Origin: a virus | Reading direction: 5' to 3' (one strand) | DNA length: 64,000 bases | IMG/VR virus record: IMGVR_UViG_3300037501_000166 | In this document: piece by piece, positions 1 through 64,000 of the stretch | How positions within the stretch are numbered: position 1 is the stretch's first letter | Layout of the letters: each line of letters starts with the position of its first letter | Program-made: the position numbers and the translations under genes | The notes under the pieces: model-generated | Database searches by the model: none | Told to the model about the DNA's origin: nothing | What the model saw: only the letters and a program-made list of their open reading frames with translations

Positions 1-34
1 ATGGACATAGACACCCCTCCGTAGAAGTGCAGAG

Positions 35-362
35 AACGCACTGAGGGCCGAGTTTGGCGCCCCCCAGAGCGTTCCCTGGGCACTGGAGATGCGATCGGAC
101 CATGGCCCGCAGTATACAGACAGTGACTGTGAGGCGTTTTGCTGCCGCTGGAGGATCGAGCACACCCTGGCCCCTGTGGGGCGTCCCACGGGCAACGCGA
201 TGGCTGAACGCTTTATCCAGACGTTGAAAGTGGAGCTGATGTGGACTCGGGACTGGGAGACGATTGACGATCTTCGCGAAGCGATCACTGTGTGGCTGGA
301 CGAATACAACCACCGGCGGCCTCATCAAGCACTCGGCTGGAAGCCCCGGCTGCGAGCGCAGG
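35..362 (+). pseudogene. IS3-family transposase fragment (C-terminal part of integrase core), antisense to the surrounding phage operon
   Basis: Frame reads EFGAPQSVPWALEMRSDHGPQY...GNAMAERFIQTLKVE...EYNHRRPHQALG (second D and E of DDE); no N-terminus or IS ends; GCAGAG at 29-34 and 363-368. Confidence 0.85.
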
Positions 363-372
363 GCAGAGTCTT

Positions 373-555
373 CTAATAAATATCCCCGAAGGCTATCTCC
401 CCGCCGGATCGCTCGACGATCCGCCGCGCCGAGGCCGGCCTCGGCTTATGCCGCCCGGTCTCCCATTGCCATAGGGAGACCCGATGGACGCCAAGCCGCC
501 GACCGGCTTGGGCAAGAGAAAGCCCACTTTTTTTTCGCCATTGTTTGAGTGTCAT
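373..555 (-). CDS. Cro/CI-like XRE helix-turn-helix regulator (60 aa)
   Basis: MTLKQWRKKSGLSLAQAGRRLGVHRVSLWQWETGRHKP is a typical HTH_3 pattern; start moved to ATG 555 because the longer ORF runs through the promoter. Confidence 0.85.
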   Translation of the reverse strand: MTLKQWRKKSGLSLAQAGRRLGVHRVSLWQWETGRHKPRPASARRIVERSGGEIAFGDIY

Positions 556-562
556 GCGGAAA

Positions 563-591
563 TGAATACTAGTTTTGATTCCTTCTGTCAA
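563..591 (-). promoter_or_regulatory. Sigma70-type promoter for the cro-primase operon
   Basis: TTGACA (591-586), 17-nt spacer, TATTCA (568-563), A-tract upstream. Confidence 0.55.
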
Positions 592-667
592 GTCTTTTTT
601 TCTGCCCTGCGAATTGGCCTTGGAAAACGCTTAGTTAGAAAAAAATCTTCACTGCATAAAAAAATAC

Positions 668-696
668 TTGACAAACGAATAAGCCTGTGCGATAAC
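668..696 (+). promoter_or_regulatory. Sigma70-type promoter, divergent from the cro promoter
   Basis: TTGACA 668-673, 17-nt spacer ending TGC, GATAAC 691-696, A-tracts upstream, AGGAGGT RBS before ATG 724. Confidence 0.65.
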
Positions 697-862
697 ATCA
701 CCATCACGGTAGGAGGTTAAAAAATGAAGATAAGAAAGATGAAATTTGGCCCCCCCTGCCTATATCCTGTTTCACCAAGTGGGTTGGTGAATCAGGACCT
801 GGGCAGGGAGCCCAGGATATTCCAAGGCCCCCCCTGTTGTGGGGGGGGGCAAAGGAGAGGCT

Positions 863-1657
863 ATGGAGACCAGAACCAGAACCGAGAGCAGAAGGCTGCT
901 GGAGTCGGCCGGGTACCCCCCGGCCGCGGTGGAAATTGTATTGAAATGGACCGCTCCCCTGCGCCACAAGGAGCGGGTGGAGACGGTCCACGAGGTACTG
1001 CGGGAGTACCTCGACACCGCCCCCCCAGAGGAGCGGGCCGGGTTGGCCCGCATCCTCCTATCCCTGGAGTTGGCGGGGATAGGGGGGAGGATGGACGTAG
1101 AGGGGCTGGCCACAACCCGGCTGGCCCCCTTTGCCACGCTTGGCAAGGGCCGTCGGAACGCGACCGACGGCCCTGCGTGGAACGCAGCGCTGCGGGATGC
1201 CCTCCGCGAATCCGGGGGGCGCCCTGCGGTGGAATGGAACAGGGAGGCCCGCCGTCTCACAGCGGCGGGAATCCCCCTGGTCCCGGGTCGAATCCCCAGC
1301 CGCTGGCTCCTGGCGGAGCTGCGGCGGGGGGTTCTGTACCTGGCATGGAGAACGGGCGACATGGCCGGCCAACCCCCAAGGCCGGCTTTAGACTGGGACA
1401 GTTATACAAGCTGGTCCAGTCTGGTGGGCGGCGGCGCCGCCCACATTAGGGCGGTGGCGCAGGACTTGGCCGCCCAGGAGTGGAGGACTGGGGCAGGCCT
1501 CTACCACGCCCAGCTCTATCGGGCGTGGCAAGAGGCTGAGGAGGGGTCCGACGAGGAGGCCGCAGCCTCCCGCGCCCTGGCCGAGGCCGGGGCGGGGTGG
1601 CCGGTCTTCCCCTCCCGCTGGGAGGAGGAGGAATGGTGGCGGGAGGTCGCGCCATGA
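863..1657 (+). CDS. Hypothetical early protein
   Basis: Helical, charged ORF with GGAGAGG RBS before ATG 863; stop overlaps the next start. Confidence 0.6.
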   Translation: METRTRTESRRLLESAGYPPAAVEIVLKWTAPLRHKERVETVHEVLREYLDTAPPEERAGLARILLSLELAGIGGRMDVEGLATTRLAPFATLGKGRRNATDGPAWNAALRDALRESGGRPAVEWNREARRLTAAGIPLVPGRIPSRWLLAELRRGVLYLAWRTGDMAGQPPRPALDWDSYTSWSSLVGGGAAHIRAVAQDLAAQEWRTGAGLYHAQLYRAWQEAEEGSDEEAAASRALAEAGAGWPVFPSRWEEEEWWREVAP

Positions 1658-1845
1658 GCGCGGCCCCGTCTCCATCAACTATCCAGCGCCGCAGGCTGGA
1701 GGAGGATGTGCGAAGGGGGTGTGCACTCCTCCTCCAGTTGGGAGTAACAGATGAGGAGCTAGACAGGCTCCTCATCAAGGCGCGGCTTGCACTGGCGCGC
1801 CTGTTCCAAGAAGCGCGCGAGCGGGCAGAGCTAGTAGCGCTCTAG
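1654..1845 (+). CDS. Small hypothetical helical protein
   Basis: GGAGG RBS, ATGA overlap with upstream gene, followed by terminator. Confidence 0.6.
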   Translation: MSAAPSPSTIQRRRLEEDVRRGCALLLQLGVTDEELDRLLIKARLALARLFQEARERAELVAL

Positions 1846-1877
1846 CCCGCCGCGGCGCCCGGTTCCAGGCAAAGCAA

Positions 1878-1917
1878 GGGGCAATCTAGGACAAAATCCT
1901 GGATTGCCCCTTTTTTT
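1878..1917 (+). terminator. Rho-independent terminator
   Basis: GGGGCAATCTAGGA-CAAAA-TCCTGGATTGCCCC stem-loop followed by T7. Confidence 0.9.
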
Positions 1918-1984
1918 GTTACCCAATGGCTGGTGGCGGGTCGTCCGCACCAGTCACAGGGCGTAGATGAATTAGGAGGTAGCC

Positions 1985-2512
1985 ATGGCATTCATGGACT
2001 TTCCGCCTGTCCTTGATGCCTGTTGCGGCAGTCGAATGTTTTGGTTTGATAAGCATGATGATCGGGTATTGTTCGTGGATAATCGGCGCGAGACGTGGCC
2101 GATAGATATAGGGACGCCAGGGACAATCGGCAGACGCCCGATAGTTATCGACCCAGATCAACTTGCTGACTTCACAGAATTGCCTTTCCCGGATGATGTC
2201 TTCGCCCTCGTGGTGTTCGATCCACCGCACATTAAGCAAACAACAAAAGCGCGAAGCAAAGGGGTGTTAGCAAGGAAATATGGGACATTGACTGAAGATT
2301 GGCATGAGACGCTAAGACGAGGATTTGCTGAATGTTTTAGAGTTCTCAAACCACATGGAACTTTGATTTTTAAGTGGTCGGATACCAGTTATCCAGTTTC
2401 CGAAGTGTTGGCGCTGACACCTGAGAAGCCACTCTTTGGTCACAAATCTGGCAAGAAACGCGGAACTCATTGGATAGCGTTTCTTAAGCCGACAAGGGAT
2501 AGCATTTCGTAA
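1985..2512 (+). CDS. Class I SAM-dependent methyltransferase, probable orphan DNA amino-methyltransferase
   Basis: VLDACCGSRMFWF SAM-binding motif and FDPPH motif; AGGAGG RBS. Confidence 0.8.
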   Translation: MAFMDFPPVLDACCGSRMFWFDKHDDRVLFVDNRRETWPIDIGTPGTIGRRPIVIDPDQLADFTELPFPDDVFALVVFDPPHIKQTTKARSKGVLARKYGTLTEDWHETLRRGFAECFRVLKPHGTLIFKWSDTSYPVSEVLALTPEKPLFGHKSGKKRGTHWIAFLKPTRDSIS

Positions 2513-2569
2513 ACGAGGTGGCGCGGCACATAGACGCCGCGCCGGGCGACCGCGCGCCCAAGCTGGGAG

Positions 2570-3508
2570 ATGGAGGTGGCAATGGATAGGGCGGCATGGC
2601 TGGAGGAGAGGCGGAAGGGGATCGGGGGAAGCGACATCCCGGTTATCCTCGGGTTGTCCCCCTGGAAGACGCGTCGCCAACTCTGCGAGGAAAAGCGCGG
2701 GCAACGCCACGACGATCCCGAGACGCCCGATATGATGAGGGGGAAGGCGCTTGAGAGCATCGTTGCGGACCTGTGGTTTCTCAAGGATGAGAAAGCGAAG
2801 AAGATCTACGATTCCGATCTATTGAGGCACCACGAGTACCCGTGGATGGTAGCCAACCCAGACAGGGTGTTCATTGATGAGGATACCGACTTCGGCGTAC
2901 TGGAAATCAAGTGCCCCCGGTTGCGGAAGTTCAACGCAATCAAGCGCGGTGGGCTTCCAGACTACATGATCGTTCAGCTTCAATGGTATATGACCTTTTC
3001 TCTGTTCAATCATGGGGCGTGGGCGATCTTCAACGCGGAATCCTGGGAGTTGCTTTCTTTCCGGGTTGAACCCGATCCGGAGCTTCAGGCCACGATGATC
3101 GAGGCGGGGCGCAAGTTCTGGGAGTTCGTGAAGTCTGACGCCCCGGCCTGGGAGATGGACGACGCCGACCCACCGCCCCCGCTTAACTTACCGCAAGCCC
3201 CGTCAGACCTTGTGACCCGCGATGATCCCGAGTGGACCCGCGCAGTCCGGGCCTACCGGGAGGCCAGGGAGATCCGGGAGGAGGGGGAGATCTTGGAGGA
3301 GGAGAGCAAGGCTCGAATCCTCACCCTCATGGAGTCTGCGCCCGTGGTGGAGGGAGCAGGAGTGCGCGTGTATAACACGCTGTCGCCGGGGCGCAAAACC
3401 TTGGACAAGAAGTTGTTGGAGAAGGAACTGGGGGATATCTCCCGGTTCGAGAAGCAGGGGCGGCCGTTCCGGTCGTTCCGCGTCTACAACCTGAGAGAGG
3501 AGAGATAA
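2570..3508 (+). CDS. YqaJ-like (lambda exonuclease family) recombination nuclease
   Basis: WLEERRKGIGGSD, ANPDR, LEIKCP and QLQWYM motifs. Confidence 0.92.
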   Translation: MEVAMDRAAWLEERRKGIGGSDIPVILGLSPWKTRRQLCEEKRGQRHDDPETPDMMRGKALESIVADLWFLKDEKAKKIYDSDLLRHHEYPWMVANPDRVFIDEDTDFGVLEIKCPRLRKFNAIKRGGLPDYMIVQLQWYMTFSLFNHGAWAIFNAESWELLSFRVEPDPELQATMIEAGRKFWEFVKSDAPAWEMDDADPPPPLNLPQAPSDLVTRDDPEWTRAVRAYREAREIREEGEILEEESKARILTLMESAPVVEGAGVRVYNTLSPGRKTLDKKLLEKELGDISRFEKQGRPFRSFRVYNLREER

Positions 3509-3511
3509 GCC

Positions 3512-4669
3512 ATGGCAGAAGAGAGAGAAGAAATGCCGACCAAGGCGGAGGTCAAACGGGACGCTCTCATGGTTTTAGGCGCGCCTATCCATGGTGGGCT
3601 GATCCCCCAGAACTTCGAGGCCATGTGGCGCATGGCGCAGATCATGGCGGCCAGTGGGATGATGCCCAAGGGCCTTGAGACACCCGAGGCAGTCTTCGTC
3701 GCCGTCCAGATGGGCCTGGAGGTGGGCCTTTCTCCCATGCAAGCAGTGCAGAACATCGCGGTAATTAACGGTCGGCCTTCGGTGTGGGGAGACGCGGGGC
3801 TTGCCTTAGTGGAAGCGTCGGGACTCCTGGAGGACTTCATCGAGGAGATATCGGACCATAGCGCGCGATGCGTCGCCAAGCGGAAGGGGCGCCCGAGTAC
3901 CATCGAACGGGAGTTCTCCATGGACGACGCAAGGCGAGCGGGCCTCATCGGCAAGGGGGTGTGGGCGCAGTATCCCAAGCGGATGCTCCAAATGCGCGCG
4001 CGGTGGTGGGTCCTGCGGGATGGTTTCGCGGACGTTCTTAAGGGGCTGAAGAGTGCCGAGGAAATCATGGATATGGAGGCTGATATGGGCGGGGCCTACA
4101 TCGCCAAGACGGAAACGGAACAGCGGACTGAGGAACTGAAGGAGCGGCTACAGAAGCAGCAGAGGAAGGATGCCCAACCCATCGAGGTGGACCACACCGC
4201 CCCCCCGCCCGCAAGCAACAGCCCAGGCGACTTTTCAGAAGCTGATGAGTTCTGGAACCTCAAAGCTGGCGGTTGGCTGGAATACTATCAGACCATGACA
4301 AAAGAGAAATTCGATTCATGGTCCCAGGAGACTCAACAGAAATTTCTCCGAAAGTGCAAAGTCATGTCAACGAGGGCAAACATTCCGTCGCCATGGCCGC
4401 CTACAACAACCGTGACGGTGGAGCCCGAACTGGAATCGGAGCCGGAGCCTAAGCCCACACCCGAGGTCCACAGCAGACCACCCGCCGTGATGTTGCAGGA
4501 GGAAATCCTGCGCGAAGTGTACCACATGCGGAAGACCGACCCGACGCTTTACGGTGAGATTGTAAATGGACGCAAATCGGCCGCTCTGTGGTCCCCAGCC
4601 GAATTTGAGGAGGTCCGCGCCGAGTTTTCGCGTCGATTGGATGAAAAGCTCGCGATGGAGGGCGAGTGA
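3512..4669 (+). CDS. recT: RecT-like single-strand annealing protein with long C-terminal extension
   Basis: QMGLEVGLSPMQAVQNIAVINGRPSVWGD and WAQYPKRMLQMRAR motifs; adjacent to the YqaJ gene. Confidence 0.8.
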   Translation: MAEEREEMPTKAEVKRDALMVLGAPIHGGLIPQNFEAMWRMAQIMAASGMMPKGLETPEAVFVAVQMGLEVGLSPMQAVQNIAVINGRPSVWGDAGLALVEASGLLEDFIEEISDHSARCVAKRKGRPSTIEREFSMDDARRAGLIGKGVWAQYPKRMLQMRARWWVLRDGFADVLKGLKSAEEIMDMEADMGGAYIAKTETEQRTEELKERLQKQQRKDAQPIEVDHTAPPPASNSPGDFSEADEFWNLKAGGWLEYYQTMTKEKFDSWSQETQQKFLRKCKVMSTRANIPSPWPPTTTVTVEPELESEPEPKPTPEVHSRPPAVMLQEEILREVYHMRKTDPTLYGEIVNGRKSAALWSPAEFEEVRAEFSRRLDEKLAMEGE

Positions 4670-4707
4670 TCTACTCAAGGATGTAAAGGTCATGATGGAG
4701 GTGATCC

Positions 4708-4905
4708 ATGGATGAAACGTCAGTGAGAAGGGCGCTGCTCCGGGCCACTATCCGACCGGAGGACAACCAGCCCTTGGACCATGGGAAAGAGGGCTGGTGG
4801 GACGGCTTCCTCACGGGGGCATCTCTCGTGGGCCTGGCCGTCCTGCTCTACCCAGCGTATGAGCCGTGGTTGCTCTGGCTCAGAGCGGCCCTCAGTGGGC
4901 AGTGA
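4708..4905 (+). CDS. Small membrane protein
   Basis: GGAGG RBS; hydrophobic segment FLTGASLVGLAVLLY. Confidence 0.55.
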   Translation: MDETSVRRALLRATIRPEDNQPLDHGKEGWWDGFLTGASLVGLAVLLYPAYEPWLLWLRAALSGQ

Positions 4906-4918
4906 AAGGAGGAGAAGA

Positions 4919-5314
4919 ATGTGCAACTCAGTCCATGAGAACTGGCGCGAGCCAAAGTGTCGAGATGGCAGGGGGTGGAAGTGGTGCAAAGCGAAGGATG
5001 ACAACCTTACACCTTACTATGGAAGGGCTAAGGGGTACATACACGACGTAGAAGGGTGGATAACGTGGGACGAAAAGTTAAATTGGTTGGCGTTCGGAAG
5101 GTACCCTGTTGGGTTCTGTATATTTCCCAGCAAAGTGGAAGCTCTAAGGATGCAGGTATTTGCACCAGAAGCGCGCCTTCTCCACGTAGAGTACGAAGAT
5201 GCCATTGCTATACAGTATGAGCCTAACGCAATAGATGAGCAGGTATTCGAGATCATCCTAGTCCGTCGTTGGCGGCTCATTGAGGACCAGACCAGGAGCA
5301 CTACTCATGTGTAA
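4919..5314 (+). CDS. Hypothetical protein, tandem paralogue 1
   Basis: AGGAGG RBS before ATG 4919 (MCNSVHENW...); clear similarity to the next ORF. Confidence 0.7.
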   Translation: MCNSVHENWREPKCRDGRGWKWCKAKDDNLTPYYGRAKGYIHDVEGWITWDEKLNWLAFGRYPVGFCIFPSKVEALRMQVFAPEARLLHVEYEDAIAIQYEPNAIDEQVFEIILVRRWRLIEDQTRSTTHV

Positions 5315-5744
5315 CTCAGTGCACGCAGATGGGCGCATTCCGAAGCGTCGATCTGGGAAGGGGTGGAAGTGGTGCAAAGTGATCAAAGTGATGTATGACA
5401 ACTGGCTTACACCTTACTACGGACTAGCTGCGGAGTACACATACGACTCAGAAGGGTGGATCACGTGGGAGCCATACTTAGCGGACGGGGCAGTGGGAAA
5501 AGACCCTGTGGGGTTCTGCGTCTTCCCCTCCAAGAAAGACGCCAACAAATTTGGCAAATCACGATTATTCCGATTATTTAGCGATCCATCATCGGTCCTA
5601 CTCCATGTAGAGTACAAAGGAGCAATCGTGCGACAGGAAGAGACCAATATAATCGAAGGATAAGTGCTCAGAGTTATCCTGGTCAGTCGTTGGCGGCCTG
5701 TCGAGGTCTGGAATGGGAGGATACCAGCCGCGGCTATAAATTGA
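5307..5744 (+). pseudogene. Tandem paralogue 2 with premature TAA at 5661-5663
   Basis: MCNSVHADG...GWKWCK...LTPYYG...EGWITW...PVGFC.FPSK...LLHVEY aligns with paralogue 1; similarity continues after the stop (VLRVILVSRWR vs VFEIILVRRWR). Confidence 0.65.
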
Positions 5745-5757
5745 AAGGAGGAAAGCC

Positions 5758-6114
5758 ATGAATCCGAGCATCAGGGCCTTCGAGGCACAGATGGAAGGAG
5801 ATTGGACGCTGGAGATCCCCTGCGCCCGATGCGCGGGGGACTTCCCATTGGCCCTGGAGTTGGAGGGGGCGCCGCGACTCTGCCCGGTGTGCGCAGATCA
5901 GATCCTATTTGATGACGCGCCCTCGAAGGTGGAGCGGCGCATCCGAAGGGTCACCCACAGGCTGGAGGAGGAGAGGGCTAGACTGCTCGCTCGCGGGGAG
6001 AAACAGGCCGCCCGTATCATTACTCGGATGATCGGGGGGCTCTTCGTTTCGGCTCCCCTACCATGGCACGAGGAGGAGCCGCTCCCTGCGTTCCTCCGCA
6101 AACAAGCTGTTTAA
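5758..6114 (+). CDS. Hypothetical Zn-ribbon protein
   Basis: Two CxxC pairs; strong RBS; orthologue at 48199-48555 with mostly synonymous changes. Confidence 0.75.
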   Translation: MNPSIRAFEAQMEGDWTLEIPCARCAGDFPLALELEGAPRLCPVCADQILFDDAPSKVERRIRRVTHRLEEERARLLARGEKQAARIITRMIGGLFVSAPLPWHEEEPLPAFLRKQAV

Positions 6115-6134
6115 CAGAAGAAAGGAGGATAAGG

Positions 6135-6380
6135 ATGAGTGACTTTAGCTATGAAACATCAGGTCTGTGCCCGCGCCACGGCCGCTTCTCCTATGATGAC
6201 TCTCCTGACGGTTGCCCATGGTGCCCTCCGGAGCCAAGGTGGCTCTGTGAGACCTGCGGGGAGGATCTGGAGGAGCCCAGGACGTGCGCCTGGTGCGCGG
6301 CCTGGCTCTGCCCGGAGTGTACAGTCATGGTGGATGGCGACAGGGTGTGTCAGGAGTGCGCCTACCCAGGGAAAACTTGA
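6135..6380 (+). CDS. Small Cys-rich (Zn-finger-like) protein
   Basis: Several CxxC pairs; RBS; orthologue at 48576-48839. Confidence 0.7.
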   Translation: MSDFSYETSGLCPRHGRFSYDDSPDGCPWCPPEPRWLCETCGEDLEEPRTCAWCAAWLCPECTVMVDGDRVCQECAYPGKT

Positions 6381-6418
6381 GGATTGCCCCCCCCGTGCAT
6401 CTGTTTTTTTCGAGGGAG

Positions 6419-6577
6419 CTAATCCTTCGACTTGATGACGATCTCCACGGTGAAGCTCTTGGCCAACTGCTCAAGAGCCTGGATCAGCCCGAGGGCGGCC
6501 CCGCTCGGGTCGTCCCCTCCGATGTCGATCTTCTTAAAAAGCCCGGTCAGAACAGGAAGCAATGATGTCCAGTCCAT
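6419..6577 (-). CDS. Small hypothetical protein at end of the lysis operon (52 aa; below the ORF track cutoff)
   Basis: MDWTSLLPVLTGLFKKIDIGG...KSKD with AAGGAG RBS, read manually. Confidence 0.55.
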   Translation of the reverse strand: MDWTSLLPVLTGLFKKIDIGGDDPSGAALGLIQALEQLAKSFTVEIVIKSKD

Positions 6578-6595
6578 TCGCCTTCTCCTTTCACG

Positions 6596-6886
6596 CTAGG
6601 ATCTTGGCTTGAAAACAGACCTGAACCCCTCCCACAGGCCCACGGCCCCGGCCCCCGAGAAGAAACCAGCCAAGGCCGCGTCATAGGTGGCCTTGAAGGT
6701 CCACGGCTGCCCGTAATAGGGAATGGAGGACAGGCCAAGGACTATCCCGAGGATGATAGCCACAAGGGCCTTCCACCTCTCCCCGCAATTCTCGCCACAG
6801 AGCTTGAAGACCACCCCCAGGACAACTGTGAGGATGACGCTGATCCCGTATCCTCCAAGCACGATCTCCGTAGGCTGCCCTTCCAT
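6596..6886 (-). CDS. Putative holin
   Basis: 96 aa, about three hydrophobic segments, basic C-terminus, near the endolysin. Confidence 0.7.
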   Translation of the reverse strand: MEGQPTEIVLGGYGISVILTVVLGVVFKLCGENCGERWKALVAIILGIVLGLSSIPYYGQPWTFKATYDAALAGFFSGAGAVGLWEGFRSVFKPRS

Positions 6887-6888
6887 GC

Positions 6889-7485
6889 TCAGACCTCCCC
6901 CGTTGAATTGGACGGCTCAAGAAGCTCCTTCAGTCCATCCTCATCCAGAGCCGCTGTCCTTTCGTATTCCTCATCCATCCAAATATCGTAGGGGCTCAAA
7001 AGCTCGTCCGTCTCCGCGCACTTGAACGGGATGCCCATGATGTCGTGGATCTGGCCCACGTATGACGAACAAACCGTCCTATCCTTGTCACTCCAATCAT
7101 GGGTCGCCAGCCCGAGCTCCTGGGTCAAGTGGGCGATCAACTCCCACTTATCATAAGCCAACTGCTGAATCACCATCCGCTCGATCCAGTGCAGAGCAAT
7201 GGCCCACCGCCTCCTTGAGACTGAGGAGAGCCGCTTGTGCCGGCCGATCTCAATACCATACAACTCATCCGGCCTGATATCGTAGGGCGTCCAGTAGCGG
7301 GCACAGGGAGTTGTCATCTCCGTCCCCACCCAGTACCGGGCCGTCCCCTCCAGCGCCATCCTCACATGGGAAGGGCCACCGTGGGTCTGCTTGGTGATTG
7401 TCTCGGAGATGAGGCCCTTGCCCCAGGTAAGCACAATGGCCCCCTGATAGAGCTCATTTCGCAACCACTGGTAGAATTGCCTCAT
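6889..7485 (-). CDS. Permuted papain-like (YiiX/YebB-type N1pC/P60) hydrolase
   Basis: His in PSHV precedes Cys in VCSSYV, then LLSPYDI; typical permuted order. Confidence 0.7.
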   Translation of the reverse strand: MRQFYQWLRNELYQGAIVLTWGKGLISETITKQTHGGPSHVRMALEGTARYWVGTEMTTPCARYWTPYDIRPDELYGIEIGRHKRLSSVSRRRWAIALHWIERMVIQQLAYDKWELIAHLTQELGLATHDWSDKDRTVCSSYVGQIHDIMGIPFKCAETDELLSPYDIWMDEEYERTAALDEDGLKELLEPSNSTGEV

Positions 7486-7503
7486 GAGTGAGCCTCATCC
7501 CTC

Positions 7504-7842
7504 CTAGTATGAATGGCACGTCCTACACGAGATGTTGAGCATCGTGAAAGGATCCCTCTTCTGGAGATGCTTCCTATGCCCAGAATCCTTCCCCTCGGTA
7601 TCAAAGGGGCTGAAGATCAACGTCTTAGACTTGTCCTCATGGCAGGCAAGGCACAGGGGCTTCCCCTGATAGGACGTCTTCACGTTGTATTTAGCTGGGT
7701 GTGGGCATGGGGCGGGTGGAGGGCAGGCGGTGCATGTTACGGTCCCGCTCTGCCCCGGTGCGATCTCGAGCTGGGCGTAGGCGACCCCAAGCAGAAGGGC
7801 CGCCACCACCCCAAGCAAAGCCATAAAGATCATCTTCCTCAT
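7504..7842 (-). CDS. Exported protein with two CxxCH motifs (putative diheme c-type cytochrome)
   Basis: Signal peptide MRKMIFMALLGVVAALLLGVAYA/Q; CLACH and CRTCH; extra His in GHRKH; ATG overlaps the amidase TGA. Confidence 0.72.
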   Translation of the reverse strand: MRKMIFMALLGVVAALLLGVAYAQLEIAPGQSGTVTCTACPPPAPCPHPAKYNVKTSYQGKPLCLACHEDKSKTLIFSPFDTEGKDSGHRKHLQKRDPFTMLNISCRTCHSY

Positions 7843-8279
7843 AGCTCCCCCCTGAACCTGTTCATGTTGAAGTTGCGACCTGGGCACGCGGTCGGATTCC
7901 CTCCAGCCAACTCGGCATACTCCCCATGCCCGTAAACGTCCATATTCGAGAGGCCGAACAGCCTGAGCCACAGCCTCACCACCTCAAGGGCACGCCTCCA
8001 CTGATCGTCGGGCACAATGTCCTCATCCCAGTTCCCAACTACGCACAGGCCCAAGGAATCCTCGTTGAGCCCACTGATGTGCGCCCCGTTGCGGTCCCAC
8101 ATGCGGCCCATGAAGGTCTGAACCCTGTAGGGGCCGTCTCCAACCACCTCGATCCCGGCATGGTAGCCGATGGAATTCCAGCCCCGCTCCTCGACGTGAT
8201 ACCTCCAAATAGCCCCCCATGAAACCGTCCCTGAATCCTTGGTGGCTGAATGATGGATGATCACGCGCTTGGGAACCAT
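7839..8279 (-). CDS. Endolysin, N-acetylmuramoyl-L-alanine amidase (Amidase_2)
   Basis: IIHHSA, IGYHAGI, GAH...N..SLGLCVVGN, VYGHGE, TACPG motifs. Confidence 0.95.
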   Translation of the reverse strand: MVPKRVIIHHSATKDSGTVSWGAIWRYHVEERGWNSIGYHAGIEVVGDGPYRVQTFMGRMWDRNGAHISGLNEDSLGLCVVGNWDEDIVPDDQWRRALEVVRLWLRLFGLSNMDVYGHGEYAELAGGNPTACPGRNFNMNRFRGEL

Positions 8280-8653
8280 TACAGCCTCACCTCCCCCTTA
8301 TCCACCAAAGCAGGCTCCTCTTGGGCCTGACATCCCCCATCCCACAGCATCCAACCATTGGACATTTGCTTACACACCTGTCCGCCGCCAGGACGGCCTT
8401 CTGGGCCAGTTCCACCATCCGTTCCGTCTGCTCCAGATCCGCTTGTCTGACATAATGCAGGGCAGCATTCAGGCACGATACCGCCTTCGGCAGCGCATTC
8501 CTGACGATATGGGCACATTGATCGCGCATCCATCAAGGCCCTCCCTACCAGCGCTTGGAGTCTACCTTCCAGTTCAACCAACCTGCATGCCAACTCGTTT
8601 ACAAGGGTTGTCAAGGTCAATACCCGAAGGAGCAGGTCAGGGTCACTTGACAT
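8279..8653 (-). CDS. Hypothetical protein; frame ambiguous (alternative 8287-8529)
   Basis: Position within the operon; two overlapping frames are both plausible. Confidence 0.35.
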   Translation of the reverse strand: MSSDPDLLLRVLTLTTLVNELACRLVELEGRLQALVGRALMDARSMCPYRQECAAEGGIVPECCPALCQTSGSGADGTDGGTGPEGRPGGGQVCKQMSNGWMLWDGGCQAQEEPALVDKGEVRL

Positions 8654-8930
8654 TGCCGTATCTCTCCCTGATGATCCTTTCCCTCTCCGTCTCGGCGGCC
8701 ATATGAGCGAGGACGGATTTGGTCAAGTCAGTGATGGACCTCCCCTGCTCCTCCAGCTTCTCCTCGATGTTTTGGAGCCTAAGTTCGACCTTATCCAGGC
8801 AGGCGGATCGAAGCTGATTACACGCCTTCTCAGAGATCCGCCCATTGGCGAAGATGACCTTTCCCACGATGACCCCCAGCATCCCAAGGACCCCGGCCGT
8901 CAGGGTTACTTCCAATGTCGTCAGGTTCAT
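8643..8930 (-). CDS. Membrane-anchored coiled-coil protein (holin-like)
   Basis: N-terminal TM segment then heptad-like helix; upstream of the endolysin. Confidence 0.55.
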   Translation of the reverse strand: MNLTTLEVTLTAGVLGMLGVIVGKVIFANGRISEKACNQLRSACLDKVELRLQNIEEKLEEQGRSITDLTKSVLAHMAAETERERIIRERYGNVK

Positions 8931-8948
8931 CCCACCGCCCTTTCCTCC

Positions 8949-11036
8949 TTAGCTGATCGTCGGCACCGGCCAGATGTAGACCTCGTTGTTCGCCTCGTAC
9001 TCGAATAGATCAATGTAGAAGGTAGCCCAGCCATCATAGGCTGACGTGAAGGTCACGGAGAGCGTCTGCGACCAATCAGTCGCTGAACTTCTCTGGCTGA
9101 TAGCCGGGGCGTTCGTTTGCGTTCCAAGGGCGGTTCCAGTGGTAAGATAGTTCGCAGTCAGAAGCAAGTTCCCAGCCGAGATTCCGGCAAAGGTAGTCTG
9201 AACCTTGAACGTTACGGTGTGGGTCCCTGCCGCGAGCCAAACCCTGAATTCGTCCAAAATCCTGAGCTTGTTATCGGCATTCAGGTTGCTTTGCAGGTTT
9301 ACCGCGCCAATCGCGTATCCATTCCCACCGGAAGGGTCCTGGCTTGGGGCGTCACCTGATCCGTTACAGGCAGTTTTGACGATATCACCAAAACTATCGA
9401 AAATGCGATGATCATCTAATGTGCCATCGTAGTTTTCAAAATATATTCTATGTTTATACCCTTGAGCATTTCGATCACCAAAGGCAAGAGGCTTGTTAAT
9501 TGATGCCCCGCTCATAAAACGAACGTATACATAGCCGCTAGATCGGAAATGAGATGTAAAGCCGTAAACAGTACCAAAAACTGTAACTGGCCCTGTATAA
9601 TAAATTGCATTGGAACCACCTATAAGAGTGCCAGTTAATATGATCTCATATCCGCCGTACAATCCATTAGAAGATCCAAGAATATTACCAGAAACTGTCA
9701 CAGACCTGCAGTTAGTAATCGCCCAAGTGCATCCAGCTAATGTTCCTGACACCACAATATTCTGCCCACTATTAAGAGCATAATCACATCCAGCGATTAC
9801 ACCGCTTACAGAGAGATTAGTAGAAGAAGCGACGGCTTGGGCACAACTGGCAAAAATGCCTTGTACTTCAACGTCGTAACCTCCATTAATTCCGACTCCA
9901 TAAACAGTTGATCCTGTCCCAGCCGTATTGACAATTTCCCCACCGAAAACACACGGAGTTCGATACGCGTTAGTGCTGAAGTCGATTATGATTTGCGACG
10001 TTCCAGTACTGTTTGACCTGATTGATACGTTTCGGCTAGATAAATAAATCCTCGCTCCAGGATTTTGGACTGAGTCAACATTTTCAGCCAAGGTAATTGA
10101 TCCAGAGGCGATAGCACTGAGTTGAGTTCGCTGCCAGTCAGCAGCTTCTGGTCCTATATCAACCAAAACCACCCGATCATGCCCATCGGTCGTGGTCCAT
10201 GGTGTATCGCTTGTGACATCCTCCAAGACGTTCATAGTGGCAGTGCTAGTGTTGGTGTGCCCACTGTAGGCTTCAATAGTCCCACTACCATCGGTGGTAA
10301 GATCAATGGCAGAACCGCCGGAGGTATAGGCAAGTTTGAACGTATCGGTGGTCGCGTTGACTACGAAATAGACCCGATCGGTCAAAAGCGGGCTTGGAAG
10401 AGATCCCCCAGAAACCCTGACAGATAAGGCAGTCCCATCCGACCAGCCATGAGAGGTCGCCGTAAGCGTGTCATTGGTTGCGGACCCCGTGACGGTCTTT
10501 TTGGTACCATAAGTGCGGACAAACCAGTTTGTGGGATGGGTAGCATACAGGGCTATATCAAGATTCGCCGCGAGTACCTTAGCAGTACCCTGAAGATCGA
10601 TGATGGCCTTGTAGGAGAAACCAAGCGCCCCAGTATTCCCCCACACCCCATCCGAATTGGCAAGAAGGCGCCCCCTGTTGGTGCTCAATGTCCCATCGAG
10701 ATTATACCCAGTGCGGATCTTGAGATACCCGGAGGCTCCATCTTTGAAATAGAGCATCCCCGGAGACGAACCGCCTTGGATCGTGACGGTGAGAAGTCCG
10801 GTGAAGGAAGACTGGTCGGCGTCCATCTGGATGGAGACACCGGAACAGATTACGACCGAGTCCCCATCCACCGGGACATAAGAGCCCGGCGTTCCTGGAG
10901 TGCAGCTCTCAGTGTCGTTCCAGACGGTCGTTGTATTGGACCACGCTCCAGACGCAACGGCGTAGCGGGTGGCCGCATCCGCGCCTGAAGCCAAGCCCAG
11001 GAGCATCCCAAGGCAGAGCAGAAACCCCTTTTTCAT
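8949..11036 (-). CDS. Large beta-helix spike/fibre-like protein with N-terminal signal peptide
   Basis: MKKGFLLCLGMLLGLASGADA/ATRY; repeated V.VSG.I.G units typical of right-handed beta-helices; Thr/Gly/Ser-rich. Confidence 0.65.
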   Translation of the reverse strand: MKKGFLLCLGMLLGLASGADAATRYAVASGAWSNTTTVWNDTESCTPGTPGSYVPVDGDSVVICSGVSIQMDADQSSFTGLLTVTIQGGSSPGMLYFKDGASGYLKIRTGYNLDGTLSTNRGRLLANSDGVWGNTGALGFSYKAIIDLQGTAKVLAANLDIALYATHPTNWFVRTYGTKKTVTGSATNDTLTATSHGWSDGTALSVRVSGGSLPSPLLTDRVYFVVNATTDTFKLAYTSGGSAIDLTTDGSGTIEAYSGHTNTSTATMNVLEDVTSDTPWTTTDGHDRVVLVDIGPEAADWQRTQLSAIASGSITLAENVDSVQNPGARIYLSSRNVSIRSNSTGTSQIIIDFSTNAYRTPCVFGGEIVNTAGTGSTVYGVGINGGYDVEVQGIFASCAQAVASSTNLSVSGVIAGCDYALNSGQNIVVSGTLAGCTWAITNCRSVTVSGNILGSSNGLYGGYEIILTGTLIGGSNAIYYTGPVTVFGTVYGFTSHFRSSGYVYVRFMSGASINKPLAFGDRNAQGYKHRIYFENYDGTLDDHRIFDSFGDIVKTACNGSGDAPSQDPSGGNGYAIGAVNLQSNLNADNKLRILDEFRVWLAAGTHTVTFKVQTTFAGISAGNLLLTANYLTTGTALGTQTNAPAISQRSSATDWSQTLSVTFTSAYDGWATFYIDLFEYEANNEVYIWPVPTIS

Positions 11037-11053
11037 GGCATCCATCCAACCCG

Positions 11054-11341
11054 TCATGGTTTGTAGTAAGTAGGCTGTCCAACTGACCATCTCAACGTTG
11101 CCTCCGCGTAGACGGGCTGGCCAATGGACCACTTCAACTCACTTGAAGTCGCATTGCCTGTCAGCATGGTCATGCTCCTACCATAGGACACGCTGCTGGG
11201 AAGGAGCCCAAGGGCGGCCAAGAGCAGGAGCTTGATCGTGTAACTAAGATATGTCTTCACCCTCTTCCCCCCTAGAAAAGGGGCCGCCCATCCCTGACTG
11301 GAGGGAAGAAGCAGGCAAAGAACGAGAAAACCCACTCTCAT
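11054..11341 (-). CDS. Small exported protein (two signal-like segments; possible internal GTG start at 11260)
   Basis: MRVGFLVLCLLLPSSQGWA and KLLLLAALGLLPSSVSYG; WSIGQP/WSVGQP repeat. Confidence 0.5.
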   Translation of the reverse strand: MRVGFLVLCLLLPSSQGWAAPFLGGKRVKTYLSYTIKLLLLAALGLLPSSVSYGRSMTMLTGNATSSELKWSIGQPVYAEATLRWSVGQPTYYKP

Positions 11342-12198
11342 TTGTTACTCACCTCAATCTGAACTTCAGGGACGCCCGATGAGGTGGAGTCGGCAGCTAC
11401 AAGCATATACAAGGCCGAATCCTCATAGACCTGGATCATTCCCGTCCTGGTTAGATTGTGGACATCCCCTGCCCCAGCCGAAGGGACGCGCCCGGTCCAC
11501 AAGGGCCGAAGGACCATCACGTTGAAAGTCCCAGCCGTAGCAACCGTCCCCCTGACACGATCTATCCGCTGAATGCCATAGTCCCCTGCAGCAAGGGGGA
11601 TCTGAACACACCTGCCAACGGTCAGGGCGGCCCCTCCGCTCACCACGCCCGTATCCCCAGCATTCCCATCCTGATCGAGATAGTTAATCTGGAAGCTGGG
11701 AGTCCCCGTGAAGGCGGTCACGGCCTCGACCCAGAGCTGGAGTCCACCGTAGCCGCTCCCTGGAACACGGGAGGAATAAGAAGGCTGAGAGGCAAGGGTC
11801 GTATCAGCGTTGTAGGTATAGGCCCCAGCGGCGAAGAGGCGGTCATAGAGGGTGAGCCTGCACGCCACCGTGCTTCCGTAAAGAACCCTCGTGATGTATC
11901 CAGTCGCCCCTCCACCGAAGGCGTTGATGACTGGGTAGCCCGTAGTCGCATCGGTGGGGACCGTCCCGGCGGCGGTGTTGCCGATGGCCAGCGTTCCAGC
12001 CCCCGGGTTGCCCGCTAAGTCGAAGACGGTAAAGTTGATGGCCGCTACCGTGGTCCTGGTTCCAGTCTTGCACCACGTAAAAAGCTGCTTATTGGAACCG
12101 ATGTAGTCATCTAAAGACGTTATAGCAGCAAGACAAGGGACTGCCAAAACTATAATACCGACTACTATAAAAGGCCACCTTCTTCTCATCTGTCCCAC
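11338..12198 (-). CDS. Virion-structural-like beta protein with signal peptide
   Basis: MRRRWPFIVVGIIVLAVPCLA/AITSLDD; Thr/Gly/Ala-rich beta-strand pattern. Confidence 0.65.
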   Translation of the reverse strand: MGQMRRRWPFIVVGIIVLAVPCLAAITSLDDYIGSNKQLFTWCKTGTRTTVAAINFTVFDLAGNPGAGTLAIGNTAAGTVPTDATTGYPVINAFGGGATGYITRVLYGSTVACRLTLYDRLFAAGAYTYNADTTLASQPSYSSRVPGSGYGGLQLWVEAVTAFTGTPSFQINYLDQDGNAGDTGVVSGGAALTVGRCVQIPLAAGDYGIQRIDRVRGTVATAGTFNVMVLRPLWTGRVPSAGAGDVHNLTRTGMIQVYEDSALYMLVAADSTSSGVPEVQIEVSNK

Positions 12199-12425
12199 TC
12201 CTCAAGCATTCTCACTGCGTCATCAAGCAGGAAGGAAGTTACAGATCCTCCCATCCAGGACGACGCGGACCAGTGTGCCACAACAGCATTCCACGCCGGA
12301 GTAGTGGTTTCACCTCCACTTGTAGTCGAAAAGGTAGCAACCAGAACGACGCTCGTCCTGGCTCCAGCGCATGGAGTCAAAGCAAGCAAACCGGCAAGGA
12401 TCAGAAGACCCAAACGGGCTATCAT
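12186..12425 (-). CDS. Small exported protein
   Basis: MIARLGLLILAGLLALTPCAGA/ signal peptide. Confidence 0.55.
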   Translation of the reverse strand: MIARLGLLILAGLLALTPCAGARTSVVLVATFSTTSGGETTTPAWNAVVAHWSASSWMGGSVTSFLLDDAVRMLEEWDR

Positions 12426-12426
12426 A

Positions 12427-13623
12427 TCAACTCCCCGGCGTCCATGTTCCCCTTCGCCCCATGGAATGCCAGTTGGTGGAATCTATGGCAATAAAACAGA
12501 TGTAGTCTCCATCGGCGGCCCCACCTGAGATCTGATGCCCCGCTGTATCAGCCGTCCCATCGTAGACGAGCACATCCGAATCGTCTGGGTTGATAATAAC
12601 CGCGGCGGCAGTGGGGACAAGCATGCAGAAGCTCATACCCGCAGCAGCGGCAGGCAGGTTCCACGTCCCCGCCCCAGTGGCCACAAAGAGCGTCCCATAC
12701 ATGCCAGTACTTCCAGGCCCAGCCGCCGTCATCTCGGCCTGGGACATCCCGTTGGAGTCGGAGTTGATGTTGATGGCACCAAGGATATTCCCTGTCGTTA
12801 CAAGGTTCAAAGAGCCCCAGTTGATACTTGTGACCCCTGAATCACTCGATACGGCAACCTCGTTATCCGTGGCCGTGTCGAAGTCCCACAGGAGTCTTTC
12901 CTTCCCAGCCACCGCAGCGGCGGGTGGAGAGGCATCCGTGGAGACGCCCATGACGAGGACGGAATCAGAGGCGTCCCACTGAATCCAGGACTGCTCAGTC
13001 CCACCATCAAAGTAGGTAAGCCACATATCGGAGACTTCGGCATTCTCCGTCGTGGTGGACATATCAGCCTTGATGGAGCCCGCATCCTCATCGGCATCAG
13101 CGGCTCCGGCGGCATCACTATCTCGCAGAAGGACCTCTGGGGTGGCCCCCCTAAAGGCCACATTCAGGCTGGACTTGCATTCGAGGGCATCCCCAGCCGC
13201 GTTGACTCCGATGATCTGATTGGCGGCCGTGCAGGCAAGCACGGAGAACGCATCCGCCCCGGTCCCCTGGATGATGCTCACATCCGCAATGGTGAGGCCA
13301 GCAAGGGCCGTTAGGGTGGCGTCAGCAGACTGATAGCTTGTATCAGTCAGAGTGCTGCATCCCCCCATGACCCCACTGCCATCTATACAGACAACCTTGG
13401 ATGACGCTATCCCATGGGCCTTGGTGATGGTATTGGCAAGGGTGGCTTTCTTGTTTACCGGTGTTCCGCCCGGGTCGTCCACTGTCATGACCAAATCGTC
13501 GGACGTGGGCGCGGTATCAGCAGTTAAACCGGTTACCTTCGTATCGGCTCCGTACGCTGTTCCTCCCACAATCAAAAATATCAGCAGTGGAAATAACCAC
13601 CATTTTTGTTGTCTTTTGATCAT
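12427..13623 (-). CDS. Tail-fibre-like protein with signal peptide
   Basis: MIKRQQKWWLFPLLIFLIVGGTAYG/ADTKVTGL; C-terminal LPAAAAG...STNW domain resembles the repeats in the tail fibre at 14436-15605. Confidence 0.7.
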   Translation of the reverse strand: MIKRQQKWWLFPLLIFLIVGGTAYGADTKVTGLTADTAPTSDDLVMTVDDPGGTPVNKKATLANTITKAHGIASSKVVCIDGSGVMGGCSTLTDTSYQSADATLTALAGLTIADVSIIQGTGADAFSVLACTAANQIIGVNAAGDALECKSSLNVAFRGATPEVLLRDSDAAGAADADEDAGSIKADMSTTTENAEVSDMWLTYFDGGTEQSWIQWDASDSVLVMGVSTDASPPAAAVAGKERLLWDFDTATDNEVAVSSDSGVTSINWGSLNLVTTGNILGAININSDSNGMSQAEMTAAGPGSTGMYGTLFVATGAGTWNLPAAAAGMSFCMLVPTAAAVIINPDDSDVLVYDGTADTAGHQISGGAADGDYICFIAIDSTNWHSMGRRGTWTPGS

Positions 13624-13628
13624 GACTT

Positions 13629-13853
13629 TTACTCCAAAAGAAGATAATCGCCTGTCTCCAAAAGGACAAAGTCCGAATTTATCTCTAAGACAAGGCCATC
13701 ACCAACAGCAGGCCCTCCACCGCCGCCACCACTTCCATTGGTCAATCTATCCTTGACTGCGCTACCGATTATTTTTGAAGGGAAAGGGCCGCCATAAGAA
13801 TATGTCGCCGCCAAAAGCAAGATAAACGCCGTCAAGAGAATCAATCGAAACAT
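13629..13853 (-). CDS. Small exported protein ending LLETGDYLLLE
   Basis: MFRLILLTAFILLLAATYSYG/ signal peptide; Gly linker; acidic-hydrophobic C-terminal motif. Confidence 0.65.
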   Translation of the reverse strand: MFRLILLTAFILLLAATYSYGGPFPSKIIGSAVKDRLTNGSGGGGGGPAVGDGLVLEINSDFVLLETGDYLLLE

Positions 13854-13860
13854 AGTTCAC

Positions 13861-14196
13861 CTATTTGTGATAAATGATTGCCGATGCATTGGTCCCAGTA
13901 ATATCGAGATAGATACCGGTAGAACACCTGATGGGATGCATGTAAACAATTCCGCCATAGTGATTGGCAGCTGGCACTTTCACATAGACAAGGACTGTTC
14001 CGGATGCCGTCGTGTTGTCGTACAGAATGGCAGCTGCGTCGTTTGATCCGTCCGTATAGACCTCGATACCACACAGTTGAGTTCTACCCGTAATAATGCT
14101 GCCATCCGAAGTCTTTGCTCCCGAACTTATACATTGCGCATGGACCGTCCCAGCCAACCCGAGAATGATAAAGATAAATGCCAGTTTCTTCCACAT
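13861..14196 (-). CDS. Small exported beta protein (decoration-like)
   Basis: MWKKLAFIFIILGLAGTVHA/Q signal peptide; GGAGG RBS. Confidence 0.7.
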   Translation of the reverse strand: MWKKLAFIFIILGLAGTVHAQCISSGAKTSDGSIITGRTQLCGIEVYTDGSNDAAAILYDNTTASGTVLVYVKVPAANHYGGIVYMHPIRCSTGIYLDITGTNASAIIYHK

Positions 14197-14209
14197 AGTC
14201 TTTCCCTCC

Positions 14210-14434
14210 CTACGGATTAAGGATATTTGCTATTGTTACCCAATTCTCCGGATGATCCATGAGCGCTCCTCGAATCTGCACGTAGAGGTCCAAATTGTTA
14301 GCATTGTATTTCTCGGTAAGATCCGCTGCAATATAATTTTGAAGAAACAACGCCTTGGCCTGTCCAGCCCTTTTTGAAAGAAACTCCAGGGCAATATCCT
14401 GCTGAACGGTTGTCGTGATGGTGTACGTCGGCAT
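14210..14434 (-). CDS. Putative tail-fibre assembly chaperone
   Basis: Small helical ORF right after the tail fibre gene; AGGAG RBS before MPTY. Confidence 0.45.
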   Translation of the reverse strand: MPTYTITTTVQQDIALEFLSKRAGQAKALFLQNYIAADLTEKYNANNLDLYVQIRGALMDHPENWVTIANILNP

Positions 14435-14435
14435 A

Positions 14436-15605
14436 TCATGCTCTCCTGACAACCAAGCTAATGTAGTTACAGACAATCGTGTCGGCTGAATTGGCGCATT
14501 CGCCGGTGATCTTCACTGTGATTGACCCGGAAGTGATATCATCGCTTCCGCTTCCAAGAACGCAGAAAGCGGTATTATTCGTATTTACGCCTAAAGATAC
14601 TGTCTTGTGCGAGTTCGTGGCACTCAAATAAGTTGTAATCCTGTGTACGCTATCGTATGCCGGCGTAGCCACATCTCGAATTGTAATGTTCGTTGCCCCG
14701 AAATAGTACTTAAGCGTTTTGTTTCCATTGGCGTTCTGATAATCAATGTTCACATCGGCTTCAAGCACGTCGCCGATTCGGAGTGAATTTGCCGGGAAAG
14801 TGAAAGTCGCGATTACGTCTTCACCTGTTCCGCTTGTGGTTCCCGTAGCGATTTGCGTGGGAATGTACTCGCTGACAATCACCCAGTTCGACCCATTGGA
14901 TTCGATCTCGATTGACTGGCCTTTCACAAAGAACACATAAGTGGTCTGCGTTCCGCCTGGCCTGGCGATTGTCTCCGAAGCGTTCGGGTCCACCGTGATG
15001 GTATTCGTCACATCCGTCGCTATGATGGTAAGCCGCCGACCGGCCCCTGCCGTCGCTGCCGCCCGAAGATTTACAGTCACGGCCCCGGAGGCTCCAGAAC
15101 ATTCCAAAATGTCATCGTACTTGGTTTCTGAATACGTCTCGTTGGAAAGAGCCCTTCTGGTCGGTCTCGGTTTCCTGTGCCCGAGGATGTGCCAGTTAGA
15201 CCCGTCACAGTAAAGCAGCAGACTTTCCTTGGCCACGCTGAAAACAAAGTTTGTGTCCCCGTCGATGGTTTCCGATCCGGAACCATCAATGATGATTCCG
15301 TAATCGAGATCGATGCTCTTGATCAGGCAAAGATAACCAGCCCCGGCTGTCGCTGCCGCGAGAAGGGTATATGTCGTCGCGGCTCCAGGGTCTATCTCGA
15401 TAATGACATCCCCGTTGCTCATGCTCGATGTGCCGGTCACAGTTGCCCTTTTGGTTGCGACAGGGAATATGTTTCCAGGAGTAGTCCCGTCCCACACGCA
15501 GAAATTGTCAATGATAGACTTGAGATGAGAGAAATTATTGCGCATGTTGGTAAGATCGTTACTTATCTGATTCGCCGCTGTCGGGACTGAGTCCGTCCAA
15601 GCCAT
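14436..15605 (-). CDS. Tail fibre (no signal peptide) with two tandem internal repeats
   Basis: N-terminal adaptor-like helix; repeats L.AAATAGAG...SETI...GSNW.I occur twice. Confidence 0.75.
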   Translation of the reverse strand: MAWTDSVPTAANQISNDLTNMRNNFSHLKSIIDNFCVWDGTTPGNIFPVATKRATVTGTSSMSNGDVIIEIDPGAATTYTLLAAATAGAGYLCLIKSIDLDYGIIIDGSGSETIDGDTNFVFSVAKESLLLYCDGSNWHILGHRKPRPTRRALSNETYSETKYDDILECSGASGAVTVNLRAAATAGAGRRLTIIATDVTNTITVDPNASETIARPGGTQTTYVFFVKGQSIEIESNGSNWVIVSEYIPTQIATGTTSGTGEDVIATFTFPANSLRIGDVLEADVNIDYQNANGNKTLKYYFGATNITIRDVATPAYDSVHRITTYLSATNSHKTVSLGVNTNNTAFCVLGSGSDDITSGSITVKITGECANSADTIVCNYISLVVRRA

Positions 15606-15610
15606 GAGTG

Positions 15611-17635
15611 TTACTCCTCTTTCGTGTCTTTCATGAAAGACAAGTCGCCAGTCACGTTATTTCGGCCGGCAATAGTAACAAGTCTTGACGCGATTCTGAC
15701 CGCTTCCGGCGTTGTCGGGTTAGTAGTCAGGCCCCTCGCAAGCATAGCCATTCCGGCCTTGGATGCATAAATCTTGGCGAGACCTTTTGTGCTGATAAGA
15801 ACAGCCCCGCCTGCCAAAAGTGCCCCTTGCGTGGCTTCGCCGATATCCCGTTCTCCGAAAACGGCCGCGGCCATGGGGCTGATGATCGCCCCCGATTGAA
15901 CCAACTGAACGACGAGCCCGCCGCCAAGTTTTGTGGGTCGTTCCTGAATCAGCTCAAGGGTTCTGGCGATGTTATTGATGGATTGCAGTTCATCTTTTGA
16001 AAACATCTTTTCAAGATTGTAATCACCAACCTTATTCAGCTGAGTATTAAGCTTACGCCATGAGATATTCCCTTGAGGCGTCACGCTTTGGACGTGTATG
16101 ATATCGTTCAACCAATGCGCTTTCAGATCCTGAAAAACATCATGAGGCAATATCTGTTTCAGATGATTGATGCGCCTTGAACCAATCTCACTCGTCATGT
16201 ACTTGGCTACTGAATCTGGATATTCTTTGGATAACGCCGTCAACAATTTGTCGTTATATATCTCAATCCCTTCCTTGTAAAACTTGTTGGCTTCTCGCCA
16301 AGCCAAGACCGCTTGCGGATCAAGCGAATTACCTTCGGTCTCCATGACCTCATCGATTTTGTTTGCCAATTTCTTGGCTATGCCAGCATCGCGGCCAGGG
16401 ACAAGGGCATTGGGGCGGTAGCCGACTTTATAAAGAGACGCGCGTTCCTGCTGCAAGAACCTCCACGGCAGTTCAGCGGGCCAACCAAGAATTTTTTGAA
16501 GCGTATTGATGCTGACATTCATCCCGGTGATCTGAGCTTTGCCCTTGATGACGGCCCCTGTATTTGGATCAACCTTTTTCCACTTGTAGACCAAATCATT
16601 AAGCAACTGCTTCGCCGAATCTTTGATGCGTCGGGTCGAAACGCCTTTTTGAGCTATGCCGTCAAGCTGTGCATAGTTAGCTCTAGCGGCAGTCATGAAT
16701 GAGTCAAGACCTCTTTCCGCCGCATCCTGGATAGCCGTTCCCAAAACATGCGGGTCTCCGGTGTTACCTATGGCCCGAATGGTTTGATTTACCATTCGAT
16801 CGATGACTTCCCTGCCTTGACCTTTTTCAACGACATCGCCGATGGTTTGGGCGCCACCCCAAGAGCCTTCCAGAAAATTCTGAAGAACCCAAAGCCCTCG
16901 ACTTCTGGAGATTTGAGCTGGCAGAAATCTCCCGCCGAATTGTTTGAAGTTTTGAATGATCGCCTCGGCTTTGGGCGTGATTTTAGGTTCTATCGGCTTG
17001 GCAACCATACGGCCCAGCTTTTCGCCAAGCATCCCACCCGCAACCGCAATCCCTGTTTCGACTGGAGTTGGACGATAGAACGCCCCAGTCAATGCGTTGG
17101 CAACGCCGCGTTTCAGATATTGCCCCGCCGCCGTTCCGGCCCCAGCTCCTACTATGGTCCCTAAACCAGGCTTGACCAAAGATCCGCCCATGGCCCCCAG
17201 AGTTTGCAACGCTGTTTCAGGAACTTCTCCGAACCAATCCCCGAAATCCTGGAGGGTCGCCTTGCGCTCATCAACCAAAGTCCACTTTTTCGATTCAGGA
17301 TTCAAATAAACCAGATCACCAGTCTCAGCCCGGCCAGCAGCATAACCATGTTTTTTGAGAAACCCGACCCGTTCTGCCGGATCATCGATATAACTCAATG
17401 CTATCCTCATGAACGGATTGGACATTCCCGATTCGGTGTCGATATTCGGCCCCAAATCCCTTATCAAATCGCCTCTCGTAGCTGCGGAGTGGACATTGAT
17501 TTGACGCTTCAATTCATCCAACTTGCCGGTATCTACAACCGTCTCTTTCAGCTTCAATACGGGATGGTTCGGCGTTTGTTCCTCACTGATTCTCCGCCGG
17601 ATCATGTTTTGCAGTTCATCAAGTTCATTAGGCAT
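15611..17635 (-). CDS. Large DNA ejection / internal virion protein
   Basis: 674 aa helical protein with Gly/Ala-rich hydrophobic segments; podovirus gene order. Confidence 0.7.
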   Translation of the reverse strand: MPNELDELQNMIRRRISEEQTPNHPVLKLKETVVDTGKLDELKRQINVHSAATRGDLIRDLGPNIDTESGMSNPFMRIALSYIDDPAERVGFLKKHGYAAGRAETGDLVYLNPESKKWTLVDERKATLQDFGDWFGEVPETALQTLGAMGGSLVKPGLGTIVGAGAGTAAGQYLKRGVANALTGAFYRPTPVETGIAVAGGMLGEKLGRMVAKPIEPKITPKAEAIIQNFKQFGGRFLPAQISRSRGLWVLQNFLEGSWGGAQTIGDVVEKGQGREVIDRMVNQTIRAIGNTGDPHVLGTAIQDAAERGLDSFMTAARANYAQLDGIAQKGVSTRRIKDSAKQLLNDLVYKWKKVDPNTGAVIKGKAQITGMNVSINTLQKILGWPAELPWRFLQQERASLYKVGYRPNALVPGRDAGIAKKLANKIDEVMETEGNSLDPQAVLAWREANKFYKEGIEIYNDKLLTALSKEYPDSVAKYMTSEIGSRRINHLKQILPHDVFQDLKAHWLNDIIHVQSVTPQGNISWRKLNTQLNKVGDYNLEKMFSKDELQSINNIARTLELIQERPTKLGGGLVVQLVQSGAIISPMAAAVFGERDIGEATQGALLAGGAVLISTKGLAKIYASKAGMAMLARGLTTNPTTPEAVRIASRLVTIAGRNNVTGDLSFMKDTKEE

Positions 17636-18996
17636 TAGAATTGCCCCGATTTAGCGGATTCAATGATCTGGTCGTAAATCCTAAGTTGGGCTTTCGCCGC
17701 CTCATCGTCTCGATTCAGAAGCGCCGTTATTCTCGGTTCAAGTATGTCGGCAAGTTCGTTGGGAGTAAGAACGAATTGAGAAAGGGGATGTTTATCGTAG
17801 ATTCCCTCTCTGTCTTTTTCCAACATATCCGCCTTGATCAAACCTCTTCTCAACAAAGCCTCGTTACGCTTGAAGATCGCCATGGTTCGCCACAAAGTAC
17901 GCGCCATAGCTCCCTCAAACCGCGATTGCCCCATGTCGGGGTTTGGAAAAACAGGAAGGATAAACTTGTTCAATTCTCCGTACGAACTGGCGGCTCCGGT
18001 TACCTCCTTCCTGTAGCTATTGAAATCAGTCATGACACTGGTATCGAAAGCCTGTTTGCGCGTAAGGAATTGGCTCGCCCCCGGGCCAACAGCGACTCCC
18101 ATCTTCTCGGCATAATTGCCCAGGGCGGCTTGAGTCTTTCCGCTGAATGTCAAGAAATCAGGATCATAAAGATCCACTGTCGATATCAGTCCGCTCAAAC
18201 GCTCATGCGATGAGAGCAAATCCTTTTCCAGGTCGGTCTTGGTCGTTTTTTCCATACCCAACATATTCGACACATTCACAGTGGTCACGTTTTTTTGAAC
18301 GATTCCATGCTGAGGAGGCAACGGCTGGCCGACAATATGATACTTCTGCGTCCCGGGGATAGGCTCTCCTTTCTGATTCAATTCAGCGATAATGTCATAT
18401 GACTGTCTCTGTGACGCATTTTTGAACTCGCTTGGAGTCAACGGCGGCAATCCCTGCTTCGCACGGAGAGTGTTCTCGATGCTCCACATCTGCAATTCAG
18501 CAGGAGGCTGTTGAGGAGCGAACGTTTTTGGAGGTCCCTTGGCGATGAGATTGCCTGTCTCGTCAAGAAGAACCTGATTTTCGCCGAGTGTATGAACCTT
18601 TTTCGGCTCAGGCTTAATGATCTGGAACGTCTTGCCGAGTTGAACGCCCTTATACCCCGGTATGCCGATATCGAAAATACTGGGTCTTTCGCCGGGTTCC
18701 TTTGCCTTGTACCATGTCTTATCGCCCAGCTTGATGGTTTGAATCTGCCTTTTCTTCTCTGGATCGGCCAAATCTTCCGGGGTATATCCGGCATCATCAG
18801 GAGAATCCGTGAAACCGTGAACGGCCATTTCCCGCTCAAGTTTTCTAACATCCTGCTGTTCTTGCAGCTTGGCTTGCATCTCAAGCTGTTTCATCTGCAT
18901 ATTCTGTTGAATCGCCATCATAGCTCCACGGGTCAGCATTTCAAGAAACGGGTTCTGCGGAGCACTTATTACAATCGGCGTAGGTCCGAGAGGCAT
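17635..18996 (-). CDS. DNA ejection / internal virion protein
   Basis: Gln/Met-rich N-terminus; position in the ejection cluster. Confidence 0.65.
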   Translation of the reverse strand: MPLGPTPIVISAPQNPFLEMLTRGAMMAIQQNMQMKQLEMQAKLQEQQDVRKLEREMAVHGFTDSPDDAGYTPEDLADPEKKRQIQTIKLGDKTWYKAKEPGERPSIFDIGIPGYKGVQLGKTFQIIKPEPKKVHTLGENQVLLDETGNLIAKGPPKTFAPQQPPAELQMWSIENTLRAKQGLPPLTPSEFKNASQRQSYDIIAELNQKGEPIPGTQKYHIVGQPLPPQHGIVQKNVTTVNVSNMLGMEKTTKTDLEKDLLSSHERLSGLISTVDLYDPDFLTFSGKTQAALGNYAEKMGVAVGPGASQFLTRKQAFDTSVMTDFNSYRKEVTGAASSYGELNKFILPVFPNPDMGQSRFEGAMARTLWRTMAIFKRNEALLRRGLIKADMLEKDREGIYDKHPLSQFVLTPNELADILEPRITALLNRDDEAAKAQLRIYDQIIESAKSGQF

Positions 18997-19011
18997 CTTT
19001 CATCACCCCCC

Positions 19012-19707
19012 TTAGAAAATCTTTCCAGCAAGCCAATCGCCAGCCTTGCTTCCAACACTGCCCAAAAACGATCCAGCCGCCCCGCCAAGCATTCCCATCC
19101 ACGGGTTCGGTTGTTGCTGCTGAACGATGGGATAGCTCAATCCCAGGCCGGCAAGCCCGCTTAATGATTGCCATGGCCATGTCCGCTGCTGCAATTGATT
19201 CCCGTATTGTTGCATGAGGGCCTGCCAGCCCGCCTGCGCCGTATCGGCACGCTTCGCGAGCTCTCCTTTCCATCCGGCCTGAAGTGCCGGCGATATCATG
19301 TTCCATCCGGCCATGGCCATCTGTGGGGCCGCTTCCTTAGCCCAGTACTCCGCTCCGGCCCTCCCGAAGGCGCCACTGGCCCCTCCCCGGGCGCTGCCAG
19401 CCATACCCTTTGAACCGAACTGTTCGAAAAGTTGCTTTTGCCCCTCCAGAAACGGAGCCATGATGCCTTGCCGTACGTTTGCGTCCAGGCTTCCCCACCA
19501 ATCCCCTTGAGGCATCATGCTCTTGATATCCGGAATCTCGTAGGAGGGGAATTCGGGCAACGCGGGCAGGCTCCATAAAGGTTCCTCGGTTCGGAAAAAT
19601 CCCTTGTACCTTCTGAAGGCAGGCTTCATCGCGTTCCAAATCGCCCGCTGTTGAGGAGATTGAACAAACTGAGTGTTGAGATCGGTTCCCCCGCCTCCGG
19701 CCATCAC
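19012..19707 (-). CDS. Small DNA ejection (pilot-like) protein
   Basis: MAGGGG start; Gly/Ala/Gln-rich; C-terminal MLGGAAGSFLG segment. Confidence 0.7.
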   Translation of the reverse strand: MMAGGGGTDLNTQFVQSPQQRAIWNAMKPAFRRYKGFFRTEEPLWSLPALPEFPSYEIPDIKSMMPQGDWWGSLDANVRQGIMAPFLEGQKQLFEQFGSKGMAGSARGGASGAFGRAGAEYWAKEAAPQMAMAGWNMISPALQAGWKGELAKRADTAQAGWQALMQQYGNQLQQRTWPWQSLSGLAGLGLSYPIVQQQQPNPWMGMLGGAAGSFLGSVGSKAGDWLAGKIF

Positions 19708-20210
19708 TACACCCCCTTGCGGAATACCAACTGTTTGAACGGCGTTATCACCATTTCGTAACCCCGTTTCGTTGCGGCCTTCCCATAAAGCCTTACAACG
19801 GCATCGTTTACGGCGAAAAGTTCATAGATGTTACATCTGTGCCGGATGCCGAACTTTTCGAATTCGTCAACCAAAACCTGGAAAACCTCCGGATTTTTGT
19901 TCCAAGAATACACGAAATCGCACAAAACAGTTCCGACATAAGGGATTGATCTTACAAGCCAGTGAGCCATGCCGACTGGGTCATCTTCCTCGAAGATCAC
20001 CCAAAACTCACTCATATCCTCCCACTTGATTCCCATCTCATCGGTTGTGATCCTCACCTTGGCAGCATTTTGGACCGTGTTGGCGAAGTATGTATAAAGA
20101 GGCCCGTATTGTATCCCAGACACCTTGATCTTATCCACAAAGACGTTGATATTGGGCGCAATGATAGGGAGCCAATTCGGGTTGGTGATCTTGACGGCCT
20201 TCAATGCCAT
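19707..20210 (-). CDS. GNAT-fold-like protein preceding the ejection genes
   Basis: Size, DPVGMAHW...LCDFVYS pattern and position conserved in podovirus tail operons. Confidence 0.5.
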   Translation of the reverse strand: MALKAVKITNPNWLPIIAPNINVFVDKIKVSGIQYGPLYTYFANTVQNAAKVRITTDEMGIKWEDMSEFWVIFEEDDPVGMAHWLVRSIPYVGTVLCDFVYSWNKNPEVFQVLVDEFEKFGIRHRCNIYELFAVNDAVVRLYGKAATKRGYEMVITPFKQLVFRKGV

Positions 20211-20219
20211 GACAACTCC

Positions 20220-20474
20220 TTATGGCTCTATGGCGATTTGCTGTGCAGCTCCAGTCGGGAACCGCGCCGCAAGCTGCGTTTTTCCGCCGGATTCCACGGC
20301 ATACACCCTCACCCTGTTTGTGCCCGGCGCCGAGGGGGCTGTGCCGCTTTCCGGAATTTCGATAAAATCACACTCAAGATGTCGTATATACCTGAGCTTT
20401 TCGACAAGGGCCAACAGCCACTTGTCCAGTTCAGCATCCCCGGTTTTCGGAGGGGCGTCGATCTGCATCACCAT
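20220..20474 (-). CDS. Small tail-associated protein
   Basis: Between the hub and GNAT genes; PSAPGTNRVRVYA motif. Confidence 0.55.
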   Translation of the reverse strand: MVMQIDAPPKTGDAELDKWLLALVEKLRYIRHLECDFIEIPESGTAPSAPGTNRVRVYAVESGGKTQLAARFPTGAAQQIAIEP

Positions 20475-22099
20475 TCCCCTTGCGCAACAAACACGTAATC
20501 AATACTGTTGATCGAAAAGTATTCATCGTCGCTTTGGGTTCCATACTTGATTTGATGAAGCCTGTAATTCTTGTTGGTCCTGAGAATGGCCGGATCAGGG
20601 GAATCGAGACCCACCGTTCCAATGGAGCTCCAAGATGCGTTCACGACTTCAGCCTCCGTATTCCCGCCCCGATGCCACACGGTAATGCTATGCAATCCGG
20701 AAGATGCGAAACCAAACCAAAGTTCAAGAAGAAGTTTCTTCGCCCTTTTATTACCGAAATCCATGATCGGTTCGATTCGATATCCGCTGAAACTTGTTCC
20801 AGACGCCGCCAATGAATTCCCACTGACATATTTGACCTGTCCGGTCGTGGCATAGACGAGGGCATCCAGACTTGAGAAGTAGTGAGACCACGTTTCGTTA
20901 TAAACGCCTGTCCAATCGGCCGTGGCGCCTCCAGCCTCGTCCATGAGATCGTTCCAGGTAAAATCAGAGTAAACCGTCCAGTTATCGATGTACGGCGAAA
21001 CCTTGTCCTCCCGCCTCCATTTGCGATCCAGCACATGGTAATAAAGGAAGAAGTTACATCTCGACTCGCCGCCCATGGGAACGGTCCAGCAGATTTCGTT
21101 TTGCTGCGGTATGTAATACCCGACAATCATTCCGTAGTAATCCGTGTCTATTTCCTTGATCCAGTTCTCGATGTCCTCCGAAATCGGTTTTCCGCCAGCG
21201 GGAAACACGGGGGAACCGTCGAACGCGCAGAACCCGAAATGCCTGTTGAACAAAAAGTGCATATTTCCAACGCTTACGATAGAGTGATGATTCGTCGCTC
21301 CCTGATGAGGTATCACGTTGATGATCTGAAACGGATAATTGGCATAGGGATAATACTCTATCCGATCAATCGAATAATCGGAGTAAAGGTAACAGACGTT
21401 TTGCCCCATGCGCTTGATTCCGGTGATGCTCCGGTCATCAGCCTTGTATGCTTGGTTGCCGGATGGAAACTCGACATCGCTGCTCAAGTCAGGAAGGGCA
21501 TCGGTCCATCTGATTTCAATATCGCCGTTGGTTTGATCAGAATATGCTCCAACGATACGCCTTTGGAATACTTCGAGATATCGAAACTTATATTGTGTAT
21601 ACCCGCTACTTCCACTTGGGTCGATGAGCTTGGTAAAAGCCGCGTCGCCATGTTTCCATTTATATGGAGTATGTTCTCCGAAGTCAGACAAGACAGCATA
21701 TGAGCCATATTGGACAATGGAATAAAGATCCGTGGCGTCGTTGGCCAATGTTGTTGCGGCAACGGAGATATCGATCGGGTTTTTAGATCCGTCGTAAGTG
21801 TAAATCTTCCCGTTGTCGCAATGAATGTGATCAATGACGCCTGCGACATTCAACTGGAAAAGAGCCTGTGTCGTCGTTGATTGCGCATTGTTGCTTGCGT
21901 TCCAAACAATATCCCCGTACGCTTTGCAGACAGTTCCACGCTTTCGCTGATAGTCCAGATTGAGTCCCCCGACATCATGCGTAATGGCCGTTCGGTCGTT
22001 GACCATCTGCACAAGTGAAGGATCATCCTGTGGGACGTTCGTCTTGCTGCCCAAGACGGGATAGACCCTGAAGACCGTAACGGCCATCAGTCCTCCCAC
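20468..22099 (-). CDS. Tail hub/nozzle (P22 gp10 / T7 gp12-like beta-propeller)
   Basis: About 540 aa, beta-rich, YLEVFQRRIVGA...IRWTD pattern; follows the adaptor gene. Confidence 0.75.
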   Translation of the reverse strand: MGGLMAVTVFRVYPVLGSKTNVPQDDPSLVQMVNDRTAITHDVGGLNLDYQRKRGTVCKAYGDIVWNASNNAQSTTTQALFQLNVAGVIDHIHCDNGKIYTYDGSKNPIDISVAATTLANDATDLYSIVQYGSYAVLSDFGEHTPYKWKHGDAAFTKLIDPSGSSGYTQYKFRYLEVFQRRIVGAYSDQTNGDIEIRWTDALPDLSSDVEFPSGNQAYKADDRSITGIKRMGQNVCYLYSDYSIDRIEYYPYANYPFQIINVIPHQGATNHHSIVSVGNMHFLFNRHFGFCAFDGSPVFPAGGKPISEDIENWIKEIDTDYYGMIVGYYIPQQNEICWTVPMGGESRCNFFLYYHVLDRKWRREDKVSPYIDNWTVYSDFTWNDLMDEAGGATADWTGVYNETWSHYFSSLDALVYATTGQVKYVSGNSLAASGTSFSGYRIEPIMDFGNKRAKKLLLELWFGFASSGLHSITVWHRGGNTEAEVVNASWSSIGTVGLDSPDPAILRTNKNYRLHQIKYGTQSDDEYFSINSIDYVFVAQGEW

Positions 22100-22845
22100 C
22101 TGTTTTGATATCCTCTAGCGTAGGCTTGCTGAAGCCAGGATTGCGCTTGGTATCCCATCCTGGCCCATTTGCGTTTACCGTCGGCGATCCGCGCCTTGGC
22201 GATCCCCTCATTCCAATCCTGTTTGTAGATCCCGGCCACTTCCCACATGTGCAAGGATCGAAAAGCCTGATACACCGCAAAATCGCAACAGCGGAACCGT
22301 TCGATTTCAGGAAGCCATGAAAAATCCGTCGCAGTCTGATCGTCCCCGGTCCTCGCGTACTCCAACTCAAGACGATATGTTCCGTCGGGAGGGGGGACAA
22401 GCCACAGCTCCCTGTTCTTGATGCAAGCGATGGTCGGTTCGCTGTTATCTTCTTCGCTTGGGTCTGGAAATTTCGTATCGAACAAGTGCGCGGGCCATAA
22501 CTCGATTTCGCGGTTGTTCGTCAGATCCTTAAGTGTGATTTCCCCCCCCCCGTAATCAGGGGGGAGGGCGTAGCGGTACGTCGCAGCGGTCGTGTCCGCG
22601 TACGCGTACCGCCTGCGCCACGTATAGTTCTTGGTTTCGGCAAGCTCCTCCTTGGCACGGATGAGCCAGCGTTGAACTTCCGCCAATGTGGGCGTTGTGG
22701 TAGTGTCCAGCGTCCCTCTTTTGATTTTCGATTCGACCTCCGCCACCATCTCGGTGACGCTGTCGAGGGTCCCCGCCGTGAACGCAACAACGCTCTGTTC
22801 TGTCCAAGCCAAATCAAGTGCCGTAGAGGAGTCTGTAATACTCAT
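22087..22845 (-). CDS. Head-tail adaptor
   Basis: TYRYALPPDY, ELWLVPPPD..Y.LELEY motifs; position. Confidence 0.75.
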   Translation of the reverse strand: MSITDSSTALDLAWTEQSVVAFTAGTLDSVTEMVAEVESKIKRGTLDTTTTPTLAEVQRWLIRAKEELAETKNYTWRRRYAYADTTAATYRYALPPDYGGGEITLKDLTNNREIELWPAHLFDTKFPDPSEEDNSEPTIACIKNRELWLVPPPDGTYRLELEYARTGDDQTATDFSWLPEIERFRCCDFAVYQAFRSLHMWEVAGIYKQDWNEGIAKARIADGKRKWARMGYQAQSWLQQAYARGYQNRWED

Positions 22846-22855
22846 CGTCTATTCC

Positions 22856-23362
22856 TTATGGTGCATTGATAGCAGCAAACCACAGGACCGGGGTTGCACC
22901 ACCGTCCTTGAGCCCTGATGTCCCGGAAGCCGCAGCAGTCTTGAGAGCGACGATCAATTCCTGGGTCGGGACGATCATGGTCATGGTAGTCGTTCCAGAC
23001 CACTTGTCCCCGATTGCCCCGGAAAGGTCACAAGTGATAGTCGCGATTTCGGTTCCGGCATCGATACTGGCGAGTGGCGAAGTGCCATAAACGACATGAA
23101 TTACCGGCTCGGTGGAAGCCGCCCCGGTTTTCACGCCCTGATCATCGCTGCAAGCGAAAGCCTCGCAGGTCACGAGATACGCCGTCATCGGCAATCGGAC
23201 TCGGGCATGAATCGTACTTGCCGTCCCATCCAAGTTGATGTAAACGGAATTGGTCGCCGCCTGGCCCAGCGCCATGGGAAAGTAGGGAAAGACAATGCCT
23301 CTCCCCTCGACAGGATTGAAGAGGCGGTTGATCTTGTCATAGGTGGTGTTGGAAGCCATCAT
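22856..23362 (-). CDS. Hypothetical beta-rich structural protein (possible capsid decoration)
   Basis: Thr/Ala/Ser-rich 168 aa; between the modification cassette and the adaptor. Confidence 0.5.
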   Translation of the reverse strand: MMASNTTYDKINRLFNPVEGRGIVFPYFPMALGQAATNSVYINLDGTASTIHARVRLPMTAYLVTCEAFACSDDQGVKTGAASTEPVIHVVYGTSPLASIDAGTEIATITCDLSGAIGDKWSGTTTMTMIVPTQELIVALKTAAASGTSGLKDGGATPVLWFAAINAP

Positions 23363-24351
23363 TTATTCTCCTTTTCGTCCATAAGCATGATGTAGCCTAA
23401 GATTGCGGCCCTGAGCGGAATGATGTTCATCCAGGGCACGTACTTTGTTTTGAAAAGCAGTTGACCGTCAATTTCGACAGGGTCAGGGTATACCCCCAAA
23501 ATCCCGTCCTCCGTCGAGTTCGTGATGTTCGCCTGGGTGTATTCGGGCTTCAAGAACGTCTCAAGCCAAGTCTTGTACATCGTCAACGCCGGCGTTGTGT
23601 TTACCAACTTGCCGTGCATGTCAAGAGCCTGGTACCAGCCTCTCCAGCGGTTAATATCCTTGTCTACATGCTTTGTGCTTCTTCCGTCATGGTAATACTC
23701 GTCGTAGTAGCAGAGACTCATCCCGGTAAAAATAAAATCCCGACTTTTTAGGTACTTGTAAGCCCACAAAAACGCCGTTGAGATGACATTGCCTCCTCCA
23801 ATGTCGATTCTCTCCTTGCCGAAATCCCTATGCAAAGCCTTTTGATATTCCGCACCACCTCCCAACAGGTAATGGTATCGTTCTCCCCGCCATGTGTTAA
23901 GCGCCTTCGGGGAACAGAAAGGCGAGGCGACGAGAACCGTGTTTCTCGATTCAAAATCGAGATCAGGCGCGATATGATCCCGCGCCTCGACAGCGAAGAC
24001 ATAATTCACTTTCACCCCGTTTTCGACCAAGAACTTTGCCGTGCCGTTGCACGCTACGATAATAAATCTATCATCACACTTTTTAAGCGCAGTCCAATTC
24101 TTGCGTATTGCTGGCGAAGCCCCGACCAGAATAACCACCTTCCCCGCGCCTTCGCCGGTACACGGAAAGACTTTTATGGGTTGATTTTTTCTGTAATTCT
24201 CCATCCAGAGATTATCCATCTCCTCTCCGATCCAGGATTTGGAAACAAACTCCTGGAGCGGGAACTTGCCGCACATCTTGGGCAGCTCTGGAGACAGCTC
24301 TTCCAGATAGTCAAACTGCAAGAGCGTATTTGCTTGTGGAGAGCCGCGCAA
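23359..24351 (-). CDS. Maf/DUF115 (MptE-like) family protein 2, putative glycosyltransferase
   Basis: VILVGASPAI, IIVACNGTAKFLVENGVKVNYVFAVE, GGNVISTAFLWA, FIFTGMSLCY match the DUF115 pattern. Confidence 0.78.
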   Translation of the reverse strand: MRGSPQANTLLQFDYLEELSPELPKMCGKFPLQEFVSKSWIGEEMDNLWMENYRKNQPIKVFPCTGEGAGKVVILVGASPAIRKNWTALKKCDDRFIIVACNGTAKFLVENGVKVNYVFAVEARDHIAPDLDFESRNTVLVASPFCSPKALNTWRGERYHYLLGGGAEYQKALHRDFGKERIDIGGGNVISTAFLWAYKYLKSRDFIFTGMSLCYYDEYYHDGRSTKHVDKDINRWRGWYQALDMHGKLVNTTPALTMYKTWLETFLKPEYTQANITNSTEDGILGVYPDPVEIDGQLLFKTKYVPWMNIIPLRAAILGYIMLMDEKENK

Positions 24352-25228
24352 TCCCTACTCCTCTTGTCGAGATAAGTAATGGTTCGTCGTTTTCGTTCCT
24401 TTGATCGCAGGTCGCACACGGATAGTTTCCAAACTCTCCGATGTCGTGAGCACGCCTGAAGGCGGTTGCAATTTCCCCTTGGAGGATCTCACGGATCGTC
24501 TTTTTGTGCGTGTTGCCATAGATAACCTCCCCATTGGTCAAAAAGCAACATGGGATCAAGTTGCCATCCGCCTGAATCTGGATAGGTCCGGATGTCGGCC
24601 TTCCGCAGGTTTTCAACCTCGGATTGACTTTCCGGTAATCTTTCGCTCCTCCCCAGTTATGCGGCTTCCATACTTCCACATGGTCGATGCCTTTTTTTTT
24701 CCAATACTCAACTACTTCGCTGGGGTTTTCGTTGTTCATCGCCAGGCATGTAACATGCGTCGTTATCTGTGCGTTTTCGAACCAGTTTATCGTAACGAAA
24801 TCCGAGATGTTCCTTATCACGTCGTCCCACAAGATCTTCTTGTGTACCTTCTTGTATGTCTTTTCCGTGATGCCGTGGACTGAAAACCGGATGTTTTTGA
24901 GCCCGGCATCTATGAGCGAACACGCTCGATGATAGTCAAGCAAGCTGGCATTGGTGGTAATGTAGGTCATCATTCTTTTGGCGGTCGCGTACCGTATCTT
25001 TTGTTCCAGTTCACGGTCAAGAAGGGGTTCCCCGAACCCGAAAAGCGACAGATGATTGACGCCCATATCCTCAAGTTCATCGACGATTTTTTTGTAATGA
25101 TTCATGCGCATGGTCATCTTTCGCCTGGTCATTTTGTCCCGTGGGCAAATGACACAACGCGCATTGCAGGCAGACGTGGTCTCTACTCTCGCTTCAGGGC
25201 AAATAGCATGGCCTGTGTGATCAATCAC
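24311..25228 (-). CDS. Radical SAM enzyme with SPASM/twitch domain (BtrN-like)
   Basis: CNARCVIC (CxxxCxxC), GFGEPLL, TTNAS, HNWGG, CGRP...ADGNLIPCC...CATC. Confidence 0.92.
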   Translation of the reverse strand: MIDHTGHAICPEARVETTSACNARCVICPRDKMTRRKMTMRMNHYKKIVDELEDMGVNHLSLFGFGEPLLDRELEQKIRYATAKRMMTYITTNASLLDYHRACSLIDAGLKNIRFSVHGITEKTYKKVHKKILWDDVIRNISDFVTINWFENAQITTHVTCLAMNNENPSEVVEYWKKKGIDHVEVWKPHNWGGAKDYRKVNPRLKTCGRPTSGPIQIQADGNLIPCCFLTNGEVIYGNTHKKTIREILQGEIATAFRRAHDIGEFGNYPCATCDQRNENDEPLLISTRGVGIARLSTSKYALAV

Positions 25229-25565
25229 AGTATGATCTCACTTTAGTGACGACCGCCTGGGGAGACATGCCGTCTACGCAGAAAAGGGCATCGTAGTATT
25301 CTTTTATAACCGGCTCATAGATCATCTTGAAGATATCCTTAGTAAGCCAGTCTTCGCTTTTCCACAAAAGCACTTTGCGCCCCTTGAGGATTAGAGGATT
25401 TGTGTATCGGCCGCCCAAAACCACATGCGTGTCTGCGTCGGAAACGTGATCCAAAACCGCGATTCCATTCTCTACAAGTTCCCTCATGATATGCATCCAA
25501 TTCAAACGGTTTTGATCCCGCTTAACCCAGTACACGTTAACAGTCGGCATAGATGCACACTCCAT
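25221..25565 (-). CDS. Small alpha/beta hypothetical protein (possible glycosyltransferase half-domain)
   Basis: Overlaps both neighbours; alternating strand/helix pattern; family uncertain. Confidence 0.5.
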   Translation of the reverse strand: MECASMPTVNVYWVKRDQNRLNWMHIMRELVENGIAVLDHVSDADTHVVLGGRYTNPLILKGRKVLLWKSEDWLTKDIFKMIYEPVIKEYYDALFCVDGMSPQAVVTKVRSYCD

Positions 25566-26130
25566 CCGGGTACACCATCGAGATCAGCCCTCTATTCAGG
25601 AATATATGAGCGACCGGATTCATGGACGCGGTCACTATCTCGAAACCGTTTTCCATGAACCGGTTGATCCACCATAGGGCGTCGTGGATGTTGATGTGAG
25701 TATTGAAAGGCTTGTCGTCCCTGGTGGCGATGGTAAAATAAACCTTTTTTCCAACCCGCATTGTCTCGCGCAGGATATCATCCACCTCTTCTTCCGGAAC
25801 GTGTTCGAGCATTTCTGAGCAAAACACCAGGTCGAAGCTCTTCGATTTGAACGGAAGTTCCGATGCGCTCCCTCTGGTACATTTTCCTTTGAGACATTTG
25901 ATTTTTGGGATTCTCAAATCAATGGCGAAAACCTTGTAACCGTTTTTAAAAAACCAAACGGCTTCATAATTGTTTCCTCCACCGACGATCAGGACTTTCT
26001 TGACGATCCTTTTGATATATGGTAAGGAAGAAATCGAAGCGGCATGGACAAGACCTCTGGATACGCCAGGCCCGCCATAATCCAGACGCCCGAAAATCCC
26101 ATGCTCGCTGTAAAGTGTCTTGTCAGCCAC
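25537..26130 (-). CDS. Class I SAM-dependent methyltransferase (Methyltransf_11-like)
   Basis: VLIVGGGN, GSASELPFKSKSFDLVFCSEMLEHV motifs. Confidence 0.88.
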   Translation of the reverse strand: MADKTLYSEHGIFGRLDYGGPGVSRGLVHAASISSLPYIKRIVKKVLIVGGGNNYEAVWFFKNGYKVFAIDLRIPKIKCLKGKCTRGSASELPFKSKSFDLVFCSEMLEHVPEEEVDDILRETMRVGKKVYFTIATRDDKPFNTHINIHDALWWINRFMENGFEIVTASMNPVAHIFLNRGLISMVYPDGVCIYADC

Positions 26131-26329
26131 CTTTCTTCCTTTTGTGATCCCTCAATCCTTGTTCGATTCTGTTTGACAACATGGCAATGCAAGCATCGCA
26201 AAAGTACTTGTACATGGGATTTTCTGTTGCGATGTCCACAACGCGGAACGTGTATCCCATGCACTTAGGGTTACGTTTCGATCCCCACAAACATTGGCCG
26301 GTTTGAGGTAACGGCTCATTGGTGCTCAC
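26123..26329 (-). CDS. Small Cys-containing hypothetical protein
   Basis: Coupled starts/stops; C-x9-C and CDAC. Confidence 0.5.
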   Translation of the reverse strand: MSTNEPLPQTGQCLWGSKRNPKCMGYTFRVVDIATENPMYKYFCDACIAMLSNRIEQGLRDHKRKKGG

Positions 26330-26547
26330 GGTTCCTCCCTTACGATCTTCGGCCTATCCCTTATAATTCCAAAACTGTCGGCGAAAAATGCGCTTCGTTG
26401 CCATGATTTTTTGATCTCAGGCCCCCTCAAAATGTGCTCGGGGTTATCAACGAGGGACGGCCTGTGAACCTTGCACCAACCATCCCTGCCGGCCATCGCT
26501 CCGCAGTTTTTACACCTGTTAGGATTGCCTCGTCTCTCTCCTGCCAT
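26326..26547 (-). CDS. Small Cys-containing hypothetical protein overlapping the 3' end of Maf-like gene 1
   Basis: MAGERRGNPNRCKNC...WCKVH; stop overlaps the next start. Confidence 0.4.
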   Translation of the reverse strand: MAGERRGNPNRCKNCGAMAGRDGWCKVHRPSLVDNPEHILRGPEIKKSWQRSAFFADSFGIIRDRPKIVREEP

Positions 26548-27680
26548 AACACCCTCGCTTCCAAAAATTGTATTACGGCATCTTTGAGTTTTCGCGTATG
26601 CCATCTGTGCGGTATGACGTTATCCAACAGAAACCAGTTGGACGGCTCCATCATCGCCTCGTCGCTGTGGTCATACGCCATCATTCCGAGAATGCCAGCT
26701 TCGGAGCAGTTGTAATAATGGAAGACGTTATTTTTGGCCCACACGGCGGCATGCATTTCCACCCAATGCTTGTAAGTCCACAGGAGCCTTGATGTTCCCA
26801 TGGGCTTCATCAACAAATTCGGACGGGCGAGGTAAATCGGACTGTCCACAAATTCGAATCCCATCCATGCGAATTTGTCCTTGGCCTCATCCCGGTCGTT
26901 GTCGATATTGATCTGATATTCCCTGTCCGCGTAAAACCCTACGCGCCGTTTGTCGTAATCGGGATCGTAGGGGAATGACAGATCATTACCGACACACATG
27001 AACACGCTTGAACCAAGCTGTTTCATGGCCAAGAGCCATGCCGTGTTGATGACGTTTCCGCCCTGCGGGATGCAGACCGATTCTACGTCGTCTTTCGTCA
27101 TGTTCTTGAAGATCTTTTTGAATTCCTGCTGTGCTGGCAGGAAAAAGCAGATATGTCTTCCCTGCCGAGTCCACTCATCCAATATCTTCGGGGAGGTCTG
27201 CAACGAGGCGAGAAGGATCGAGTTGTCGCCGAGTTTGGGGATATCTACGTTCAGTTGAGTATTAACGGCTTCTCCAGCATCGACAAGGACAACGAAGTGC
27301 GGGAAAATTCCCATCCTCAAAAGAGGTTTGAACTGATGGTTCGAAGCGATGATGATAAACGGTTGATCCTTCAATCTGTATGGAAGGATGTGAGTCCTGT
27401 ATACCCAGTGAAGGATGTCCTTGTTGAGATTGAAAGAGGGTCCGGCTCCAACCGCTATGACAGCCTTGTTGAAGCCGAACCCTTTGAAATCGTGAACCAA
27501 CGCACCATGTTTCTTGTAGCGTTTTTTCAGGTTTGAACGAACGTTAGCCAACCAACGGTCTTCCATCTTCTCCGTCGTGTGGTCGTTCGTTTTGAGCATC
27601 GTTTCAAATTCCCACTTGGATATAACATGATTCAGGTGGGAATTTTCTTTCAGAAACTCGTCGTACGTCGGTTCACTCAT
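26427..27680 (-). CDS. Maf/DUF115 (MptE-like) family protein 1, putative glycosyltransferase
   Basis: VIAVGAGPSF, IIIASNHQFKPLLRMGIFPHFVVLVD, GGNVINTAWLLA, FMCVGNDLSF. Confidence 0.82.
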   Translation of the reverse strand: MSEPTYDEFLKENSHLNHVISKWEFETMLKTNDHTTEKMEDRWLANVRSNLKKRYKKHGALVHDFKGFGFNKAVIAVGAGPSFNLNKDILHWVYRTHILPYRLKDQPFIIIASNHQFKPLLRMGIFPHFVVLVDAGEAVNTQLNVDIPKLGDNSILLASLQTSPKILDEWTRQGRHICFFLPAQQEFKKIFKNMTKDDVESVCIPQGGNVINTAWLLAMKQLGSSVFMCVGNDLSFPYDPDYDKRRVGFYADREYQINIDNDRDEAKDKFAWMGFEFVDSPIYLARPNLLMKPMGTSRLLWTYKHWVEMHAAVWAKNNVFHYYNCSEAGILGMMAYDHSDEAMMEPSNWFLLDNVIPHRWHTRKLKDAVIQFLEARVLWQERDEAILTGVKTAERWPAGMVGARFTGRPSLITPSTF

Positions 27681-27689
27681 GGTTTATTC

Positions 27690-28883
27690 CTAGGAGGTCA
27701 GCGCGGTAAAGACGCCGTGCTGCCCCCACTCGAACCCGCGACCTTCCATCGAGTACTCGGAGATGAGCATGTGCTGTTCGTAGTCGCCGTTGTCGCCCAG
27801 CTTCTTGAGGAGAAGCTTCCTCCCCTTTTTGGCCCTGAGCTTCAGCTTATCCGTGTCGAGAACGAATACCAGGGTCGCCGGGAACTTCGGCATCATGAGC
27901 AGTTCCAACTCCTTACCCACGTCGGTCATGTAACGCGGGATGAACAGCCCGCCGATCTTGTTGTCGGGGGCCATGCGGACCCGATCCCGCGACCAATCCG
28001 TGAACTTCCTCATGAGGGTGTAGGGACCAACCACGACCTTCGGACTGCCTCCGTTTTCCACGATGTTCGCCACGAGGTTATTGAACGCGGATTCGGTGAA
28101 TGTCGTTGTGGTGTTGTCGTACGGAGAAGTCCCCAACAGCCCCGAGTTGATGATACATCCGAACGCGCCGTTCATAAGGCCGATTGCGGTCGTGCTGCTT
28201 CTGGACTGTCCGTAGGACAAAAGAACAGAACGTTCCCTCTCGAACTGCATCTCCTGAAGTCGCTGTTTGATTTCGTGCGCGAGGTTGTTCGGAACCGCGT
28301 ACATATCGGTTGCCAGCATGCTTCCGGTGATTGAGACTTCCTTCATGTGGATGGCGAATTTGTTGGACATGATCGCCCGCTTGCGCGAGGTATCGCCCAT
28401 GGGATCGGAACCCTCAGGGGCGAAGTGCCCAACGATGTACAGCTTGGCCGATGCCGCCACGCCGCCGGAGACCGTCACCAACTCCGAAAGGCCGAGGGAA
28501 CCGGCCCCGGTGTTGATGGTCGTGACCACGAAGTAAGCGTATTCCGTGGACCCGGCGGTCTTGGCATAAAGCAAGGTTCCGACCTGGATCGCCTTGGCGA
28601 CTTCAGCGGTGGCAAGCCCGGTCCCCGACGTGGTGATGAGGATGGCCGAGGTATCGGACGCGATTGCTGCGGAGGTTTGCACGTAGCCGAAGCCACGATG
28701 TTCGGTCAACCATTCGATGATTGTCCCGCCCGAGTCCGGCCCCCAAGAAATCCGATTCAGAAGCGGGGTTTCCTCATGAGCCCAAACGTCCAGAAGGTTC
28801 GACACGTCCCGGATATTCGTGCTCGCCGTGAAGTCGGTAGTGCCGAAAGAATCAGGGTACACCCTAGCCGAAAGTGTTGCCAT
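27690..28883 (-). CDS. Major capsid protein (SU10/DUF5309-like HK97 fold) with Ser/Thr-rich insertion
   Basis: IRDVS...EETPLL...IEW...EGSD...KEVSITGS...MQFERE...LGDNGDYEQHMLISEYSME; follows scaffold and portal. Confidence 0.88.
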   Translation of the reverse strand: MATLSARVYPDSFGTTDFTASTNIRDVSNLLDVWAHEETPLLNRISWGPDSGGTIIEWLTEHRGFGYVQTSAAIASDTSAILITTSGTGLATAEVAKAIQVGTLLYAKTAGSTEYAYFVVTTINTGAGSLGLSELVTVSGGVAASAKLYIVGHFAPEGSDPMGDTSRKRAIMSNKFAIHMKEVSITGSMLATDMYAVPNNLAHEIKQRLQEMQFERERSVLLSYGQSRSSTTAIGLMNGAFGCIINSGLLGTSPYDNTTTTFTESAFNNLVANIVENGGSPKVVVGPYTLMRKFTDWSRDRVRMAPDNKIGGLFIPRYMTDVGKELELLMMPKFPATLVFVLDTDKLKLRAKKGRKLLLKKLGDNGDYEQHMLISEYSMEGRGFEWGQHGVFTALTS

Positions 28884-28895
28884 CTGTCCCTCCGT

Positions 28896-29675
28896 TTACC
28901 GCTTTTGCGAAGGGGTGAGCATTTGCTGAACCAGCATTTCCAATGCCTGATCCGCGCTCAATGCCCCCTCTGCGCGGTTCTTCAAGATGTCTCGCTGAGC
29001 TTTTTGTTCAGCGGATGTTTGCGGGATTGCCGGAACGCTTCTCGTTCCCCCGCTTTCCGTATGCTGTGGGGAGGTTTGGCCCGGGATGCCGTACTTCTTC
29101 AAGATCTCCGAGGTTCCCATGAGCGCCTTATCGTACTTCTCAAGGAGCTTTTCACTGAAAAGATCTCGAATAGACAGTTCTCCGCTTTGAATACGCTGCG
29201 CGGTGTTGTAGTCCTGAAGCGACGCCTCGAATTCAGCCGCCACGCTCTTGTAGCGCCTGTTGCCGCGTACCCAAGAAAGCTCCCTGGCCAATGCTTCTTG
29301 CTGTGCTCTGGTCTGCTCCCCGATTTTGTTGACCACTTTCCACACGCTTTGCTCAACCAGAGATGACAGATCCACCGACTGCCCGCCTTCGGGCGCTTCG
29401 TAAGGACCCGGCGATACCGGTCTCGATTGCTGAGCGGATATCATACTTTTTAACTCGGCAATCTGCCTGTTGGCTTCACCCAGCATATTCGCAAGCCTCC
29501 CCGCCTGTTGCGAGGCAACCGCCATCCCTCGGATGTCCTCGGGAGTCTTTACCTGCAACGTTTCGAGTTCGCTTAGAATCGCTTGGATGTCCTCTCCGCC
29601 GCCCTGGCTTGCAGATTCCTGACTCTGCTGTTTCGGATCCTGGGGCGTTTCCTTGATCGTCGGGCTCTCTGGCAT
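28896..29675 (-). CDS. Putative scaffolding protein
   Basis: Helical/coiled-coil, Gln/Glu-rich, immediately upstream of the capsid gene. Confidence 0.7.
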   Translation of the reverse strand: MPESPTIKETPQDPKQQSQESASQGGGEDIQAILSELETLQVKTPEDIRGMAVASQQAGRLANMLGEANRQIAELKSMISAQQSRPVSPGPYEAPEGGQSVDLSSLVEQSVWKVVNKIGEQTRAQQEALARELSWVRGNRRYKSVAAEFEASLQDYNTAQRIQSGELSIRDLFSEKLLEKYDKALMGTSEILKKYGIPGQTSPQHTESGGTRSVPAIPQTSAEQKAQRDILKNRAEGALSADQALEMLVQQMLTPSQKR

Positions 29676-29726
29676 TTCCCTGTCTCCTGTCGGGTCACTT
29701 CCATCACGGTCGTTCCCCTACGTTTT

Positions 29727-30071
29727 TTATGCCCCTGCCGCACGGCGGGGCTTGGTTCTCTCGGCGATATCCTCGTTATGCTTTTTGACCTTCATCATCG
29801 TTTCGACAACAGTCATGGGGTTCATCATCCAGACCAAGAATTCATCCATCCAAGAAAGCGTCTTGATGAGAGCCCTTTGTTCGTCTTGCGCCAGTTTCTG
29901 GAACTCCCGGCTTATGGGGGTTTCCCTCATTTGGACTCTCAAAAACATGATGAATTGCTGTAGGGCCTTCCATCCCTTTTCGTCCTTCAGCCTCAGTATC
30001 CAATCGAGATGCTGCTGGGATTCAGGATGCTGTATCCATTGCAGCATGACCTGACGAAGGGCTGTTTTCAT
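29727..30071 (-). CDS. Small helical protein downstream of the portal
   Basis: ATGA coupling to the portal; conserved position in podoviruses. Confidence 0.65.
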   Translation of the reverse strand: MKTALRQVMLQWIQHPESQQHLDWILRLKDEKGWKALQQFIMFLRVQMRETPISREFQKLAQDEQRALIKTLSWMDEFLVWMMNPMTVVETMMKVKKHNEDIAERTKPRRAAGA

Positions 30072-31999
30072 CCCTTCACCAGCGTCTTTGTTACGTCCGC
30101 TATAAGACCCCTTTCCGCCTGCCTGTCGGCCATCTTATCTTGAAGCAAGGCGTTCAGTTGCATCATGTTGATCTGTTGGTTCAACTGAGCCTGTTGCTGC
30201 ATCTGCATTTCATAAGCAAGTTGCTCTGGCGTTTTAAGGAACTTGTCCGCTTCATGGAAATCCATAAGTTCAAGCATCGCCTTGGCCAACTCGAAGTGTT
30301 GAAGATACGGTGTTTGCGCCCAGACCTGTGACCACTGAAGAAGTTGCTGGATCCTAAATTGTTTTCCAAGCGCAGGTTCAAGCGCCGTATATCTGACCGT
30401 GAAGTCATAATCCCAGTGAATATCGCCTGGGAACAGCGGGACAAACTGCTGATCAGGCGACACGTCGGAAAGACGCGCCTCGAACCCAGCCGGCAAATGC
30501 CATGTGTTGAGCAACATCATATATTTGAGAAGAGGTTGAAATCCTTGGTGATCCATGGTCATCATCAAAAGGCGGGTTCTGGCTTCGCCCATTGATTGGA
30601 GACTGTATATCGTCCCGACGTGCTCCTGTCTCGGCGGAACCTGTCCCAGATTATACGGATAAAGCCCGAGCATATCCGAAATGGCGTTCTCGAAAAAATC
30701 TTCCTGTTCTCTGAATATCCCCGTCTGCGAGACGTCGCCGGTCACAAGCGGCTGTATATCCCCCATATCTTCGACCGGAACGATACCAAACGGTTTCCAG
30801 ATAAGGGCCTGGGGATCAATGTCCGCGTCTTGACGGACTTTAAGCATCTGGTTGACCATCATCACTGCGTTCTGGAAGCGGGTATTGCCAAGGACATTGA
30901 CTTGCTCTTGGATAGACTTCCCCAGCCTTATCAATCCAATATCCCAGAAGAGCTCCGGATGCATATAACAGCCGATGGCGAAATATGGCGTATAACCGTA
31001 CTTGTTCTTTTCGAGTTTCAGGATGGTTTTGTAATTTCCGATGTGGACGATGGCTTTGCTTTCTTTCCCCTTGATCTTGTATCCCGCGTCGATTTCGTAA
31101 GGAGAGTCGTCTTCGGGGAAGATATATCTTCCATAACCTTCGATCACATCCACTTCAGGGGCGACACGTTCGGAGTTGAGCTCGGCTTCCGTCAGATATC
31201 CTTCGAGGCTGAGAGATTTCGCGATGGCTTCAAATGAGTCGTTGCCTGATCCGACGCCGCCACCGGGCCGCATGGTGCCTGAAAATCCAACCTTGTCAAC
31301 GTTTCGATAGACGCCCTTTTCCTCCAGCTCCTTGAGATAGTTGACCGATCTACGGTACACATCGAACACAAAGGGCATATCCTGGATGTTCTTAAAGTGC
31401 GGATGCGGAACAAACGTTTTGTTCGGCCTGACTTCACAGTACGGACCATCGTAGGTGACTTGAGGTTCCTCGACAAGAAGATCCTGGTAGCTGATGTCAA
31501 CAATCTGACCGTTCTGAACGACAGGGTATGGGATGAGGATGCGGCGCGGGGAAATACGTTCCTCTTTCTTCCAGTAGCACTTGGCGATCCCCTTGCCCCA
31601 GCTCATGGCGTTGAGCATCCACTGGAGATGAAACATGTATGCTCCACCCACCGCGTCGCAATCGTTCAAAGTTTCCATCTGGAAATTGAGAAGAGCTGAA
31701 ATCCTGGGAGCCCTGTCAACGTCGGCTCTCTTGCGCGGACGGACGGCGACGAAGTTATGAGACGCCGGTTGATACATCTGATCCATGAAGCGCGACAGGA
31801 TGGTCATGATTCTTGGCAGGAGCTTGTTGAAAGACATGTTATAAACGAGTGGGTATTTGTTCTGGCTGATATGCCCGAGGTAGTATTCCATGTCCTCGTC
31901 GTACGACAGTCTCGTATCCTGATTGAGATCCCATTGCATCTTGTAGGCTTCAAGGAAATGCCTTGCCGCGTCAAGTTCCCACTCGGTTTGCTCTGCCAT
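30068..31999 (-). CDS. Portal protein (P22-like)
   Basis: 643 aa; N-terminal helix, FNKLLPRI, WGKGIAKCYW, YDGPY, Gln-rich C-terminal barrel; position. Confidence 0.88.
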   Translation of the reverse strand: MAEQTEWELDAARHFLEAYKMQWDLNQDTRLSYDEDMEYYLGHISQNKYPLVYNMSFNKLLPRIMTILSRFMDQMYQPASHNFVAVRPRKRADVDRAPRISALLNFQMETLNDCDAVGGAYMFHLQWMLNAMSWGKGIAKCYWKKEERISPRRILIPYPVVQNGQIVDISYQDLLVEEPQVTYDGPYCEVRPNKTFVPHPHFKNIQDMPFVFDVYRRSVNYLKELEEKGVYRNVDKVGFSGTMRPGGGVGSGNDSFEAIAKSLSLEGYLTEAELNSERVAPEVDVIEGYGRYIFPEDDSPYEIDAGYKIKGKESKAIVHIGNYKTILKLEKNKYGYTPYFAIGCYMHPELFWDIGLIRLGKSIQEQVNVLGNTRFQNAVMMVNQMLKVRQDADIDPQALIWKPFGIVPVEDMGDIQPLVTGDVSQTGIFREQEDFFENAISDMLGLYPYNLGQVPPRQEHVGTIYSLQSMGEARTRLLMMTMDHQGFQPLLKYMMLLNTWHLPAGFEARLSDVSPDQQFVPLFPGDIHWDYDFTVRYTALEPALGKQFRIQQLLQWSQVWAQTPYLQHFELAKAMLELMDFHEADKFLKTPEQLAYEMQMQQQAQLNQQINMMQLNALLQDKMADRQAERGLIADVTKTLVKG

Positions 32000-32014
32000 T
32001 TGACGTCCCTATCC

Positions 32015-32368
32015 TCAAACTTCCGGCTCTAAAACATCGCCCCCCAATGCAATGCGCCTGATGTCTTCCGGGTTGTATTTCACGTACGCGATTTCCTCAA
32101 CGATTGCAGGAACTTCATAGGTTTGAAATTCGTGTAAGACGCCCGGCTCGACGTCAAACATCTGTTTTTGGGTCAGCACAGTCGTATGGCCCTTGTCGGT
32201 CTTGACCCCAAGTTTTCCGCTGATGACTGTAAACCTGTTCCAACAGGTTGTATGGGAATGATAGGAGCATCGTTGATTGGGGACAAGGAACAGCAGGGTA
32301 ACGATTCCACCGTCCCACGCAAAGGTAAGCATGCGTTCGCCCCATGTGCCGTGGACCTGGCTGAACAT
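32015..32368 (-). CDS. Cupin-domain protein
   Basis: CSYHSH...NRFTVISG and VEPGVLHEF cupin motifs; ATG overlaps the upstream TAA. Confidence 0.75.
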   Translation of the reverse strand: MFSQVHGTWGERMLTFAWDGGIVTLLFLVPNQRCSYHSHTTCWNRFTVISGKLGVKTDKGHTTVLTQKQMFDVEPGVLHEFQTYEVPAIVEEIAYVKYNPEDIRRIALGGDVLEPEV

Positions 32369-32535
32369 TACTTTCCTCTCCGATGTTTCCGTCTGGTAGG
32401 TTTCCAACCGTGTTCGATAGCATTCAAAAGGCGTTCTTGTGCTTCCGCCTTTTTCTTTGTGGTGGCCTTGCTTTTCACACCACCCGGCGTCGAGACCTGA
32501 TAGCGCTTACCTTTCCTTCTTATCTTGACCGGCAT
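32368..32535 (-). CDS. Small basic protein
   Basis: MPVKIRRKGKRYQVSTPGGVKSKATTKKKAEAQERLLNAIEHG; AGGAG RBS. Confidence 0.65.
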   Translation of the reverse strand: MPVKIRRKGKRYQVSTPGGVKSKATTKKKAEAQERLLNAIEHGWKPTRRKHRRGK

Positions 32536-32698
32536 GGGGCATCTCCTGAAGAACGAGGAAAGCCCGTAATGCAAGTTCGATTCGACGGCAAAGAAAGGCA
32601 AGGCCCCTCGGAACGCATCCCAAGGGGCCTTTGAGGGGGTTGGTGTCCGTCAGGAGGTAATTTCGGACACTGTGAAGGGAGATAAGCCATGGTCTAGC

Positions 32699-32785
32699 TA
32701 AATAGCAGATCTGATCCTGATAGTCAACACTTTTTTTCACATTTTTTACTTTTTTTACTTTTTTGACCTTTTTGACTTTTCAAGC
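32699..32785 (-). promoter_or_regulatory. Sigma70-type promoter for the structural operon with upstream phased A-tracts
   Basis: TTGACT (32727-32722), 17-nt spacer ending TGC, TATTTA (32704-32699); A5-A7 runs at 32731-32782. Confidence 0.65.
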
Positions 32786-32880
32786 TCATGCATCAAACCT
32801 GGCGCTTCGGCGCATGGCCTGAAAGGAAGAGTAAACTTGAAAGAGGTTGTGGCAATGAGAGAGTGGAAGGATTCGGTTTT

Positions 32881-34392
32881 CTATCTCACGCGCAGATAGT
32901 GCCCTCCATACGGGCCATATCCAGGCAATCCATCGTACGACGTGATCCCCCACTTGTTCGTCTTGCGGTACATCCCGGCCTTGGCCTTCCTGGCCTTCTG
33001 TTGGACAATGTACCGCAAGCAGATCGGCCAGTCGGAAAACTTCGGATCAGGCGTCCCATCCTTGAGCCAGTAGTGATTCTTCAACTGCTTGCGCAGCGTC
33101 TCGCAGCTTTCACGCACAAACAAACGAGGGTGATCCTTCATGTTCCCTCGAAAAAAATCATTCATAATCGAGATCCCGACCCCAGGCTGTTTGTTATACC
33201 CTTCGGTAAAGTACATCCCGCAATTCCTAAACTCATCCCACGGCGAAAACCCCCTGATCAGCGCATTGCTCTTGTCCTTCATCTTAGGGTCGGCCACTCG
33301 GCGGATCTTTCGCCTGAACCACCTGTCGCCCTCCAGCGCACTGATCACGTCGCAGATCTCGCTTATCGTCTTGCCGTCCGTATCAACCGGCCTCAATTCA
33401 TCGTAAACATACACATTCCCTTCCTTGTCAGTCCACGTCCACAGCCCCGCTGTCGGCTTGCTGTTGTGGTAATCCATGGCAAACTCGAACTTCCCCTCCT
33501 CGTCGTCCCAAGGCGGATGCCAGTCCACCGGCACCAAATGCCCCGTCTTCTTCTTGGGATCCCACAACCAATCCTCAAAATCAGGATGGCACAACCGCCC
33601 AAACGTGGGATACTCCCCGTAAACCTGCACTTTGACCTGGGTTTCCGTCTTCCCCTCGCTGAATTTGGCGATGAAGTCAGACGTTATGGCCGGATTCTCG
33701 TGCATCGCCGCACGAATCACCCCCCAATTCCCCACACGGCCGTCCTCGTAAGGGTCCAAAATCTTAAACTTCGTCCAACTCGGACCCTTGCCCTCCTCAT
33801 ACGGAGGCGTCATCGTGATGATGACCTTCCCGCCGCCTTTCGCCGTCCTCAAGCCACGCACAGATTCATCATACTGCGGCTCATCCGGCTCCTCATCCGA
33901 AAAAAGAATGTCGAAATTCGTCCCTGAATGCTGCCTCCTCTCCTGCTCGCTCGTCATAAAATGCCACACCGAACCATTCACCCACTTTATGCTCTTGTCC
34001 TCTTTACTCCACGGCGGAATCTTATCCCCCTTGATCGCAGAATACGGCACCAAAGCCCCTATCTCCTGCCCCGATGGCAGAAAGCATGGATCAAAAAGGG
34101 TCTCCTTCGCCACCGTGTTCATCCCATGCTCAAGATCCTGCACCAAAATCTTGATCTTCAGCGGAGGGCGCATCCTCATCTCGTTCTGCCCCGGAAAAAT
34201 CCCCAAGGTCAACATCGTCAACGCCCAATACCCGATGTGTGTCTTCCCCGTCCCGTTCCCAGCAAGAAACAGCGTCCCCCAATTCCTGTAAATCGAGTCA
34301 AGAAACATCAACTGCTTCTTGTAATGCAGCTTGTCCCACTCCAAAAGCGGAACCCAATCCCGCGGAACGCTTATCTGCTCGTCATCGCTCAT
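32881..34392 (-). CDS. terL: Terminase large subunit
   Basis: Walker A GNGTGKT, Walker B LFSDEEP, nuclease AMDYH; ATG overlaps the upstream TGA. Confidence 0.93.
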   Translation of the reverse strand: MSDDEQISVPRDWVPLLEWDKLHYKKQLMFLDSIYRNWGTLFLAGNGTGKTHIGYWALTMLTLGIFPGQNEMRMRPPLKIKILVQDLEHGMNTVAKETLFDPCFLPSGQEIGALVPYSAIKGDKIPPWSKEDKSIKWVNGSVWHFMTSEQERRQHSGTNFDILFSDEEPDEPQYDESVRGLRTAKGGGKVIITMTPPYEEGKGPSWTKFKILDPYEDGRVGNWGVIRAAMHENPAITSDFIAKFSEGKTETQVKVQVYGEYPTFGRLCHPDFEDWLWDPKKKTGHLVPVDWHPPWDDEEGKFEFAMDYHNSKPTAGLWTWTDKEGNVYVYDELRPVDTDGKTISEICDVISALEGDRWFRRKIRRVADPKMKDKSNALIRGFSPWDEFRNCGMYFTEGYNKQPGVGISIMNDFFRGNMKDHPRLFVRESCETLRKQLKNHYWLKDGTPDPKFSDWPICLRYIVQQKARKAKAGMYRKTNKWGITSYDGLPGYGPYGGHYLRVR

Positions 34393-35612
34393 CAGCGTCC
34401 GCCCCGATACCAATTTTCAAGATACCCAGCTCCACCCGTCACCCTATCCCACCAATCCAGCAAAGCCGAATAATCACCACCACCCGCACTCAGCATCTTC
34501 TCGGACGCCGTCCTGCCACCACCACGCTCATCTCCATACCCCATCCCAGATCCCCTCCACTTCCCAGCTCCCTCATCAGCGCCTTCCCCCCAAAAATCAT
34601 CACCACCCCCTCCACCACCCATCCACTCCGGCTTGCTCCTCTCACTAGACGCCACACTCAACAACTCATTCCACCCAGGCCCCACCGCCCCAGGACCCAA
34701 AGGCGCACTCCCCAACCCCTCCAACCCACCCGTCACCGTCCCTAACGGCGCCCCCATCGGACTGAACGCCATAGAATTCCTACCAGTCAAATCAACATTA
34801 GCAAACGCCCGCGTCCGAGCCACCTCCGCAATATCCTTCATACTGAACCTCGGATCAGGCATATACGGCACCAACTGATTCATCAACTCCTGCTCCTGCG
34901 CCGTCACCATCCGCTCAAACTCAGGATCCGTCACAACATCCAACGTCTCAGCCGTGTCCATACTCGCCGCCGGACCCATCGGACTGAACGCCGCACTCAC
35001 CCCACCCTTGTGACCTAACGGACCAAACACGTTCGCCGTATCCGCAGGCGACAACGGAGCCTGATTCGATAACTTCTGCGCCGTCATCGCCATCATCACC
35101 GGTGGACTCTGCGCAAAGATCGCATTGAAAATGTTCCTCCCTGTCTTCTCCGCCGCCAACTCCAACGCAAACTCGTCCGCCGCCGTAGGATTCGACTTCA
35201 ACGCCGTCGGCAACGACATCAACGCAGGACTCAACGCATTCACCACGCTAAACGGATTCGTCGGCGCCGTAAAACTCTTATCCGCCGCCGTACTCTTAAA
35301 CGAACTATACAAAGACTTAGCCGCCTTCGCAAAATCCACCGCCTGACGCGCCATCAACGGCACACTAAAACGCGCCGCCGCCGACTCCTCCTCACTCATC
35401 ACCTCCGGCTCACTCTCAGACATACTGCTCAACACCGCATTCACACCACTAAACATCCCACCAAACGGATCCGAACCAGAATCATTACCACCCAACGCAA
35501 TACCTAATCCACTCACCCCACCACCTACACCAATACCCAAACCCCCCAATCCACCTACATCACCACCACCCAACATGCCAAGATCACCACCAACATCCGC
35601 CCCAGGGTCCAT
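34392..35612 (-). CDS. Gly/Ala/Ser-rich hypothetical protein (406 aa)
   Basis: Long open frame coupled to terL; GGGG/AAGG RBS; third codon positions overwhelmingly G/T. Confidence 0.6.
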   Translation of the reverse strand: MDPGADVGGDLGMLGGGDVGGLGGLGIGVGGGVSGLGIALGGNDSGSDPFGGMFSGVNAVLSSMSESEPEVMSEEESAAARFSVPLMARQAVDFAKAAKSLYSSFKSTAADKSFTAPTNPFSVVNALSPALMSLPTALKSNPTAADEFALELAAEKTGRNIFNAIFAQSPPVMMAMTAQKLSNQAPLSPADTANVFGPLGHKGGVSAAFSPMGPAASMDTAETLDVVTDPEFERMVTAQEQELMNQLVPYMPDPRFSMKDIAEVARTRAFANVDLTGRNSMAFSPMGAPLGTVTGGLEGLGSAPLGPGAVGPGWNELLSVASSERSKPEWMGGGGGGDDFWGEGADEGAGKWRGSGMGYGDERGGGRTASEKMLSAGGGDYSALLDWWDRVTGGAGYLENWYRGGR

Positions 35613-36038
35613 GTCCCTTACCCCCTAAAATAAAGCAATCAGCAACTCCCTCAGTATCAACAAAATACACCAATACATAACCATATCCATCAACATGGCT
35701 GTCATCTCACGTACCACCCCACATACCCCGCGCGTATCCACATGCTCTCTTTCACGCAAACTTCAACAAATCTTTTCCACATCTTTCAACCCTAACTTTT
35801 TAAACTCCATATCTTTTCTCCCCAAATTGAAACTAATTCCAAGAGAAAAACCCAAAAAGTTCGCTGAGGAGGGTCCAACGGCCATCACCCCCCCCCCGTC
35901 GTGCGGCCCCCCGGGGGGCAAACATCCGCAGGCACGCCTGGAGCCGCCGAATGATCGTTCGTTCGCATGTTGACATAATGCTAATTATCAGACTCGTACA
36001 CCCTAACCCCATGATATCATTCATTTCACAAATCCCTA

Positions 36039-36668
36039 CTATTTTGCAGGGGTTTTACTTATTATACTTTCTATACTTTCCGAGTGCCCCAACCGTGCCT
36101 CCAGCGACGCTCTGAGCTGGCCAGCCAGCACGTTGACTTGCACTTGCACGTTGCCGCCGCCAGGGCCGCTATCTGCGGCCTGGAGCCCGGCTATCTTGGC
36201 GATCCGCTCCCGGACTTTTCCCCCCCCCGCCGCGGCGGGATCCTCGAGATGATGCGCATCGTACGCTGCGAGCCTGGGTACGTGATGGTGCTGGTATACG
36301 GCGCGAGCGAGTGCCTGGATGGCGGCGCCATCGGACGATAGATGATCGACGAGCTCGCGATCTTGTGCAATGGTGGCCCAGTGCTTGGCGCGCGCAAGGC
36401 GTCGGCGGCGCTGGTCGGCTGGTGGGAGGGTGGAGATATCTGGTGTATCTGGGGAGTAGGGATCTGGGAGTAGTGAGGCGATGATATCGGATGAGGTAGG
36501 GATCGGCGGATCCGGTTGTGTGGTCGGTGGGTACGTGATGATGTCGTCTGACGGAGGAGACAAGACGGCTACGGCTCCCGCAGGCGGGCTCGGACGTGCT
36601 CGGTCACTATGTACACTCGCCCGGCCTGCTCTATCGTGACGGTTGCGCCCACTGAGTGGGGCGCGCAT
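36039..36668 (-). CDS. Putative terminase small subunit
   Basis: Upstream of terL behind a strong promoter; C-terminal RERIAKIAGL...NVQVQVNV pattern; no diagnostic family motif. Confidence 0.45.
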   Translation of the reverse strand: MRAPLSGRNRHDRAGRASVHSDRARPSPPAGAVAVLSPPSDDIITYPPTTQPDPPIPTSSDIIASLLPDPYSPDTPDISTLPPADQRRRRLARAKHWATIAQDRELVDHLSSDGAAIQALARAVYQHHHVPRLAAYDAHHLEDPAAAGGGKVRERIAKIAGLQAADSGPGGGNVQVQVNVLAGQLRASLEARLGHSESIESIISKTPAK

Positions 36669-36820
36669 CGAGTATCCCTGCGGCGAGGTAGGGAGCGCAT
36701 CTATGTGATGGTAGCCCTTGCCTGCCCGCCTGGTGGTCGCCTGCGCGGCGGGGTTGCCAGGTCCGGGATGCCCGCGCTGGCCTAGGATGCTTGTGTATGG
36801 TGCATCCTATGTTTTGCTCG

Positions 36821-36849
36821 TATATAGCAGGTATGTTTATTGGTGTCAA
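36821..36849 (-). promoter_or_regulatory. Strong sigma70-type promoter (packaging operon)
   Basis: TTGACA (36849-36844), 17-nt spacer ending TGC, TATATA (36826-36821); A-tracts upstream. Confidence 0.75.
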
Positions 36850-36933
36850 CTTTTTTTTTTACTTTTTTAACGTTTGGGTATATGTGATTGATATTGCTGT
36901 CTTTTATTTTTTTCCCCAAAATGCATTTTTTTC

Positions 36934-36963
36934 TTGACAACCTTTTTGGGGCCGTGATATGTT
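36934..36963 (+). promoter_or_regulatory. Divergent sigma70-type promoter
   Basis: TTGACA 36934-36939; TG-A-TATGTT extended -10 at 36955-36963. Confidence 0.55.
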
Positions 36964-37001
36964 GCCCCCAAGATCGATACTACTTGTGTGGAGGTGAGAC
37001 C

Positions 37002-37208
37002 ATGAAGCAAGCGGATATGCGGCGGCAGGGGAGAGGGTGGATTTTGCAAGTCTTCGACCCGCAGCGCAAGCTGTGGGTCGAGTCGTCGGAGATGGATTTT
37101 CACAGGGCCCGGTGGTGGGTCGGTTACCACAACTGCCGCCACCACGGCGGCAGTAAATGCCGGGCGATGGAACACACTCACCCCCCAGAGGAAGGAGATG
37201 AAGTGTAA
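37002..37208 (+). CDS. Small hypothetical protein in its own promoter-terminator unit (68 aa)
   Basis: GGAGGT RBS before MKQADMRRQG...; flanked by promoter and terminator. Confidence 0.6.
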   Translation: MKQADMRRQGRGWILQVFDPQRKLWVESSEMDFHRARWWVGYHNCRHHGGSKCRAMEHTHPPEEGDEV

Positions 37209-37280
37209 AAAATGCAACTAGTACTGGCTACGCGCACATAGAGCCCACCGCACTGGCCCCGTTGCCGGGGCCACTAGTAA

Positions 37281-37318
37281 GGGGCAACCCAGAAGAAATT
37301 CTGGGTTGCCCCTTTTTT
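37281..37318 (+). terminator. Rho-independent terminator
   Basis: Perfect 14-bp stem GGGGCAACCCAGAA-GAAA-TTCTGGGTTGCCCC followed by T6. Confidence 0.92.
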
Positions 37319-37405
37319 ATCCCGACTTTGACAGTTGTTTCTGTACGGTTGAACCCATCGATTTCCTTGTGCGCCTTGGCAAAGAACTCCTCCCGGAGGT
37401 CTCCC

Positions 37406-38206
37406 TCATCCCTCTTGGGCCTCGTTGGGCGGTTCCGCCTGCGACGGATCGACTTGAGGGCTGTGTGCCCTGTCCGGTCGCAGACGAGGCCGATAGCTCT
37501 TGCCATTGATGATGACGTGATGGGCTCTGTTAATCAAGCGATCCAGGACCCCCTCGGCCAACACCGGGTTGGGGAACAAGGGATACCAGTGCTGGGGCGA
37601 TCGGTTGGAGGCCACCACCACAGAGCCCATTCGGCTTCGATCATCGATGAGGTCATAGATGTCCTCTGCTTGTTGGGGGGTGAACTCCTTCATTGCGAAG
37701 TCATCGAGAAGTAGCAAGTCGGGCTTCAGGTATCGACGGAAACGGTTCTCCCAGGTTCCATCGGCGTGACCTCCGCCCAGATCGGCCAGCAGACGCGAAG
37801 TCTTGAGATAGAGCACGGAGTGACCCAGCCGGCAGGCCTGATGACCGATGGCCTGAAGCAGGTGGGTTTTGCCTACCCCGACGGGTCCTATGAACAGCAC
37901 CCACTGTTTGCGCTCGATGAACTGGCAGTTGGCCAGGTCCCGGATCTGCCTGGCCGGCAGTTTGGGGTTGGAGCCGAAGTCGAAGCCCTCCAAGGTCTTG
38001 ATCTCTTCGAAACGGGCTCGGGCCACCCTCTGGGTGAGCCTCTGATTGGCGCGACGTTGCAATTCGTCCTCCATGAGGATCTCCAAGAACTCGACGTAGC
38101 CCAGATGCTCCTGCTGGGCCTGAGAGAGCCTCATCTCCAGGCTCTGGAGCATGCCCGAGAGCTTCAGCCCTTTGAGCTTTGCGATCAGATGATGTTCGCT
38201 GGCCAT
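37406..38206 (-). CDS. istB: IS21 helper ATPase IstB
   Basis: LKGLKLSGM N-terminus, Walker A GPVGVGKT, Walker B LLLLDD, ILDRL-like VLDRL. Confidence 0.95.
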   Translation of the reverse strand: MASEHHLIAKLKGLKLSGMLQSLEMRLSQAQQEHLGYVEFLEILMEDELQRRANQRLTQRVARARFEEIKTLEGFDFGSNPKLPARQIRDLANCQFIERKQWVLFIGPVGVGKTHLLQAIGHQACRLGHSVLYLKTSRLLADLGGGHADGTWENRFRRYLKPDLLLLDDFAMKEFTPQQAEDIYDLIDDRSRMGSVVVASNRSPQHWYPLFPNPVLAEGVLDRLINRAHHVIINGKSYRPRLRPDRAHSPQVDPSQAEPPNEAQEG

Positions 38207-39402
38207 GGGATACCTCCTTCAGGATCGGGCCTTGGATGCCAGGGGTTCGAGGAGTTCCGCAGGGCCCCGAAGATAGGCCCCTGTCTCGACCCGATGCGTC
38301 TGCAAAGCGACCAACTTGTCGCGGCCGCTTTCCAGGCAGTGTATCCCCCTCCTCCTGCAAAGAAGTAGCAATCCCTTCCCACCTTCGCCTGGCCCCAGGT
38401 GACCACCTCAAAGGGCTCAGAGGGAAGCGGCCTCAAGGCTTGCCGCTCCAGTCCTTGGAAGACTTCCAGTGGACGCTGACGGGTGGTGCCGTGAATCCTC
38501 ATCCCAGCCACCTTCACACACCACTGATAGGCCTGCCGGTTGATCTCATCCAGAGAGCCAAAACTCCTTCCCGCCCAGAGGCTCCCACGAATATAGGGCA
38601 TCATCCTTTCCACCCGTGGTTTGTCCTTGGGTTTGCCCACCCGCGCAGGATCGATGAGCACCCCGTAGTGCGAGGCAAGTTCGGCATATCCCCTGTTGAA
38701 CTTGGGGTCATAGAGGTCCGGCTTCAGTACACCGCTGGTCAAATTGTCCAGCACCACCCGACGGGGCGTTCCACCCCAGAACTCAAAGGTCCCTATGTGA
38801 CACTCCAGCCACGTCGCCTGATCCATCCGCTCCACCACCCGCACGAACATGTGACGACTGTGGGAAAGCACCATTACAAAGGCCCACAGTCTCCTCCTTC
38901 TGCCCACCACGGGGTCCTCCCACAGCCCCAGATACCCATAGTCCACCTGGGCCTCCTCACCCGCCGGCGGATCCTCCCGCCTCACCGTCAGACACCGGCG
39001 CTCCAACACCTCAGGAAGGCATTTGCGCACGTAGCGATAAAAGCTGCTGTACGACGCTCCAAGACCATGCTCATCTCTGAGTCTCTGCCAACTCACTGCA
39101 ACGGTGGTCTTCTCCAGTGCCTCCCTGATCACATCGTGGTGCTCCAGAAGCTCGCGAAACACCACCGATCCCACCGTTGGGTCCACAAGCTCAGGAGCCG
39201 CTTGTTCCAAAAAGACCCTCCACCCCTCAGGGGGTGGCAACCCTCCAACCTCGTAGCCATGGGACCTCGCAATCGCCACGTACTTGCGGATCGTCGGCCG
39301 GGACACCCCCAGGCACCGCGCTACCGCTCTAATCCCACGCCCCGACTGCCAATGATCGAGAATCTCCCCTATGTCGCGCACCGTCACCTTCCTCCTTGCC
39401 AT
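38185..39402 (-). pseudogene. istA: IS21 transposase IstA with internal deletion/frameshift near 38338
   Basis: HTH, QVDYG, VLDNL, KPRVE DDE motifs; after GGGGYT the plausible C-terminus (CLESGRDKLVALQ...KARS*) is in another frame. Confidence 0.85.
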
Positions 39403-39530
39403 CGGCCCAGCCTCCTCTCTGCTTACAGCTGGACCATGGTCGCATCACTGCCCCAACTTCGGCACGCCCCAGGGGTGGGTCATTTACATGAAAACCAGGT
39501 GGGTCATATCCGTGAAAAATCAGCCCTCAA

Positions 39531-39952
39531 AATGGATTCATGCCGTTTCGTCCTCAGATAATAGTTTAGGTTTTCGAATACGCCCGCGCTTGCGCCGGTG
39601 GATCATTTCCCTAAAAGATGAACCTTGCGATTTTTGCGCCGTCGTAGAGATCGTGCCTCCTTGCGCCTTGATGGTGATAGGCACAAGCCCTGGCATGTAT
39701 CGCATACTTGCGGGCGTGGGTATGGCCAAGGCGGCACCAGACAAGTGGGCTGTAGGCGACTGTCGCTTATGGGTACCCTGGCCCACTCCCTGGGTCTGGC
39801 CCGTATGGCGCGGGCTGTCTCGCGTCGCACGGGCCGTCGGAAGATTGGGCATTGGACCAGGTCGTTGCGGGCATAAAACTCATCTAATGGATTCATGCCG
39901 TTTCGTCCTCAGATAATAGTTTAGGTTTTCGAATACGCCCGCGCTTGCGCCG
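39531..39952. repeat. Exact 67-bp direct repeat (39531-39597 and 39886-39952) flanking 288 bp
   Basis: AATGGATTCATGCCG...CGCTTGCGCCG read base by base in both positions. Confidence 0.95.
39603..39896 (-). CDS. Hypothetical Cys-containing basic protein (97 aa)
   Basis: ATG overlaps the TGA of the upstream HTH gene. Confidence 0.45.
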   Translation of the reverse strand: MNPLDEFYARNDLVQCPIFRRPVRRETARAIRARPREWARVPISDSRLQPTCLVPPWPYPRPQVCDTCQGLCLSPSRRKEARSLRRRKNRKVHLLGK

Positions 39953-40156
39953 TTCGACGTGCCAAATACCCCATACCAATACGGCCCGTGGGAGGTCAAT
40001 CCCCATTTCTGCGGCAGCAGTTTCTAGAGCGGCAGCGGTACGGGGTGACGGCCGCCGAAGATGAAGCCGGATCTGGTTGAGGGTGGTATAGGCAATGCCA
40101 GCCCGCCATGCCAGCTCTTCCAACTCCGACCTTGTAAGATCATTCAAGACCATCAC
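39893..40156 (-). CDS. HTH DNA-binding protein
   Basis: LEELAWRAGIAYTTLNQIRLHLRRPSPRTAAALE is XRE-like. Confidence 0.7.
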   Translation of the reverse strand: MMVLNDLTRSELEELAWRAGIAYTTLNQIRLHLRRPSPRTAAALETAAAEMGIDLPRAVLVWGIWHVERRKRGRIRKPKLLSEDETA

Positions 40157-40159
40157 AGA

Positions 40160-40603
40160 CTACTCCTCGGTAATGGTTACGGTTACGCCATGCGCACCAA
40201 TGTTCGCATAGCGTTTGCGGATGATTTCGGTCGTGATGATCGAGTCATCGCGCCATATGATGCCGGATAGGGCGTCCTCAACGGCGCGGGCGAGTTTGAG
40301 GGCGTCTGGTTGAGCACCAGGAACGCGCGGCGCATTGGGTTTCAGGTTCCCCTTGGTATTGTAGTGGGTTTTGGGACGCGGCAGGTAAAATGTTAGCTCG
40401 ACGAATAATGGGAAATCGAAAGGCTTTTGAGGCTTTAACTCCCAGGCAACGGCCTGTATGGCATAACGCCAATCCTTGCCTGGCCCCCCCGAAGCATCGA
40501 CGACGATAGGTTTTCCGGTTTTGCGGTTCAAAAAGACCCGCTTTGACCCGGCTGGTTTGGGTGTTCCATGCACAAAGAACCGGATTGGTGTCATATTCAG
40601 CAT
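40160..40603 (-). CDS. rusA: RusA-family Holliday junction resolvase
   Basis: GTPKPAGSKR, PDALKLARAVEDALSGIIWRDDS motifs. Confidence 0.9.
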   Translation of the reverse strand: MLNMTPIRFFVHGTPKPAGSKRVFLNRKTGKPIVVDASGGPGKDWRYAIQAVAWELKPQKPFDFPLFVELTFYLPRPKTHYNTKGNLKPNAPRVPGAQPDALKLARAVEDALSGIIWRDDSIITTEIIRKRYANIGAHGVTVTITEE

Positions 40604-40627
40604 CTCCTTAGATTTTCAGAAAGGTGT

Positions 40628-40876
40628 TCAAAAAGGGACATCGTCATCCCGTGGGATTTTGGGCTCATCTTTTGGGCTTAGCTTCGGGATCGATTCGTCG
40701 AGAAAGATATGATAATCCGGATGGGTATCTTTGGATTTCGATTTGTTCTTAAAAATCGTGATTCGGACATTACCACCCTGCGGGATCTTGTCCCGTTCGA
40801 TGACCCCGCTCAGAAATTTATTGCCGTTTTTGTCTGTTTTAAGCCAAAGGGCTCCTGCGCGGTCAATTCGTGCCAT
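40628..40876 (-). CDS. Small SSB-like protein (DUF736-like)
   Basis: AGALW...FLSG...HPDY core and acidic DDDVPF tail; GGAG RBS before MARIDR. Confidence 0.7.
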   Translation of the reverse strand: MARIDRAGALWLKTDKNGNKFLSGVIERDKIPQGGNVRITIFKNKSKSKDTHPDYHIFLDESIPKLSPKDEPKIPRDDDVPF

Positions 40877-42515
40877 TTTTTCCTCTCCTTTGCCATGATG
40901 ATACTGGTAAAAAATTACTTCCCTTGATGAGCTTGTAATCCAGTTCGAGCCCGACGGGGTTTTCATGCCGAAAATTTTTGGCCTTCACGATCTTGATCGT
41001 GTTGGGTTCAGGTGGTGTGCCTTTGCTCAAGGAGAGATAAAGCCTCGGCTTCTGCAAGCCCTTTTCCCCGCCTTCGCCCCAATCCCTGGAGCTGGGCTTT
41101 TGCAAAGCCACTACCGCGATGCCTTTGCCCAGCTTGCGGTAGATATCCGCCAATTTCCCAGCGATTTGGTAATAATCCCCATAGAGTTCGAGGAAATCGA
41201 TAATGTTAAGATCATCCGGGGCGATCACATCGTGGAAATCGCGATCACGTTCCCAGAAATGGATCTTGGACCAAGTATCGGGCATGATGCTGTCGAAAAG
41301 GGCCATGCGCATGCGCAGTTCTTGGTCGCCCATTTCGGAAGAGAAGTAATGAACGGGCATTTGGTTGCAGTTCATCACGGCCAGGTTAAGCAGGAAGGTT
41401 GTCTTGCCAGCGTCGAATTCCCCTGCGATTACGATGATATTTTTTGGGTAGATTTTCACTAGTTTTTCGATATGGAAAGGTAGGCGGACGGGGAATTCTT
41501 CAACCGCCGCGCTTTGCCAATCTATCTTTTCCATATCCGTGTCAACGACGCGAAAGTATCTTGGTTTCGATGCTACCCTTTCGATGAGCCCTTCCTCGAC
41601 CAAACGTTGCAAACTTTTTTTCCTCGATTCTTTGTCCCCTTTTGTCCCGAAACCCAGTTCTTTGTCCACTTCTGTCCCCGTAAAGTCCCCTTTTGTCCCG
41701 TTTAGCCAAGCGCGGATTTCGGACATGACGCTGTTGGTGCGCCGTTCACCGCGCTGAAAAGCACTTTGAACCTTGGTCCAGGCTTCTTGCGGTGGGAATG
41801 GCGGATCGCATTTTGAGGCAATGAAATCAATTACTTGCCTTATCTCGTCCGATGCCATTCCACCTTTTTGGAGGGTCCAAGCGATATGAAAAAGGGTTTC
41901 ATCGCGCCCCGGCCTCGTGAAAGCCAGGGTGTCCCCGCATGTCCCCGTTTGTCCCGTTTTGTCCCTTGGTATAGCTTTTGCAAATATATATTCTTTTAAC
42001 GTACTAGGTACTTCTTTTGGGTTTAAATCTTTAAGACTTAAACCCTTCTTAAAGCTGTACTTACCTCTACACGTACTGGGAGGACCCATGCTGGGTGGGG
42101 CGATGATATAGCCCCCGTCGTTGCGAGCATCGATCCCCTTGATGCCGTTTATGTTTGAGCCGTGCGGTATGTCGGGATCATAGAGAAACCAAAAATGATC
42201 GCCGTTTTGGGGCGTAACCACGGTTGGTGTTTCGAAAGTATCCGGAATGCGGTCTTCAATGGCCTCCCGCGTTCCGTTTTCCATATTCCGGTAATCGAAA
42301 TCAACTACCGTAAGGTTATTTATCTTGCCGGTGATGATGCCGATTCCGGCATCCGGCCATTTTGTCCACCACGACCGGATGTCCGACTCGGGGGGGAGGG
42401 CGTTCTGGAAGGTTTTCCAAGCGGACAAAAGGGGTTTTTTGTCGGCTTGCGACCGGACGGGAATGAGGGAAAATCCTTTCCCCCTGTACCAAAGCGCCCA
42501 GTCTAACATGGACAT
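40863..42515 (-). CDS. Bifunctional primase-polymerase fused to a RecA/DnaB-type helicase domain
   Basis: GIGIITG...VVDFD, TPQNGDHFWF, IDARNDGGYIIAPPS; PriCT-like RDETLF; Walker A GEFDAGKT; GGAGG RBS before ATG 42515. Confidence 0.88.
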   Translation of the reverse strand: MSMLDWALWYRGKGFSLIPVRSQADKKPLLSAWKTFQNALPPESDIRSWWTKWPDAGIGIITGKINNLTVVDFDYRNMENGTREAIEDRIPDTFETPTVVTPQNGDHFWFLYDPDIPHGSNINGIKGIDARNDGGYIIAPPSMGPPSTCRGKYSFKKGLSLKDLNPKEVPSTLKEYIFAKAIPRDKTGQTGTCGDTLAFTRPGRDETLFHIAWTLQKGGMASDEIRQVIDFIASKCDPPFPPQEAWTKVQSAFQRGERRTNSVMSEIRAWLNGTKGDFTGTEVDKELGFGTKGDKESRKKSLQRLVEEGLIERVASKPRYFRVVDTDMEKIDWQSAAVEEFPVRLPFHIEKLVKIYPKNIIVIAGEFDAGKTTFLLNLAVMNCNQMPVHYFSSEMGDQELRMRMALFDSIMPDTWSKIHFWERDRDFHDVIAPDDLNIIDFLELYGDYYQIAGKLADIYRKLGKGIAVVALQKPSSRDWGEGGEKGLQKPRLYLSLSKGTPPEPNTIKIVKAKNFRHENPVGLELDYKLIKGSNFLPVSSWQRRGKNGTN

Positions 42516-42541
42516 AGACACCCCTCCGTAGAAGTGCAGAG

Positions 42542-42869
42542 AACGCACTGAGGGCCGAGTTTGGCGCCCCCCAGAGCGTTCCCTGGGCACTGGAGATGCG
42601 ATCGGACCATGGCCCGCAGTATACAGACAGTGACTGTGAGGCGTTTTGCTGCCGCTGGAGGATCGAGCACACCCTGGCCCCTGTGGGGCGTCCCACGGGC
42701 AACGCGATGGCTGAACGCTTTATCCAGACGTTGAAAGTGGAGCTGATGTGGACTCGGGACTGGGAGACGATTGACGATCTTCGCGAAGCGATCACTGTGT
42801 GGCTGGACGAATACAACCACCGGCGGCCTCATCAAGCACTCGGCTGGAAGCCCCGGCTGCGAGCGCAGG
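42542..42869 (+). pseudogene. IS3-family transposase fragment (copy 2)
   Basis: Identical to 35-362; here visibly located between the cro gene and the primase RBS. Confidence 0.85.
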
Positions 42870-42879
42870 GCAGAGTCTT

Positions 42880-43062
42880 CTAATAAATATCCCCGAAGGC
42901 TATCTCCCCGCCGGATCGCTCGACGATCCGCCGCGCCGAGGCCGGCCTCGGCTTATGCCGCCCGGTCTCCCATTGCCATAGGGAGACCCGATGGACGCCA
43001 AGCCGCCGACCGGCTTGGGCAAGAGAAAGCCCACTTTTTTTTCGCCATTGTTTGAGTGTCAT
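42880..43062 (-). CDS. Cro/CI-like HTH regulator (copy 2)
   Basis: Identical to 373-555. Confidence 0.85.
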   Translation of the reverse strand: MTLKQWRKKSGLSLAQAGRRLGVHRVSLWQWETGRHKPRPASARRIVERSGGEIAFGDIY

Positions 43063-43369
43063 GCGGAAATGAATACTAGTTTTGATTCCTTCTGTCAAGT
43101 CTTTTTTTCTGCCCTGCGAATTGGCCTTGGAAAACGCTTAGTTAGAAAAAAATCTTCACTGCATAAAAAAATACTTGACAAACGAATAAGCCTGTGCGAT
43201 AACATCACCATCACGGTAGGAGGTTAAAAAATGAAGATAAGAAAGATGAAATTTGGCCCCCCCTGCCTATATCCTGTTTCACCAAGTGGGTTGGTGAATC
43301 AGGACCTGGGCAGGGAGCCCAGGATATTCCAAGGCCCCCCCTGTTGTGGGGGGGGGCAAAGGAGAGGCT

Positions 43370-44164
43370 ATGGAGACCAGAACCAGAACCGAGAGCAGAA
43401 GGCTGCTGGAGTCGGCCGGGTACCCCCCGGCCGCGGTGGAAATTGTATTGAAATGGACCGCTCCCCTGCGCCACAAGGAGCGGGTGGAGACGGTCCACGA
43501 GGTACTGCGGGAGTACCTCGACACCGCCCCCCCAGAGGAGCGGGCCGGGTTGGCCCGCATCCTCCTATCCCTGGAGTTGGCGGGGATAGGGGGGAGGATG
43601 GACGTAGAGGGGCTGGCCACAACCCGGCTGGCCCCCTTTGCCACGCTTGGCAAGGGCCGTCGGAACGCGACCGACGGCCCTGCGTGGAACGCAGCGCTGC
43701 GGGATGCCCTCCGCGAATCCGGGGGGCGCCCTGCGGTGGAATGGAACAGGGAGGCCCGCCGTCTCACAGCGGCGGGAATCCCCCTGGTCCCGGGTCGAAT
43801 CCCCAGCCGCTGGCTCCTGGCGGAGCTGCGGCGGGGGGTTCTGTACCTGGCATGGAGAACGGGCGACATGGCCGGCCAACCCCCAAGGCCGGCTTTAGAC
43901 TGGGACAGTTATACAAGCTGGTCCAGTCTGGTGGGCGGCGGCGCCGCCCACATTAGGGCGGTGGCGCAGGACTTGGCCGCCCAGGAGTGGAGGACTGGGG
44001 CAGGCCTCTACCACGCCCAGCTCTATCGGGCGTGGCAAGAGGCTGAGGAGGGGTCCGACGAGGAGGCCGCAGCCTCCCGCGCCCTGGCCGAGGCCGGGGC
44101 GGGGTGGCCGGTCTTCCCCTCCCGCTGGGAGGAGGAGGAATGGTGGCGGGAGGTCGCGCCATGA
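43370..44164 (+). CDS. Hypothetical early protein (copy 2)
   Basis: Identical to 863-1657. Confidence 0.6.
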   Translation: METRTRTESRRLLESAGYPPAAVEIVLKWTAPLRHKERVETVHEVLREYLDTAPPEERAGLARILLSLELAGIGGRMDVEGLATTRLAPFATLGKGRRNATDGPAWNAALRDALRESGGRPAVEWNREARRLTAAGIPLVPGRIPSRWLLAELRRGVLYLAWRTGDMAGQPPRPALDWDSYTSWSSLVGGGAAHIRAVAQDLAAQEWRTGAGLYHAQLYRAWQEAEEGSDEEAAASRALAEAGAGWPVFPSRWEEEEWWREVAP

Positions 44165-44352
44165 GCGCGGCCCCGTCTCCATCAACTATCCAGCGCCGCA
44201 GGCTGGAGGAGGATGTGCGAAGGGGGTGTGCACTCCTCCTCCAGTTGGGAGTAACAGATGAGGAGCTAGACAGGCTCCTCATCAAGGCGCGGCTTGCACT
44301 GGCGCGCCTGTTCCAAGAAGCGCGCGAGCGGGCAGAGCTAGTAGCGCTCTAG
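44161..44352 (+). CDS. Small hypothetical protein (copy 2)
   Basis: Identical to 1654-1845. Confidence 0.6.
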   Translation: MSAAPSPSTIQRRRLEEDVRRGCALLLQLGVTDEELDRLLIKARLALARLFQEARERAELVAL

Positions 44353-44384
44353 CCCGCCGCGGCGCCCGGTTCCAGGCAAAGCAA

Positions 44385-44424
44385 GGGGCAATCTAGGACA
44401 AAATCCTGGATTGCCCCTTTTTTT
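44385..44424 (+). terminator. Rho-independent terminator (copy 2)
   Basis: Identical to 1878-1917. Confidence 0.9.
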
Positions 44425-44491
44425 GTTACCCAATGGCTGGTGGCGGGTCGTCCGCACCAGTCACAGGGCGTAGATGAATTAGGAGGTAGCC

Positions 44492-45019
44492 ATGGCATTC
44501 ATGGACTTTCCGCCTGTCCTTGATGCCTGTTGCGGCAGTCGAATGTTTTGGTTTGATAAGCATGATGATCGGGTATTGTTCGTGGATAATCGGCGCGAGA
44601 CGTGGCCGATAGATATAGGGACGCCAGGGACAATCGGCAGACGCCCGATAGTTATCGACCCAGATCAACTTGCTGACTTCACAGAATTGCCTTTCCCGGA
44701 TGATGTCTTCGCCCTCGTGGTGTTCGATCCACCGCACATTAAGCAAACAACAAAAGCGCGAAGCAAAGGGGTGTTAGCAAGGAAATATGGGACATTGACT
44801 GAAGATTGGCATGAGACGCTAAGACGAGGATTTGCTGAATGTTTTAGAGTTCTCAAACCACATGGAACTTTGATTTTTAAGTGGTCGGATACCAGTTATC
44901 CAGTTTCCGAAGTGTTGGCGCTGACACCTGAGAAGCCACTCTTTGGTCACAAATCTGGCAAGAAACGCGGAACTCATTGGATAGCGTTTCTTAAGCCGAC
45001 AAGGGATAGCATTTCGTAA
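44492..45019 (+). CDS. Orphan SAM-dependent methyltransferase (copy 2)
   Basis: Identical to 1985-2512. Confidence 0.8.
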   Translation: MAFMDFPPVLDACCGSRMFWFDKHDDRVLFVDNRRETWPIDIGTPGTIGRRPIVIDPDQLADFTELPFPDDVFALVVFDPPHIKQTTKARSKGVLARKYGTLTEDWHETLRRGFAECFRVLKPHGTLIFKWSDTSYPVSEVLALTPEKPLFGHKSGKKRGTHWIAFLKPTRDSIS

Positions 45020-45076
45020 ACGAGGTGGCGCGGCACATAGACGCCGCGCCGGGCGACCGCGCGCCCAAGCTGGGAG

Positions 45077-46015
45077 ATGGAGGTGGCAATGGATAGGGCG
45101 GCATGGCTGGAGGAGAGGCGGAAGGGGATCGGGGGAAGCGACATCCCGGTTATCCTCGGGTTGTCCCCCTGGAAGACGCGTCGCCAACTCTGCGAGGAAA
45201 AGCGCGGGCAACGCCACGACGATCCCGAGACGCCCGATATGATGAGGGGGAAGGCGCTTGAGAGCATCGTTGCGGACCTGTGGTTTCTCAAGGATGAGAA
45301 AGCGAAGAAGATCTACGATTCCGATCTATTGAGGCACCACGAGTACCCGTGGATGGTAGCCAACCCAGACAGGGTGTTCATTGATGAGGATACCGACTTC
45401 GGCGTACTGGAAATCAAGTGCCCCCGGTTGCGGAAGTTCAACGCAATCAAGCGCGGTGGGCTTCCAGACTACATGATCGTTCAGCTTCAATGGTATATGA
45501 CCTTTTCTCTGTTCAATCATGGGGCGTGGGCGATCTTCAACGCGGAATCCTGGGAGTTGCTTTCTTTCCGGGTTGAACCCGATCCGGAGCTTCAGGCCAC
45601 GATGATCGAGGCGGGGCGCAAGTTCTGGGAGTTCGTGAAGTCTGACGCCCCGGCCTGGGAGATGGACGACGCCGACCCACCGCCCCCGCTTAACTTACCG
45701 CAAGCCCCGTCAGACCTTGTGACCCGCGATGATCCCGAGTGGACCCGCGCAGTCCGGGCCTACCGGGAGGCCAGGGAGATCCGGGAGGAGGGGGAGATCT
45801 TGGAGGAGGAGAGCAAGGCTCGAATCCTCACCCTCATGGAGTCTGCGCCCGTGGTGGAGGGAGCAGGAGTGCGCGTGTATAACACGCTGTCGCCGGGGCG
45901 CAAAACCTTGGACAAGAAGTTGTTGGAGAAGGAACTGGGGGATATCTCCCGGTTCGAGAAGCAGGGGCGGCCGTTCCGGTCGTTCCGCGTCTACAACCTG
46001 AGAGAGGAGAGATAA
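45077..46015 (+). CDS. YqaJ-like nuclease (copy 2)
   Basis: Identical to 2570-3508. Confidence 0.92.
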   Translation: MEVAMDRAAWLEERRKGIGGSDIPVILGLSPWKTRRQLCEEKRGQRHDDPETPDMMRGKALESIVADLWFLKDEKAKKIYDSDLLRHHEYPWMVANPDRVFIDEDTDFGVLEIKCPRLRKFNAIKRGGLPDYMIVQLQWYMTFSLFNHGAWAIFNAESWELLSFRVEPDPELQATMIEAGRKFWEFVKSDAPAWEMDDADPPPPLNLPQAPSDLVTRDDPEWTRAVRAYREAREIREEGEILEEESKARILTLMESAPVVEGAGVRVYNTLSPGRKTLDKKLLEKELGDISRFEKQGRPFRSFRVYNLREER

Positions 46016-46018
46016 GCC

Positions 46019-47176
46019 ATGGCAGAAGAGAGAGAAGAAATGCCGACCAAGGCGGAGGTCAAACGGGACGCTCTCATGGTTTTAGGCGCGCCTATCCATG
46101 GTGGGCTGATCCCCCAGAACTTCGAGGCCATGTGGCGCATGGCGCAGATCATGGCGGCCAGTGGGATGATGCCCAAGGGCCTTGAGACACCCGAGGCAGT
46201 CTTCGTCGCCGTCCAGATGGGCCTGGAGGTGGGCCTTTCTCCCATGCAAGCAGTGCAGAACATCGCGGTAATTAACGGTCGGCCTTCGGTGTGGGGAGAC
46301 GCGGGGCTTGCCTTAGTGGAAGCGTCGGGACTCCTGGAGGACTTCATCGAGGAGATATCGGACCATAGCGCGCGATGCGTCGCCAAGCGGAAGGGGCGCC
46401 CGAGTACCATCGAACGGGAGTTCTCCATGGACGACGCAAGGCGAGCGGGCCTCATCGGCAAGGGGGTGTGGGCGCAGTATCCCAAGCGGATGCTCCAAAT
46501 GCGCGCGCGGTGGTGGGTCCTGCGGGATGGTTTCGCGGACGTTCTTAAGGGGCTGAAGAGTGCCGAGGAAATCATGGATATGGAGGCTGATATGGGCGGG
46601 GCCTACATCGCCAAGACGGAAACGGAACAGCGGACTGAGGAACTGAAGGAGCGGCTACAGAAGCAGCAGAGGAAGGATGCCCAACCCATCGAGGTGGACC
46701 ACACCGCCCCCCCGCCCGCAAGCAACAGCCCAGGCGACTTTTCAGAAGCTGATGAGTTCTGGAACCTCAAAGCTGGCGGTTGGCTGGAATACTATCAGAC
46801 CATGACAAAAGAGAAATTCGATTCATGGTCCCAGGAGACTCAACAGAAATTTCTCCGAAAGTGCAAAGTCATGTCAACGAGGGCAAACATTCCGTCGCCA
46901 TGGCCGCCTACAACAACCGTGACGGTGGAGCCCGAACTGGAATCGGAGCCGGAGCCTAAGCCCACACCCGAGGTCCACAGCAGACCACCCGCCGTGATGT
47001 TGCAGGAGGAAATCCTGCGCGAAGTGTACCACATGCGGAAGACCGACCCGACGCTTTACGGTGAGATTGTAAATGGACGCAAATCGGCCGCTCTGTGGTC
47101 CCCAGCCGAATTTGAGGAGGTCCGCGCCGAGTTTTCGCGTCGATTGGATGAAAAGCTCGCGATGGAGGGCGAGTGA
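46019..47176 (+). CDS. recT: RecT-like protein (copy 2)
   Basis: Identical to 3512-4669. Confidence 0.8.
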   Translation: MAEEREEMPTKAEVKRDALMVLGAPIHGGLIPQNFEAMWRMAQIMAASGMMPKGLETPEAVFVAVQMGLEVGLSPMQAVQNIAVINGRPSVWGDAGLALVEASGLLEDFIEEISDHSARCVAKRKGRPSTIEREFSMDDARRAGLIGKGVWAQYPKRMLQMRARWWVLRDGFADVLKGLKSAEEIMDMEADMGGAYIAKTETEQRTEELKERLQKQQRKDAQPIEVDHTAPPPASNSPGDFSEADEFWNLKAGGWLEYYQTMTKEKFDSWSQETQQKFLRKCKVMSTRANIPSPWPPTTTVTVEPELESEPEPKPTPEVHSRPPAVMLQEEILREVYHMRKTDPTLYGEIVNGRKSAALWSPAEFEEVRAEFSRRLDEKLAMEGE

Positions 47177-47214
47177 TCTACTCAAGGATGTAAAGGTCAT
47201 GATGGAGGTGATCC

Positions 47215-47412
47215 ATGGATGAAACGTCAGTGAGAAGGGCGCTGCTCCGGGCCACTATCCGACCGGAGGACAACCAGCCCTTGGACCATGGGAAAGAGGG
47301 CTGGTGGGACGGCTTCCTCACGGGGGCATCTCTCGTGGGCCTGGCCGTCCTGCTCTACCCAGCGTATGAGCCGTGGTTGCTCTGGCTCAGAGCGGCCCTC
47401 AGTGGGCAGTGA
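47215..47412 (+). CDS. Small membrane protein (copy 2)
   Basis: Identical to 4708-4905. Confidence 0.55.
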   Translation: MDETSVRRALLRATIRPEDNQPLDHGKEGWWDGFLTGASLVGLAVLLYPAYEPWLLWLRAALSGQ

Positions 47413-47425
47413 AAGGAGGAGAAGA

Positions 47426-47815
47426 ATGTGCAACTCAGTCCATGAGAACTGGCGCGAGCCAAAGTGTCGAGATGGCAGGGGGTGGAAGTGGTGCAAAGCG
47501 AAGGATGACAACCTTACACCTTACTATGGAAGGGCTAAGGGGTACATACACGACGTAGAAGGGTGGATAACGTGGGACGAAAAGTTAAATTGGTTGGCGT
47601 TCGGAAGGTACCCTGTTGGGTTCTGTATATTTCCCAGCAAAGTGGAAGCTCTAAGGATGCAGGTATTTGCACCAGAAGCGCGCCTTCTCCACGTAGAGTA
47701 CGAAGATGCCATTGCTATACAGTATGAGCCTAACGCAATGGATGAGCAGGTATTAGAGATCATCCTAGTCCGTCGTTGGCGGCTCATTGAGGACCAGACC
47801 AGGAGCACCAGCTAA
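47426..47815 (+). CDS. Hypothetical protein (allele of 4919-5314)
   Basis: Two amino-acid changes and a different C-terminus. Confidence 0.7.
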   Translation: MCNSVHENWREPKCRDGRGWKWCKAKDDNLTPYYGRAKGYIHDVEGWITWDEKLNWLAFGRYPVGFCIFPSKVEALRMQVFAPEARLLHVEYEDAIAIQYEPNAMDEQVLEIILVRRWRLIEDQTRSTS

Positions 47816-47842
47816 TGGCTATAAATTGAAAGGAGGAAAGCC

Positions 47843-48175
47843 GTGAAGACCGTACGTGAGACGGAAGTGATAGTCTGCGACGTGTGTGGGGAGGAGGTAG
47901 TAATCGGTTATCGGTGCGAGGTGTGCGGGAAGGATTTCTGCTATAACCGCTGCAAGGATCTCATTATCGTATACCCCCACTCAACCTACGCATCTGGATA
48001 TGGCGATGGCATCTTCTGCCGGGACTGTGAGGCAGAATTGCTGAAGAACCCAACACCACGTTTTAAGGCATTGCAGCACATCACGAGGCTCAGATATGAG
48101 TCGGCACTGTGGCATGACCAATACAAGCAAAAGGAAGATTTGGCTAACGCCGCAGTTAAGAGGACACTGCCGTGA
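47843..48175 (+). CDS. Hypothetical Cys-rich protein specific to phage B
   Basis: GTG start after the AAGGAGG motif; CDVC, CEVC, CRDC. Confidence 0.7.
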   Translation: MKTVRETEVIVCDVCGEEVVIGYRCEVCGKDFCYNRCKDLIIVYPHSTYASGYGDGIFCRDCEAELLKNPTPRFKALQHITRLRYESALWHDQYKQKEDLANAAVKRTLP

Positions 48176-48198
48176 TTGTCAAGGATGGGAGGAAAGCC

Positions 48199-48555
48199 AT
48201 GAATCCGAGCATCAGGGCCTTCGAGGCACAGATGGAAGGAGATTGGACGCTGGAGATCCCCTGCGCCCGATGCACTGGGAACTTCCCCTTGACCTTGGAG
48301 TTGGAGGGGGCGCCGCGACTCTGCCCAGTCTGCGTGGATCAGATCCTCTTTGATGACGCGCCCTCGAAGGTGGAGCGGCGCATCCGAAGGGTCACCCACA
48401 GGCTGGAGGAGGAGAGGGCTAGACTGCTCGCTCGCGGGGAGAAACAGGCCGCCCGTATCATTACTCGGATGATCGGGGGGCTCTTCGTTTCGGCTCCCCT
48501 ACCATGGCACGAGGAGCCGCCCCTCCCGGCGTTCCTTCGCAAGCAAGCTGTTTAA
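48199..48555 (+). CDS. Zn-ribbon hypothetical protein, orthologue of 5758-6114
   Basis: Near-identical protein, diverged DNA. Confidence 0.75.
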   Translation: MNPSIRAFEAQMEGDWTLEIPCARCTGNFPLTLELEGAPRLCPVCVDQILFDDAPSKVERRIRRVTHRLEEERARLLARGEKQAARIITRMIGGLFVSAPLPWHEEPPLPAFLRKQAV

Positions 48556-48575
48556 CAGAAGAAGGGAGGATAGGG

Positions 48576-48839
48576 ATGAGTGACTTTAGCTATGAAACAT
48601 CAGGTCTGTGCCCTCACCATGGTCGCTTCTCCTATGACGACTCCCCAGATGGCTGCCCGTGGTGCCCACCGGAGCCCAGGTGGCTCTGTGAGACCTGCGG
48701 GGAGGACTTGGAGGAGCCCAGGACGTGCGCCTGGTGCGCGGCCTGGCTTTGCCCGGAGTGCACCCTCATGGTGGATGGGGAGAGGGTGTGCAAAGAGTGT
48801 ACCCATCCGAGTGAGGGGGGAAGGAGCGCGAGCGTATGA
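48576..48839 (+). CDS. Cys-rich protein, orthologue of 6135-6380
   Basis: Near-identical protein apart from the C-terminus. Confidence 0.7.
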   Translation: MSDFSYETSGLCPHHGRFSYDDSPDGCPWCPPEPRWLCETCGEDLEEPRTCAWCAAWLCPECTLMVDGERVCKECTHPSEGGRSASV

Positions 48840-49165
48840 ATCCAAGAGATCTATATATGAAGCTGCTTCATCGCTATGGGATCGACCCAGACTCAACCCA
48901 CGTAAGCCAAGTGCTCTACGATTTGGTGGAGGACAGTGACCTTCGCGCTATGGTCGCCTTCATAGGTGATACAGTAGCGAGCCGAGCGAATAACCAGGCT
49001 TTAGGGGGGATGGCTGTAGCATTGGCGGCTCTCATGTTCCGGGCTGGGTATGAGGAAGGGCATAAGGAGGGTATGGGGGGTGTTGTGAAATCGGGGACCA
49101 AGTTGGTTCTCCCTGACCCAGAAGAACTCTCAAAGCTGACGAGAGTGAAGGGAAAAAAAGGTTGA
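48836..49165 (+). CDS. Hypothetical protein
   Basis: ATGA coupling; RBS. Confidence 0.6.
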   Translation: MNPRDLYMKLLHRYGIDPDSTHVSQVLYDLVEDSDLRAMVAFIGDTVASRANNQALGGMAVALAALMFRAGYEEGHKEGMGGVVKSGTKLVLPDPEELSKLTRVKGKKG

Positions 49166-49188
49166 CCTAAGTAATTGGAGGGGGTGGA

Positions 49189-49467
49189 ATGAAAAAGTAC
49201 ATTAGACTTCGCGTGGATATAACGCCGGAGCTGGACGAGCGATACAACAGATATGTCGCCCATCATGGGTCCAAGACGTACCTCATCAGGCGTGCGCTGA
49301 TTGAATTTATTGACAGGCTGGATAGGGGAGAGCTGGAATATATGCCTTTTCCTAAGCTGAAGCGGATAGCTCCTGAACCTCCTCCCGAGCCCCCTATGAG
49401 GCCCCTACCTCCTAAGCCTAAGGAGAAACGGGCAGCTAGGATTACTGGGTTGGGGAAGAAGGCATGA
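49189..49467 (+). CDS. Ribbon-helix-helix (CopG/Arc-like) DNA-binding protein
   Basis: YIRLRVDITPELDERY...SKTYLIRRALIEFI pattern. Confidence 0.7.
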   Translation: MKKYIRLRVDITPELDERYNRYVAHHGSKTYLIRRALIEFIDRLDRGELEYMPFPKLKRIAPEPPPEPPMRPLPPKPKEKRAARITGLGKKA

Positions 49468-51902
49468 GAGAGTATCCAACCCAGGAAGAGTTGCTGGCCA
49501 GAGCCCATGCTGTATGGGATTGGCTGAAGTGGGTTCCCGGGGAAGGTGCAGCGGACGCCTGTGTAGCTCTCGTGGGAGAGGCCCCAGGAGCGGAGGAGGA
49601 TACTGAGGGGCGGCCCTTTGTAGGCAGAGCTGGGCAGTTACTGAACAGCATCCTGAGCAAGGTGGGGGTCTCCAGGGAAGATCTGTACATCACGAACTAC
49701 GTGAAGATCCGCCCTCCTGGAAACGTGCTGGCTGAATTAAGCCTGTTTGGGATCGCCCCCTCGGATTTCATGGAGATCCTGATTGAGGAGCTGGCCGCCC
49801 TCCCGAACCTGCGCGTGATCGTCCCAGTAGGAGGAACGGCCCTCACGGCCCTGACGGGATTGTCGGGTATCATGACATGGCGGGGCTCCCAAGTGGCCCC
49901 TCTTGATCCAAGGCTCTCCTATGCCGTCTGCGTGCCTACACTCCATCCAGCCGCTCTTCTGAGAGGCCGCTGGGAGGCCATCAAGGACGTAGTCGTGGAT
50001 ATTAGGAAGGCTTTGGGGATCGCACATGGGGAATGGAGAGGCACCCCAGCTGAATCAATTACGTTCATCCCAGAGCCTCACCAACTGGAGGAACTTCTGG
50101 CTTACCTGGAGGCGTTCAAGAAGGCCCCAGCATTCGCTTATGACATCGAAACGCAATTCGCTTCCCGGATCTCTGTGGTCGGCATGTATTCTCCAGAGGT
50201 TCCCCTGAGCGAGGGTTCAAGTACTCCTGTCACCCTTGTCATTCCATTCAAGCAGGGCCGCAAGAACGTCTGGTCTGAGGCTGATGAGCTGACCATCTGG
50301 TACAAGCTGCGGGAAGTCATGGGGAGCAGCGCGGTCAAGATCACGCAGAACGGCGTTTATGATATGGCCTTTCTCACTCCTTTGGTGGGTCTCCCGGCTC
50401 CTCCCTGGTTCGATACTATGCTGGCGCACGCCCTCATTGATCCAGAATCGCCCCATGATCTGGATTTCCTCACTACCACCTACACGCGGATGTCTCACTA
50501 CGCAGGAGATTTCAAGGACTGGAAGGACGGCTCCACCACTGTTGAGAGCATAGCGAAGAACCGCAAGGATGTCGTTGTTACGTATGAGGTCTTCCAAGCG
50601 TTGAAGGCAGACTTGGTCACCTTGGATCTTCATCGCTTCTTCCAAGGCTTCACCATGCCCGAGCAACGCGCCATGTTCATCGCGTCTCGCAGAGGGGCCG
50701 CTGTGGATCATCAGGAGAGGGAACGCCTCTTGAAGGCGGCTGAGGAGCGGGGGGAGCTGCTTCAGACCCGGATCAACGAGCAGATAGGGTATGAGCTGAA
50801 TGTGCGCTCCCCAATTCAGATGAATGATCTCCTTTACAAGAAGCTGAAGTTCCCCATACAGAGGAACAGGAAGACAAAGGAGGCCACTGGGGAGATCAAG
50901 GTGATCAGAAGGCTCCTGGCTTATCACGCGGATAAGCATCCTCAGGAAGTGAGAAATCTGCTTGAGGATATCATCTCTCTCAAGGAGCTGAAGAAGACCG
51001 TATCGAGCTACTTGAGCCCCAAGCTCTTCGATCCAGACGGGATACTGCGCTATGAATCTGTGCTATCTGGAACCGAGACTGGACGTATGTCAACCAGGAA
51101 GACCCCATTCAAGACTGGCCTCAACATTCAAACCGTTCCCGCTGAAGCACCCCAGGGGCTTCAGGAGCGTTACCCTGGGTGGGCGAGGCGGACCATTGTC
51201 CCCAGGAGGGGCTACTCCTTTATGCAGGCAGATGAATCCCAGGCAGAGGCAGTGACTGTGGCCTATCTGGCTAACTGCACGCCCCTCATCGAGCTATTCG
51301 CTGATCCAGAAGCGGACATCCACTCCACGGTAGCAGGATGGTCCACCGGGCAGGTAGTCCCCAAGGGAGAGCGTCATCCCCAAAGGAAGCTCTACAAGAA
51401 GGCCGTCCATGGAGGGAATTACGGGATCACAGCTGTTGCGTTTGCCATGGAACTCAACGTTTCCGTGAAGCAGGCGAGCGAAGTGCTGGAGAGGTACCAT
51501 GGGGCGCTCCCAGAGATACAAGCTTGGTGGGCAGCCCTCCGAAACGAGCTGATCAAGCAGAATCGAGTGCTCTACACCCCTTTAGGCCGCCGCAGGGTTT
51601 TCAAGAAGCGAATGGGCCAAGAGCTGTTCAAGGAACTGTACGCCTACAAGCCGCAATCCATCGTAGCTGATCTGGCGCATCACGCAGTGAACAAGCTCTG
51701 GTACATCTACCTGCCGAAAAACGCCTGGATCATCCAGCAGAGCCATGACTCTGTTCTGGTGGAGTACAAGAAGGGCCGGGGGATGGAGGAGCGGATGCGC
51801 CGAGTTATGGCAGACGCCTTCAACAAGGCTGTCTTGATAAACGGAAAATTCATGCGCGTCAGGATCGATATCGAATCCCTACCTGAGAGGTGGAGCAAAT
51901 GA
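49464..51902 (+). CDS. polA: Family A DNA polymerase with N-terminal family-4 uracil-DNA glycosylase domain
   Basis: UDG: VGEAPG, PFVGRAG, YITN, HPAALLR; exonuclease: YDIET, QNGVYD; polymerase: TGRMS, ADESQAE, KKAVHGGNYG, SHDS. Confidence 0.93.
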   Translation: MREYPTQEELLARAHAVWDWLKWVPGEGAADACVALVGEAPGAEEDTEGRPFVGRAGQLLNSILSKVGVSREDLYITNYVKIRPPGNVLAELSLFGIAPSDFMEILIEELAALPNLRVIVPVGGTALTALTGLSGIMTWRGSQVAPLDPRLSYAVCVPTLHPAALLRGRWEAIKDVVVDIRKALGIAHGEWRGTPAESITFIPEPHQLEELLAYLEAFKKAPAFAYDIETQFASRISVVGMYSPEVPLSEGSSTPVTLVIPFKQGRKNVWSEADELTIWYKLREVMGSSAVKITQNGVYDMAFLTPLVGLPAPPWFDTMLAHALIDPESPHDLDFLTTTYTRMSHYAGDFKDWKDGSTTVESIAKNRKDVVVTYEVFQALKADLVTLDLHRFFQGFTMPEQRAMFIASRRGAAVDHQERERLLKAAEERGELLQTRINEQIGYELNVRSPIQMNDLLYKKLKFPIQRNRKTKEATGEIKVIRRLLAYHADKHPQEVRNLLEDIISLKELKKTVSSYLSPKLFDPDGILRYESVLSGTETGRMSTRKTPFKTGLNIQTVPAEAPQGLQERYPGWARRTIVPRRGYSFMQADESQAEAVTVAYLANCTPLIELFADPEADIHSTVAGWSTGQVVPKGERHPQRKLYKKAVHGGNYGITAVAFAMELNVSVKQASEVLERYHGALPEIQAWWAALRNELIKQNRVLYTPLGRRRVFKKRMGQELFKELYAYKPQSIVADLAHHAVNKLWYIYLPKNAWIIQQSHDSVLVEYKKGRGMEERMRRVMADAFNKAVLINGKFMRVRIDIESLPERWSK

Positions 51903-52081
51903 GACCTAGAATGGAGCGGCCCCAAGAGTGGCGGGATTGGGAATGGAGCTGGTATCTTCTTGGCCAATGGGTTTGGGTTGTCGGGTATTTCCTGCTTGAA
52001 GTTATCTCCGTCCTGGGCATGCTACTCGTGCTCCTGGGAATAGGCTGGGGCGTAATCAGCACCATCAAGTCCTTCTTCTGA
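51890..52081 (+). CDS. Small membrane protein
   Basis: Two hydrophobic segments; overlaps the polA stop. Confidence 0.45.
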   Translation: MEQMRPRMERPQEWRDWEWSWYLLGQWVWVVGYFLLEVISVLGMLLVLLGIGWGVISTIKSFF

Positions 52082-52093
52082 AGCCAGAGCCAC

Positions 52094-53413
52094 ATGAGCA
52101 GGCAACGCTCCTCCCAAAGAGAGCCCCAGTCCAATCGGCGCTGCCCAGGCTCTTGGCTGGCACAATTCATGGAGTGGACCTCCGATTTGGAGAGCCCCCC
52201 AGCCTTCCGAACTTGGGTCGGTCTGTCTGTGCTGGCTGGCGCTCTGGGCCGGCGGGTCTTTGTCAGAGGTCTTGGGAAGAAGCTCACCTATCCCAATCTG
52301 TACGTAGTCCTTGTGGCCCCTCCTGGAAGATGCCGCAAGGGAGAGGCCATGGATGCCGGAGTGGGCCTCCTACGGGATTGGCGGGAGTACCTGCGAGTGC
52401 TCGCAGGCAAGCTCACCACGCCTGGGCTGTATGACGCCCTTCAGCAGGAAAGCCAGATCCGTCCCGAGGGGAGCGCGTCGATCTACATCTACGCCTCGGA
52501 GTTCACAGCCACCGTAAGCACGGACGCCGATATGGCCCGCTTCTTCAGAGACATGAATTTCCTGTGGGACCCCGAAGACGACTTCGATCTGATTCAGCGG
52601 AACCGCCGAAGCGCCTCTGGAGAATTCATCCCCATCAGGAATCACTGCCTGAATTTCCTTGGGGGAACTACCCCGGACGAACTCGGGGCCGTCAAGGGTT
52701 CTTCCATGGTCGGGGGAGGGTTCGCCTCAAGGACAATCTTCGTGGTCAGATATACACCAGGGCAATTTGTGGGAAGGACGCTGGCCACTGAGGAGGATCG
52801 ACGCAGGGAAGTGAACATCCGGGGAAGGCTCTCTGCTGATCTAGGGCACATCATCACGACCACCAGTCTTCAGGGAGAGATCCACGGGACTGAGGATGCC
52901 TGGAACTGGTACGTGGAGTGGAGAAGGCAGGCGGAAGAGATGCCTCCCACGGATGAGAGGCTGCTTCATTACCACTCCAGAAAACCGAAGCACATCTGGA
53001 AATTGGCCATGCTCCTGTCAATAGCCGAAAGCGACTGCATGGTCATCGAGCGTAGGCATATTGAGGCCGCCCTGCGGTTGATTGAGGACATCGAGCCTAC
53101 GATGTCTGATGTGTATGCGGGGATGGCTGATACGGAGCATGAAAGGTTGGTAAGGACTGTATACTCAGAAATTCTCAGGAACGGGAGTAGGATCAACGTA
53201 ACGGAATTGTCCAGGAGGATGAGCCACAAGATCGAACGAACGGCCTTGGCCCGCTTGATCACCCACATGAGAGCTTGTGGGCTTATCACCATAGACTCGG
53301 TCACTACGGGGAACGGCCCGCAGGCAGTGATAACCGCCTTACCTCTTGGAGGACAAAGCTGTGAGCGAATCGAAGGGGAAGCGATCACCGCGCCCCCTGG
53401 GAATCTCATTTAA
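52094..53413 (+). CDS. DUF3987/YfjI-like P-loop helicase-related replication protein
   Basis: SPPAFRTWVGLSVLAGALGRRVF, YPNLYVVLVAPPGRCRKG, NFLGGTTP, GGGFASR, HIWKLAM. Confidence 0.75.
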   Translation: MSRQRSSQREPQSNRRCPGSWLAQFMEWTSDLESPPAFRTWVGLSVLAGALGRRVFVRGLGKKLTYPNLYVVLVAPPGRCRKGEAMDAGVGLLRDWREYLRVLAGKLTTPGLYDALQQESQIRPEGSASIYIYASEFTATVSTDADMARFFRDMNFLWDPEDDFDLIQRNRRSASGEFIPIRNHCLNFLGGTTPDELGAVKGSSMVGGGFASRTIFVVRYTPGQFVGRTLATEEDRRREVNIRGRLSADLGHIITTTSLQGEIHGTEDAWNWYVEWRRQAEEMPPTDERLLHYHSRKPKHIWKLAMLLSIAESDCMVIERRHIEAALRLIEDIEPTMSDVYAGMADTEHERLVRTVYSEILRNGSRINVTELSRRMSHKIERTALARLITHMRACGLITIDSVTTGNGPQAVITALPLGGQSCERIEGEAITAPPGNLI

Positions 53414-53642
53414 CCCCAGAGCAAAACCCGAGCCCCCAGCTTACATGCGGCTGGGCCACCTGGCTGTGTGCGCCGTTCAGTGTCCGCTGTGCGGGACGGT
53501 GTTCACGGGAGCGGCCAGAGATGGGCGAGTAGTGAACACGGAGTGCCCTTTCTGCTTCAAGCGCCCCCGAGAATTCGTGCTGCTCAGGATCTGGAAGGCT
53601 TACACACCGGATGCTATCTGGGAGCCTGGGGGGTATCTTTGA
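53346..53642 (+). CDS. Small Zn-ribbon protein
   Basis: CPLC and CPFC; last gene before the converging structural operon. Confidence 0.5.
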   Translation: MEDKAVSESKGKRSPRPLGISFNPRAKPEPPAYMRLGHLAVCAVQCPLCGTVFTGAARDGRVVNTECPFCFKRPREFVLLRIWKAYTPDAIWEPGGYL

Positions 53643-53648
53643 TTGGAG

Positions 53649-56600
53649 CTACTTGGGAGGGGTAAGTGCCCTCTTGAACCTCTCCGCTCGTTCCTCTCCA
53701 ATGTCTCTGTAGTATTCCTTTGTGGCACGTGCGCGTGCTGCCTGCTTCATCTGCTTAATCATCCCCGGAGCCATTCCAACAGTCTTAGCCGTCTCAGTCA
53801 ACTCCCGGAGCTTGCGCCCTATGGAGGCCCCACGCATGCTCCGGTTTTTCTGGGCCAGGTAGACGTGCTCCATATCAGTCTGAATCTCGTGCTTCCACTG
53901 CTCTAGGGTCTTACCCAGATAGAGCATTTCAGGAATGGACCTCTCTCCGATCTTCCTCCCCATGGGGAATTTCTTGGAGGGGTCAGTCCTGGCTTCCATT
54001 GGGGGTTCTCCCTGGATTGCTCGGGCGGCAGGGCGCAGCAGGCGGGTCAGTGGAGGGGCCAGCCTCTCTGGGAAACGCTCCCTCCACTGCTGCCAATCCT
54101 CTCCTCCCCGATACGCTGCCATTCCTCCTCCGATAATCGGGCCTAGCGTGGGTCCGAACAGTTGCTCCACAGTTCCAGGAGGGTTCCAAGGCTCGATGGA
54201 TTTCTCCATGGAGATCCCGGGGCCTCGGAAGATCGCTCGTGACAGGGACTCGATAGGTCGGAGCCGTGGGAGATCGACACCCCAGGAGGTCATAGCGTGG
54301 TTCCGAATGGCCTCCCACAGCTCAGAGCCCAGAGGGAGGACACCCGCGCCTGTGAGAGCGGCTTGAAGGAGGAGGGACGTGCCGAGTTCTGTGTAGAGTT
54401 TGTTCTTCCACAGGTCGTTCAGATAATTCAGGTAGAAGGAAGAGTAGGATCGAAACTGGAAGGCCAGCTTGCCCATGGGGGTTCTGGTGATGAGCGGCAT
54501 CTGCTCCACGTTGTAGGCCCACTGGGTCCGGTCCACAATGTCCAAGGCGAAGTTCATGAGATTCTTGCCTCTGAGCGGCCCTTCCCCATACCCAAGGATC
54601 TTGACCAAGGGATGGCCTTCCTTAGCCATGCGGATGCCTACGTGGTAAGCAAAGGCCCTGTTCATATCCTCGGAAAACTTGGGAGCCCACCCAGCCCTTT
54701 CCAGAACACTGAAGACTCCCTTCATGGTCCCATGGCGCTTGAGCATTTCCTGAAAGGAAATCTCAGCTAACGGGGTAAATTCTGGGGTGATGGCCCCGGC
54801 GTATCTCGCTTCCCTCCAACTGTTCTTCTGGAGAGCTTGCAGGGCATCCGCCACGCCGTTGAAGTAAGCCCGAGGCCCTGCCAGGGAGTAGGTCAGGATG
54901 TTCTGGGAGGCGTTCACCAGGGGGAACCTTATCCAAGAGGTTCCGATCTTGAGCAGGTATTGGAGGGTGGTGATCCCGTCAATCGCCGTCTCGTAGGCGG
55001 TCCTAGCTTTCTCTGGAGAGATGCGGCCTCCTGATAGGTTACTGATGGACTGGGCCAGGTAAGATCGCTCACCCACACCGAGCATTCCCCGTTGAGCATT
55101 GATCCAGTCCCAGGTGTAATTCCGCAGAGACGCAAGCTCGGCAGTCTGGGGGATGTTCTTGAGGCTGTCTTTCACCATAGGGAGGAGCTGGTCGAAGTAC
55201 CTCTTCCTATAGGCCCCCTCGATGTAGTCCTCCAAGAGCCCAGTAATGCTGTCGTGCTTGGGGACGAGCGTGCTTTCCTCGGGGAGGACTTCTTTGAGAA
55301 CCCGGCGCTCCGTCAAGTTCCCGAAGCTCCCACCCCGGGCCAGTTCCCTAAGCCGAATGGCATCCATCTTGGTCCCGGCAGCCTCCAGCTTGTTGATCCT
55401 GGATTGAATCTCGGAGGCCGCCCGGCGCAGATCCTCGGCGTGTGCGGGAGAGGAGATCCGCATGGTCTGGATCTCTTCAAGCTGCTCCTCAAGCCCCTTC
55501 AGCCGCTCCCTGAGATCCACTGCCTCCCGCTTGACCCACATTCTGGGAAAGTAATCTCTGATGTACCCTACAGCAGGGTCTACAGATTTCACATCCACAT
55601 AGATTTTGGCGTTGAGCTTGAAGATCTCCTCAGCGGCCCTCCTGATGTTGGGAGGAATGGCCGCCCTCTGGATGTCATCCAGATCCCCATAATTGGAGAG
55701 ATAGTGGCTAAGAGGCTCCAGATCCGCTCGGTCATCGATCCGATATCGCTTAAGGATGCTATGGAGTTGGTTCTTGGCGACGTAGACCTTCCGCCGATGA
55801 TCTCTCCCAAGAAGAACGGCCGCTCTGTGGGCCGCCGCCGTGATGGGATGGCGCTCCATGACATGTCGAGAGGCGAGGACGCGGTTGAAGGCGCCGGGGA
55901 GGCGGCCTTTGACGGTCTCCACCGTGCCCGCCTTGGCCATTTCCCTCAAGGGGGAAAGCACCTTGTCACTGAATAGCTCTGCCTGCTCCAAGGCGTGAAG
56001 CCTGGAGGCTCTACCCGCGCTCCGTGCGTAGAGCCTGATCTCCCCCGGAGACAGCTCCTTCAGCTTGGCCCGAATCTCCGCTTTGGTCAGCGTCGTCGGA
56101 TCGGGGGGAAGTACGCCTTGGTCGATGGCCCGCTGCTGGAAGAAGACTGAGGGAGGAACCTGCCTTCGCATCTGCTTATACTTGGTATAGGCAGCTGGAT
56201 CTTCCTTAGCGAGCTGGGCCAGCCGTGCGTTCATCTCTGCTCGCTTGGGCATCCGCTCGCTCAATTCACTGTAGTGGGGGATCTGGACGGCGGCCCGCAG
56301 CTTGGCCTCTCCGGTCTCGGTGGCCGCCGAGACAGGAGCGCGGGGGAGCGTTCGGCCAGGCTCTGGAATGGCCTCTCGGGTTGGAGGCATCTCATGGAGT
56401 GGAGAGAGCGGGGTTTGAGGGGCCGCCTCAATGGCGGCACGAGCGGCCTCTTGGATTTTCGTGTCCAAGAAGCGCCGCTGAATCACCGGGTCTCCAGGCT
56501 TGAGGGAGAATGCGAAGTCGGAGTTCCCTACGTGGCGGGCGACCAGTTCCTCTGGCGTCCCCCCGAGTTCAATCCGAAACCCCTTGTTAGACAAGTAGTC

Positions 56601-56873
56601 CCAGATCTGATCCTTGCTGGGAAGAATCTCTGGGAGTTCCGCTGCGGGAGCCTCTGGAGGAGGAGCCTCCACGAGGGTGGACCCTCTGATGACCTGCCGA
56701 GGTGGAGGGGGAGCGGCCTCTTCCCCGAGCTGGGCGGCCCTTCCAATAGCAGTCTCAATGGGAGGCTTGATCGCCTGCCCAGCCTTAACCCGGGGAACGA
56801 CCGCCTCTCCCGCTTCCTGTAGGAATGGAAGGGTCCGCCGGGAGAGTCGGATCAGAGGCTCGAAGATGGGCAT
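53649..56873 (-). CDS. Large internal virion / DNA ejection protein (phage B)
   Basis: 1074 aa helical protein; C-terminal IVDRTQWAY...AFQFRSY pattern of podovirus internal proteins. Confidence 0.75.
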   Translation of the reverse strand: MPIFEPLIRLSRRTLPFLQEAGEAVVPRVKAGQAIKPPIETAIGRAAQLGEEAAPPPPRQVIRGSTLVEAPPPEAPAAELPEILPSKDQIWDYLSNKGFRIELGGTPEELVARHVGNSDFAFSLKPGDPVIQRRFLDTKIQEAARAAIEAAPQTPLSPLHEMPPTREAIPEPGRTLPRAPVSAATETGEAKLRAAVQIPHYSELSERMPKRAEMNARLAQLAKEDPAAYTKYKQMRRQVPPSVFFQQRAIDQGVLPPDPTTLTKAEIRAKLKELSPGEIRLYARSAGRASRLHALEQAELFSDKVLSPLREMAKAGTVETVKGRLPGAFNRVLASRHVMERHPITAAAHRAAVLLGRDHRRKVYVAKNQLHSILKRYRIDDRADLEPLSHYLSNYGDLDDIQRAAIPPNIRRAAEEIFKLNAKIYVDVKSVDPAVGYIRDYFPRMWVKREAVDLRERLKGLEEQLEEIQTMRISSPAHAEDLRRAASEIQSRINKLEAAGTKMDAIRLRELARGGSFGNLTERRVLKEVLPEESTLVPKHDSITGLLEDYIEGAYRKRYFDQLLPMVKDSLKNIPQTAELASLRNYTWDWINAQRGMLGVGERSYLAQSISNLSGGRISPEKARTAYETAIDGITTLQYLLKIGTSWIRFPLVNASQNILTYSLAGPRAYFNGVADALQALQKNSWREARYAGAITPEFTPLAEISFQEMLKRHGTMKGVFSVLERAGWAPKFSEDMNRAFAYHVGIRMAKEGHPLVKILGYGEGPLRGKNLMNFALDIVDRTQWAYNVEQMPLITRTPMGKLAFQFRSYSSFYLNYLNDLWKNKLYTELGTSLLLQAALTGAGVLPLGSELWEAIRNHAMTSWGVDLPRLRPIESLSRAIFRGPGISMEKSIEPWNPPGTVEQLFGPTLGPIIGGGMAAYRGGEDWQQWRERFPERLAPPLTRLLRPAARAIQGEPPMEARTDPSKKFPMGRKIGERSIPEMLYLGKTLEQWKHEIQTDMEHVYLAQKNRSMRGASIGRKLRELTETAKTVGMAPGMIKQMKQAARARATKEYYRDIGEERAERFKRALTPPK

Positions 56874-58868
56874 CTACCCAGCCTTCCTCTGCCGCTTGTT
56901 AGTCATGGCGGCCTCCAGCTTGTTGATCCACTTGGGAGACTGTGCCGTGATCCACTCTCTGACTTCCTCGTCACTTTCCCTGAGCGCATTGATCGCAGCT
57001 GCATCTCCTTTCTGGAGGGCATTCCGAAGGGCTTCGGGCATGTCGCCTGCCCCAGATAGCTGCATCAGGGCCTCTGATGGAACGGCCTTCTTCCCAGCCC
57101 GCTTACCCTTGCGCTTGAGGGGCCTTTCCATGGCCGCGCTCTCTGGGGTGACTTGGGGAGGCTGCATCCTGGGACGGATCGCCTGAGTGGGAGGAGGCAT
57201 CGGTCCTGGAGGCTGTGGGGAGGCCCCCTGTGGAGGGGGAAGTGGAGGAGGCTCCACTGTCCTTCCTACCTCCGGGGCGCTCTCCATCCTTACCGAGACC
57301 TTTTTCCGATGCGGCTGAACGACGGGGGTCTCTAGGTCTGCCCTACGCTCAGGGCGAACCAAGGCACGGGGGCTCATGGCTTTGGCCCCTCGCTCATTGG
57401 TGAGGGGCTGCTTGATGGGCGGAGGCTCTGGGGGAGCGGGGGCTTGGCCGCCCCTCCTCGCTGCGATGACCTCCCAGGGGGACATGGGGGCTCTCAACGC
57501 CCTGGGCCTCTCGAAGGCTTCCAGGACGGCCCGGGTGGAGGGAGCGGGCCGATACCCTCCCACGTGTACAGCGGGAGCCTCATTGATCGGGACGGCCTCG
57601 GGAGGAATGATGGTCTTCACGGTCCCCCCAGATCCAGATCCAGCAGGAACCTTGGGTGAAGCCGGGACCTCCGGGGGAACGGCGACCTCTGCGGCTCCCC
57701 CAGCCCTTGAAGGAGCGATGGCCTGAACTGGAGGAAGCGCGGGGGCCGCATGCCTCTCCCTCCGAAGCGCACCAGGAGGCTTCAGCCTTCCTATGTAGTC
57801 ATCCAGCATAGTCGGAATGTCGATGGTCGGACCTTGGGGGACGGTGGGAAGCGTCTCCACAGTACCAGGGCCGGCGGCTACTCCTTCCAAGCGAGGAACG
57901 GATCTCGCTGGGGGATAAAGCTCTGTGTGAACCACTCCAGGGCCTGGGGGGAGCTTCCGGCTGAATCCAGGGGGAAGCTCTGGAGTGGTGGGGGTCTTAA
58001 GCTCCTGGATAGACTGCTGAACCATATTATCCAGTGCCTTACCCTCCTGCCCTGCCGCTCCCTTTCCAACCGGGGCCTCAACTGCCTTCTCTCCCATGGC
58101 CCCCAGCTTGGCCGCTCTGCCAGCCCGTGCAGACGCAATAGCCCCCGCCACATAGCCTCCCAAGCCTCCCAGTCCCCCGCCTAGTAGTCGATCCTCGGGG
58201 GTCAATTCAGCGGCGGGCAGGGCAGCGGCCCCTTCAACTGCACCGGCTGCCATTGGAGGGATTACGCGCCCGATCCCTGGGATCTTCCCAATGAGAGAGG
58301 AAAGACCACTTGCCAACTTCCCTCCGGCCAGCATAGAGAGAACAGCTCCAGGAGCCATCCCAATGTCCATGGCGAGCTTGGCCTTGGCGGCCTCTTCTCC
58401 TCCGTACTTCTGGGCGATCTCATGAAGCATCACATCGTAGGGTTGCTCCTTCAATCCTTCCTCGGGGAGGAGCCCATGCCCTGTGGTGAGCTTGGTGGCT
58501 CCCGCCGCCATGGGGACGATCCGGGTCTCATAGAATTTGGCCCAACGGGATTCAGGAGGAGCCTCCACCTGCTGCCCCTTGAATCTTACTGGAGTATGCC
58601 CAGCGGCCAAGGCGTGCGCCCTCTCTTTGGGGGTGGTGTGAGCGACCATCTTACCGATCATCATATTCCCACGGTCTTCGGGAAGCAGATTGACCTCCAC
58701 CAAGTCTCGGGCCGTAGGAGCGTATGCCTCCTTGACCTGCTTGCGGCCCTCCACAGAGAGCATCCCATATTCCGGGGAACTCACGATGTCAGCCCACTCT
58801 TTGAGCCTCATCTGTGGAGCCTGTGGATCTCCCTCCACAGCGAAGAGGACATCCTGCAAGGTCGGCAT
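56874..58868 (-). CDS. Ejection / internal virion protein, Pro-rich
   Basis: Gly/Ala hydrophobic segment followed by a long Pro-rich region; position. Confidence 0.6.
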   Translation of the reverse strand: MPTLQDVLFAVEGDPQAPQMRLKEWADIVSSPEYGMLSVEGRKQVKEAYAPTARDLVEVNLLPEDRGNMMIGKMVAHTTPKERAHALAAGHTPVRFKGQQVEAPPESRWAKFYETRIVPMAAGATKLTTGHGLLPEEGLKEQPYDVMLHEIAQKYGGEEAAKAKLAMDIGMAPGAVLSMLAGGKLASGLSSLIGKIPGIGRVIPPMAAGAVEGAAALPAAELTPEDRLLGGGLGGLGGYVAGAIASARAGRAAKLGAMGEKAVEAPVGKGAAGQEGKALDNMVQQSIQELKTPTTPELPPGFSRKLPPGPGVVHTELYPPARSVPRLEGVAAGPGTVETLPTVPQGPTIDIPTMLDDYIGRLKPPGALRRERHAAPALPPVQAIAPSRAGGAAEVAVPPEVPASPKVPAGSGSGGTVKTIIPPEAVPINEAPAVHVGGYRPAPSTRAVLEAFERPRALRAPMSPWEVIAARRGGQAPAPPEPPPIKQPLTNERGAKAMSPRALVRPERRADLETPVVQPHRKKVSVRMESAPEVGRTVEPPPLPPPQGASPQPPGPMPPPTQAIRPRMQPPQVTPESAAMERPLKRKGKRAGKKAVPSEALMQLSGAGDMPEALRNALQKGDAAAINALRESDEEVREWITAQSPKWINKLEAAMTNKRQRKAG

Positions 58869-59957
58869 CTATTTTACCTCCTGCCCCAGACGCTTCCTGA
58901 GCCTGTCAAGCGCAGGGTTCTCAGACATGGAGACTCCAGGGATCTGAACAGGTTGAGGTGGAGTCTGGGTGGGGGCCGCTTCCTGGGGCTTAACCTGTGC
59001 CTGCGGAGGACTGGGAGGGCGCGGTTGCAGGGTCTCCCTGTAGCGAGACGCGAGCTGGTCAAACTGCCCAGACAGCCTCTCCGCTTCATCCAGATACTGC
59101 TCAGCCCTGTGCATATAACGTTCCGCACCCGGCAGTTCAGTCTGAGCCATTGCCATCGCGGATGAGGCCAGATCATTCAGCCGCCTAATCTGATGGCCCA
59201 AAGTCTGCAACTCCTCCCGTGCAGGACCAGCGGCCATCTTCCGCGTGAGGGCTTCCATGGTCGCTGCGTGCCTCTCCCTCCGCATCTCGTGGATCTCTTT
59301 GGCCCTCTGAAGCGCCTCCTCTTTCTTAGTGGGATCTGCAAGGGCTTGCTTGAGCTGGGCGCTGGCGCGAAGGGCACTCCCAGTTTCCTCCCAACGAGTC
59401 CGAAGCTGCCCAGGTCGCTCCTCCGGGGAGTATCCCCACATGGCACTAGGCATCCTCTGGATGGTATAGCGGCTCCTGGCCTCCTCCAAGTGGGGGAGCT
59501 GACGATGGAGAGCATCGGCCCTGGCTGCCTGATCCTCCAGCGTGAATCCGCGTCCGTGGAGCCGCGCTACATCTGTGAGGCGGACGGTGGCGGGTACTTG
59601 GCCTGCGGGGAGGCCGTATGCCCGCATGGAGTTCTCATCCCTTTCTAAGTGGGCGATGCTTTGGAGGAGGGGGCGCAGGGTTACGGGCTCGGTCTGGAAC
59701 ACCTTGGGATCGACCTCCAGGGGCTGCGTCCCCCACTGCATGAAGCCTGTTGCTTTGGGAACCCTCATGGCCGCTCCCCAGAGGCTCTGGCGCTGCTCCG
59801 GGTCCAGGGCCTCCCAGTTCTGGGCCAGGATCTTGCCGAAGACCTCGTTGCGGACCTGAGCTTCCTGGGCCGCTTCCTCCCGGCCCGCCATCGCCATCGC
59901 GGAGAAGATCCGAGGGTCCATCACCATCCTCCCATGCGGCCTCTGAGAAGCGGCCAT
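58869..59957 (-). CDS. Ejection / internal virion protein, coiled-coil
   Basis: Helical, Gln/Ala-rich; position. Confidence 0.6.
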   Translation of the reverse strand: MAASQRPHGRMVMDPRIFSAMAMAGREEAAQEAQVRNEVFGKILAQNWEALDPEQRQSLWGAAMRVPKATGFMQWGTQPLEVDPKVFQTEPVTLRPLLQSIAHLERDENSMRAYGLPAGQVPATVRLTDVARLHGRGFTLEDQAARADALHRQLPHLEEARSRYTIQRMPSAMWGYSPEERPGQLRTRWEETGSALRASAQLKQALADPTKKEEALQRAKEIHEMRRERHAATMEALTRKMAAGPAREELQTLGHQIRRLNDLASSAMAMAQTELPGAERYMHRAEQYLDEAERLSGQFDQLASRYRETLQPRPPSPPQAQVKPQEAAPTQTPPQPVQIPGVSMSENPALDRLRKRLGQEVK

Positions 59958-60436
59958 GGCAGGGCCTCATCCGTCGCCCAGGTGTTCCGCCCTGATAGAG
60001 CCTCCAGGGACTCATTCATTCCGCCTCCGAGGAGTGGCGGCTGGATGCGCTCGACGGGAGGGGGAACTTGGCCTCTCTGGGGCTGAACCGGTGTGGGCTG
60101 CCCGTAGGCTTGGGCGAGGGCGTTCTGGAGCTGGCGCTGCCAATCCCTCTGGGCGAGCATCTTCTCCGCTGTGTCGCTCCCCTTCATGATCCCCCGAGCG
60201 GCCAGCAATGCCCCAGGGTATGCCTTGAGAGTGTCGATGCTGGGAAAGCTCGTAAGCTCCGGCATTGCGTCCCTGTAAGAGCCAGCCAAGGAAGCGGCAG
60301 AGTCCTTCCCAGCGAACATCTCTGTCAGCCGCGCTCCGACCTCTGGATTGCTTACCATTTGGTAAAGCGTGGTCAGAAGCTGTGGAGTAGGCATCGTTCC
60401 TTCCTGCCCCGGCATGTAAGAAGCATAGTATGGCAT
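59921..60436 (-). CDS. Small ejection-cluster protein
   Basis: Position; GGAG-containing RBS. Confidence 0.5.
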   Translation of the reverse strand: MPYYASYMPGQEGTMPTPQLLTTLYQMVSNPEVGARLTEMFAGKDSAASLAGSYRDAMPELTSFPSIDTLKAYPGALLAARGIMKGSDTAEKMLAQRDWQRQLQNALAQAYGQPTPVQPQRGQVPPPVERIQPPLLGGGMNESLEALSGRNTWATDEALPWPLLRGRMGGW

Positions 60437-60461
60437 CTTCTCACCCTCCTTCCTTGCCCAC

Positions 60462-60953
60462 TCAAGGCTTTCCTATCAAGTAGGGGATGAGCTTGGCGGC
60501 CCCTCCCAAGAGAGACCCGAAGATAGTGCCGAAGGGGCTCTCTGTGCCCGTGGTCTGGGTGGCCGTCGAGGACTGCCCCTGAAGGCCCGTCACCCAAGGC
60601 CCCAAGACACCAAGGGCCTTGTCCCCAGACTGTGAGAGCAGGGGAAGAACGCTCGACAGCACGGACTGGAGCCCCTGCTCCTCCACACCTCCCAAGAGCT
60701 TAATGAATGCAGGGGATCTTTCACTTCCCTCTGGGGCGGCCTCAAGCAGATTCCTCCGCGCCTCCCCGGTCTGCCCCCGCATCTGAGTCAGGAGGTTCTG
60801 GAGCCCCACGCGCTCAGTGTCGGTCATCTCAAACGGATGCATGGCCTTCTGGATGAGGCCGGGGGCCAGCGTCCGTCCGATCTGCTTCCAGCCTAGAAAC
60901 ACAGGCTTGGAAGTCATAGTGTACCCTCCAGAACTTCCTCCTCCACTGCCCAT
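60462..60953 (-). CDS. Small ejection (pilot-like) protein
   Basis: MGSGGGSSGG start and C-terminal FGTIFGSLLGGAA, parallel to 19012-19707. Confidence 0.7.
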   Translation of the reverse strand: MGSGGGSSGGYTMTSKPVFLGWKQIGRTLAPGLIQKAMHPFEMTDTERVGLQNLLTQMRGQTGEARRNLLEAAPEGSERSPAFIKLLGGVEEQGLQSVLSSVLPLLSQSGDKALGVLGPWVTGLQGQSSTATQTTGTESPFGTIFGSLLGGAAKLIPYLIGKP

Positions 60954-60954
60954 T

Positions 60955-61392
60955 TCATCCCTCCTTGAGCCACTTGATGTAGGCGCATCCAATAGGCTCG
61001 TATCCGTATCGCTTCCAGAGCCTCACAGGATGAGGAGACATGCCCAGAACCCGGACCTTCCCCTCCTCCACAAGCGCCTTCTCCACAGCGGCTATGAACT
61101 CTCCAGTCCCATCAGTGCAGCAGAACTGCACAGCCAATTCCGCACTGTCTGTGTAATCCAAGAGCAAGGCGTAGCCCCTCAGCCTCTCCTTCACCATCCA
61201 TCCAAAGAGCCTCCAGCCGTCATTCCTCATGCACTGGAACAGCTCCTCCTTGGCATGGTCCATGGGAACTCTGGCCCTTCCACAGTAGACGTGGAGCAGG
61301 GAATAGAACTCCTCAACGTGCCCTGTCATATCCCTGACTAGCCTACCTTCTCCCATGAGCGGACTCCCGCCATTTAATCCCAAGTCTAGCAA
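60955..61392 (-). CDS. GNAT-fold-like protein
   Basis: LRGYALL...RLWKRYGYEP pattern; same position as 19707-20210. Confidence 0.55.
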   Translation of the reverse strand: MLDLGLNGGSPLMGEGRLVRDMTGHVEEFYSLLHVYCGRARVPMDHAKEELFQCMRNDGWRLFGWMVKERLRGYALLLDYTDSAELAVQFCCTDGTGEFIAAVEKALVEEGKVRVLGMSPHPVRLWKRYGYEPIGCAYIKWLKEG

Positions 61393-61420
61393 GCCCTTGA
61401 AGTATGTCCAGTCTTCTCTC

Positions 61421-61717
61421 TCACGAACTCAGACCCCTAAAGACGGCCCTTAGCTCCTCCGCAGTGAATCCAAGCCCACGCATCTTGGTCATGAACGATC
61501 TGATCAGAGGAAGATCAGGGTTGGGAGGCGGGGGGTGAGCTGTGAAATAGGCGTCGACGATGGCTCTGTACTGAGAGTCAGTGACCTCCACAACCTCCAG
61601 GTCGTCGTCGCTGTAGCCCTGAGCGACGGCGTTCCTGATCATATCCCCCGGATTACCCTTCTCTTGGAAGTCGTTAATCCACTCATGAGTGGATATCACG
61701 CGAAGAAGGTAAGGCAT
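61421..61717 (-). CDS. Putative tail-fibre chaperone
   Basis: Small ORF coupled to the fibre gene. Confidence 0.45.
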   Translation of the reverse strand: MPYLLRVISTHEWINDFQEKGNPGDMIRNAVAQGYSDDDLEVVEVTDSQYRAIVDAYFTAHPPPPNPDLPLIRSFMTKMRGLGFTAEELRAVFRGLSS

Positions 61718-63297
61718 CAGTCCTCCAGCAAAGCGGTCCAGTAGTAGGAAGTTCCACCGGTGTTGACGTTGGCGTGATTTCCAATCACGAAGCCTGTTGA
61801 GTTGAAGGATTGGATCGCGTTAGCGCCGACCAGCGTCCCATCGCCCAGGAAGCATTCCTCACTGGTCATATCAGAGGTCTTCCACACATCCAGCATGGGC
61901 GTGATCACGTCCTTTCCCTGAATATGAACAGCAGTGGGCTGCCACCCCACAGTTATCTGACGGTTATCCGCATTATTCCCCGAGTAGGTGCCGCATGCAA
62001 TCTTGGGATAAATAACCTTGTTGCTTGCCAGAGCACGCAACTTCAAGAATGGGTTGGTTGTAACTCCACGAATGCCGTCCACGTAGAAAGCGGCCCCTAT
62101 AGGGGGAGCGGTATCACACTGGATACGGATGTAACGGACTGCGTCTCTGCCACTGGAGGACAGGGCTGAAATGTCGATAGCGAAAGCGACCCATGTACCC
62201 AGTACGGCTTCCGAGAGCGTAAACGTGAATTGGTGCTGTGTGAAGCCGGTCTCCCCAAAATCAAAGGACCAGTTTCCAGTCAGCGAGTACCCCTCTCCAG
62301 GTGTCTCTTGAAACCGTTCAGCGTAGAGCCAAAAAAGGATGTGAGTGTAGGAGGACCAATTCATGGTTCCGCCAGAGCCGTAATTCCTCTGGAGCGTGCA
62401 TGAGGATGCAGAGGAGGCAGTGGCCTTGATAGAATAGCTCCCTGACATGTGTAGCGTTGACAGGCTTACAGAGGCCGTTCCCTCCCAGTGGTTGGGGGAG
62501 GTGCCCAGGGCATCCATATCGTCTATCGTTGAGGTAGTGGGTTCGATGTACCCCAGCATCCCATCCGTGGTGAGCGAGGATTCAGAAGTGACGAAGGGGA
62601 GAAGGACGGAGCTGCTTGTGCAGAACGCCTGTTCGCAGAAGGAGCTGTAATTGCCCTCCGTGTCATAGGCCCGCGCCTGCACATACCAAGTCTGCCCAAG
62701 ACCTCCCGCGTAAAGGACACACCGAGTAGCGTTTCCCTTGTAGATAAGCGTGTCGTCAGAGGGCGTGAAGTCCTCTACCTGGGATGCGTAGAACTCAAAC
62801 CCACCGAAGTTGGGGTAGTCAAGTAGGTTGACCGGATCGACCTTGATCCGCATGTGAAAGTAATTGGGGTCGATGGCCAATCCCGTTGGAGTAGGGACGT
62901 CGGATTTCTGGCCCCCTGTGTAGATGGGATAGTCCGACGACCAAGGGCTTCTTCCTCGTCCAGGGACGTAGAGAGAGGCCCGCAGGATCAGAGAGGAGAC
63001 GGGCGCAATCCCATAGATGGAAAAGTCTCCATCAGGATCGGAGTGGGTAGTCCATCGCTCGTCTGGGTAGATCACTCTGAGATAGTAAAGCTCCGGGTAG
63101 ACCCCTGGAGGAGGAACCATGGAGACGGCCAGGCGATTCAGGCTATAGGGACCGCTTCCATAGGCTTCTACCTGAGCGGATGTGATGATGGGAGGCTCCG
63201 GGGCTCCCTCCATCGCGAGCTTGTTCAGTCGGGCGTATAGGTCATCAATGACAACTCGAAGCGCCGGGTCTGTGATCCTCCTGGGAGGGGTAATCAT
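61717..63297 (-). CDS. Tail fibre/spike-like protein with fibronectin-III-like domains
   Basis: FEFYASQVEDFTPSDDTLIY..WYVQARAYD FN3-like pattern; C-terminal GTYSGN...GWQP...FNSTGF...YYWTA domain. Confidence 0.65.
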   Translation of the reverse strand: MITPPRRITDPALRVVIDDLYARLNKLAMEGAPEPPIITSAQVEAYGSGPYSLNRLAVSMVPPPGVYPELYYLRVIYPDERWTTHSDPDGDFSIYGIAPVSSLILRASLYVPGRGRSPWSSDYPIYTGGQKSDVPTPTGLAIDPNYFHMRIKVDPVNLLDYPNFGGFEFYASQVEDFTPSDDTLIYKGNATRCVLYAGGLGQTWYVQARAYDTEGNYSSFCEQAFCTSSSVLLPFVTSESSLTTDGMLGYIEPTTSTIDDMDALGTSPNHWEGTASVSLSTLHMSGSYSIKATASSASSCTLQRNYGSGGTMNWSSYTHILFWLYAERFQETPGEGYSLTGNWSFDFGETGFTQHQFTFTLSEAVLGTWVAFAIDISALSSSGRDAVRYIRIQCDTAPPIGAAFYVDGIRGVTTNPFLKLRALASNKVIYPKIACGTYSGNNADNRQITVGWQPTAVHIQGKDVITPMLDVWKTSDMTSEECFLGDGTLVGANAIQSFNSTGFVIGNHANVNTGGTSYYWTALLED

Positions 63298-64000
63298 CTG
63301 GCCTCCAAATTGACTGCGGTCAGCGTGGCTGTGCGAAGGACATGCCTGGCTGACGCGGTGATCTTATACCCCAAATAGAACTTGTGCTGCTCTGGGGAGG
63401 GGAGGGTGACCCGCTCATGCTTGTTATAGAGGGAGTCAAAGGAGAACCCCGTGAACTGCGCAGCCAATTCCCAAGTCACCGTTCCATCTGAGACTGTCTC
63501 TCCCAAGGTAGTGGGCCATGTGGGCTCGGTCGCGACGTGGGAGGTTCCCGCTACAGTACACTTGTAGACTCGGTTCGCGTAGGTGGTGGGAGAGATGAAT
63601 TCCCCCACCGAATAAGCAGTGTTGGCGGCCCATGACGGCCCCCAGGGCTTGCAGTCATGGTAGAGCTGGATCGTCAGGTTCGCGTCGCTTGAGGTCAGCT
63701 TCTTCCCATTCAGGTAGAGTCGGTGGCCGTCCTTGGTAATCTCGGGCATCTCGTATGCGACGGAGCGGGATTGCAGGGTGGAGGTTATGGATGCCCCTCC
63801 TGGATCGGTGTCCCCAGTAAGCGCCTGAACCACATAGCCCGCATTGGCCTGCCCGAAGTAGAGAGTCCCTGTGGACCTCTTGGGAATCCAGCATCCCGCG
63901 TTCATCCCGGAGAACGTCCCCCAGATCCCAGCGGGTAGGTAGCACCAAAGGATCTTGGTGTTGTAGGTTCCCCCTGACGGCGTGTAGGCGATCAGCAGGT
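63294..64000 (-). CDS. Tail hub/nozzle, 3' part (5' end beyond the window)
   Basis: Frame open to the window edge; LYFG..G.V, ITSTLQS..EITK..HRLYL pattern. Confidence 0.65.
   Translation of the reverse strand, partial: LLIAYTPSGGTYNTKILWCYLPAGIWGTFSGMNAGCWIPKRSTGTLYFGQANAGYVVQALTGDTDPGGASITSTLQSRSVAYEMPEITKDGHRLYLNGKKLTSSDANLTIQLYHDCKPWGPSWAANTAYSVGEFISPTTYANRVYKCTVAGTSHVATEPTWPTTLGETVSDGTVTWELAAQFTGFSFDSLYNKHERVTLPSPEQHKFYLGYKITASARHVLRTATLTAVNLEAR

Follow-up and report, generated by a model that had tools for sequence, protein, structure and literature searches.

Seven neighbouring late genes of an SU10-like podophage encode fibre-, spike- and decoration-type proteins with predicted secretion signals

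A gene block between tail and lysis genes

The window analysed here, a 64,000-nucleotide stretch of viral DNA (IMG/VR record IMGVR_UViG_3300037501_000166), carries on its minus strand seven consecutive, tightly packed late genes (8949-14196), each opening with a predicted Sec-type signal peptide; tail genes lie upstream and a lysis cassette downstream, as part of an SU10-like podophage. Protein A (13861-14196, 111 aa) has a 20-aa leader (VHA/Q) and then a small beta-sandwich of about 91 aa; protein B (13629-13853, 74 aa) combines a 21-aa leader (SYG/G) with a Gly-rich linker and a short acidic C-terminus; protein C (12427-13623, 398 aa) is a mosaic fibre with a 25-aa leader (AYG/A); and protein D (12186-12425, 79 aa) joins a 22-aa leader (AGA/R) to a Ser/Thr-rich body. 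Protein E (11338-12189, 283 aa), whose ATG lies at MRRRW, consists of a 21-aa leader (CLA/A) and a jelly-roll beta-sandwich, and protein F (11054-11341, 95 aa) shows a leader (GWA/A), a second hydrophobic segment and two WS(I/V)GQP repeats. Finally, protein G (8949-11036, 695 aa) starts at the ATG of MKKGF and comprises a 21-aa leader (ADA/A), a right-handed beta-helix and a CBM4-like C-terminal domain. A longer ORF from 11132 and a 713-aa gene call were rejected as starts of G, MKKGF being the true start.

Intergenic gaps within the block range from -4 to +18 nt, the end of D overlapping the start of E by 4 nt and the ATG of F overlapping the stop codon of E, and Shine-Dalgarno-like sequences support the start codons. 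The GC and GC3 of the block match those of neighbouring genes, promoter and terminator matches around it were at chance level, with no separate promoter or terminator found, and this phage unit yielded neither integrase nor repressor. The best explanation is that the seven are late genes co-transcribed with the upstream tail and downstream lysis genes. Since copies with 99.9-100% identity are present on contigs of two other samples, the block is not an assembly artefact.

On the upstream side, a leaderless 74-aa protein (14210-14434, minus strand) lies between the exported block and a leaderless 389-aa fibre-like protein with two internal repeats (14436-15605, minus strand), the last leaderless gene of the tail module. 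The remainder of the virion genes form a leaderless SU10-like module (15611-34413, minus strand) encoding internal proteins, a nozzle-like 543-aa protein, the SU10 adaptor, a Maf-like/radical-SAM cassette, the SU10 major capsid protein, the SU10 portal and the large terminase subunit. Directly downstream of the block, in the same operon, a lysis-type cassette (6596-8930, minus strand) encodes a 95-aa protein that combines a single TM segment with a coiled coil, a Cys-rich protein of 124 aa, a leaderless Amidase_2 endolysin, a diheme cytochrome-like protein with a leader, a protein of 198 aa and a holin-like multi-TM protein of 96 aa.

Predicted leaders and their origin

All seven leaders combine a basic n-region with a hydrophobic core 10-17 residues long and carry small residues at -3/-1, which by comparison is the three-part build of a signal-peptidase-I substrate. 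A preliminary description of this DNA had reported such leaders for six of the ORFs and probably for F; the six cleavage sites were recovered as described and the leader of F was found as well. Leaders were called with one crude home-made rule on about 90 greedy ORFs of the window, plus comparative evidence. Scores of at least 4.9 were reached by only 8 of these ORFs, namely the seven contiguous block genes and the cytochrome-like ORF (7504-7842), and the remaining ORFs scored 3.9 or less by the same rule. Because the background rate of the rule is about 5% (7/144 neighbour genes in unrelated leaderless phage loci), seven flagged genes in a row lie far beyond chance. The core tail, head and internal proteins have no leader, and neither has the tail-fibre-like protein at 14436-15605, the latter in agreement with the preliminary description. 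No Met, Val or Leu start was found at the leader/mature junctions, so that starts 3' of the hydrophobic segments, which might have explained the leaders away, do not exist. Moreover, no Tat consensus, lipobox or SAR features were found in the seven leaders, whose cores are Leu/Ile/Phe-rich with AxA-type sites and not Gly/Ala-rich as SAR domains are.

It had also been suggested that the leaders were added secondarily to phage structural proteins, and the alignments bear this out. Homologues of C, E and G are phage proteins and not host periplasmic proteins, and they mostly start with M-ADTK, M-AITSLD and M-ATRYAV or M-ATITSN, respectively, with the initiator Met exactly at the predicted cleavage site in 118/150, 118/120 and 104/120 members. 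In a minority of members of these large uncultured-phage families a leader is cut at the same residue, and the place of the Met is then taken by residue -1 of the cleavage site. For all three families, cleavage as predicted gives exactly the N-terminus that leaderless relatives have once their Met is removed. Among the best 150 cluster representatives of the ADTK family of C, the 118 consist of Met plus the domain at residue 2, and 21-22 carry a leader with the predicted cut directly before ADTK, no linker and no retained Met at the junction. The E family holds thousands of phage members (about 65-74% identity), nearly all leaderless, the AITSLD-like start matching query residue 22. In the G family, the other 16 of the 120 have a leader cut before ATRYAV or ATITSN, and a tree built from the mature part requires no fewer than four changes of leader state, in four separate clades; leaders are, as read from this tree, gained repeatedly, at least four times in this family. 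The upstream gaps of leaderless homologues are too short for a hidden leader. Secondary leader addition, as judged from these comparisons, is the strongest result of the analysis.

Leaders also tend to occur in blocks in other phages, with 10 consecutive leader genes in locus L001, 3 in L004 and 3 in L011, and 5/6 in L010, whereas none was found around the leaderless homologues in L006, L007, L008 and L012. Leader-bearing neighbours amounted to 11/24 for leader-bearing homologues vs 7/144 for leaderless ones (Fisher p = 8e-7), a value to be read with the small number of leader-bearing loci and the relatedness of the compared proteins in mind.

Protein families, cysteines and known systems

Protein C comprises its leader, an N-terminal ADTK unit (residues 26-70; profile match E=2.8e-21, the domain beginning at residue 26), a shared middle part and a C-terminal domain (242-398). 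Since the ADTK unit is also found as an internal tandem repeat in giant proteins, it is not proven as a virion anchor. The resemblance claimed earlier between the C-terminal domain and the repeats of the 389-aa fibre is weak: Smith-Waterman scores exceeded shuffles (z = 4.5 and 3.95), but BLASTP and hhalign gave no significant match. Repeat 1 and repeat 2 of that fibre compared with each other gave z = 16.8.

The preliminary description had also noted cysteine pairs in several proteins. Indeed, C has 6 cysteines in three covarying pairs, one of them in the C-terminal domain, with the pair 333/376 either both present or both lost in 16 homologues, and G has 8. Leader-bearing fibres show roughly double the cysteine content, with even counts predominating (19/23 vs 3/13 and 17/23 vs 35/127); no cysteine excess was found in leader-bearing G and E family members. 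The even counts and covariation of the cysteines indicate an oxidising compartment, and selection for a cut at the exact old N-terminus would be pointless unless cleavage takes place. Consequently, given the exact junctions, the repeated leader gains, the leader blocks and the even-numbered, covarying cysteines of leader-bearing fibres, all indirect evidence, we consider it likely that the proteins are translocated across the inner membrane and cleaved, and that at least the fibre becomes disulfide-bonded outside the cytoplasm.

The structure model of G (pLDDT 92.2) predicts a right-handed beta-helix with a CBM4-like sandwich at the C-terminus and no separate N-terminal particle-binding domain. 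Its best Foldseek matches are phage tailspike depolymerases (E 8e-8 to 1e-5, probability 0.9-1.0), at global TM-scores of only 0.13-0.18 and about 10% identity; these matches are the Klebsiella phage P560 depolymerase (7vul), K1 lyase (7w1c), LKA1 gp49 (4ru4) and AP22 gp54 (4y9v). Solved tailspikes have no signal peptide, unlike the leader-bearing G.

Leaderless orthologues, located in structural modules of podo- and siphophages, belong to the same families, with up to 53-74% identity and the same mature N-termini, but start directly with Met, have neighbours without leaders and represent uncharacterised families. They include an ADTK fibre at the fibre position of another SU10-like phage (L006), E homologues within structural modules (L007 and L008) and G homologues (P0297 and L012).

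The closest cultured counterpart, gp091-gp094 of Cellulophaga phage phi10:1 (NC_021802.1), is likewise a set of consecutive genes at the tail-module end, directly before genes for small TM proteins of lysis type; it includes a fibre and pectate-lyase-type beta-helix enzymes, all with Sec-type leaders by the same home-made rule. To our knowledge, these leaders have never been discussed in print. The record annotates the four as virion proteins from experimental MS/MS. However, phi10:1 is a siphovirus of a Bacteroidota host, its leaders follow a Gln(+1) habit, and no sequence similarity was found between its proteins and those of the window.

In filamentous Ff phages, the coat proteins pIII and pVIII are virion proteins with cleavable leaders that are exported or inserted by host machinery and join the particle outside the cytoplasm; those phages leave the cell by extrusion through the envelope, with no lysis, and lack a preformed head or tail, unlike the present HK97-fold podovirus, which is tailed and built in the cytoplasm. 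The mosaic adhesive trimer (MAT) fibres of Bdellovibrio bacteriovorus, likened here by description, are reportedly mosaic proteins resembling phage fibres that bear secretion signals and function outside the cytoplasm, but they are encoded by chromosomal genes of a predatory bacterium, outside any phage late operon, and displayed on its own surface. Spanins, SAR endolysins and T5 Llp are late or early phage proteins that use host Sec and are encoded near lysis genes. Signal peptides have been listed on spanins, capsid and unknown genes (Matrishin et al., 2023, PMC10367356). Unlike the block proteins, spanins, SAR endolysins and Llp are small lysis or exclusion factors and not homologues of fibres or tailspikes, and the block lacks lipobox, SAR and Tat features.

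Proposed route to the virion and alternatives

The best reading of these data, at a probability of roughly 0.38 for the whole chain, is that the proteins are exported, wait in the periplasm and join virions at lysis. Peripheral structural-type proteins would have been converted from cytoplasmic to Sec-exported forms, the set being the mosaic fibre, the tailspike-like beta-helix protein with its sugar-binding end, the jelly-roll protein and four small partners. Once processed, they would wait in the periplasm as remaining parts of the particle until holin and endolysin open the envelope and they meet DNA-filled, tail-bearing particles, the last assembly step thus taking place outside the cytoplasm. 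Virion association is plausible because the cultured precedent, phi10:1 gp091-gp094, is leader-bearing and annotated as virion proteins from MS/MS; the route itself is not thereby proven, and the MS detection in phi10:1, which is unrelated to this phage, could reflect co-purifying lysate proteins. For the C, E and G families, a role in the virion is inferred solely from fold and gene position, and no cultured, characterised member of these families was found. Tailed phage particles are built in the cytoplasm, and we know of no route for periplasmic proteins to join them; joining after lysis must also compete with dilution. The presence of secretion signals on seven adjacent proteins of fibre, spike and decoration type, whose versions in related phages lack them, suggests that part of the phage's host-recognition gear matures outside the cytoplasm.

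Export without any place on the particle, the proteins acting on the infected cell's own envelope or being released free, appears somewhat unlikely. Acting from the periplasm, G and C would then remove or hide receptors and surface polysaccharide, blocking superinfection and progeny trapping on debris, or serve as soluble enzymes or decoys after lysis. The genuine look of the leaders fits such a role, as do the likeness of G to polysaccharide depolymerases with its CBM4-like end, the adjoining lysis cassette, a usual setting for exported phage proteins such as spanins, the exported nature of T5 Llp-type exclusion factors, and the fact that no docking partner on the virion was identified; furthermore, the three-gene leader block of L004 lies at the late-region end beside an integrase, a classic conversion-gene site. 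However, a free enzyme or decoy has no need for mature N-termini kept to the residue in three families through repeated gains. Nor does the phage encode another C, E or G without a leader that could serve the particle; the block genes are translationally coupled to virion genes and not set apart as a moron, and virions of phi10:1 were found to contain the leader-bearing counterparts. To be displayed on the cell surface, the proteins would have to cross the outer membrane, and the sequences give no hint of a way to do so.

It is improbable that the hydrophobic N-termini stay uncleaved, as cytoplasmic-side membrane anchors or assembly tethers or SAR-like releasable anchors, or reflect mis-called starts. 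The home-made rule behind the leader calls leaves room for this, as do the two hydrophobic segments of F, which may be a membrane protein, the different G start chosen by the gene caller and the superficially Tat-like RRR at the beginning of E. Against it stand the junctions free of start codons, where the homologues' Met corresponds to the -1 residue, the composition of the cores with their AxA-type sites, the selected cut and the cysteine pattern. A moron of host-derived periplasmic proteins, independently acquired, expressed from a prophage for the lysogen and unrelated to phage structure, is very improbable: the tail/lysis interval is a common cargo site and the nearby cytochrome-like gene a cargo candidate, but homologues are overwhelmingly viral and sit in structural modules, and the block has neither its own promoter or terminator nor a deviating GC or GC3, in a phage unit where integrase and repressor were not found.

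Concerning the smaller partners and outlying relatives, family searches gave no match for B. A distant relative of E in Rhodobacter phages is placed among replication genes. Protein A matches phrog_28102 (E=3e-6), a phage-only family, and shares 33% identity with a 132-aa protein of the L001 block that also bears a leader; the Atlas neighbours of A are viral clusters, of which the 89-96-aa ones align from residue 21/22, which suggests, as a lead only, that leaderless forms of A exist.

Seven leader-bearing genes in the late operon

Judged from its encoded proteins, the window contains an SU10-like (Kuravirus-type) podophage lying on the minus strand, as do the seven genes discussed here. Pfam recognises the SU10 major capsid protein (27690-28883; PF17236, E=9.6e-40) and, with PF23899 (E=1e-23) and PF24175 (E=7.7e-12), the SU10 portal (30068-31999) and adaptor (22087-22845), together with a large terminase subunit (32881-34413). 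The 543-aa protein encoded after the adaptor is a virion structural protein in PHROGs, and no tRNAs were found in the window. The source record is a metagenome assembly, and the seven-gene region discussed here recurs with 99.9-100% identity on contigs of two other samples; it is therefore real DNA and not an assembly artefact.

After the gene of a leaderless 389-aa fibre-like protein (14436-15605) and a 74-aa gene, seven consecutive genes, A to G, encode proteins with predicted Sec signal peptides (leaders), in agreement with the preliminary description, which had regarded the one ending at 11054 only as probable. The genes and their predicted cut sites are A (13861-14196, VHA/Q), B (13629-13853, SYG/G), C (12427-13623, AYG/A), D (12186-12425, AGA/R), E (11338-12189, CLA/A), F (11054-11341, GWA/A) and G (8949-11036, ADA/A). 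At all seven N-termini, between one and three basic residues are followed by 10-17 hydrophobic, uncharged core residues and then by a small-x-small site, and Shine-Dalgarno-like sequences precede the starts, that of G being MKKGF, 17 nt past the F stop, and neither the upstream GTG nor the start chosen by the gene caller. Leaders were called in about 90 greedy ORFs of the window by one crude home-made rule for Sec-type signals (positive n-region; about 8-18 hydrophobic residues in an unbroken core; small residues without charge at -3/-1; cut within about 15-35 residues of the start), under which the seven proteins score 4.9-6.2; besides them, only the cytochrome-like ORF at 7504-7842 reaches 4.9, and all others score 3.9 or less. 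Since this rule flags about 5% of genes in leaderless phage loci (7/144), the run of seven is not due to chance.

From the internal-protein genes to the holin, gaps are -4 to +18 nt throughout, promoter-like and terminator-like matches in the region are at the level of shuffled sequence, and the GC content of the block (0.47-0.58) is similar to that of its neighbours. The tight gaps and the chance-level promoter and terminator matches make the block part of the late operon, with no separate insert; together with the neighbour-like GC and the viral homologues, they also led us to reject a lysogenic-conversion moron.

By sequence criteria, the leaders of A-G are predicted to be of the Sec type, signal peptidase I class. 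A lipoprotein (signal peptidase II) signal was rejected because the lipobox [LVI][ASTVI][GAS]C with Cys at +1 is absent from A-G: the sequences there are LTPC in D and AVPC in E, where Cys directly follows Pro, the other five proteins have no Cys at the junction (the predicted cut site), and the alignment of E homologues begins at the Ala two residues past the leader Cys of E. True lipoboxes are present in two proteins of a related block, at locus L001. A Tat signal (S/T-R-R-x-F-L-K, weakly hydrophobic core) was likewise discarded, consecutive Arg being found only in E (MRRRW), where the consensus is absent and the core very hydrophobic; P0038, a relative of E, has a Lys-type leader. Uncleaved, weakly hydrophobic SAR domains rich in Gly/Ala/Ser do not describe these leaders either, the cores being rich in Leu/Ile/Phe/Val (mean Kyte-Doolittle 2.6-3.2) and followed by AxA-type sites. 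In protein F (11054-11341), the leader is followed by a second hydrophobic segment, itself leader-like, and then by two WS(I/V)GQP(V/T)Y repeats, and this protein may be membrane-anchored rather than soluble.

Regarding protein identities, Pfam and PHROGs yielded almost no matches to A-G or their leaderless relatives. A tblastn search of about 50,000 phages, cultured or deposited, gave no match for A, C and G, and all that it matched to E and to the N-terminal unit of C (ADTK unit) were hypothetical proteins. PDB sequence searches with C and the ADTK profile returned nothing real; IMG/VR single-protein scans returned nothing for C, G and a 674-aa neighbour, and for the latter a metagenome scan was also empty. 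The model of G (pLDDT 92.2) shows a right-handed beta-helix followed by a CBM4-like sandwich, with phage tailspike depolymerases as best Foldseek matches, so that its predicted fold is that of a phage tailspike or polysaccharide depolymerase; the secondary-structure string of this model shows no N-terminal domain set apart from the rest. The model of E (pLDDT 78.6) is a generic jelly-roll sandwich whose best Z of 6.4 allows no family to be named. A distant relative of E (28% identity) occurs in cultured Rhodobacter phages (gene 13 of RcGingersnap, locus L009), where its neighbours are genes for replication (DNA polymerase, nuclease and ribonucleotide reductase) and not those of a structural module.

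Protein C is a fibre. The preliminary description had likened its C-terminus to the repeats of the 389-aa protein, and its last 85 residues do resemble two repeats of that protein weakly; the likeness is modest by Smith-Waterman shuffles and not significant by BLASTP or hhalign. In the 389-aa protein itself (14436-15605), a repeat of about 90 residues occurs twice in tandem (Smith-Waterman z = 16.8), and both copies close with a DGSNW-like motif. We infer a virion role for the C, E and G families; since leaderless E and G homologues often sit in siphophage head modules, appendages of the head or neck, and not parts of the tail, may be found among these proteins.

Exact junctions and repeated gain of leaders

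According to the preliminary description, the mature N-termini resemble Met-initiated starts of uncultured-phage structural proteins, which would make the leaders secondary additions; this was confirmed in three families (C, E and G), where most of the best-matching relatives start at the junction. Protein C is a mosaic, in which the first 45 mature residues form the ADTK unit and the middle and C-terminal parts recur elsewhere in other combinations. The ADTK-type fibre N-terminal unit (conserved residues K4, L8, D11, P14, L19, P26, P30, K34, T36 and N39) is an undescribed family, whose profile matched 3817 cluster representatives and aligns with residues 26-80 of protein C (E=2.8e-21). Among the best 150 of these 3817, the unit immediately follows Met in 118, follows a leader with the predicted cut right before it, with no linker and no Met, in 21-22, and lies deeper in the protein or in tandem repeats in 10. 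An exception to this zero-linker rule was observed on a metagenome contig (L051, upstream of 1003-1134), where the unit of an ADTK-type protein is separated by a linker of about 25 residues from a leader of the lipoprotein type (..LVGC). In L006, another SU10-like phage, the gene at the fibre position encodes a leaderless member. In the giant proteins P0157, P0198 and P0261 (764-2581 aa), an ADTK-like unit of about 45 residues is found in 11-21 tandem copies, so it is a repeatable fibre building block and not solely an N-terminal cap.

For protein E, 2488 homologues were found at E<=0.001, mostly of 261-263 aa and 65-74% identical, and its clusters in the Atlas are 93-98% viral. Within the best 120 of the 2488, 118 begin with M-A-I-T/S opposite residue 22 of E, exactly past CLA, and only E and P0038 bear a leader. 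Regarding G, for which 230 homologues were listed, 104 of the best 120 begin with M-A-T and 16 have leaders cut just ahead of ATRYAV or ATITSN; the closest homologue among the matches listed (53% identity) begins with M-ATRYAVASG. Leaderless genes start 2-26 nt after the preceding gene, which makes a hidden leader impossible, and no alternative start that could give a cytoplasmic form exists at the junction. A cut that always recreates the Met-processed N-terminus is expected only if the cut occurs and the free N-terminus matters. As a lead, A may be a fourth family with the same behaviour, its viral Atlas neighbours of 89-96 aa aligning from residue 21/22.

Among the fibres, cysteine content is about twice as high in leader-bearing members as in those lacking a leader, with mostly even counts (19/23 versus 3/13 among homologues of C; 17/23 versus 35/127 in the same comparison among ADTK proteins). 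For pair 333/376, in the C-terminal domain of C, 14 homologues have Cys-Cys and the other two have lost both cysteines. Pair 131/149 of C is either Cys-Cys or Ser-Phe. A cysteine gain in all leader-bearing families was considered and dropped, as it holds for the fibres and not for G or E.

A maximum-likelihood tree of mature G sequences (117 rows, those truncated at the N-terminus excluded) requires a minimum of four changes in the leader state, which falls in four separate clades nested among leaderless proteins; recombination may blur this count, since G is a mosaic protein. Leaders come in blocks: L001 has ten consecutive leader genes ahead of the lysis cassette, among them two that encode true lipoproteins and others homologous to A and C, L004 and L011 have three each and L010 has 5/6, and none was found around leaderless homologues in L006, L007, L008 and L012. 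Within four genes of a G homologue, 11/24 neighbours have a leader if G has one versus 7/144 if it does not (Fisher p = 8e-7), a comparison of three leader loci with 21 leaderless loci that rests on the home-made rule, few leader-bearing loci and related sequences. The idea of C, E and G as one conserved cassette was abandoned, since the 29 loci with G homologues contain ADTK once and E never; the block pattern is consequently a property of the phage, whose outer kit switches whatever its families.

Probable export and possible place of action

In the textbook view, tailed-phage assembly is wholly cytoplasmic. In the phage described here, A-G are expressed late together with the virion and lysis genes, as shown by gene packing, and would with high probability be exported by Sec and cleaved, as suggested by the exact junctions with leaderless orthologues and by cysteine parity and covariation. 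At least the fibre would then fold oxidatively, to which its cysteine patterns point. Finally, the exported proteins would meet the particle once holin and amidase open the envelope, a step that, granting the preceding three, has in our estimation somewhat less than an even chance.

Taken broadly, and with a probability of about one in three, these data would reflect a widespread class of tailed phages, infecting several host phyla, in which all the outer components for host recognition (fibres, tailspike enzymes and decoration proteins, along with their small partners) pass through Sec, fold and form disulfides in the periplasm and dock onto the particle, itself built in the cytoplasm, only when the envelope opens, with many switches at the exact N-terminus; the final step of tailed-phage assembly would thus take place outside the cytoplasm. 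The main alternative also keeps export, and proposes that the proteins act on the envelope of the infected cell or as free enzymes. The preserved mature N-termini and the operon structure argue against it, as does the absence of leaderless duplicates, and we consider it somewhat less likely.

Docking at lysis gains weight from a cultured precedent, Cellulophaga phage phi10:1, in which gp091-gp094 are flanked by the tail genes on one side and by small TM-protein genes on the other. By the same home-made rule these four proteins have leaders (cuts SA/Q, FG/Q or LS/F, SA/Q and NA/Q), and they are annotated as structural protein, virion structural protein, pectate lyase and tail fiber, "based on experimental MS/MS proteomics analysis". 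By analogy only, A-G could likewise be virion proteins. A description of signal peptides on tail fibres of tailed phages was not found in the literature searched; in Porphyromonas phages, signal peptides have been reported on capsid, spanin and unknown genes, with no mention of tail parts (Matrishin et al., 2023; PMC10367356).

Should periplasmic maturation prove real for fibres and tailspikes in many environmental phages, the annotation of receptor-binding proteins would change, as leader genes are now often dismissed as host cargo; expression for structural work or engineered host ranges would need oxidative folding and a processed N-terminus, and the view of how the last assembly steps are coupled to lysis would change as well. 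The exact-junction pattern provides a simple sequence-only marker of switches between cytoplasmic and exported forms, the question can be tested directly on the matched exported and cytoplasmic orthologues that it provides, and Cellulophaga phages already offer a cultured system with leader-bearing virion proteins. New in this study are the quantification of exact junctions in three large families, the repeated leader gains on a tree and a case beyond the typical Bacteroidota setting.

Host and neighbouring genes

The host is likely a diderm outside the Bacteroidota. The leaders have AxA-type sites and do not follow the Bacteroidota Gln habit throughout. In the lysis cassette, a gene overlapping the end of the amidase gene (7504-7842, minus strand) encodes a 112-aa protein with a signal peptide (AYA/Q) and two CxxCH motifs, whose nearest Atlas clusters are NrfB-like small cytochromes; this diheme cytochrome-like gene points loosely to diderm phyla. 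An IS21-type element inside the first phage unit (37406-39402, minus strand; IstA with an rve domain, IstB ATPase) has relatives in Desulfarculaceae and Dehalococcoidia MAGs, by partial matches only, which give a weak hint at the host. Between a TM/coiled-coil protein and the amidase, a 124-aa protein (8279-8653, minus strand) has a coiled-coil start and eight cysteines (one CC, several CxxxC-like spacings), and no family match was found for it.

Bases 1-5301 are duplicated, at 99.96% identity, in 42508-47808, after which comes a second phage unit that differs from the first. The two units are joined through this 5.3-kb duplicate, which carries a YqaJ-type exonuclease, a methyltransferase-like gene and others, and after it a patch at 5747-6349 matches 48188-48790 with 93.5% identity. 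This second unit encodes a UDG-PolA fusion and, on the minus strand, large leaderless proteins of its own. Furthermore, between the capsid and adaptor genes of the first unit (23359-27680, minus strand), two MptE/Maf-like proteins and one radical-SAM/SPASM protein are encoded, a set that may be a virion glycosylation cassette.

Follow-up and report, generated by a model that had tools for sequence, protein, structure and literature searches.

To our knowledge, glycosylated phage particles have been documented for a few mycobacteriophages only, all relying on conventional glycosyltransferases, and Maf enzymes are known only as modifiers of flagellin. Glycosylation of mycobacteriophage virions of the Che8/Corndog/Myrna type was reportedly described by Freeman et al. 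in 2023. In these actinobacteriophages, glycosylation genes of the phage adjoin structural genes, conventional glycosyltransferases transfer neutral sugars and a coating of capsid or tail proteins has been proposed. On the enzyme side, the closest known relatives of the proteins described here are the flagellin nonulosonic acid O-glycosyltransferases of the Maf type from Magnetospirillum magneticum (PDB 5mu5), Clostridium botulinum and Geobacillus. A catalytic role is described for E324 of the M. magneticum enzyme and, according to the same preprint, Maf enzymes can accept CMP-Kdo as well as CMP-Neu5Ac (bioRxiv 10.1101/2020.06.03.131540). In the tripartite GlfM-Maf-2 system of flagellin glycosylation, recognition of the acceptor requires a small protein whose gene adjoins that of Maf (bioRxiv 10.1101/2023.12.03.569772). 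Two further characterised proteins are relevant for comparison: MptE, the archaeal 6-hydroxymethyl-7,8-dihydropterin pyrophosphokinase, and BtrN, the radical SAM enzyme acting as 2-deoxy-scyllo-inosamine dehydrogenase in butirosin biosynthesis (PDB 4m7s/4m7t).

The window (the whole analysed stretch of 64,000 nucleotides) stems from an uncultured freshwater phage, an SU10-like podophage that carries a cassette of Maf-type and tailoring genes in its late head operon. As in the mycobacteriophages, the phage-encoded genes lie beside structural genes; in contrast, the core enzyme has the sialyltransferase-like Maf fold and a radical SAM partner. A domain search found no conventional GT-A or GT-B glycosyltransferase genes in the window's cassette, while GT2 genes occur in two relatives (L011, L063). 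Unlike the bacterial Maf genes, those of the phage belong to a head operon. A capsid or decoration protein would serve as acceptor, and no flagellin or flagellar gene of the kind that marks a Maf flagellar island is found among the neighbours of the cassette.

Results

Gene organisation

Seven closely packed genes on the minus strand occupy positions 23359-27680, starting nine bases past the SU10-type capsid gene, in the order DUF115 protein 1 (Maf1), CysA, CysB, methyltransferase, 114-aa protein, radical SAM enzyme and DUF115 protein 2 (Maf2). This bears out the sequence-only reading with respect to each gene of the run, its position, and the 9-nt gap between the capsid stop and the Maf1 start. 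The major capsid protein (397 aa, 27690-28883, minus strand; PF17236 SU10_MCP 1e-39, phrog_1328 3e-31) provides the context and is a candidate acceptor; Ser and Thr make up 18% of its composition. Downstream, the cassette is followed by p168 (22856-23362, minus strand; 19% Ser and Thr), a putative decoration or cement protein of the head with a jelly-roll fold, which is functionally part of the cassette as candidate acceptor or partner of Maf2. Next comes the head-to-tail adaptor gene (22087-22845, minus strand; PF24175 SU10_adaptor 8e-12), which forms the downstream border and is conserved as such in relatives.

The gene junctions overlap or almost touch: GTGA is common to the CysA stop and the GTG start of CysB, and ATGA is common to Maf2 and p168. 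Between capsid and adaptor genes, both strands together hold 12 terminator-like sites against 10.7 expected, only two of them on the minus strand and both within ORFs. Hence minus-strand sites do not exceed chance, in agreement with the earlier claim that no terminator follows the capsid gene, and because none separates them the cassette should be co-transcribed with it.

Maf1 and Maf2

Maf1 (417 aa, 26427-27680, minus strand) is a Maf-type DUF115 protein and putative ulosonic acid protein O-glycosyltransferase, and Maf2 (330 aa, TTG start, 23359-24351, minus strand) is a second protein of this type. Both match PF01973, the central MAF_flag10/DUF115 domain, above the curated cut-off (2.6e-18 and 3.1e-22, respectively). 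They are paralogues, as hhalign aligns Maf2 to the Maf1 family over 265 profile columns (99.9%, E 7e-37). The Maf2 profile matches the 5mu5 Maf at 2.4e-9; Maf2 also hits the NCBIfam PseD domain model at 2.4e-9, far under its curated cut-off. At the sequence level, the Maf1 profile matches MptE (0.011) and Maf (1.3) no more than marginally, and the DUF115 core fold is also common to non-glycosyltransferases such as MptE and SteA. Structure, however, places the phage proteins nearer to Maf, with its modified, sialyltransferase-like GT-A fold, than to the MptE kinase. By structure, Maf1 grouped with Maf, as had been suspected before, and MptE ranked second. In addition, both Maf1 and Maf2 continue at the C-terminus into a further subdomain, which aligns with Maf as far as residue 520 and is missing from MptE. 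We accordingly rejected an identity as MptE, a single domain of ~230 aa. No folate or methanopterin genes were found among the neighbours of the cassette.

With respect to the active site, the acid at the position of Maf E324 is retained as a nearly invariant D134 in Maf1 and as E122 in Maf2. No alignment extended to the region of D415, the second catalytic residue of Maf, in 5mu5; the likely equivalent motif is GND in Maf1 and GMS, with Ser replacing Asp, in Maf2. Judging from motif spacing rather than from a verified alignment, the phage proteins seem to have Gly-Gly-Asn where Maf has Gly-Gly-Ser. The phage proteins are also compact (~330-417 aa, compared with roughly 440-1170 aa for bacterial Maf/DUF115 matches in AFDB), and no TPR domain was detected in them by domain search.

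Small proteins and methyltransferase

Both small Cys genes expected behind Maf1 exist, but the first had been listed with 92 aa and is likelier to start at the 20th codon of that frame. The CysA ORF is open up to 26604, and a start at 26547 is the most probable one because the relatives start there. The resulting overlap of 121 nt falls on the Maf1 tail, whose ~33 C-terminal residues are disordered and unconserved. CysA thus comprises ~73 aa (26326-26547, minus strand) with a zinc-ribbon-like CxxC...CxxH/C motif, as seen by alignment; C12, C15 and C25 are conserved together with a C-terminal FGIIRDKFP-like motif. CysB (68 aa, GTG start, 26123-26329, minus strand) is likewise zinc-ribbon-like by alignment, with four conserved cysteines and a basic tail. 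Wherever an SU10-like locus covers the site, HMM matches place CysA after Maf1, and CysB directly 3' of CysA. As both always lie 3' of Maf1, GlfM offers a possible analogy, although it is predicted to fold into a four-helix bundle, unlike the zinc-ribbon-like CysA and CysB.

The class I SAM-dependent methyltransferase (197 aa, 25537-26130, minus strand; Methyltransf_11 1.2e-12) is followed by a 114-aa protein with no assigned function (25221-25565, minus strand). Its homologues (26-38% identity) immediately follow the methyltransferase in L001, L005, L010, L012, L029 and L063-L065, always 3' of this methyltransferase type. Family searches with the 114-aa protein gave no match, and its Atlas model is of low confidence, so that the earlier label as an alpha/beta protein is tentative. 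The two genes occur in some relatives only and belong to a variable tailoring slot.

Radical SAM enzyme

The radical SAM enzyme (305 aa, GTG start, 24311-25228, minus strand; Radical_SAM 3e-19) is BtrN-like, with one auxiliary-cluster (Twitch) domain. Its CxxxCxxC motif (C21/C25/C28) is nearly invariant among 24 family members. The family profile matches BtrN at 1e-21 in two stretches spanning the core and the auxiliary domain: profile positions 204-279 align to BtrN 168-244 with all four auxiliary cysteines matched, and C208, C227/228, C271 and C274 are invariant in the family. With the single sequence no match to the BtrN Twitch domain was obtained, and it is only the conserved motifs that align. 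The earlier label as a radical SAM/SPASM protein therefore needs to be narrowed: the BtrN-like character holds in both domains, but the auxiliary part is a single-cluster Twitch domain and not a full SPASM domain, as only five C-terminal cysteines are conserved (C208, C227, C228, C271, C274). The Pfam SPASM match (5e-9) arises because half of the motif is shared. A full SPASM maturase with two auxiliary clusters, a seven-Cys motif, an RRE or PqqD-like recognition element and a peptide substrate was rejected on the basis of the five cysteines and because family searches revealed no RRE domain.

Among solved structures, the closest relatives, BtrN (1e-21), BlsE (5e-12) and DesII (2e-6), act on sugar-like small molecules; MoaA matches at 2e-11, and YydG and PqqE are among the weaker matches. 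Unlike BtrN, the phage enzyme is not accompanied by an aminoglycoside pathway, and its substrate is presumably a protein- or CMP-linked ulosonic acid. Homologues with ~30% identity also occur in jumbo phages with no obvious link to head genes.

Conservation in related phages

The order capsid-Maf1-CysA-CysB is kept in ~21 distinct metagenomic phage loci, usually together with the radical SAM gene. The proposed recurrent linkage is found in every related locus examined, the major capsid gene lying directly upstream of Maf1 in all of them. Of the loci reaching the adaptor, only L008 and L065 lack the radical SAM gene, which is thus dispensable in these two. Between CysB and Maf2 or the adaptor, a variable slot holds Sulfotransfer_3, Methyltransf_23/24, hexapeptide and GNAT acyltransferases and, in the two relatives mentioned above, GT2 glycosyltransferases. 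The content of this slot resembles that of glycan islands.

Maf2 is directly followed by p168 in 7/7 loci, and p168 is absent elsewhere, which suggests that the two form an enzyme-acceptor pair. In independent lineages, DUF115 genes lie beside capsid or decoration genes (L020, L021) or in the structural module within a few kb of NeuB synthases (L024, L025; 1e-76). Homologue searches in metagenomes yielded 376 matches for Maf1, 56 for Maf2 and >1000 for the radical SAM enzyme. The relatives come from freshwater and sediment metagenomes.

Discussion

We lean towards reading the cassette as an island for the O-glycosylation of virion proteins, placed in the late head operon of this SU10-like podophage and working stepwise as follows. 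Maf1 would transfer a CMP-activated ulosonic acid of the host, i.e. Kdo, or pseudaminic or legionaminic acid if the host makes it, to Ser/Thr in the head, with the major capsid protein or a decoration protein as acceptor. CysA and CysB, which travel with Maf1, probably assist it as accessory proteins or determine specificity. Methylation of the sugar may fall to the methyltransferase and its 114-aa partner, and the BtrN-like enzyme may abstract a hydrogen atom from it, the simplest outcome being oxidation of a hydroxyl group to a ketone. Maf2 and p168 appear to move as a module, in which Maf2 would most likely glycosylate p168 or add a second sugar. The likeliest acceptors thus include downstream decoration-type proteins (p168 for Maf2), beyond the major capsid protein alone. 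As for the donor, no NeuB-type synthase was found in the large ORFs of this phage or in the records of five relatives (one with terminal repeats). Because this clade lacks NeuB, the host probably supplies the donor as a CMP-sugar, either Kdo or a nonulosonate. CMP-Kdo made by a Gram-negative host is no less plausible here than a nonulosonate. Host assignments from MAGs disagree.

Could the radical SAM enzyme instead modify a head protein directly, by cross-linking, epimerisation or side-chain oxidation independent of any sugar, with the Maf proteins acting separately? Capsid genes of three unrelated families, i.e. SU10_MCP, Phage_capsid_3 (L042) and HK97-type Phage_capsid (L047), are followed within a few genes by homologues with ~40% identity, in the latter two cases in loci without DUF115, and many SPASM/Twitch enzymes act on peptides, including YydG and PqqE. 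We nevertheless consider this unlikely, given that the best solved relatives by far, headed by BtrN, take small sugar-like molecules, that family searches of the cassette found no RRE (RiPP-recognition) domain, and that the L047 gene adjoins an FkbM-type methyltransferase and the L042 gene a homologue of A5, an unnamed family of 303-326 aa.

Position in the head operon is in itself no proof that the target is a head protein. Phage-encoded modification of host surface glycans is established and the only acceptors known for Maf enzymes are flagellins, both of which would fit a target outside the virion, such as envelope glycans or flagellin of the host, serving superinfection exclusion or host manipulation. 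Such a target is improbable, however, for genes that overlap one another between capsid and adaptor with no terminator intervening, that keep this position in ~21 loci and in unrelated lineages, and one of which, Maf2, is locked to a structural-type jelly-roll protein, whereas conversion genes are usually located near the lysogeny module. Finally, small Cys-rich ORFs close to a radical SAM gene that matches the SPASM family, together with the contact of the Maf1 profile to MptE, could point to CysA and CysB as peptide substrates of a RiPP-like pathway and to the DUF115 proteins as MptE-like kinases or nucleotide-using tailoring enzymes, but this is very improbable, as CysA and CysB remain beside Maf1 in both loci without a radical SAM gene, their cysteines form conserved zinc-ribbon pairs and not a variable core, Maf1 is placed with Maf by structure including the subdomain missing from MptE, and GT2 and sulfotransferase neighbours indicate a glycan.

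Returning to glycosylation of the virion, the sequence-only reading of a sugar-decorated capsid gains from the capsid linkage in relatives and the BtrN-like nature of the radical SAM enzyme, while its head-protein acceptor, nonulosonate donor and oxidation step are features that we infer from the genes; what the analysis shows are the families and folds of the enzymes, how their genes are ordered and how far this is conserved. The phage probably coats its own head with sugar, because two enzymes of the type by which bacteria link sialic-acid-like sugars to flagella, together with putative sugar-tailoring enzymes, stand directly after its capsid gene. Tentatively, and as a proposal slightly short of an even call, we extend this to a large clade of uncultured podophages whose heads may be coated with acidic sugars (Kdo or nonulosonates) from the host CMP pool by Maf-type enzymes with non-flagellin acceptors, acceptor modules of their own, zinc-ribbon accessories and radical SAM sugar tailoring. 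In the literature, we found no published description of such a capsid-linked cassette.

These data suggest that a flagellin-type system for acidic sugars has been recruited to phage heads. The cassette is common, judging from the many metagenomic homologues of Maf1, Maf2 and the radical SAM enzyme, and the Maf2-p168 pair provides a simple two-gene system for testing the idea. If true, the cassette would provide the first case of a phage capsid glycosylated with acidic sugars and the first non-flagellin substrate of a Maf enzyme; it would also add a new substrate class to the BtrN-like radical SAM family and supply glyco-engineering with compact Maf enzymes of new acceptor specificity. For the phages themselves, a sugar coat that may serve surface shielding or mimicry would change the view of their surfaces with regard to charge, mimicry of host-like sugars, immune recognition and the ability to withstand proteases and grazing.

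The capsid-linked cassette

The identities of the enzymes and their linkage to the capsid gene are the solid part of our analysis. On the minus strand, a head operon of typical podophage make-up runs from the portal gene (30068-31999) over a gene for a 114-aa protein and a scaffold-like gene (28896-29675) to the major capsid gene (27690-28883), and continues, behind the cassette, with the jelly-roll protein p168 (22856-23362), the adaptor (22087-22845) and a 543-aa protein. Pfam assigns the capsid protein and the adaptor, and in relatives also the portal, to the SU10 type. The seven-gene cassette that the sequence-only reading had described beside the capsid gene is real, and its genes, coordinates and tight junctions were reproduced: the DUF115 proteins Maf1 (26427-27680; PF01973, 2.6e-18) and Maf2 (23359-24351; PF01973, 3e-22) enclose the small Cys proteins CysA (26326-26547) and CysB (26123-26329), a Methyltransf_11 enzyme (25537-26130), a second 114-aa protein (25221-25565) and a radical SAM enzyme (24311-25228), all likewise on the minus strand. 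Maf1 starts 9 nt behind the capsid stop, and the remaining junctions are overlaps or gaps of a few bases. Terminator-like matches showed no excess over shuffled sequence and none was intergenic on the coding strand, in agreement with the earlier statement that no terminator is visible.

Near the portal gene lies a small Cupin_2 protein (32015-32407, minus), which is conserved across the phage clade (5259-5612, 4934-5296 and 64-468 in the metagenomic phage loci L001, L003 and L028). As cupins include sugar isomerases and epimerases, this protein might be part of the sugar system. The portal gene of L001 (2353-5250) encodes 965 aa with a LAGLIDADG match and so may have taken up an intein or homing endonuclease. 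Concerning the window as a whole, positions 1-5301 and 42508-47808 form a direct repeat of 5.3 kb (99.96% identity), behind which lies a diverged patch (5747-6349 versus 48188-48790, 93.5%). The window is two different phage genomes, or variants, joined via this shared block, which includes a YqaJ-type recombinase gene. The phage replication region carries an IS21-type pair (37406-39402, minus) of an IstB-like ATPase (1e-61) and an rve integrase-core transposase. No RNA dataset was listed as containing the window DNA; the sole run containing it is a freshwater metagenome, its probable source.

Maf1 and Maf2 have the Maf fold

Maf1 and Maf2 have the Maf fold with at least one Maf catalytic residue each, as judged from structure ranking, profile matches and residue alignment. 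The AlphaFold model of Maf1 (30 homologues, pLDDT 86.7) found the Magnetospirillum Maf glycosyltransferase 5mu5 as top Foldseek hit (2e-7) and the archaeal pterin kinase MptE next (9e-6), which answers in favor of Maf the structural comparison proposed earlier. Its neighbours in AlphaFold DB are bacterial clusters annotated as DUF115 or 'motility associated factor glycosyltransferase', Treponema proteins and the Kdo transferase WaaZ. By sequence profile, Maf1 matches Maf and MptE alike only marginally, and the Maf2 family profile prefers Maf (2.4e-9) over MptE (8e-5); the two proteins are evidently paralogous (hhalign 99.9% over 265 columns). E324, reported in 10.1101/2020.06.03.131540 to be essential for Maf, aligns with E122 in Maf2 and with the nearly invariant D134 in Maf1. 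In contrast to the bacterial Maf/DUF115 proteins matched in AlphaFold DB, the phage proteins are shorter, and no TPR domain is detectable in them. A pterin or cofactor pathway, considered on account of MptE and weak MoaA-like radical SAM matches, was rejected, as the fold ranking places Maf first and the neighbouring genes are of glycan type.

Disorder in the Maf1 model is confined to the last 33 residues or so. The C-terminal ~40 codons of the gene (26427-26547) are unconserved, and the conserved beginning of CysA is read from the same DNA in a different frame; relatives show the same overlap. Complex prediction for Maf1 and CysA returned a median score of 0.01, which counts neither for nor against binding.

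A BtrN-like radical SAM enzyme

CxxxCxxC and five C-terminal cysteines are common to 24 members of the radical SAM family, whose profile matches the butirosin dehydrogenase BtrN (1e-21) in two stretches, the core and the auxiliary-cluster domain; in the latter all four BtrN ligand cysteines are aligned. BlsE, MoaA, PqqE and DesII follow in this order. Because BtrN is matched in both stretches and five C-terminal cysteines are present, the enzyme is BtrN-like with a Twitch domain rather than a full SPASM maturase.

Two further, unrelated capsid types are closely followed by homologues of ~40% identity, namely Phage_capsid_3 in the podophage locus L042 (8920-9888) and an HK97-type capsid in L047 (6578-7525, adjoining an FkbM methyltransferase). 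More distant copies (~30% identity) occur in jumbo phage contigs of 230-390 kb (L049-L053).

Conservation in SU10-like phages

Metagenomes contain 376 Maf1 homologues, mostly of ~410 aa and 40-50% identity. Gene neighbourhoods of Maf1, Maf2 and radical SAM homologues were compared in a sample of ~25 loci, and the loci gathered by these three routes include ~21 distinct SU10-like ones. Capsid linkage, for which a survey of relatives had been suggested, is borne out, with the order capsid-Maf1-CysA-CysB in every SU10-like locus covering the site. CysA and CysB have four conserved metal-ligand-type residues each. The radical SAM gene is found in all adaptor-reaching loci except L008 and L065. The region from CysB to Maf2 or the adaptor varies, and contains methyltransferase plus 114-aa protein, a sulfotransferase, other methyltransferases, hexapeptide/GNAT acyltransferases or GT2 glycosyltransferases. 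Cultured phages gave one weak match to the capsid protein and none to Maf2; viral contigs scanned with the capsid sequence as single query gave no match, and Atlas searches with CysA and the 114-aa protein no usable lead.

Most loci lack Maf2, whose homologues form 56 clusters. Wherever the sequence behind Maf2 is available (seven loci), a p168 homologue directly follows it; none of the Maf2-less loci has one. The p168 family is small (14 representatives in 1.8 billion proteins). Since the backbones bearing this pair are diverse (capsid 38-53% identical to that of the window), Maf2-p168 behaves as a mobile module. The highest Ser plus Thr content in the operon belongs to p168 and the capsid protein, and p168 is probably the acceptor of Maf2.

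In some relatives, Maf2 before the adaptor is replaced by an unnamed family, here A5, of about 250-326 aa (303-326 aa in these relatives) with the motif pattern GxGxxxxAP ... WGxN ... YGxN (L001 11751-12662, L005 13731-14711, L008 11201-12136, L014 12447-13403). The unrelated L042 encodes a 248-aa homologue (9885-10631; hhalign 98%) after its radical SAM gene. A5 is a candidate for a further transferase; it had no Pfam, PDB or Atlas match, and a diverged DUF115 origin found no support (hhalign probability 0.3%).

Proposed function

In the best-supported mechanism, which we somewhat favor, a host CMP-ulosonic acid would be transferred to head proteins, with methylation of the sugar and its tailoring by the radical SAM enzyme as later steps. 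The closest solved relatives of this enzyme act on sugar-like small molecules, and beside them its direct action on a head protein appears unlikely. A target outside the virion is, next to the constant capsid linkage, a still weaker proposal. A RiPP-like system is very improbable, as CysA and CysB stay with Maf1 in loci lacking the radical SAM gene, which argues against them as its peptide substrates.

For sugar transfer to head proteins, other phage lineages are informative. DUF115 genes adjoin capsid and decoration genes in a second podophage group (L020, L021) and lie between connector and tail-tube genes in a siphophage-like group (L022-L026). In two loci of the latter, NeuB nonulosonate synthases (1e-76) are encoded in the same structural region as a 400-440-aa DUF115 gene and upstream of it by a few kb (L024 2863-6567; L025 901-1995), which links phage DUF115 to nonulosonate chemistry; L024 additionally has a B12-binding radical SAM enzyme, a methyltransferase and a xylose-isomerase-like TIM-barrel protein. 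NeuB was found neither in five records of the SU10-like clade, one with terminal repeats, nor among the large ORFs of the window, and therefore the donor is probably host-derived. Genome collections matched with MAG contigs whose labels disagree (two Desulfobacteraceae, Solincola, Chloroflexota, one archaeon) and thus give no host assignment. Kdo transfer is within the capacity of Maf enzymes according to 10.1101/2020.06.03.131540; with a Gram-negative host, CMP-Kdo would therefore be a strong candidate.

Literature searches on phage Maf/DUF115 proteins, capsid glycosylation and radical SAM enzymes yielded no description of such a cassette. A conserved core next to a hypervariable slot of tailoring genes, as seen here, is the layout of glycan islands.
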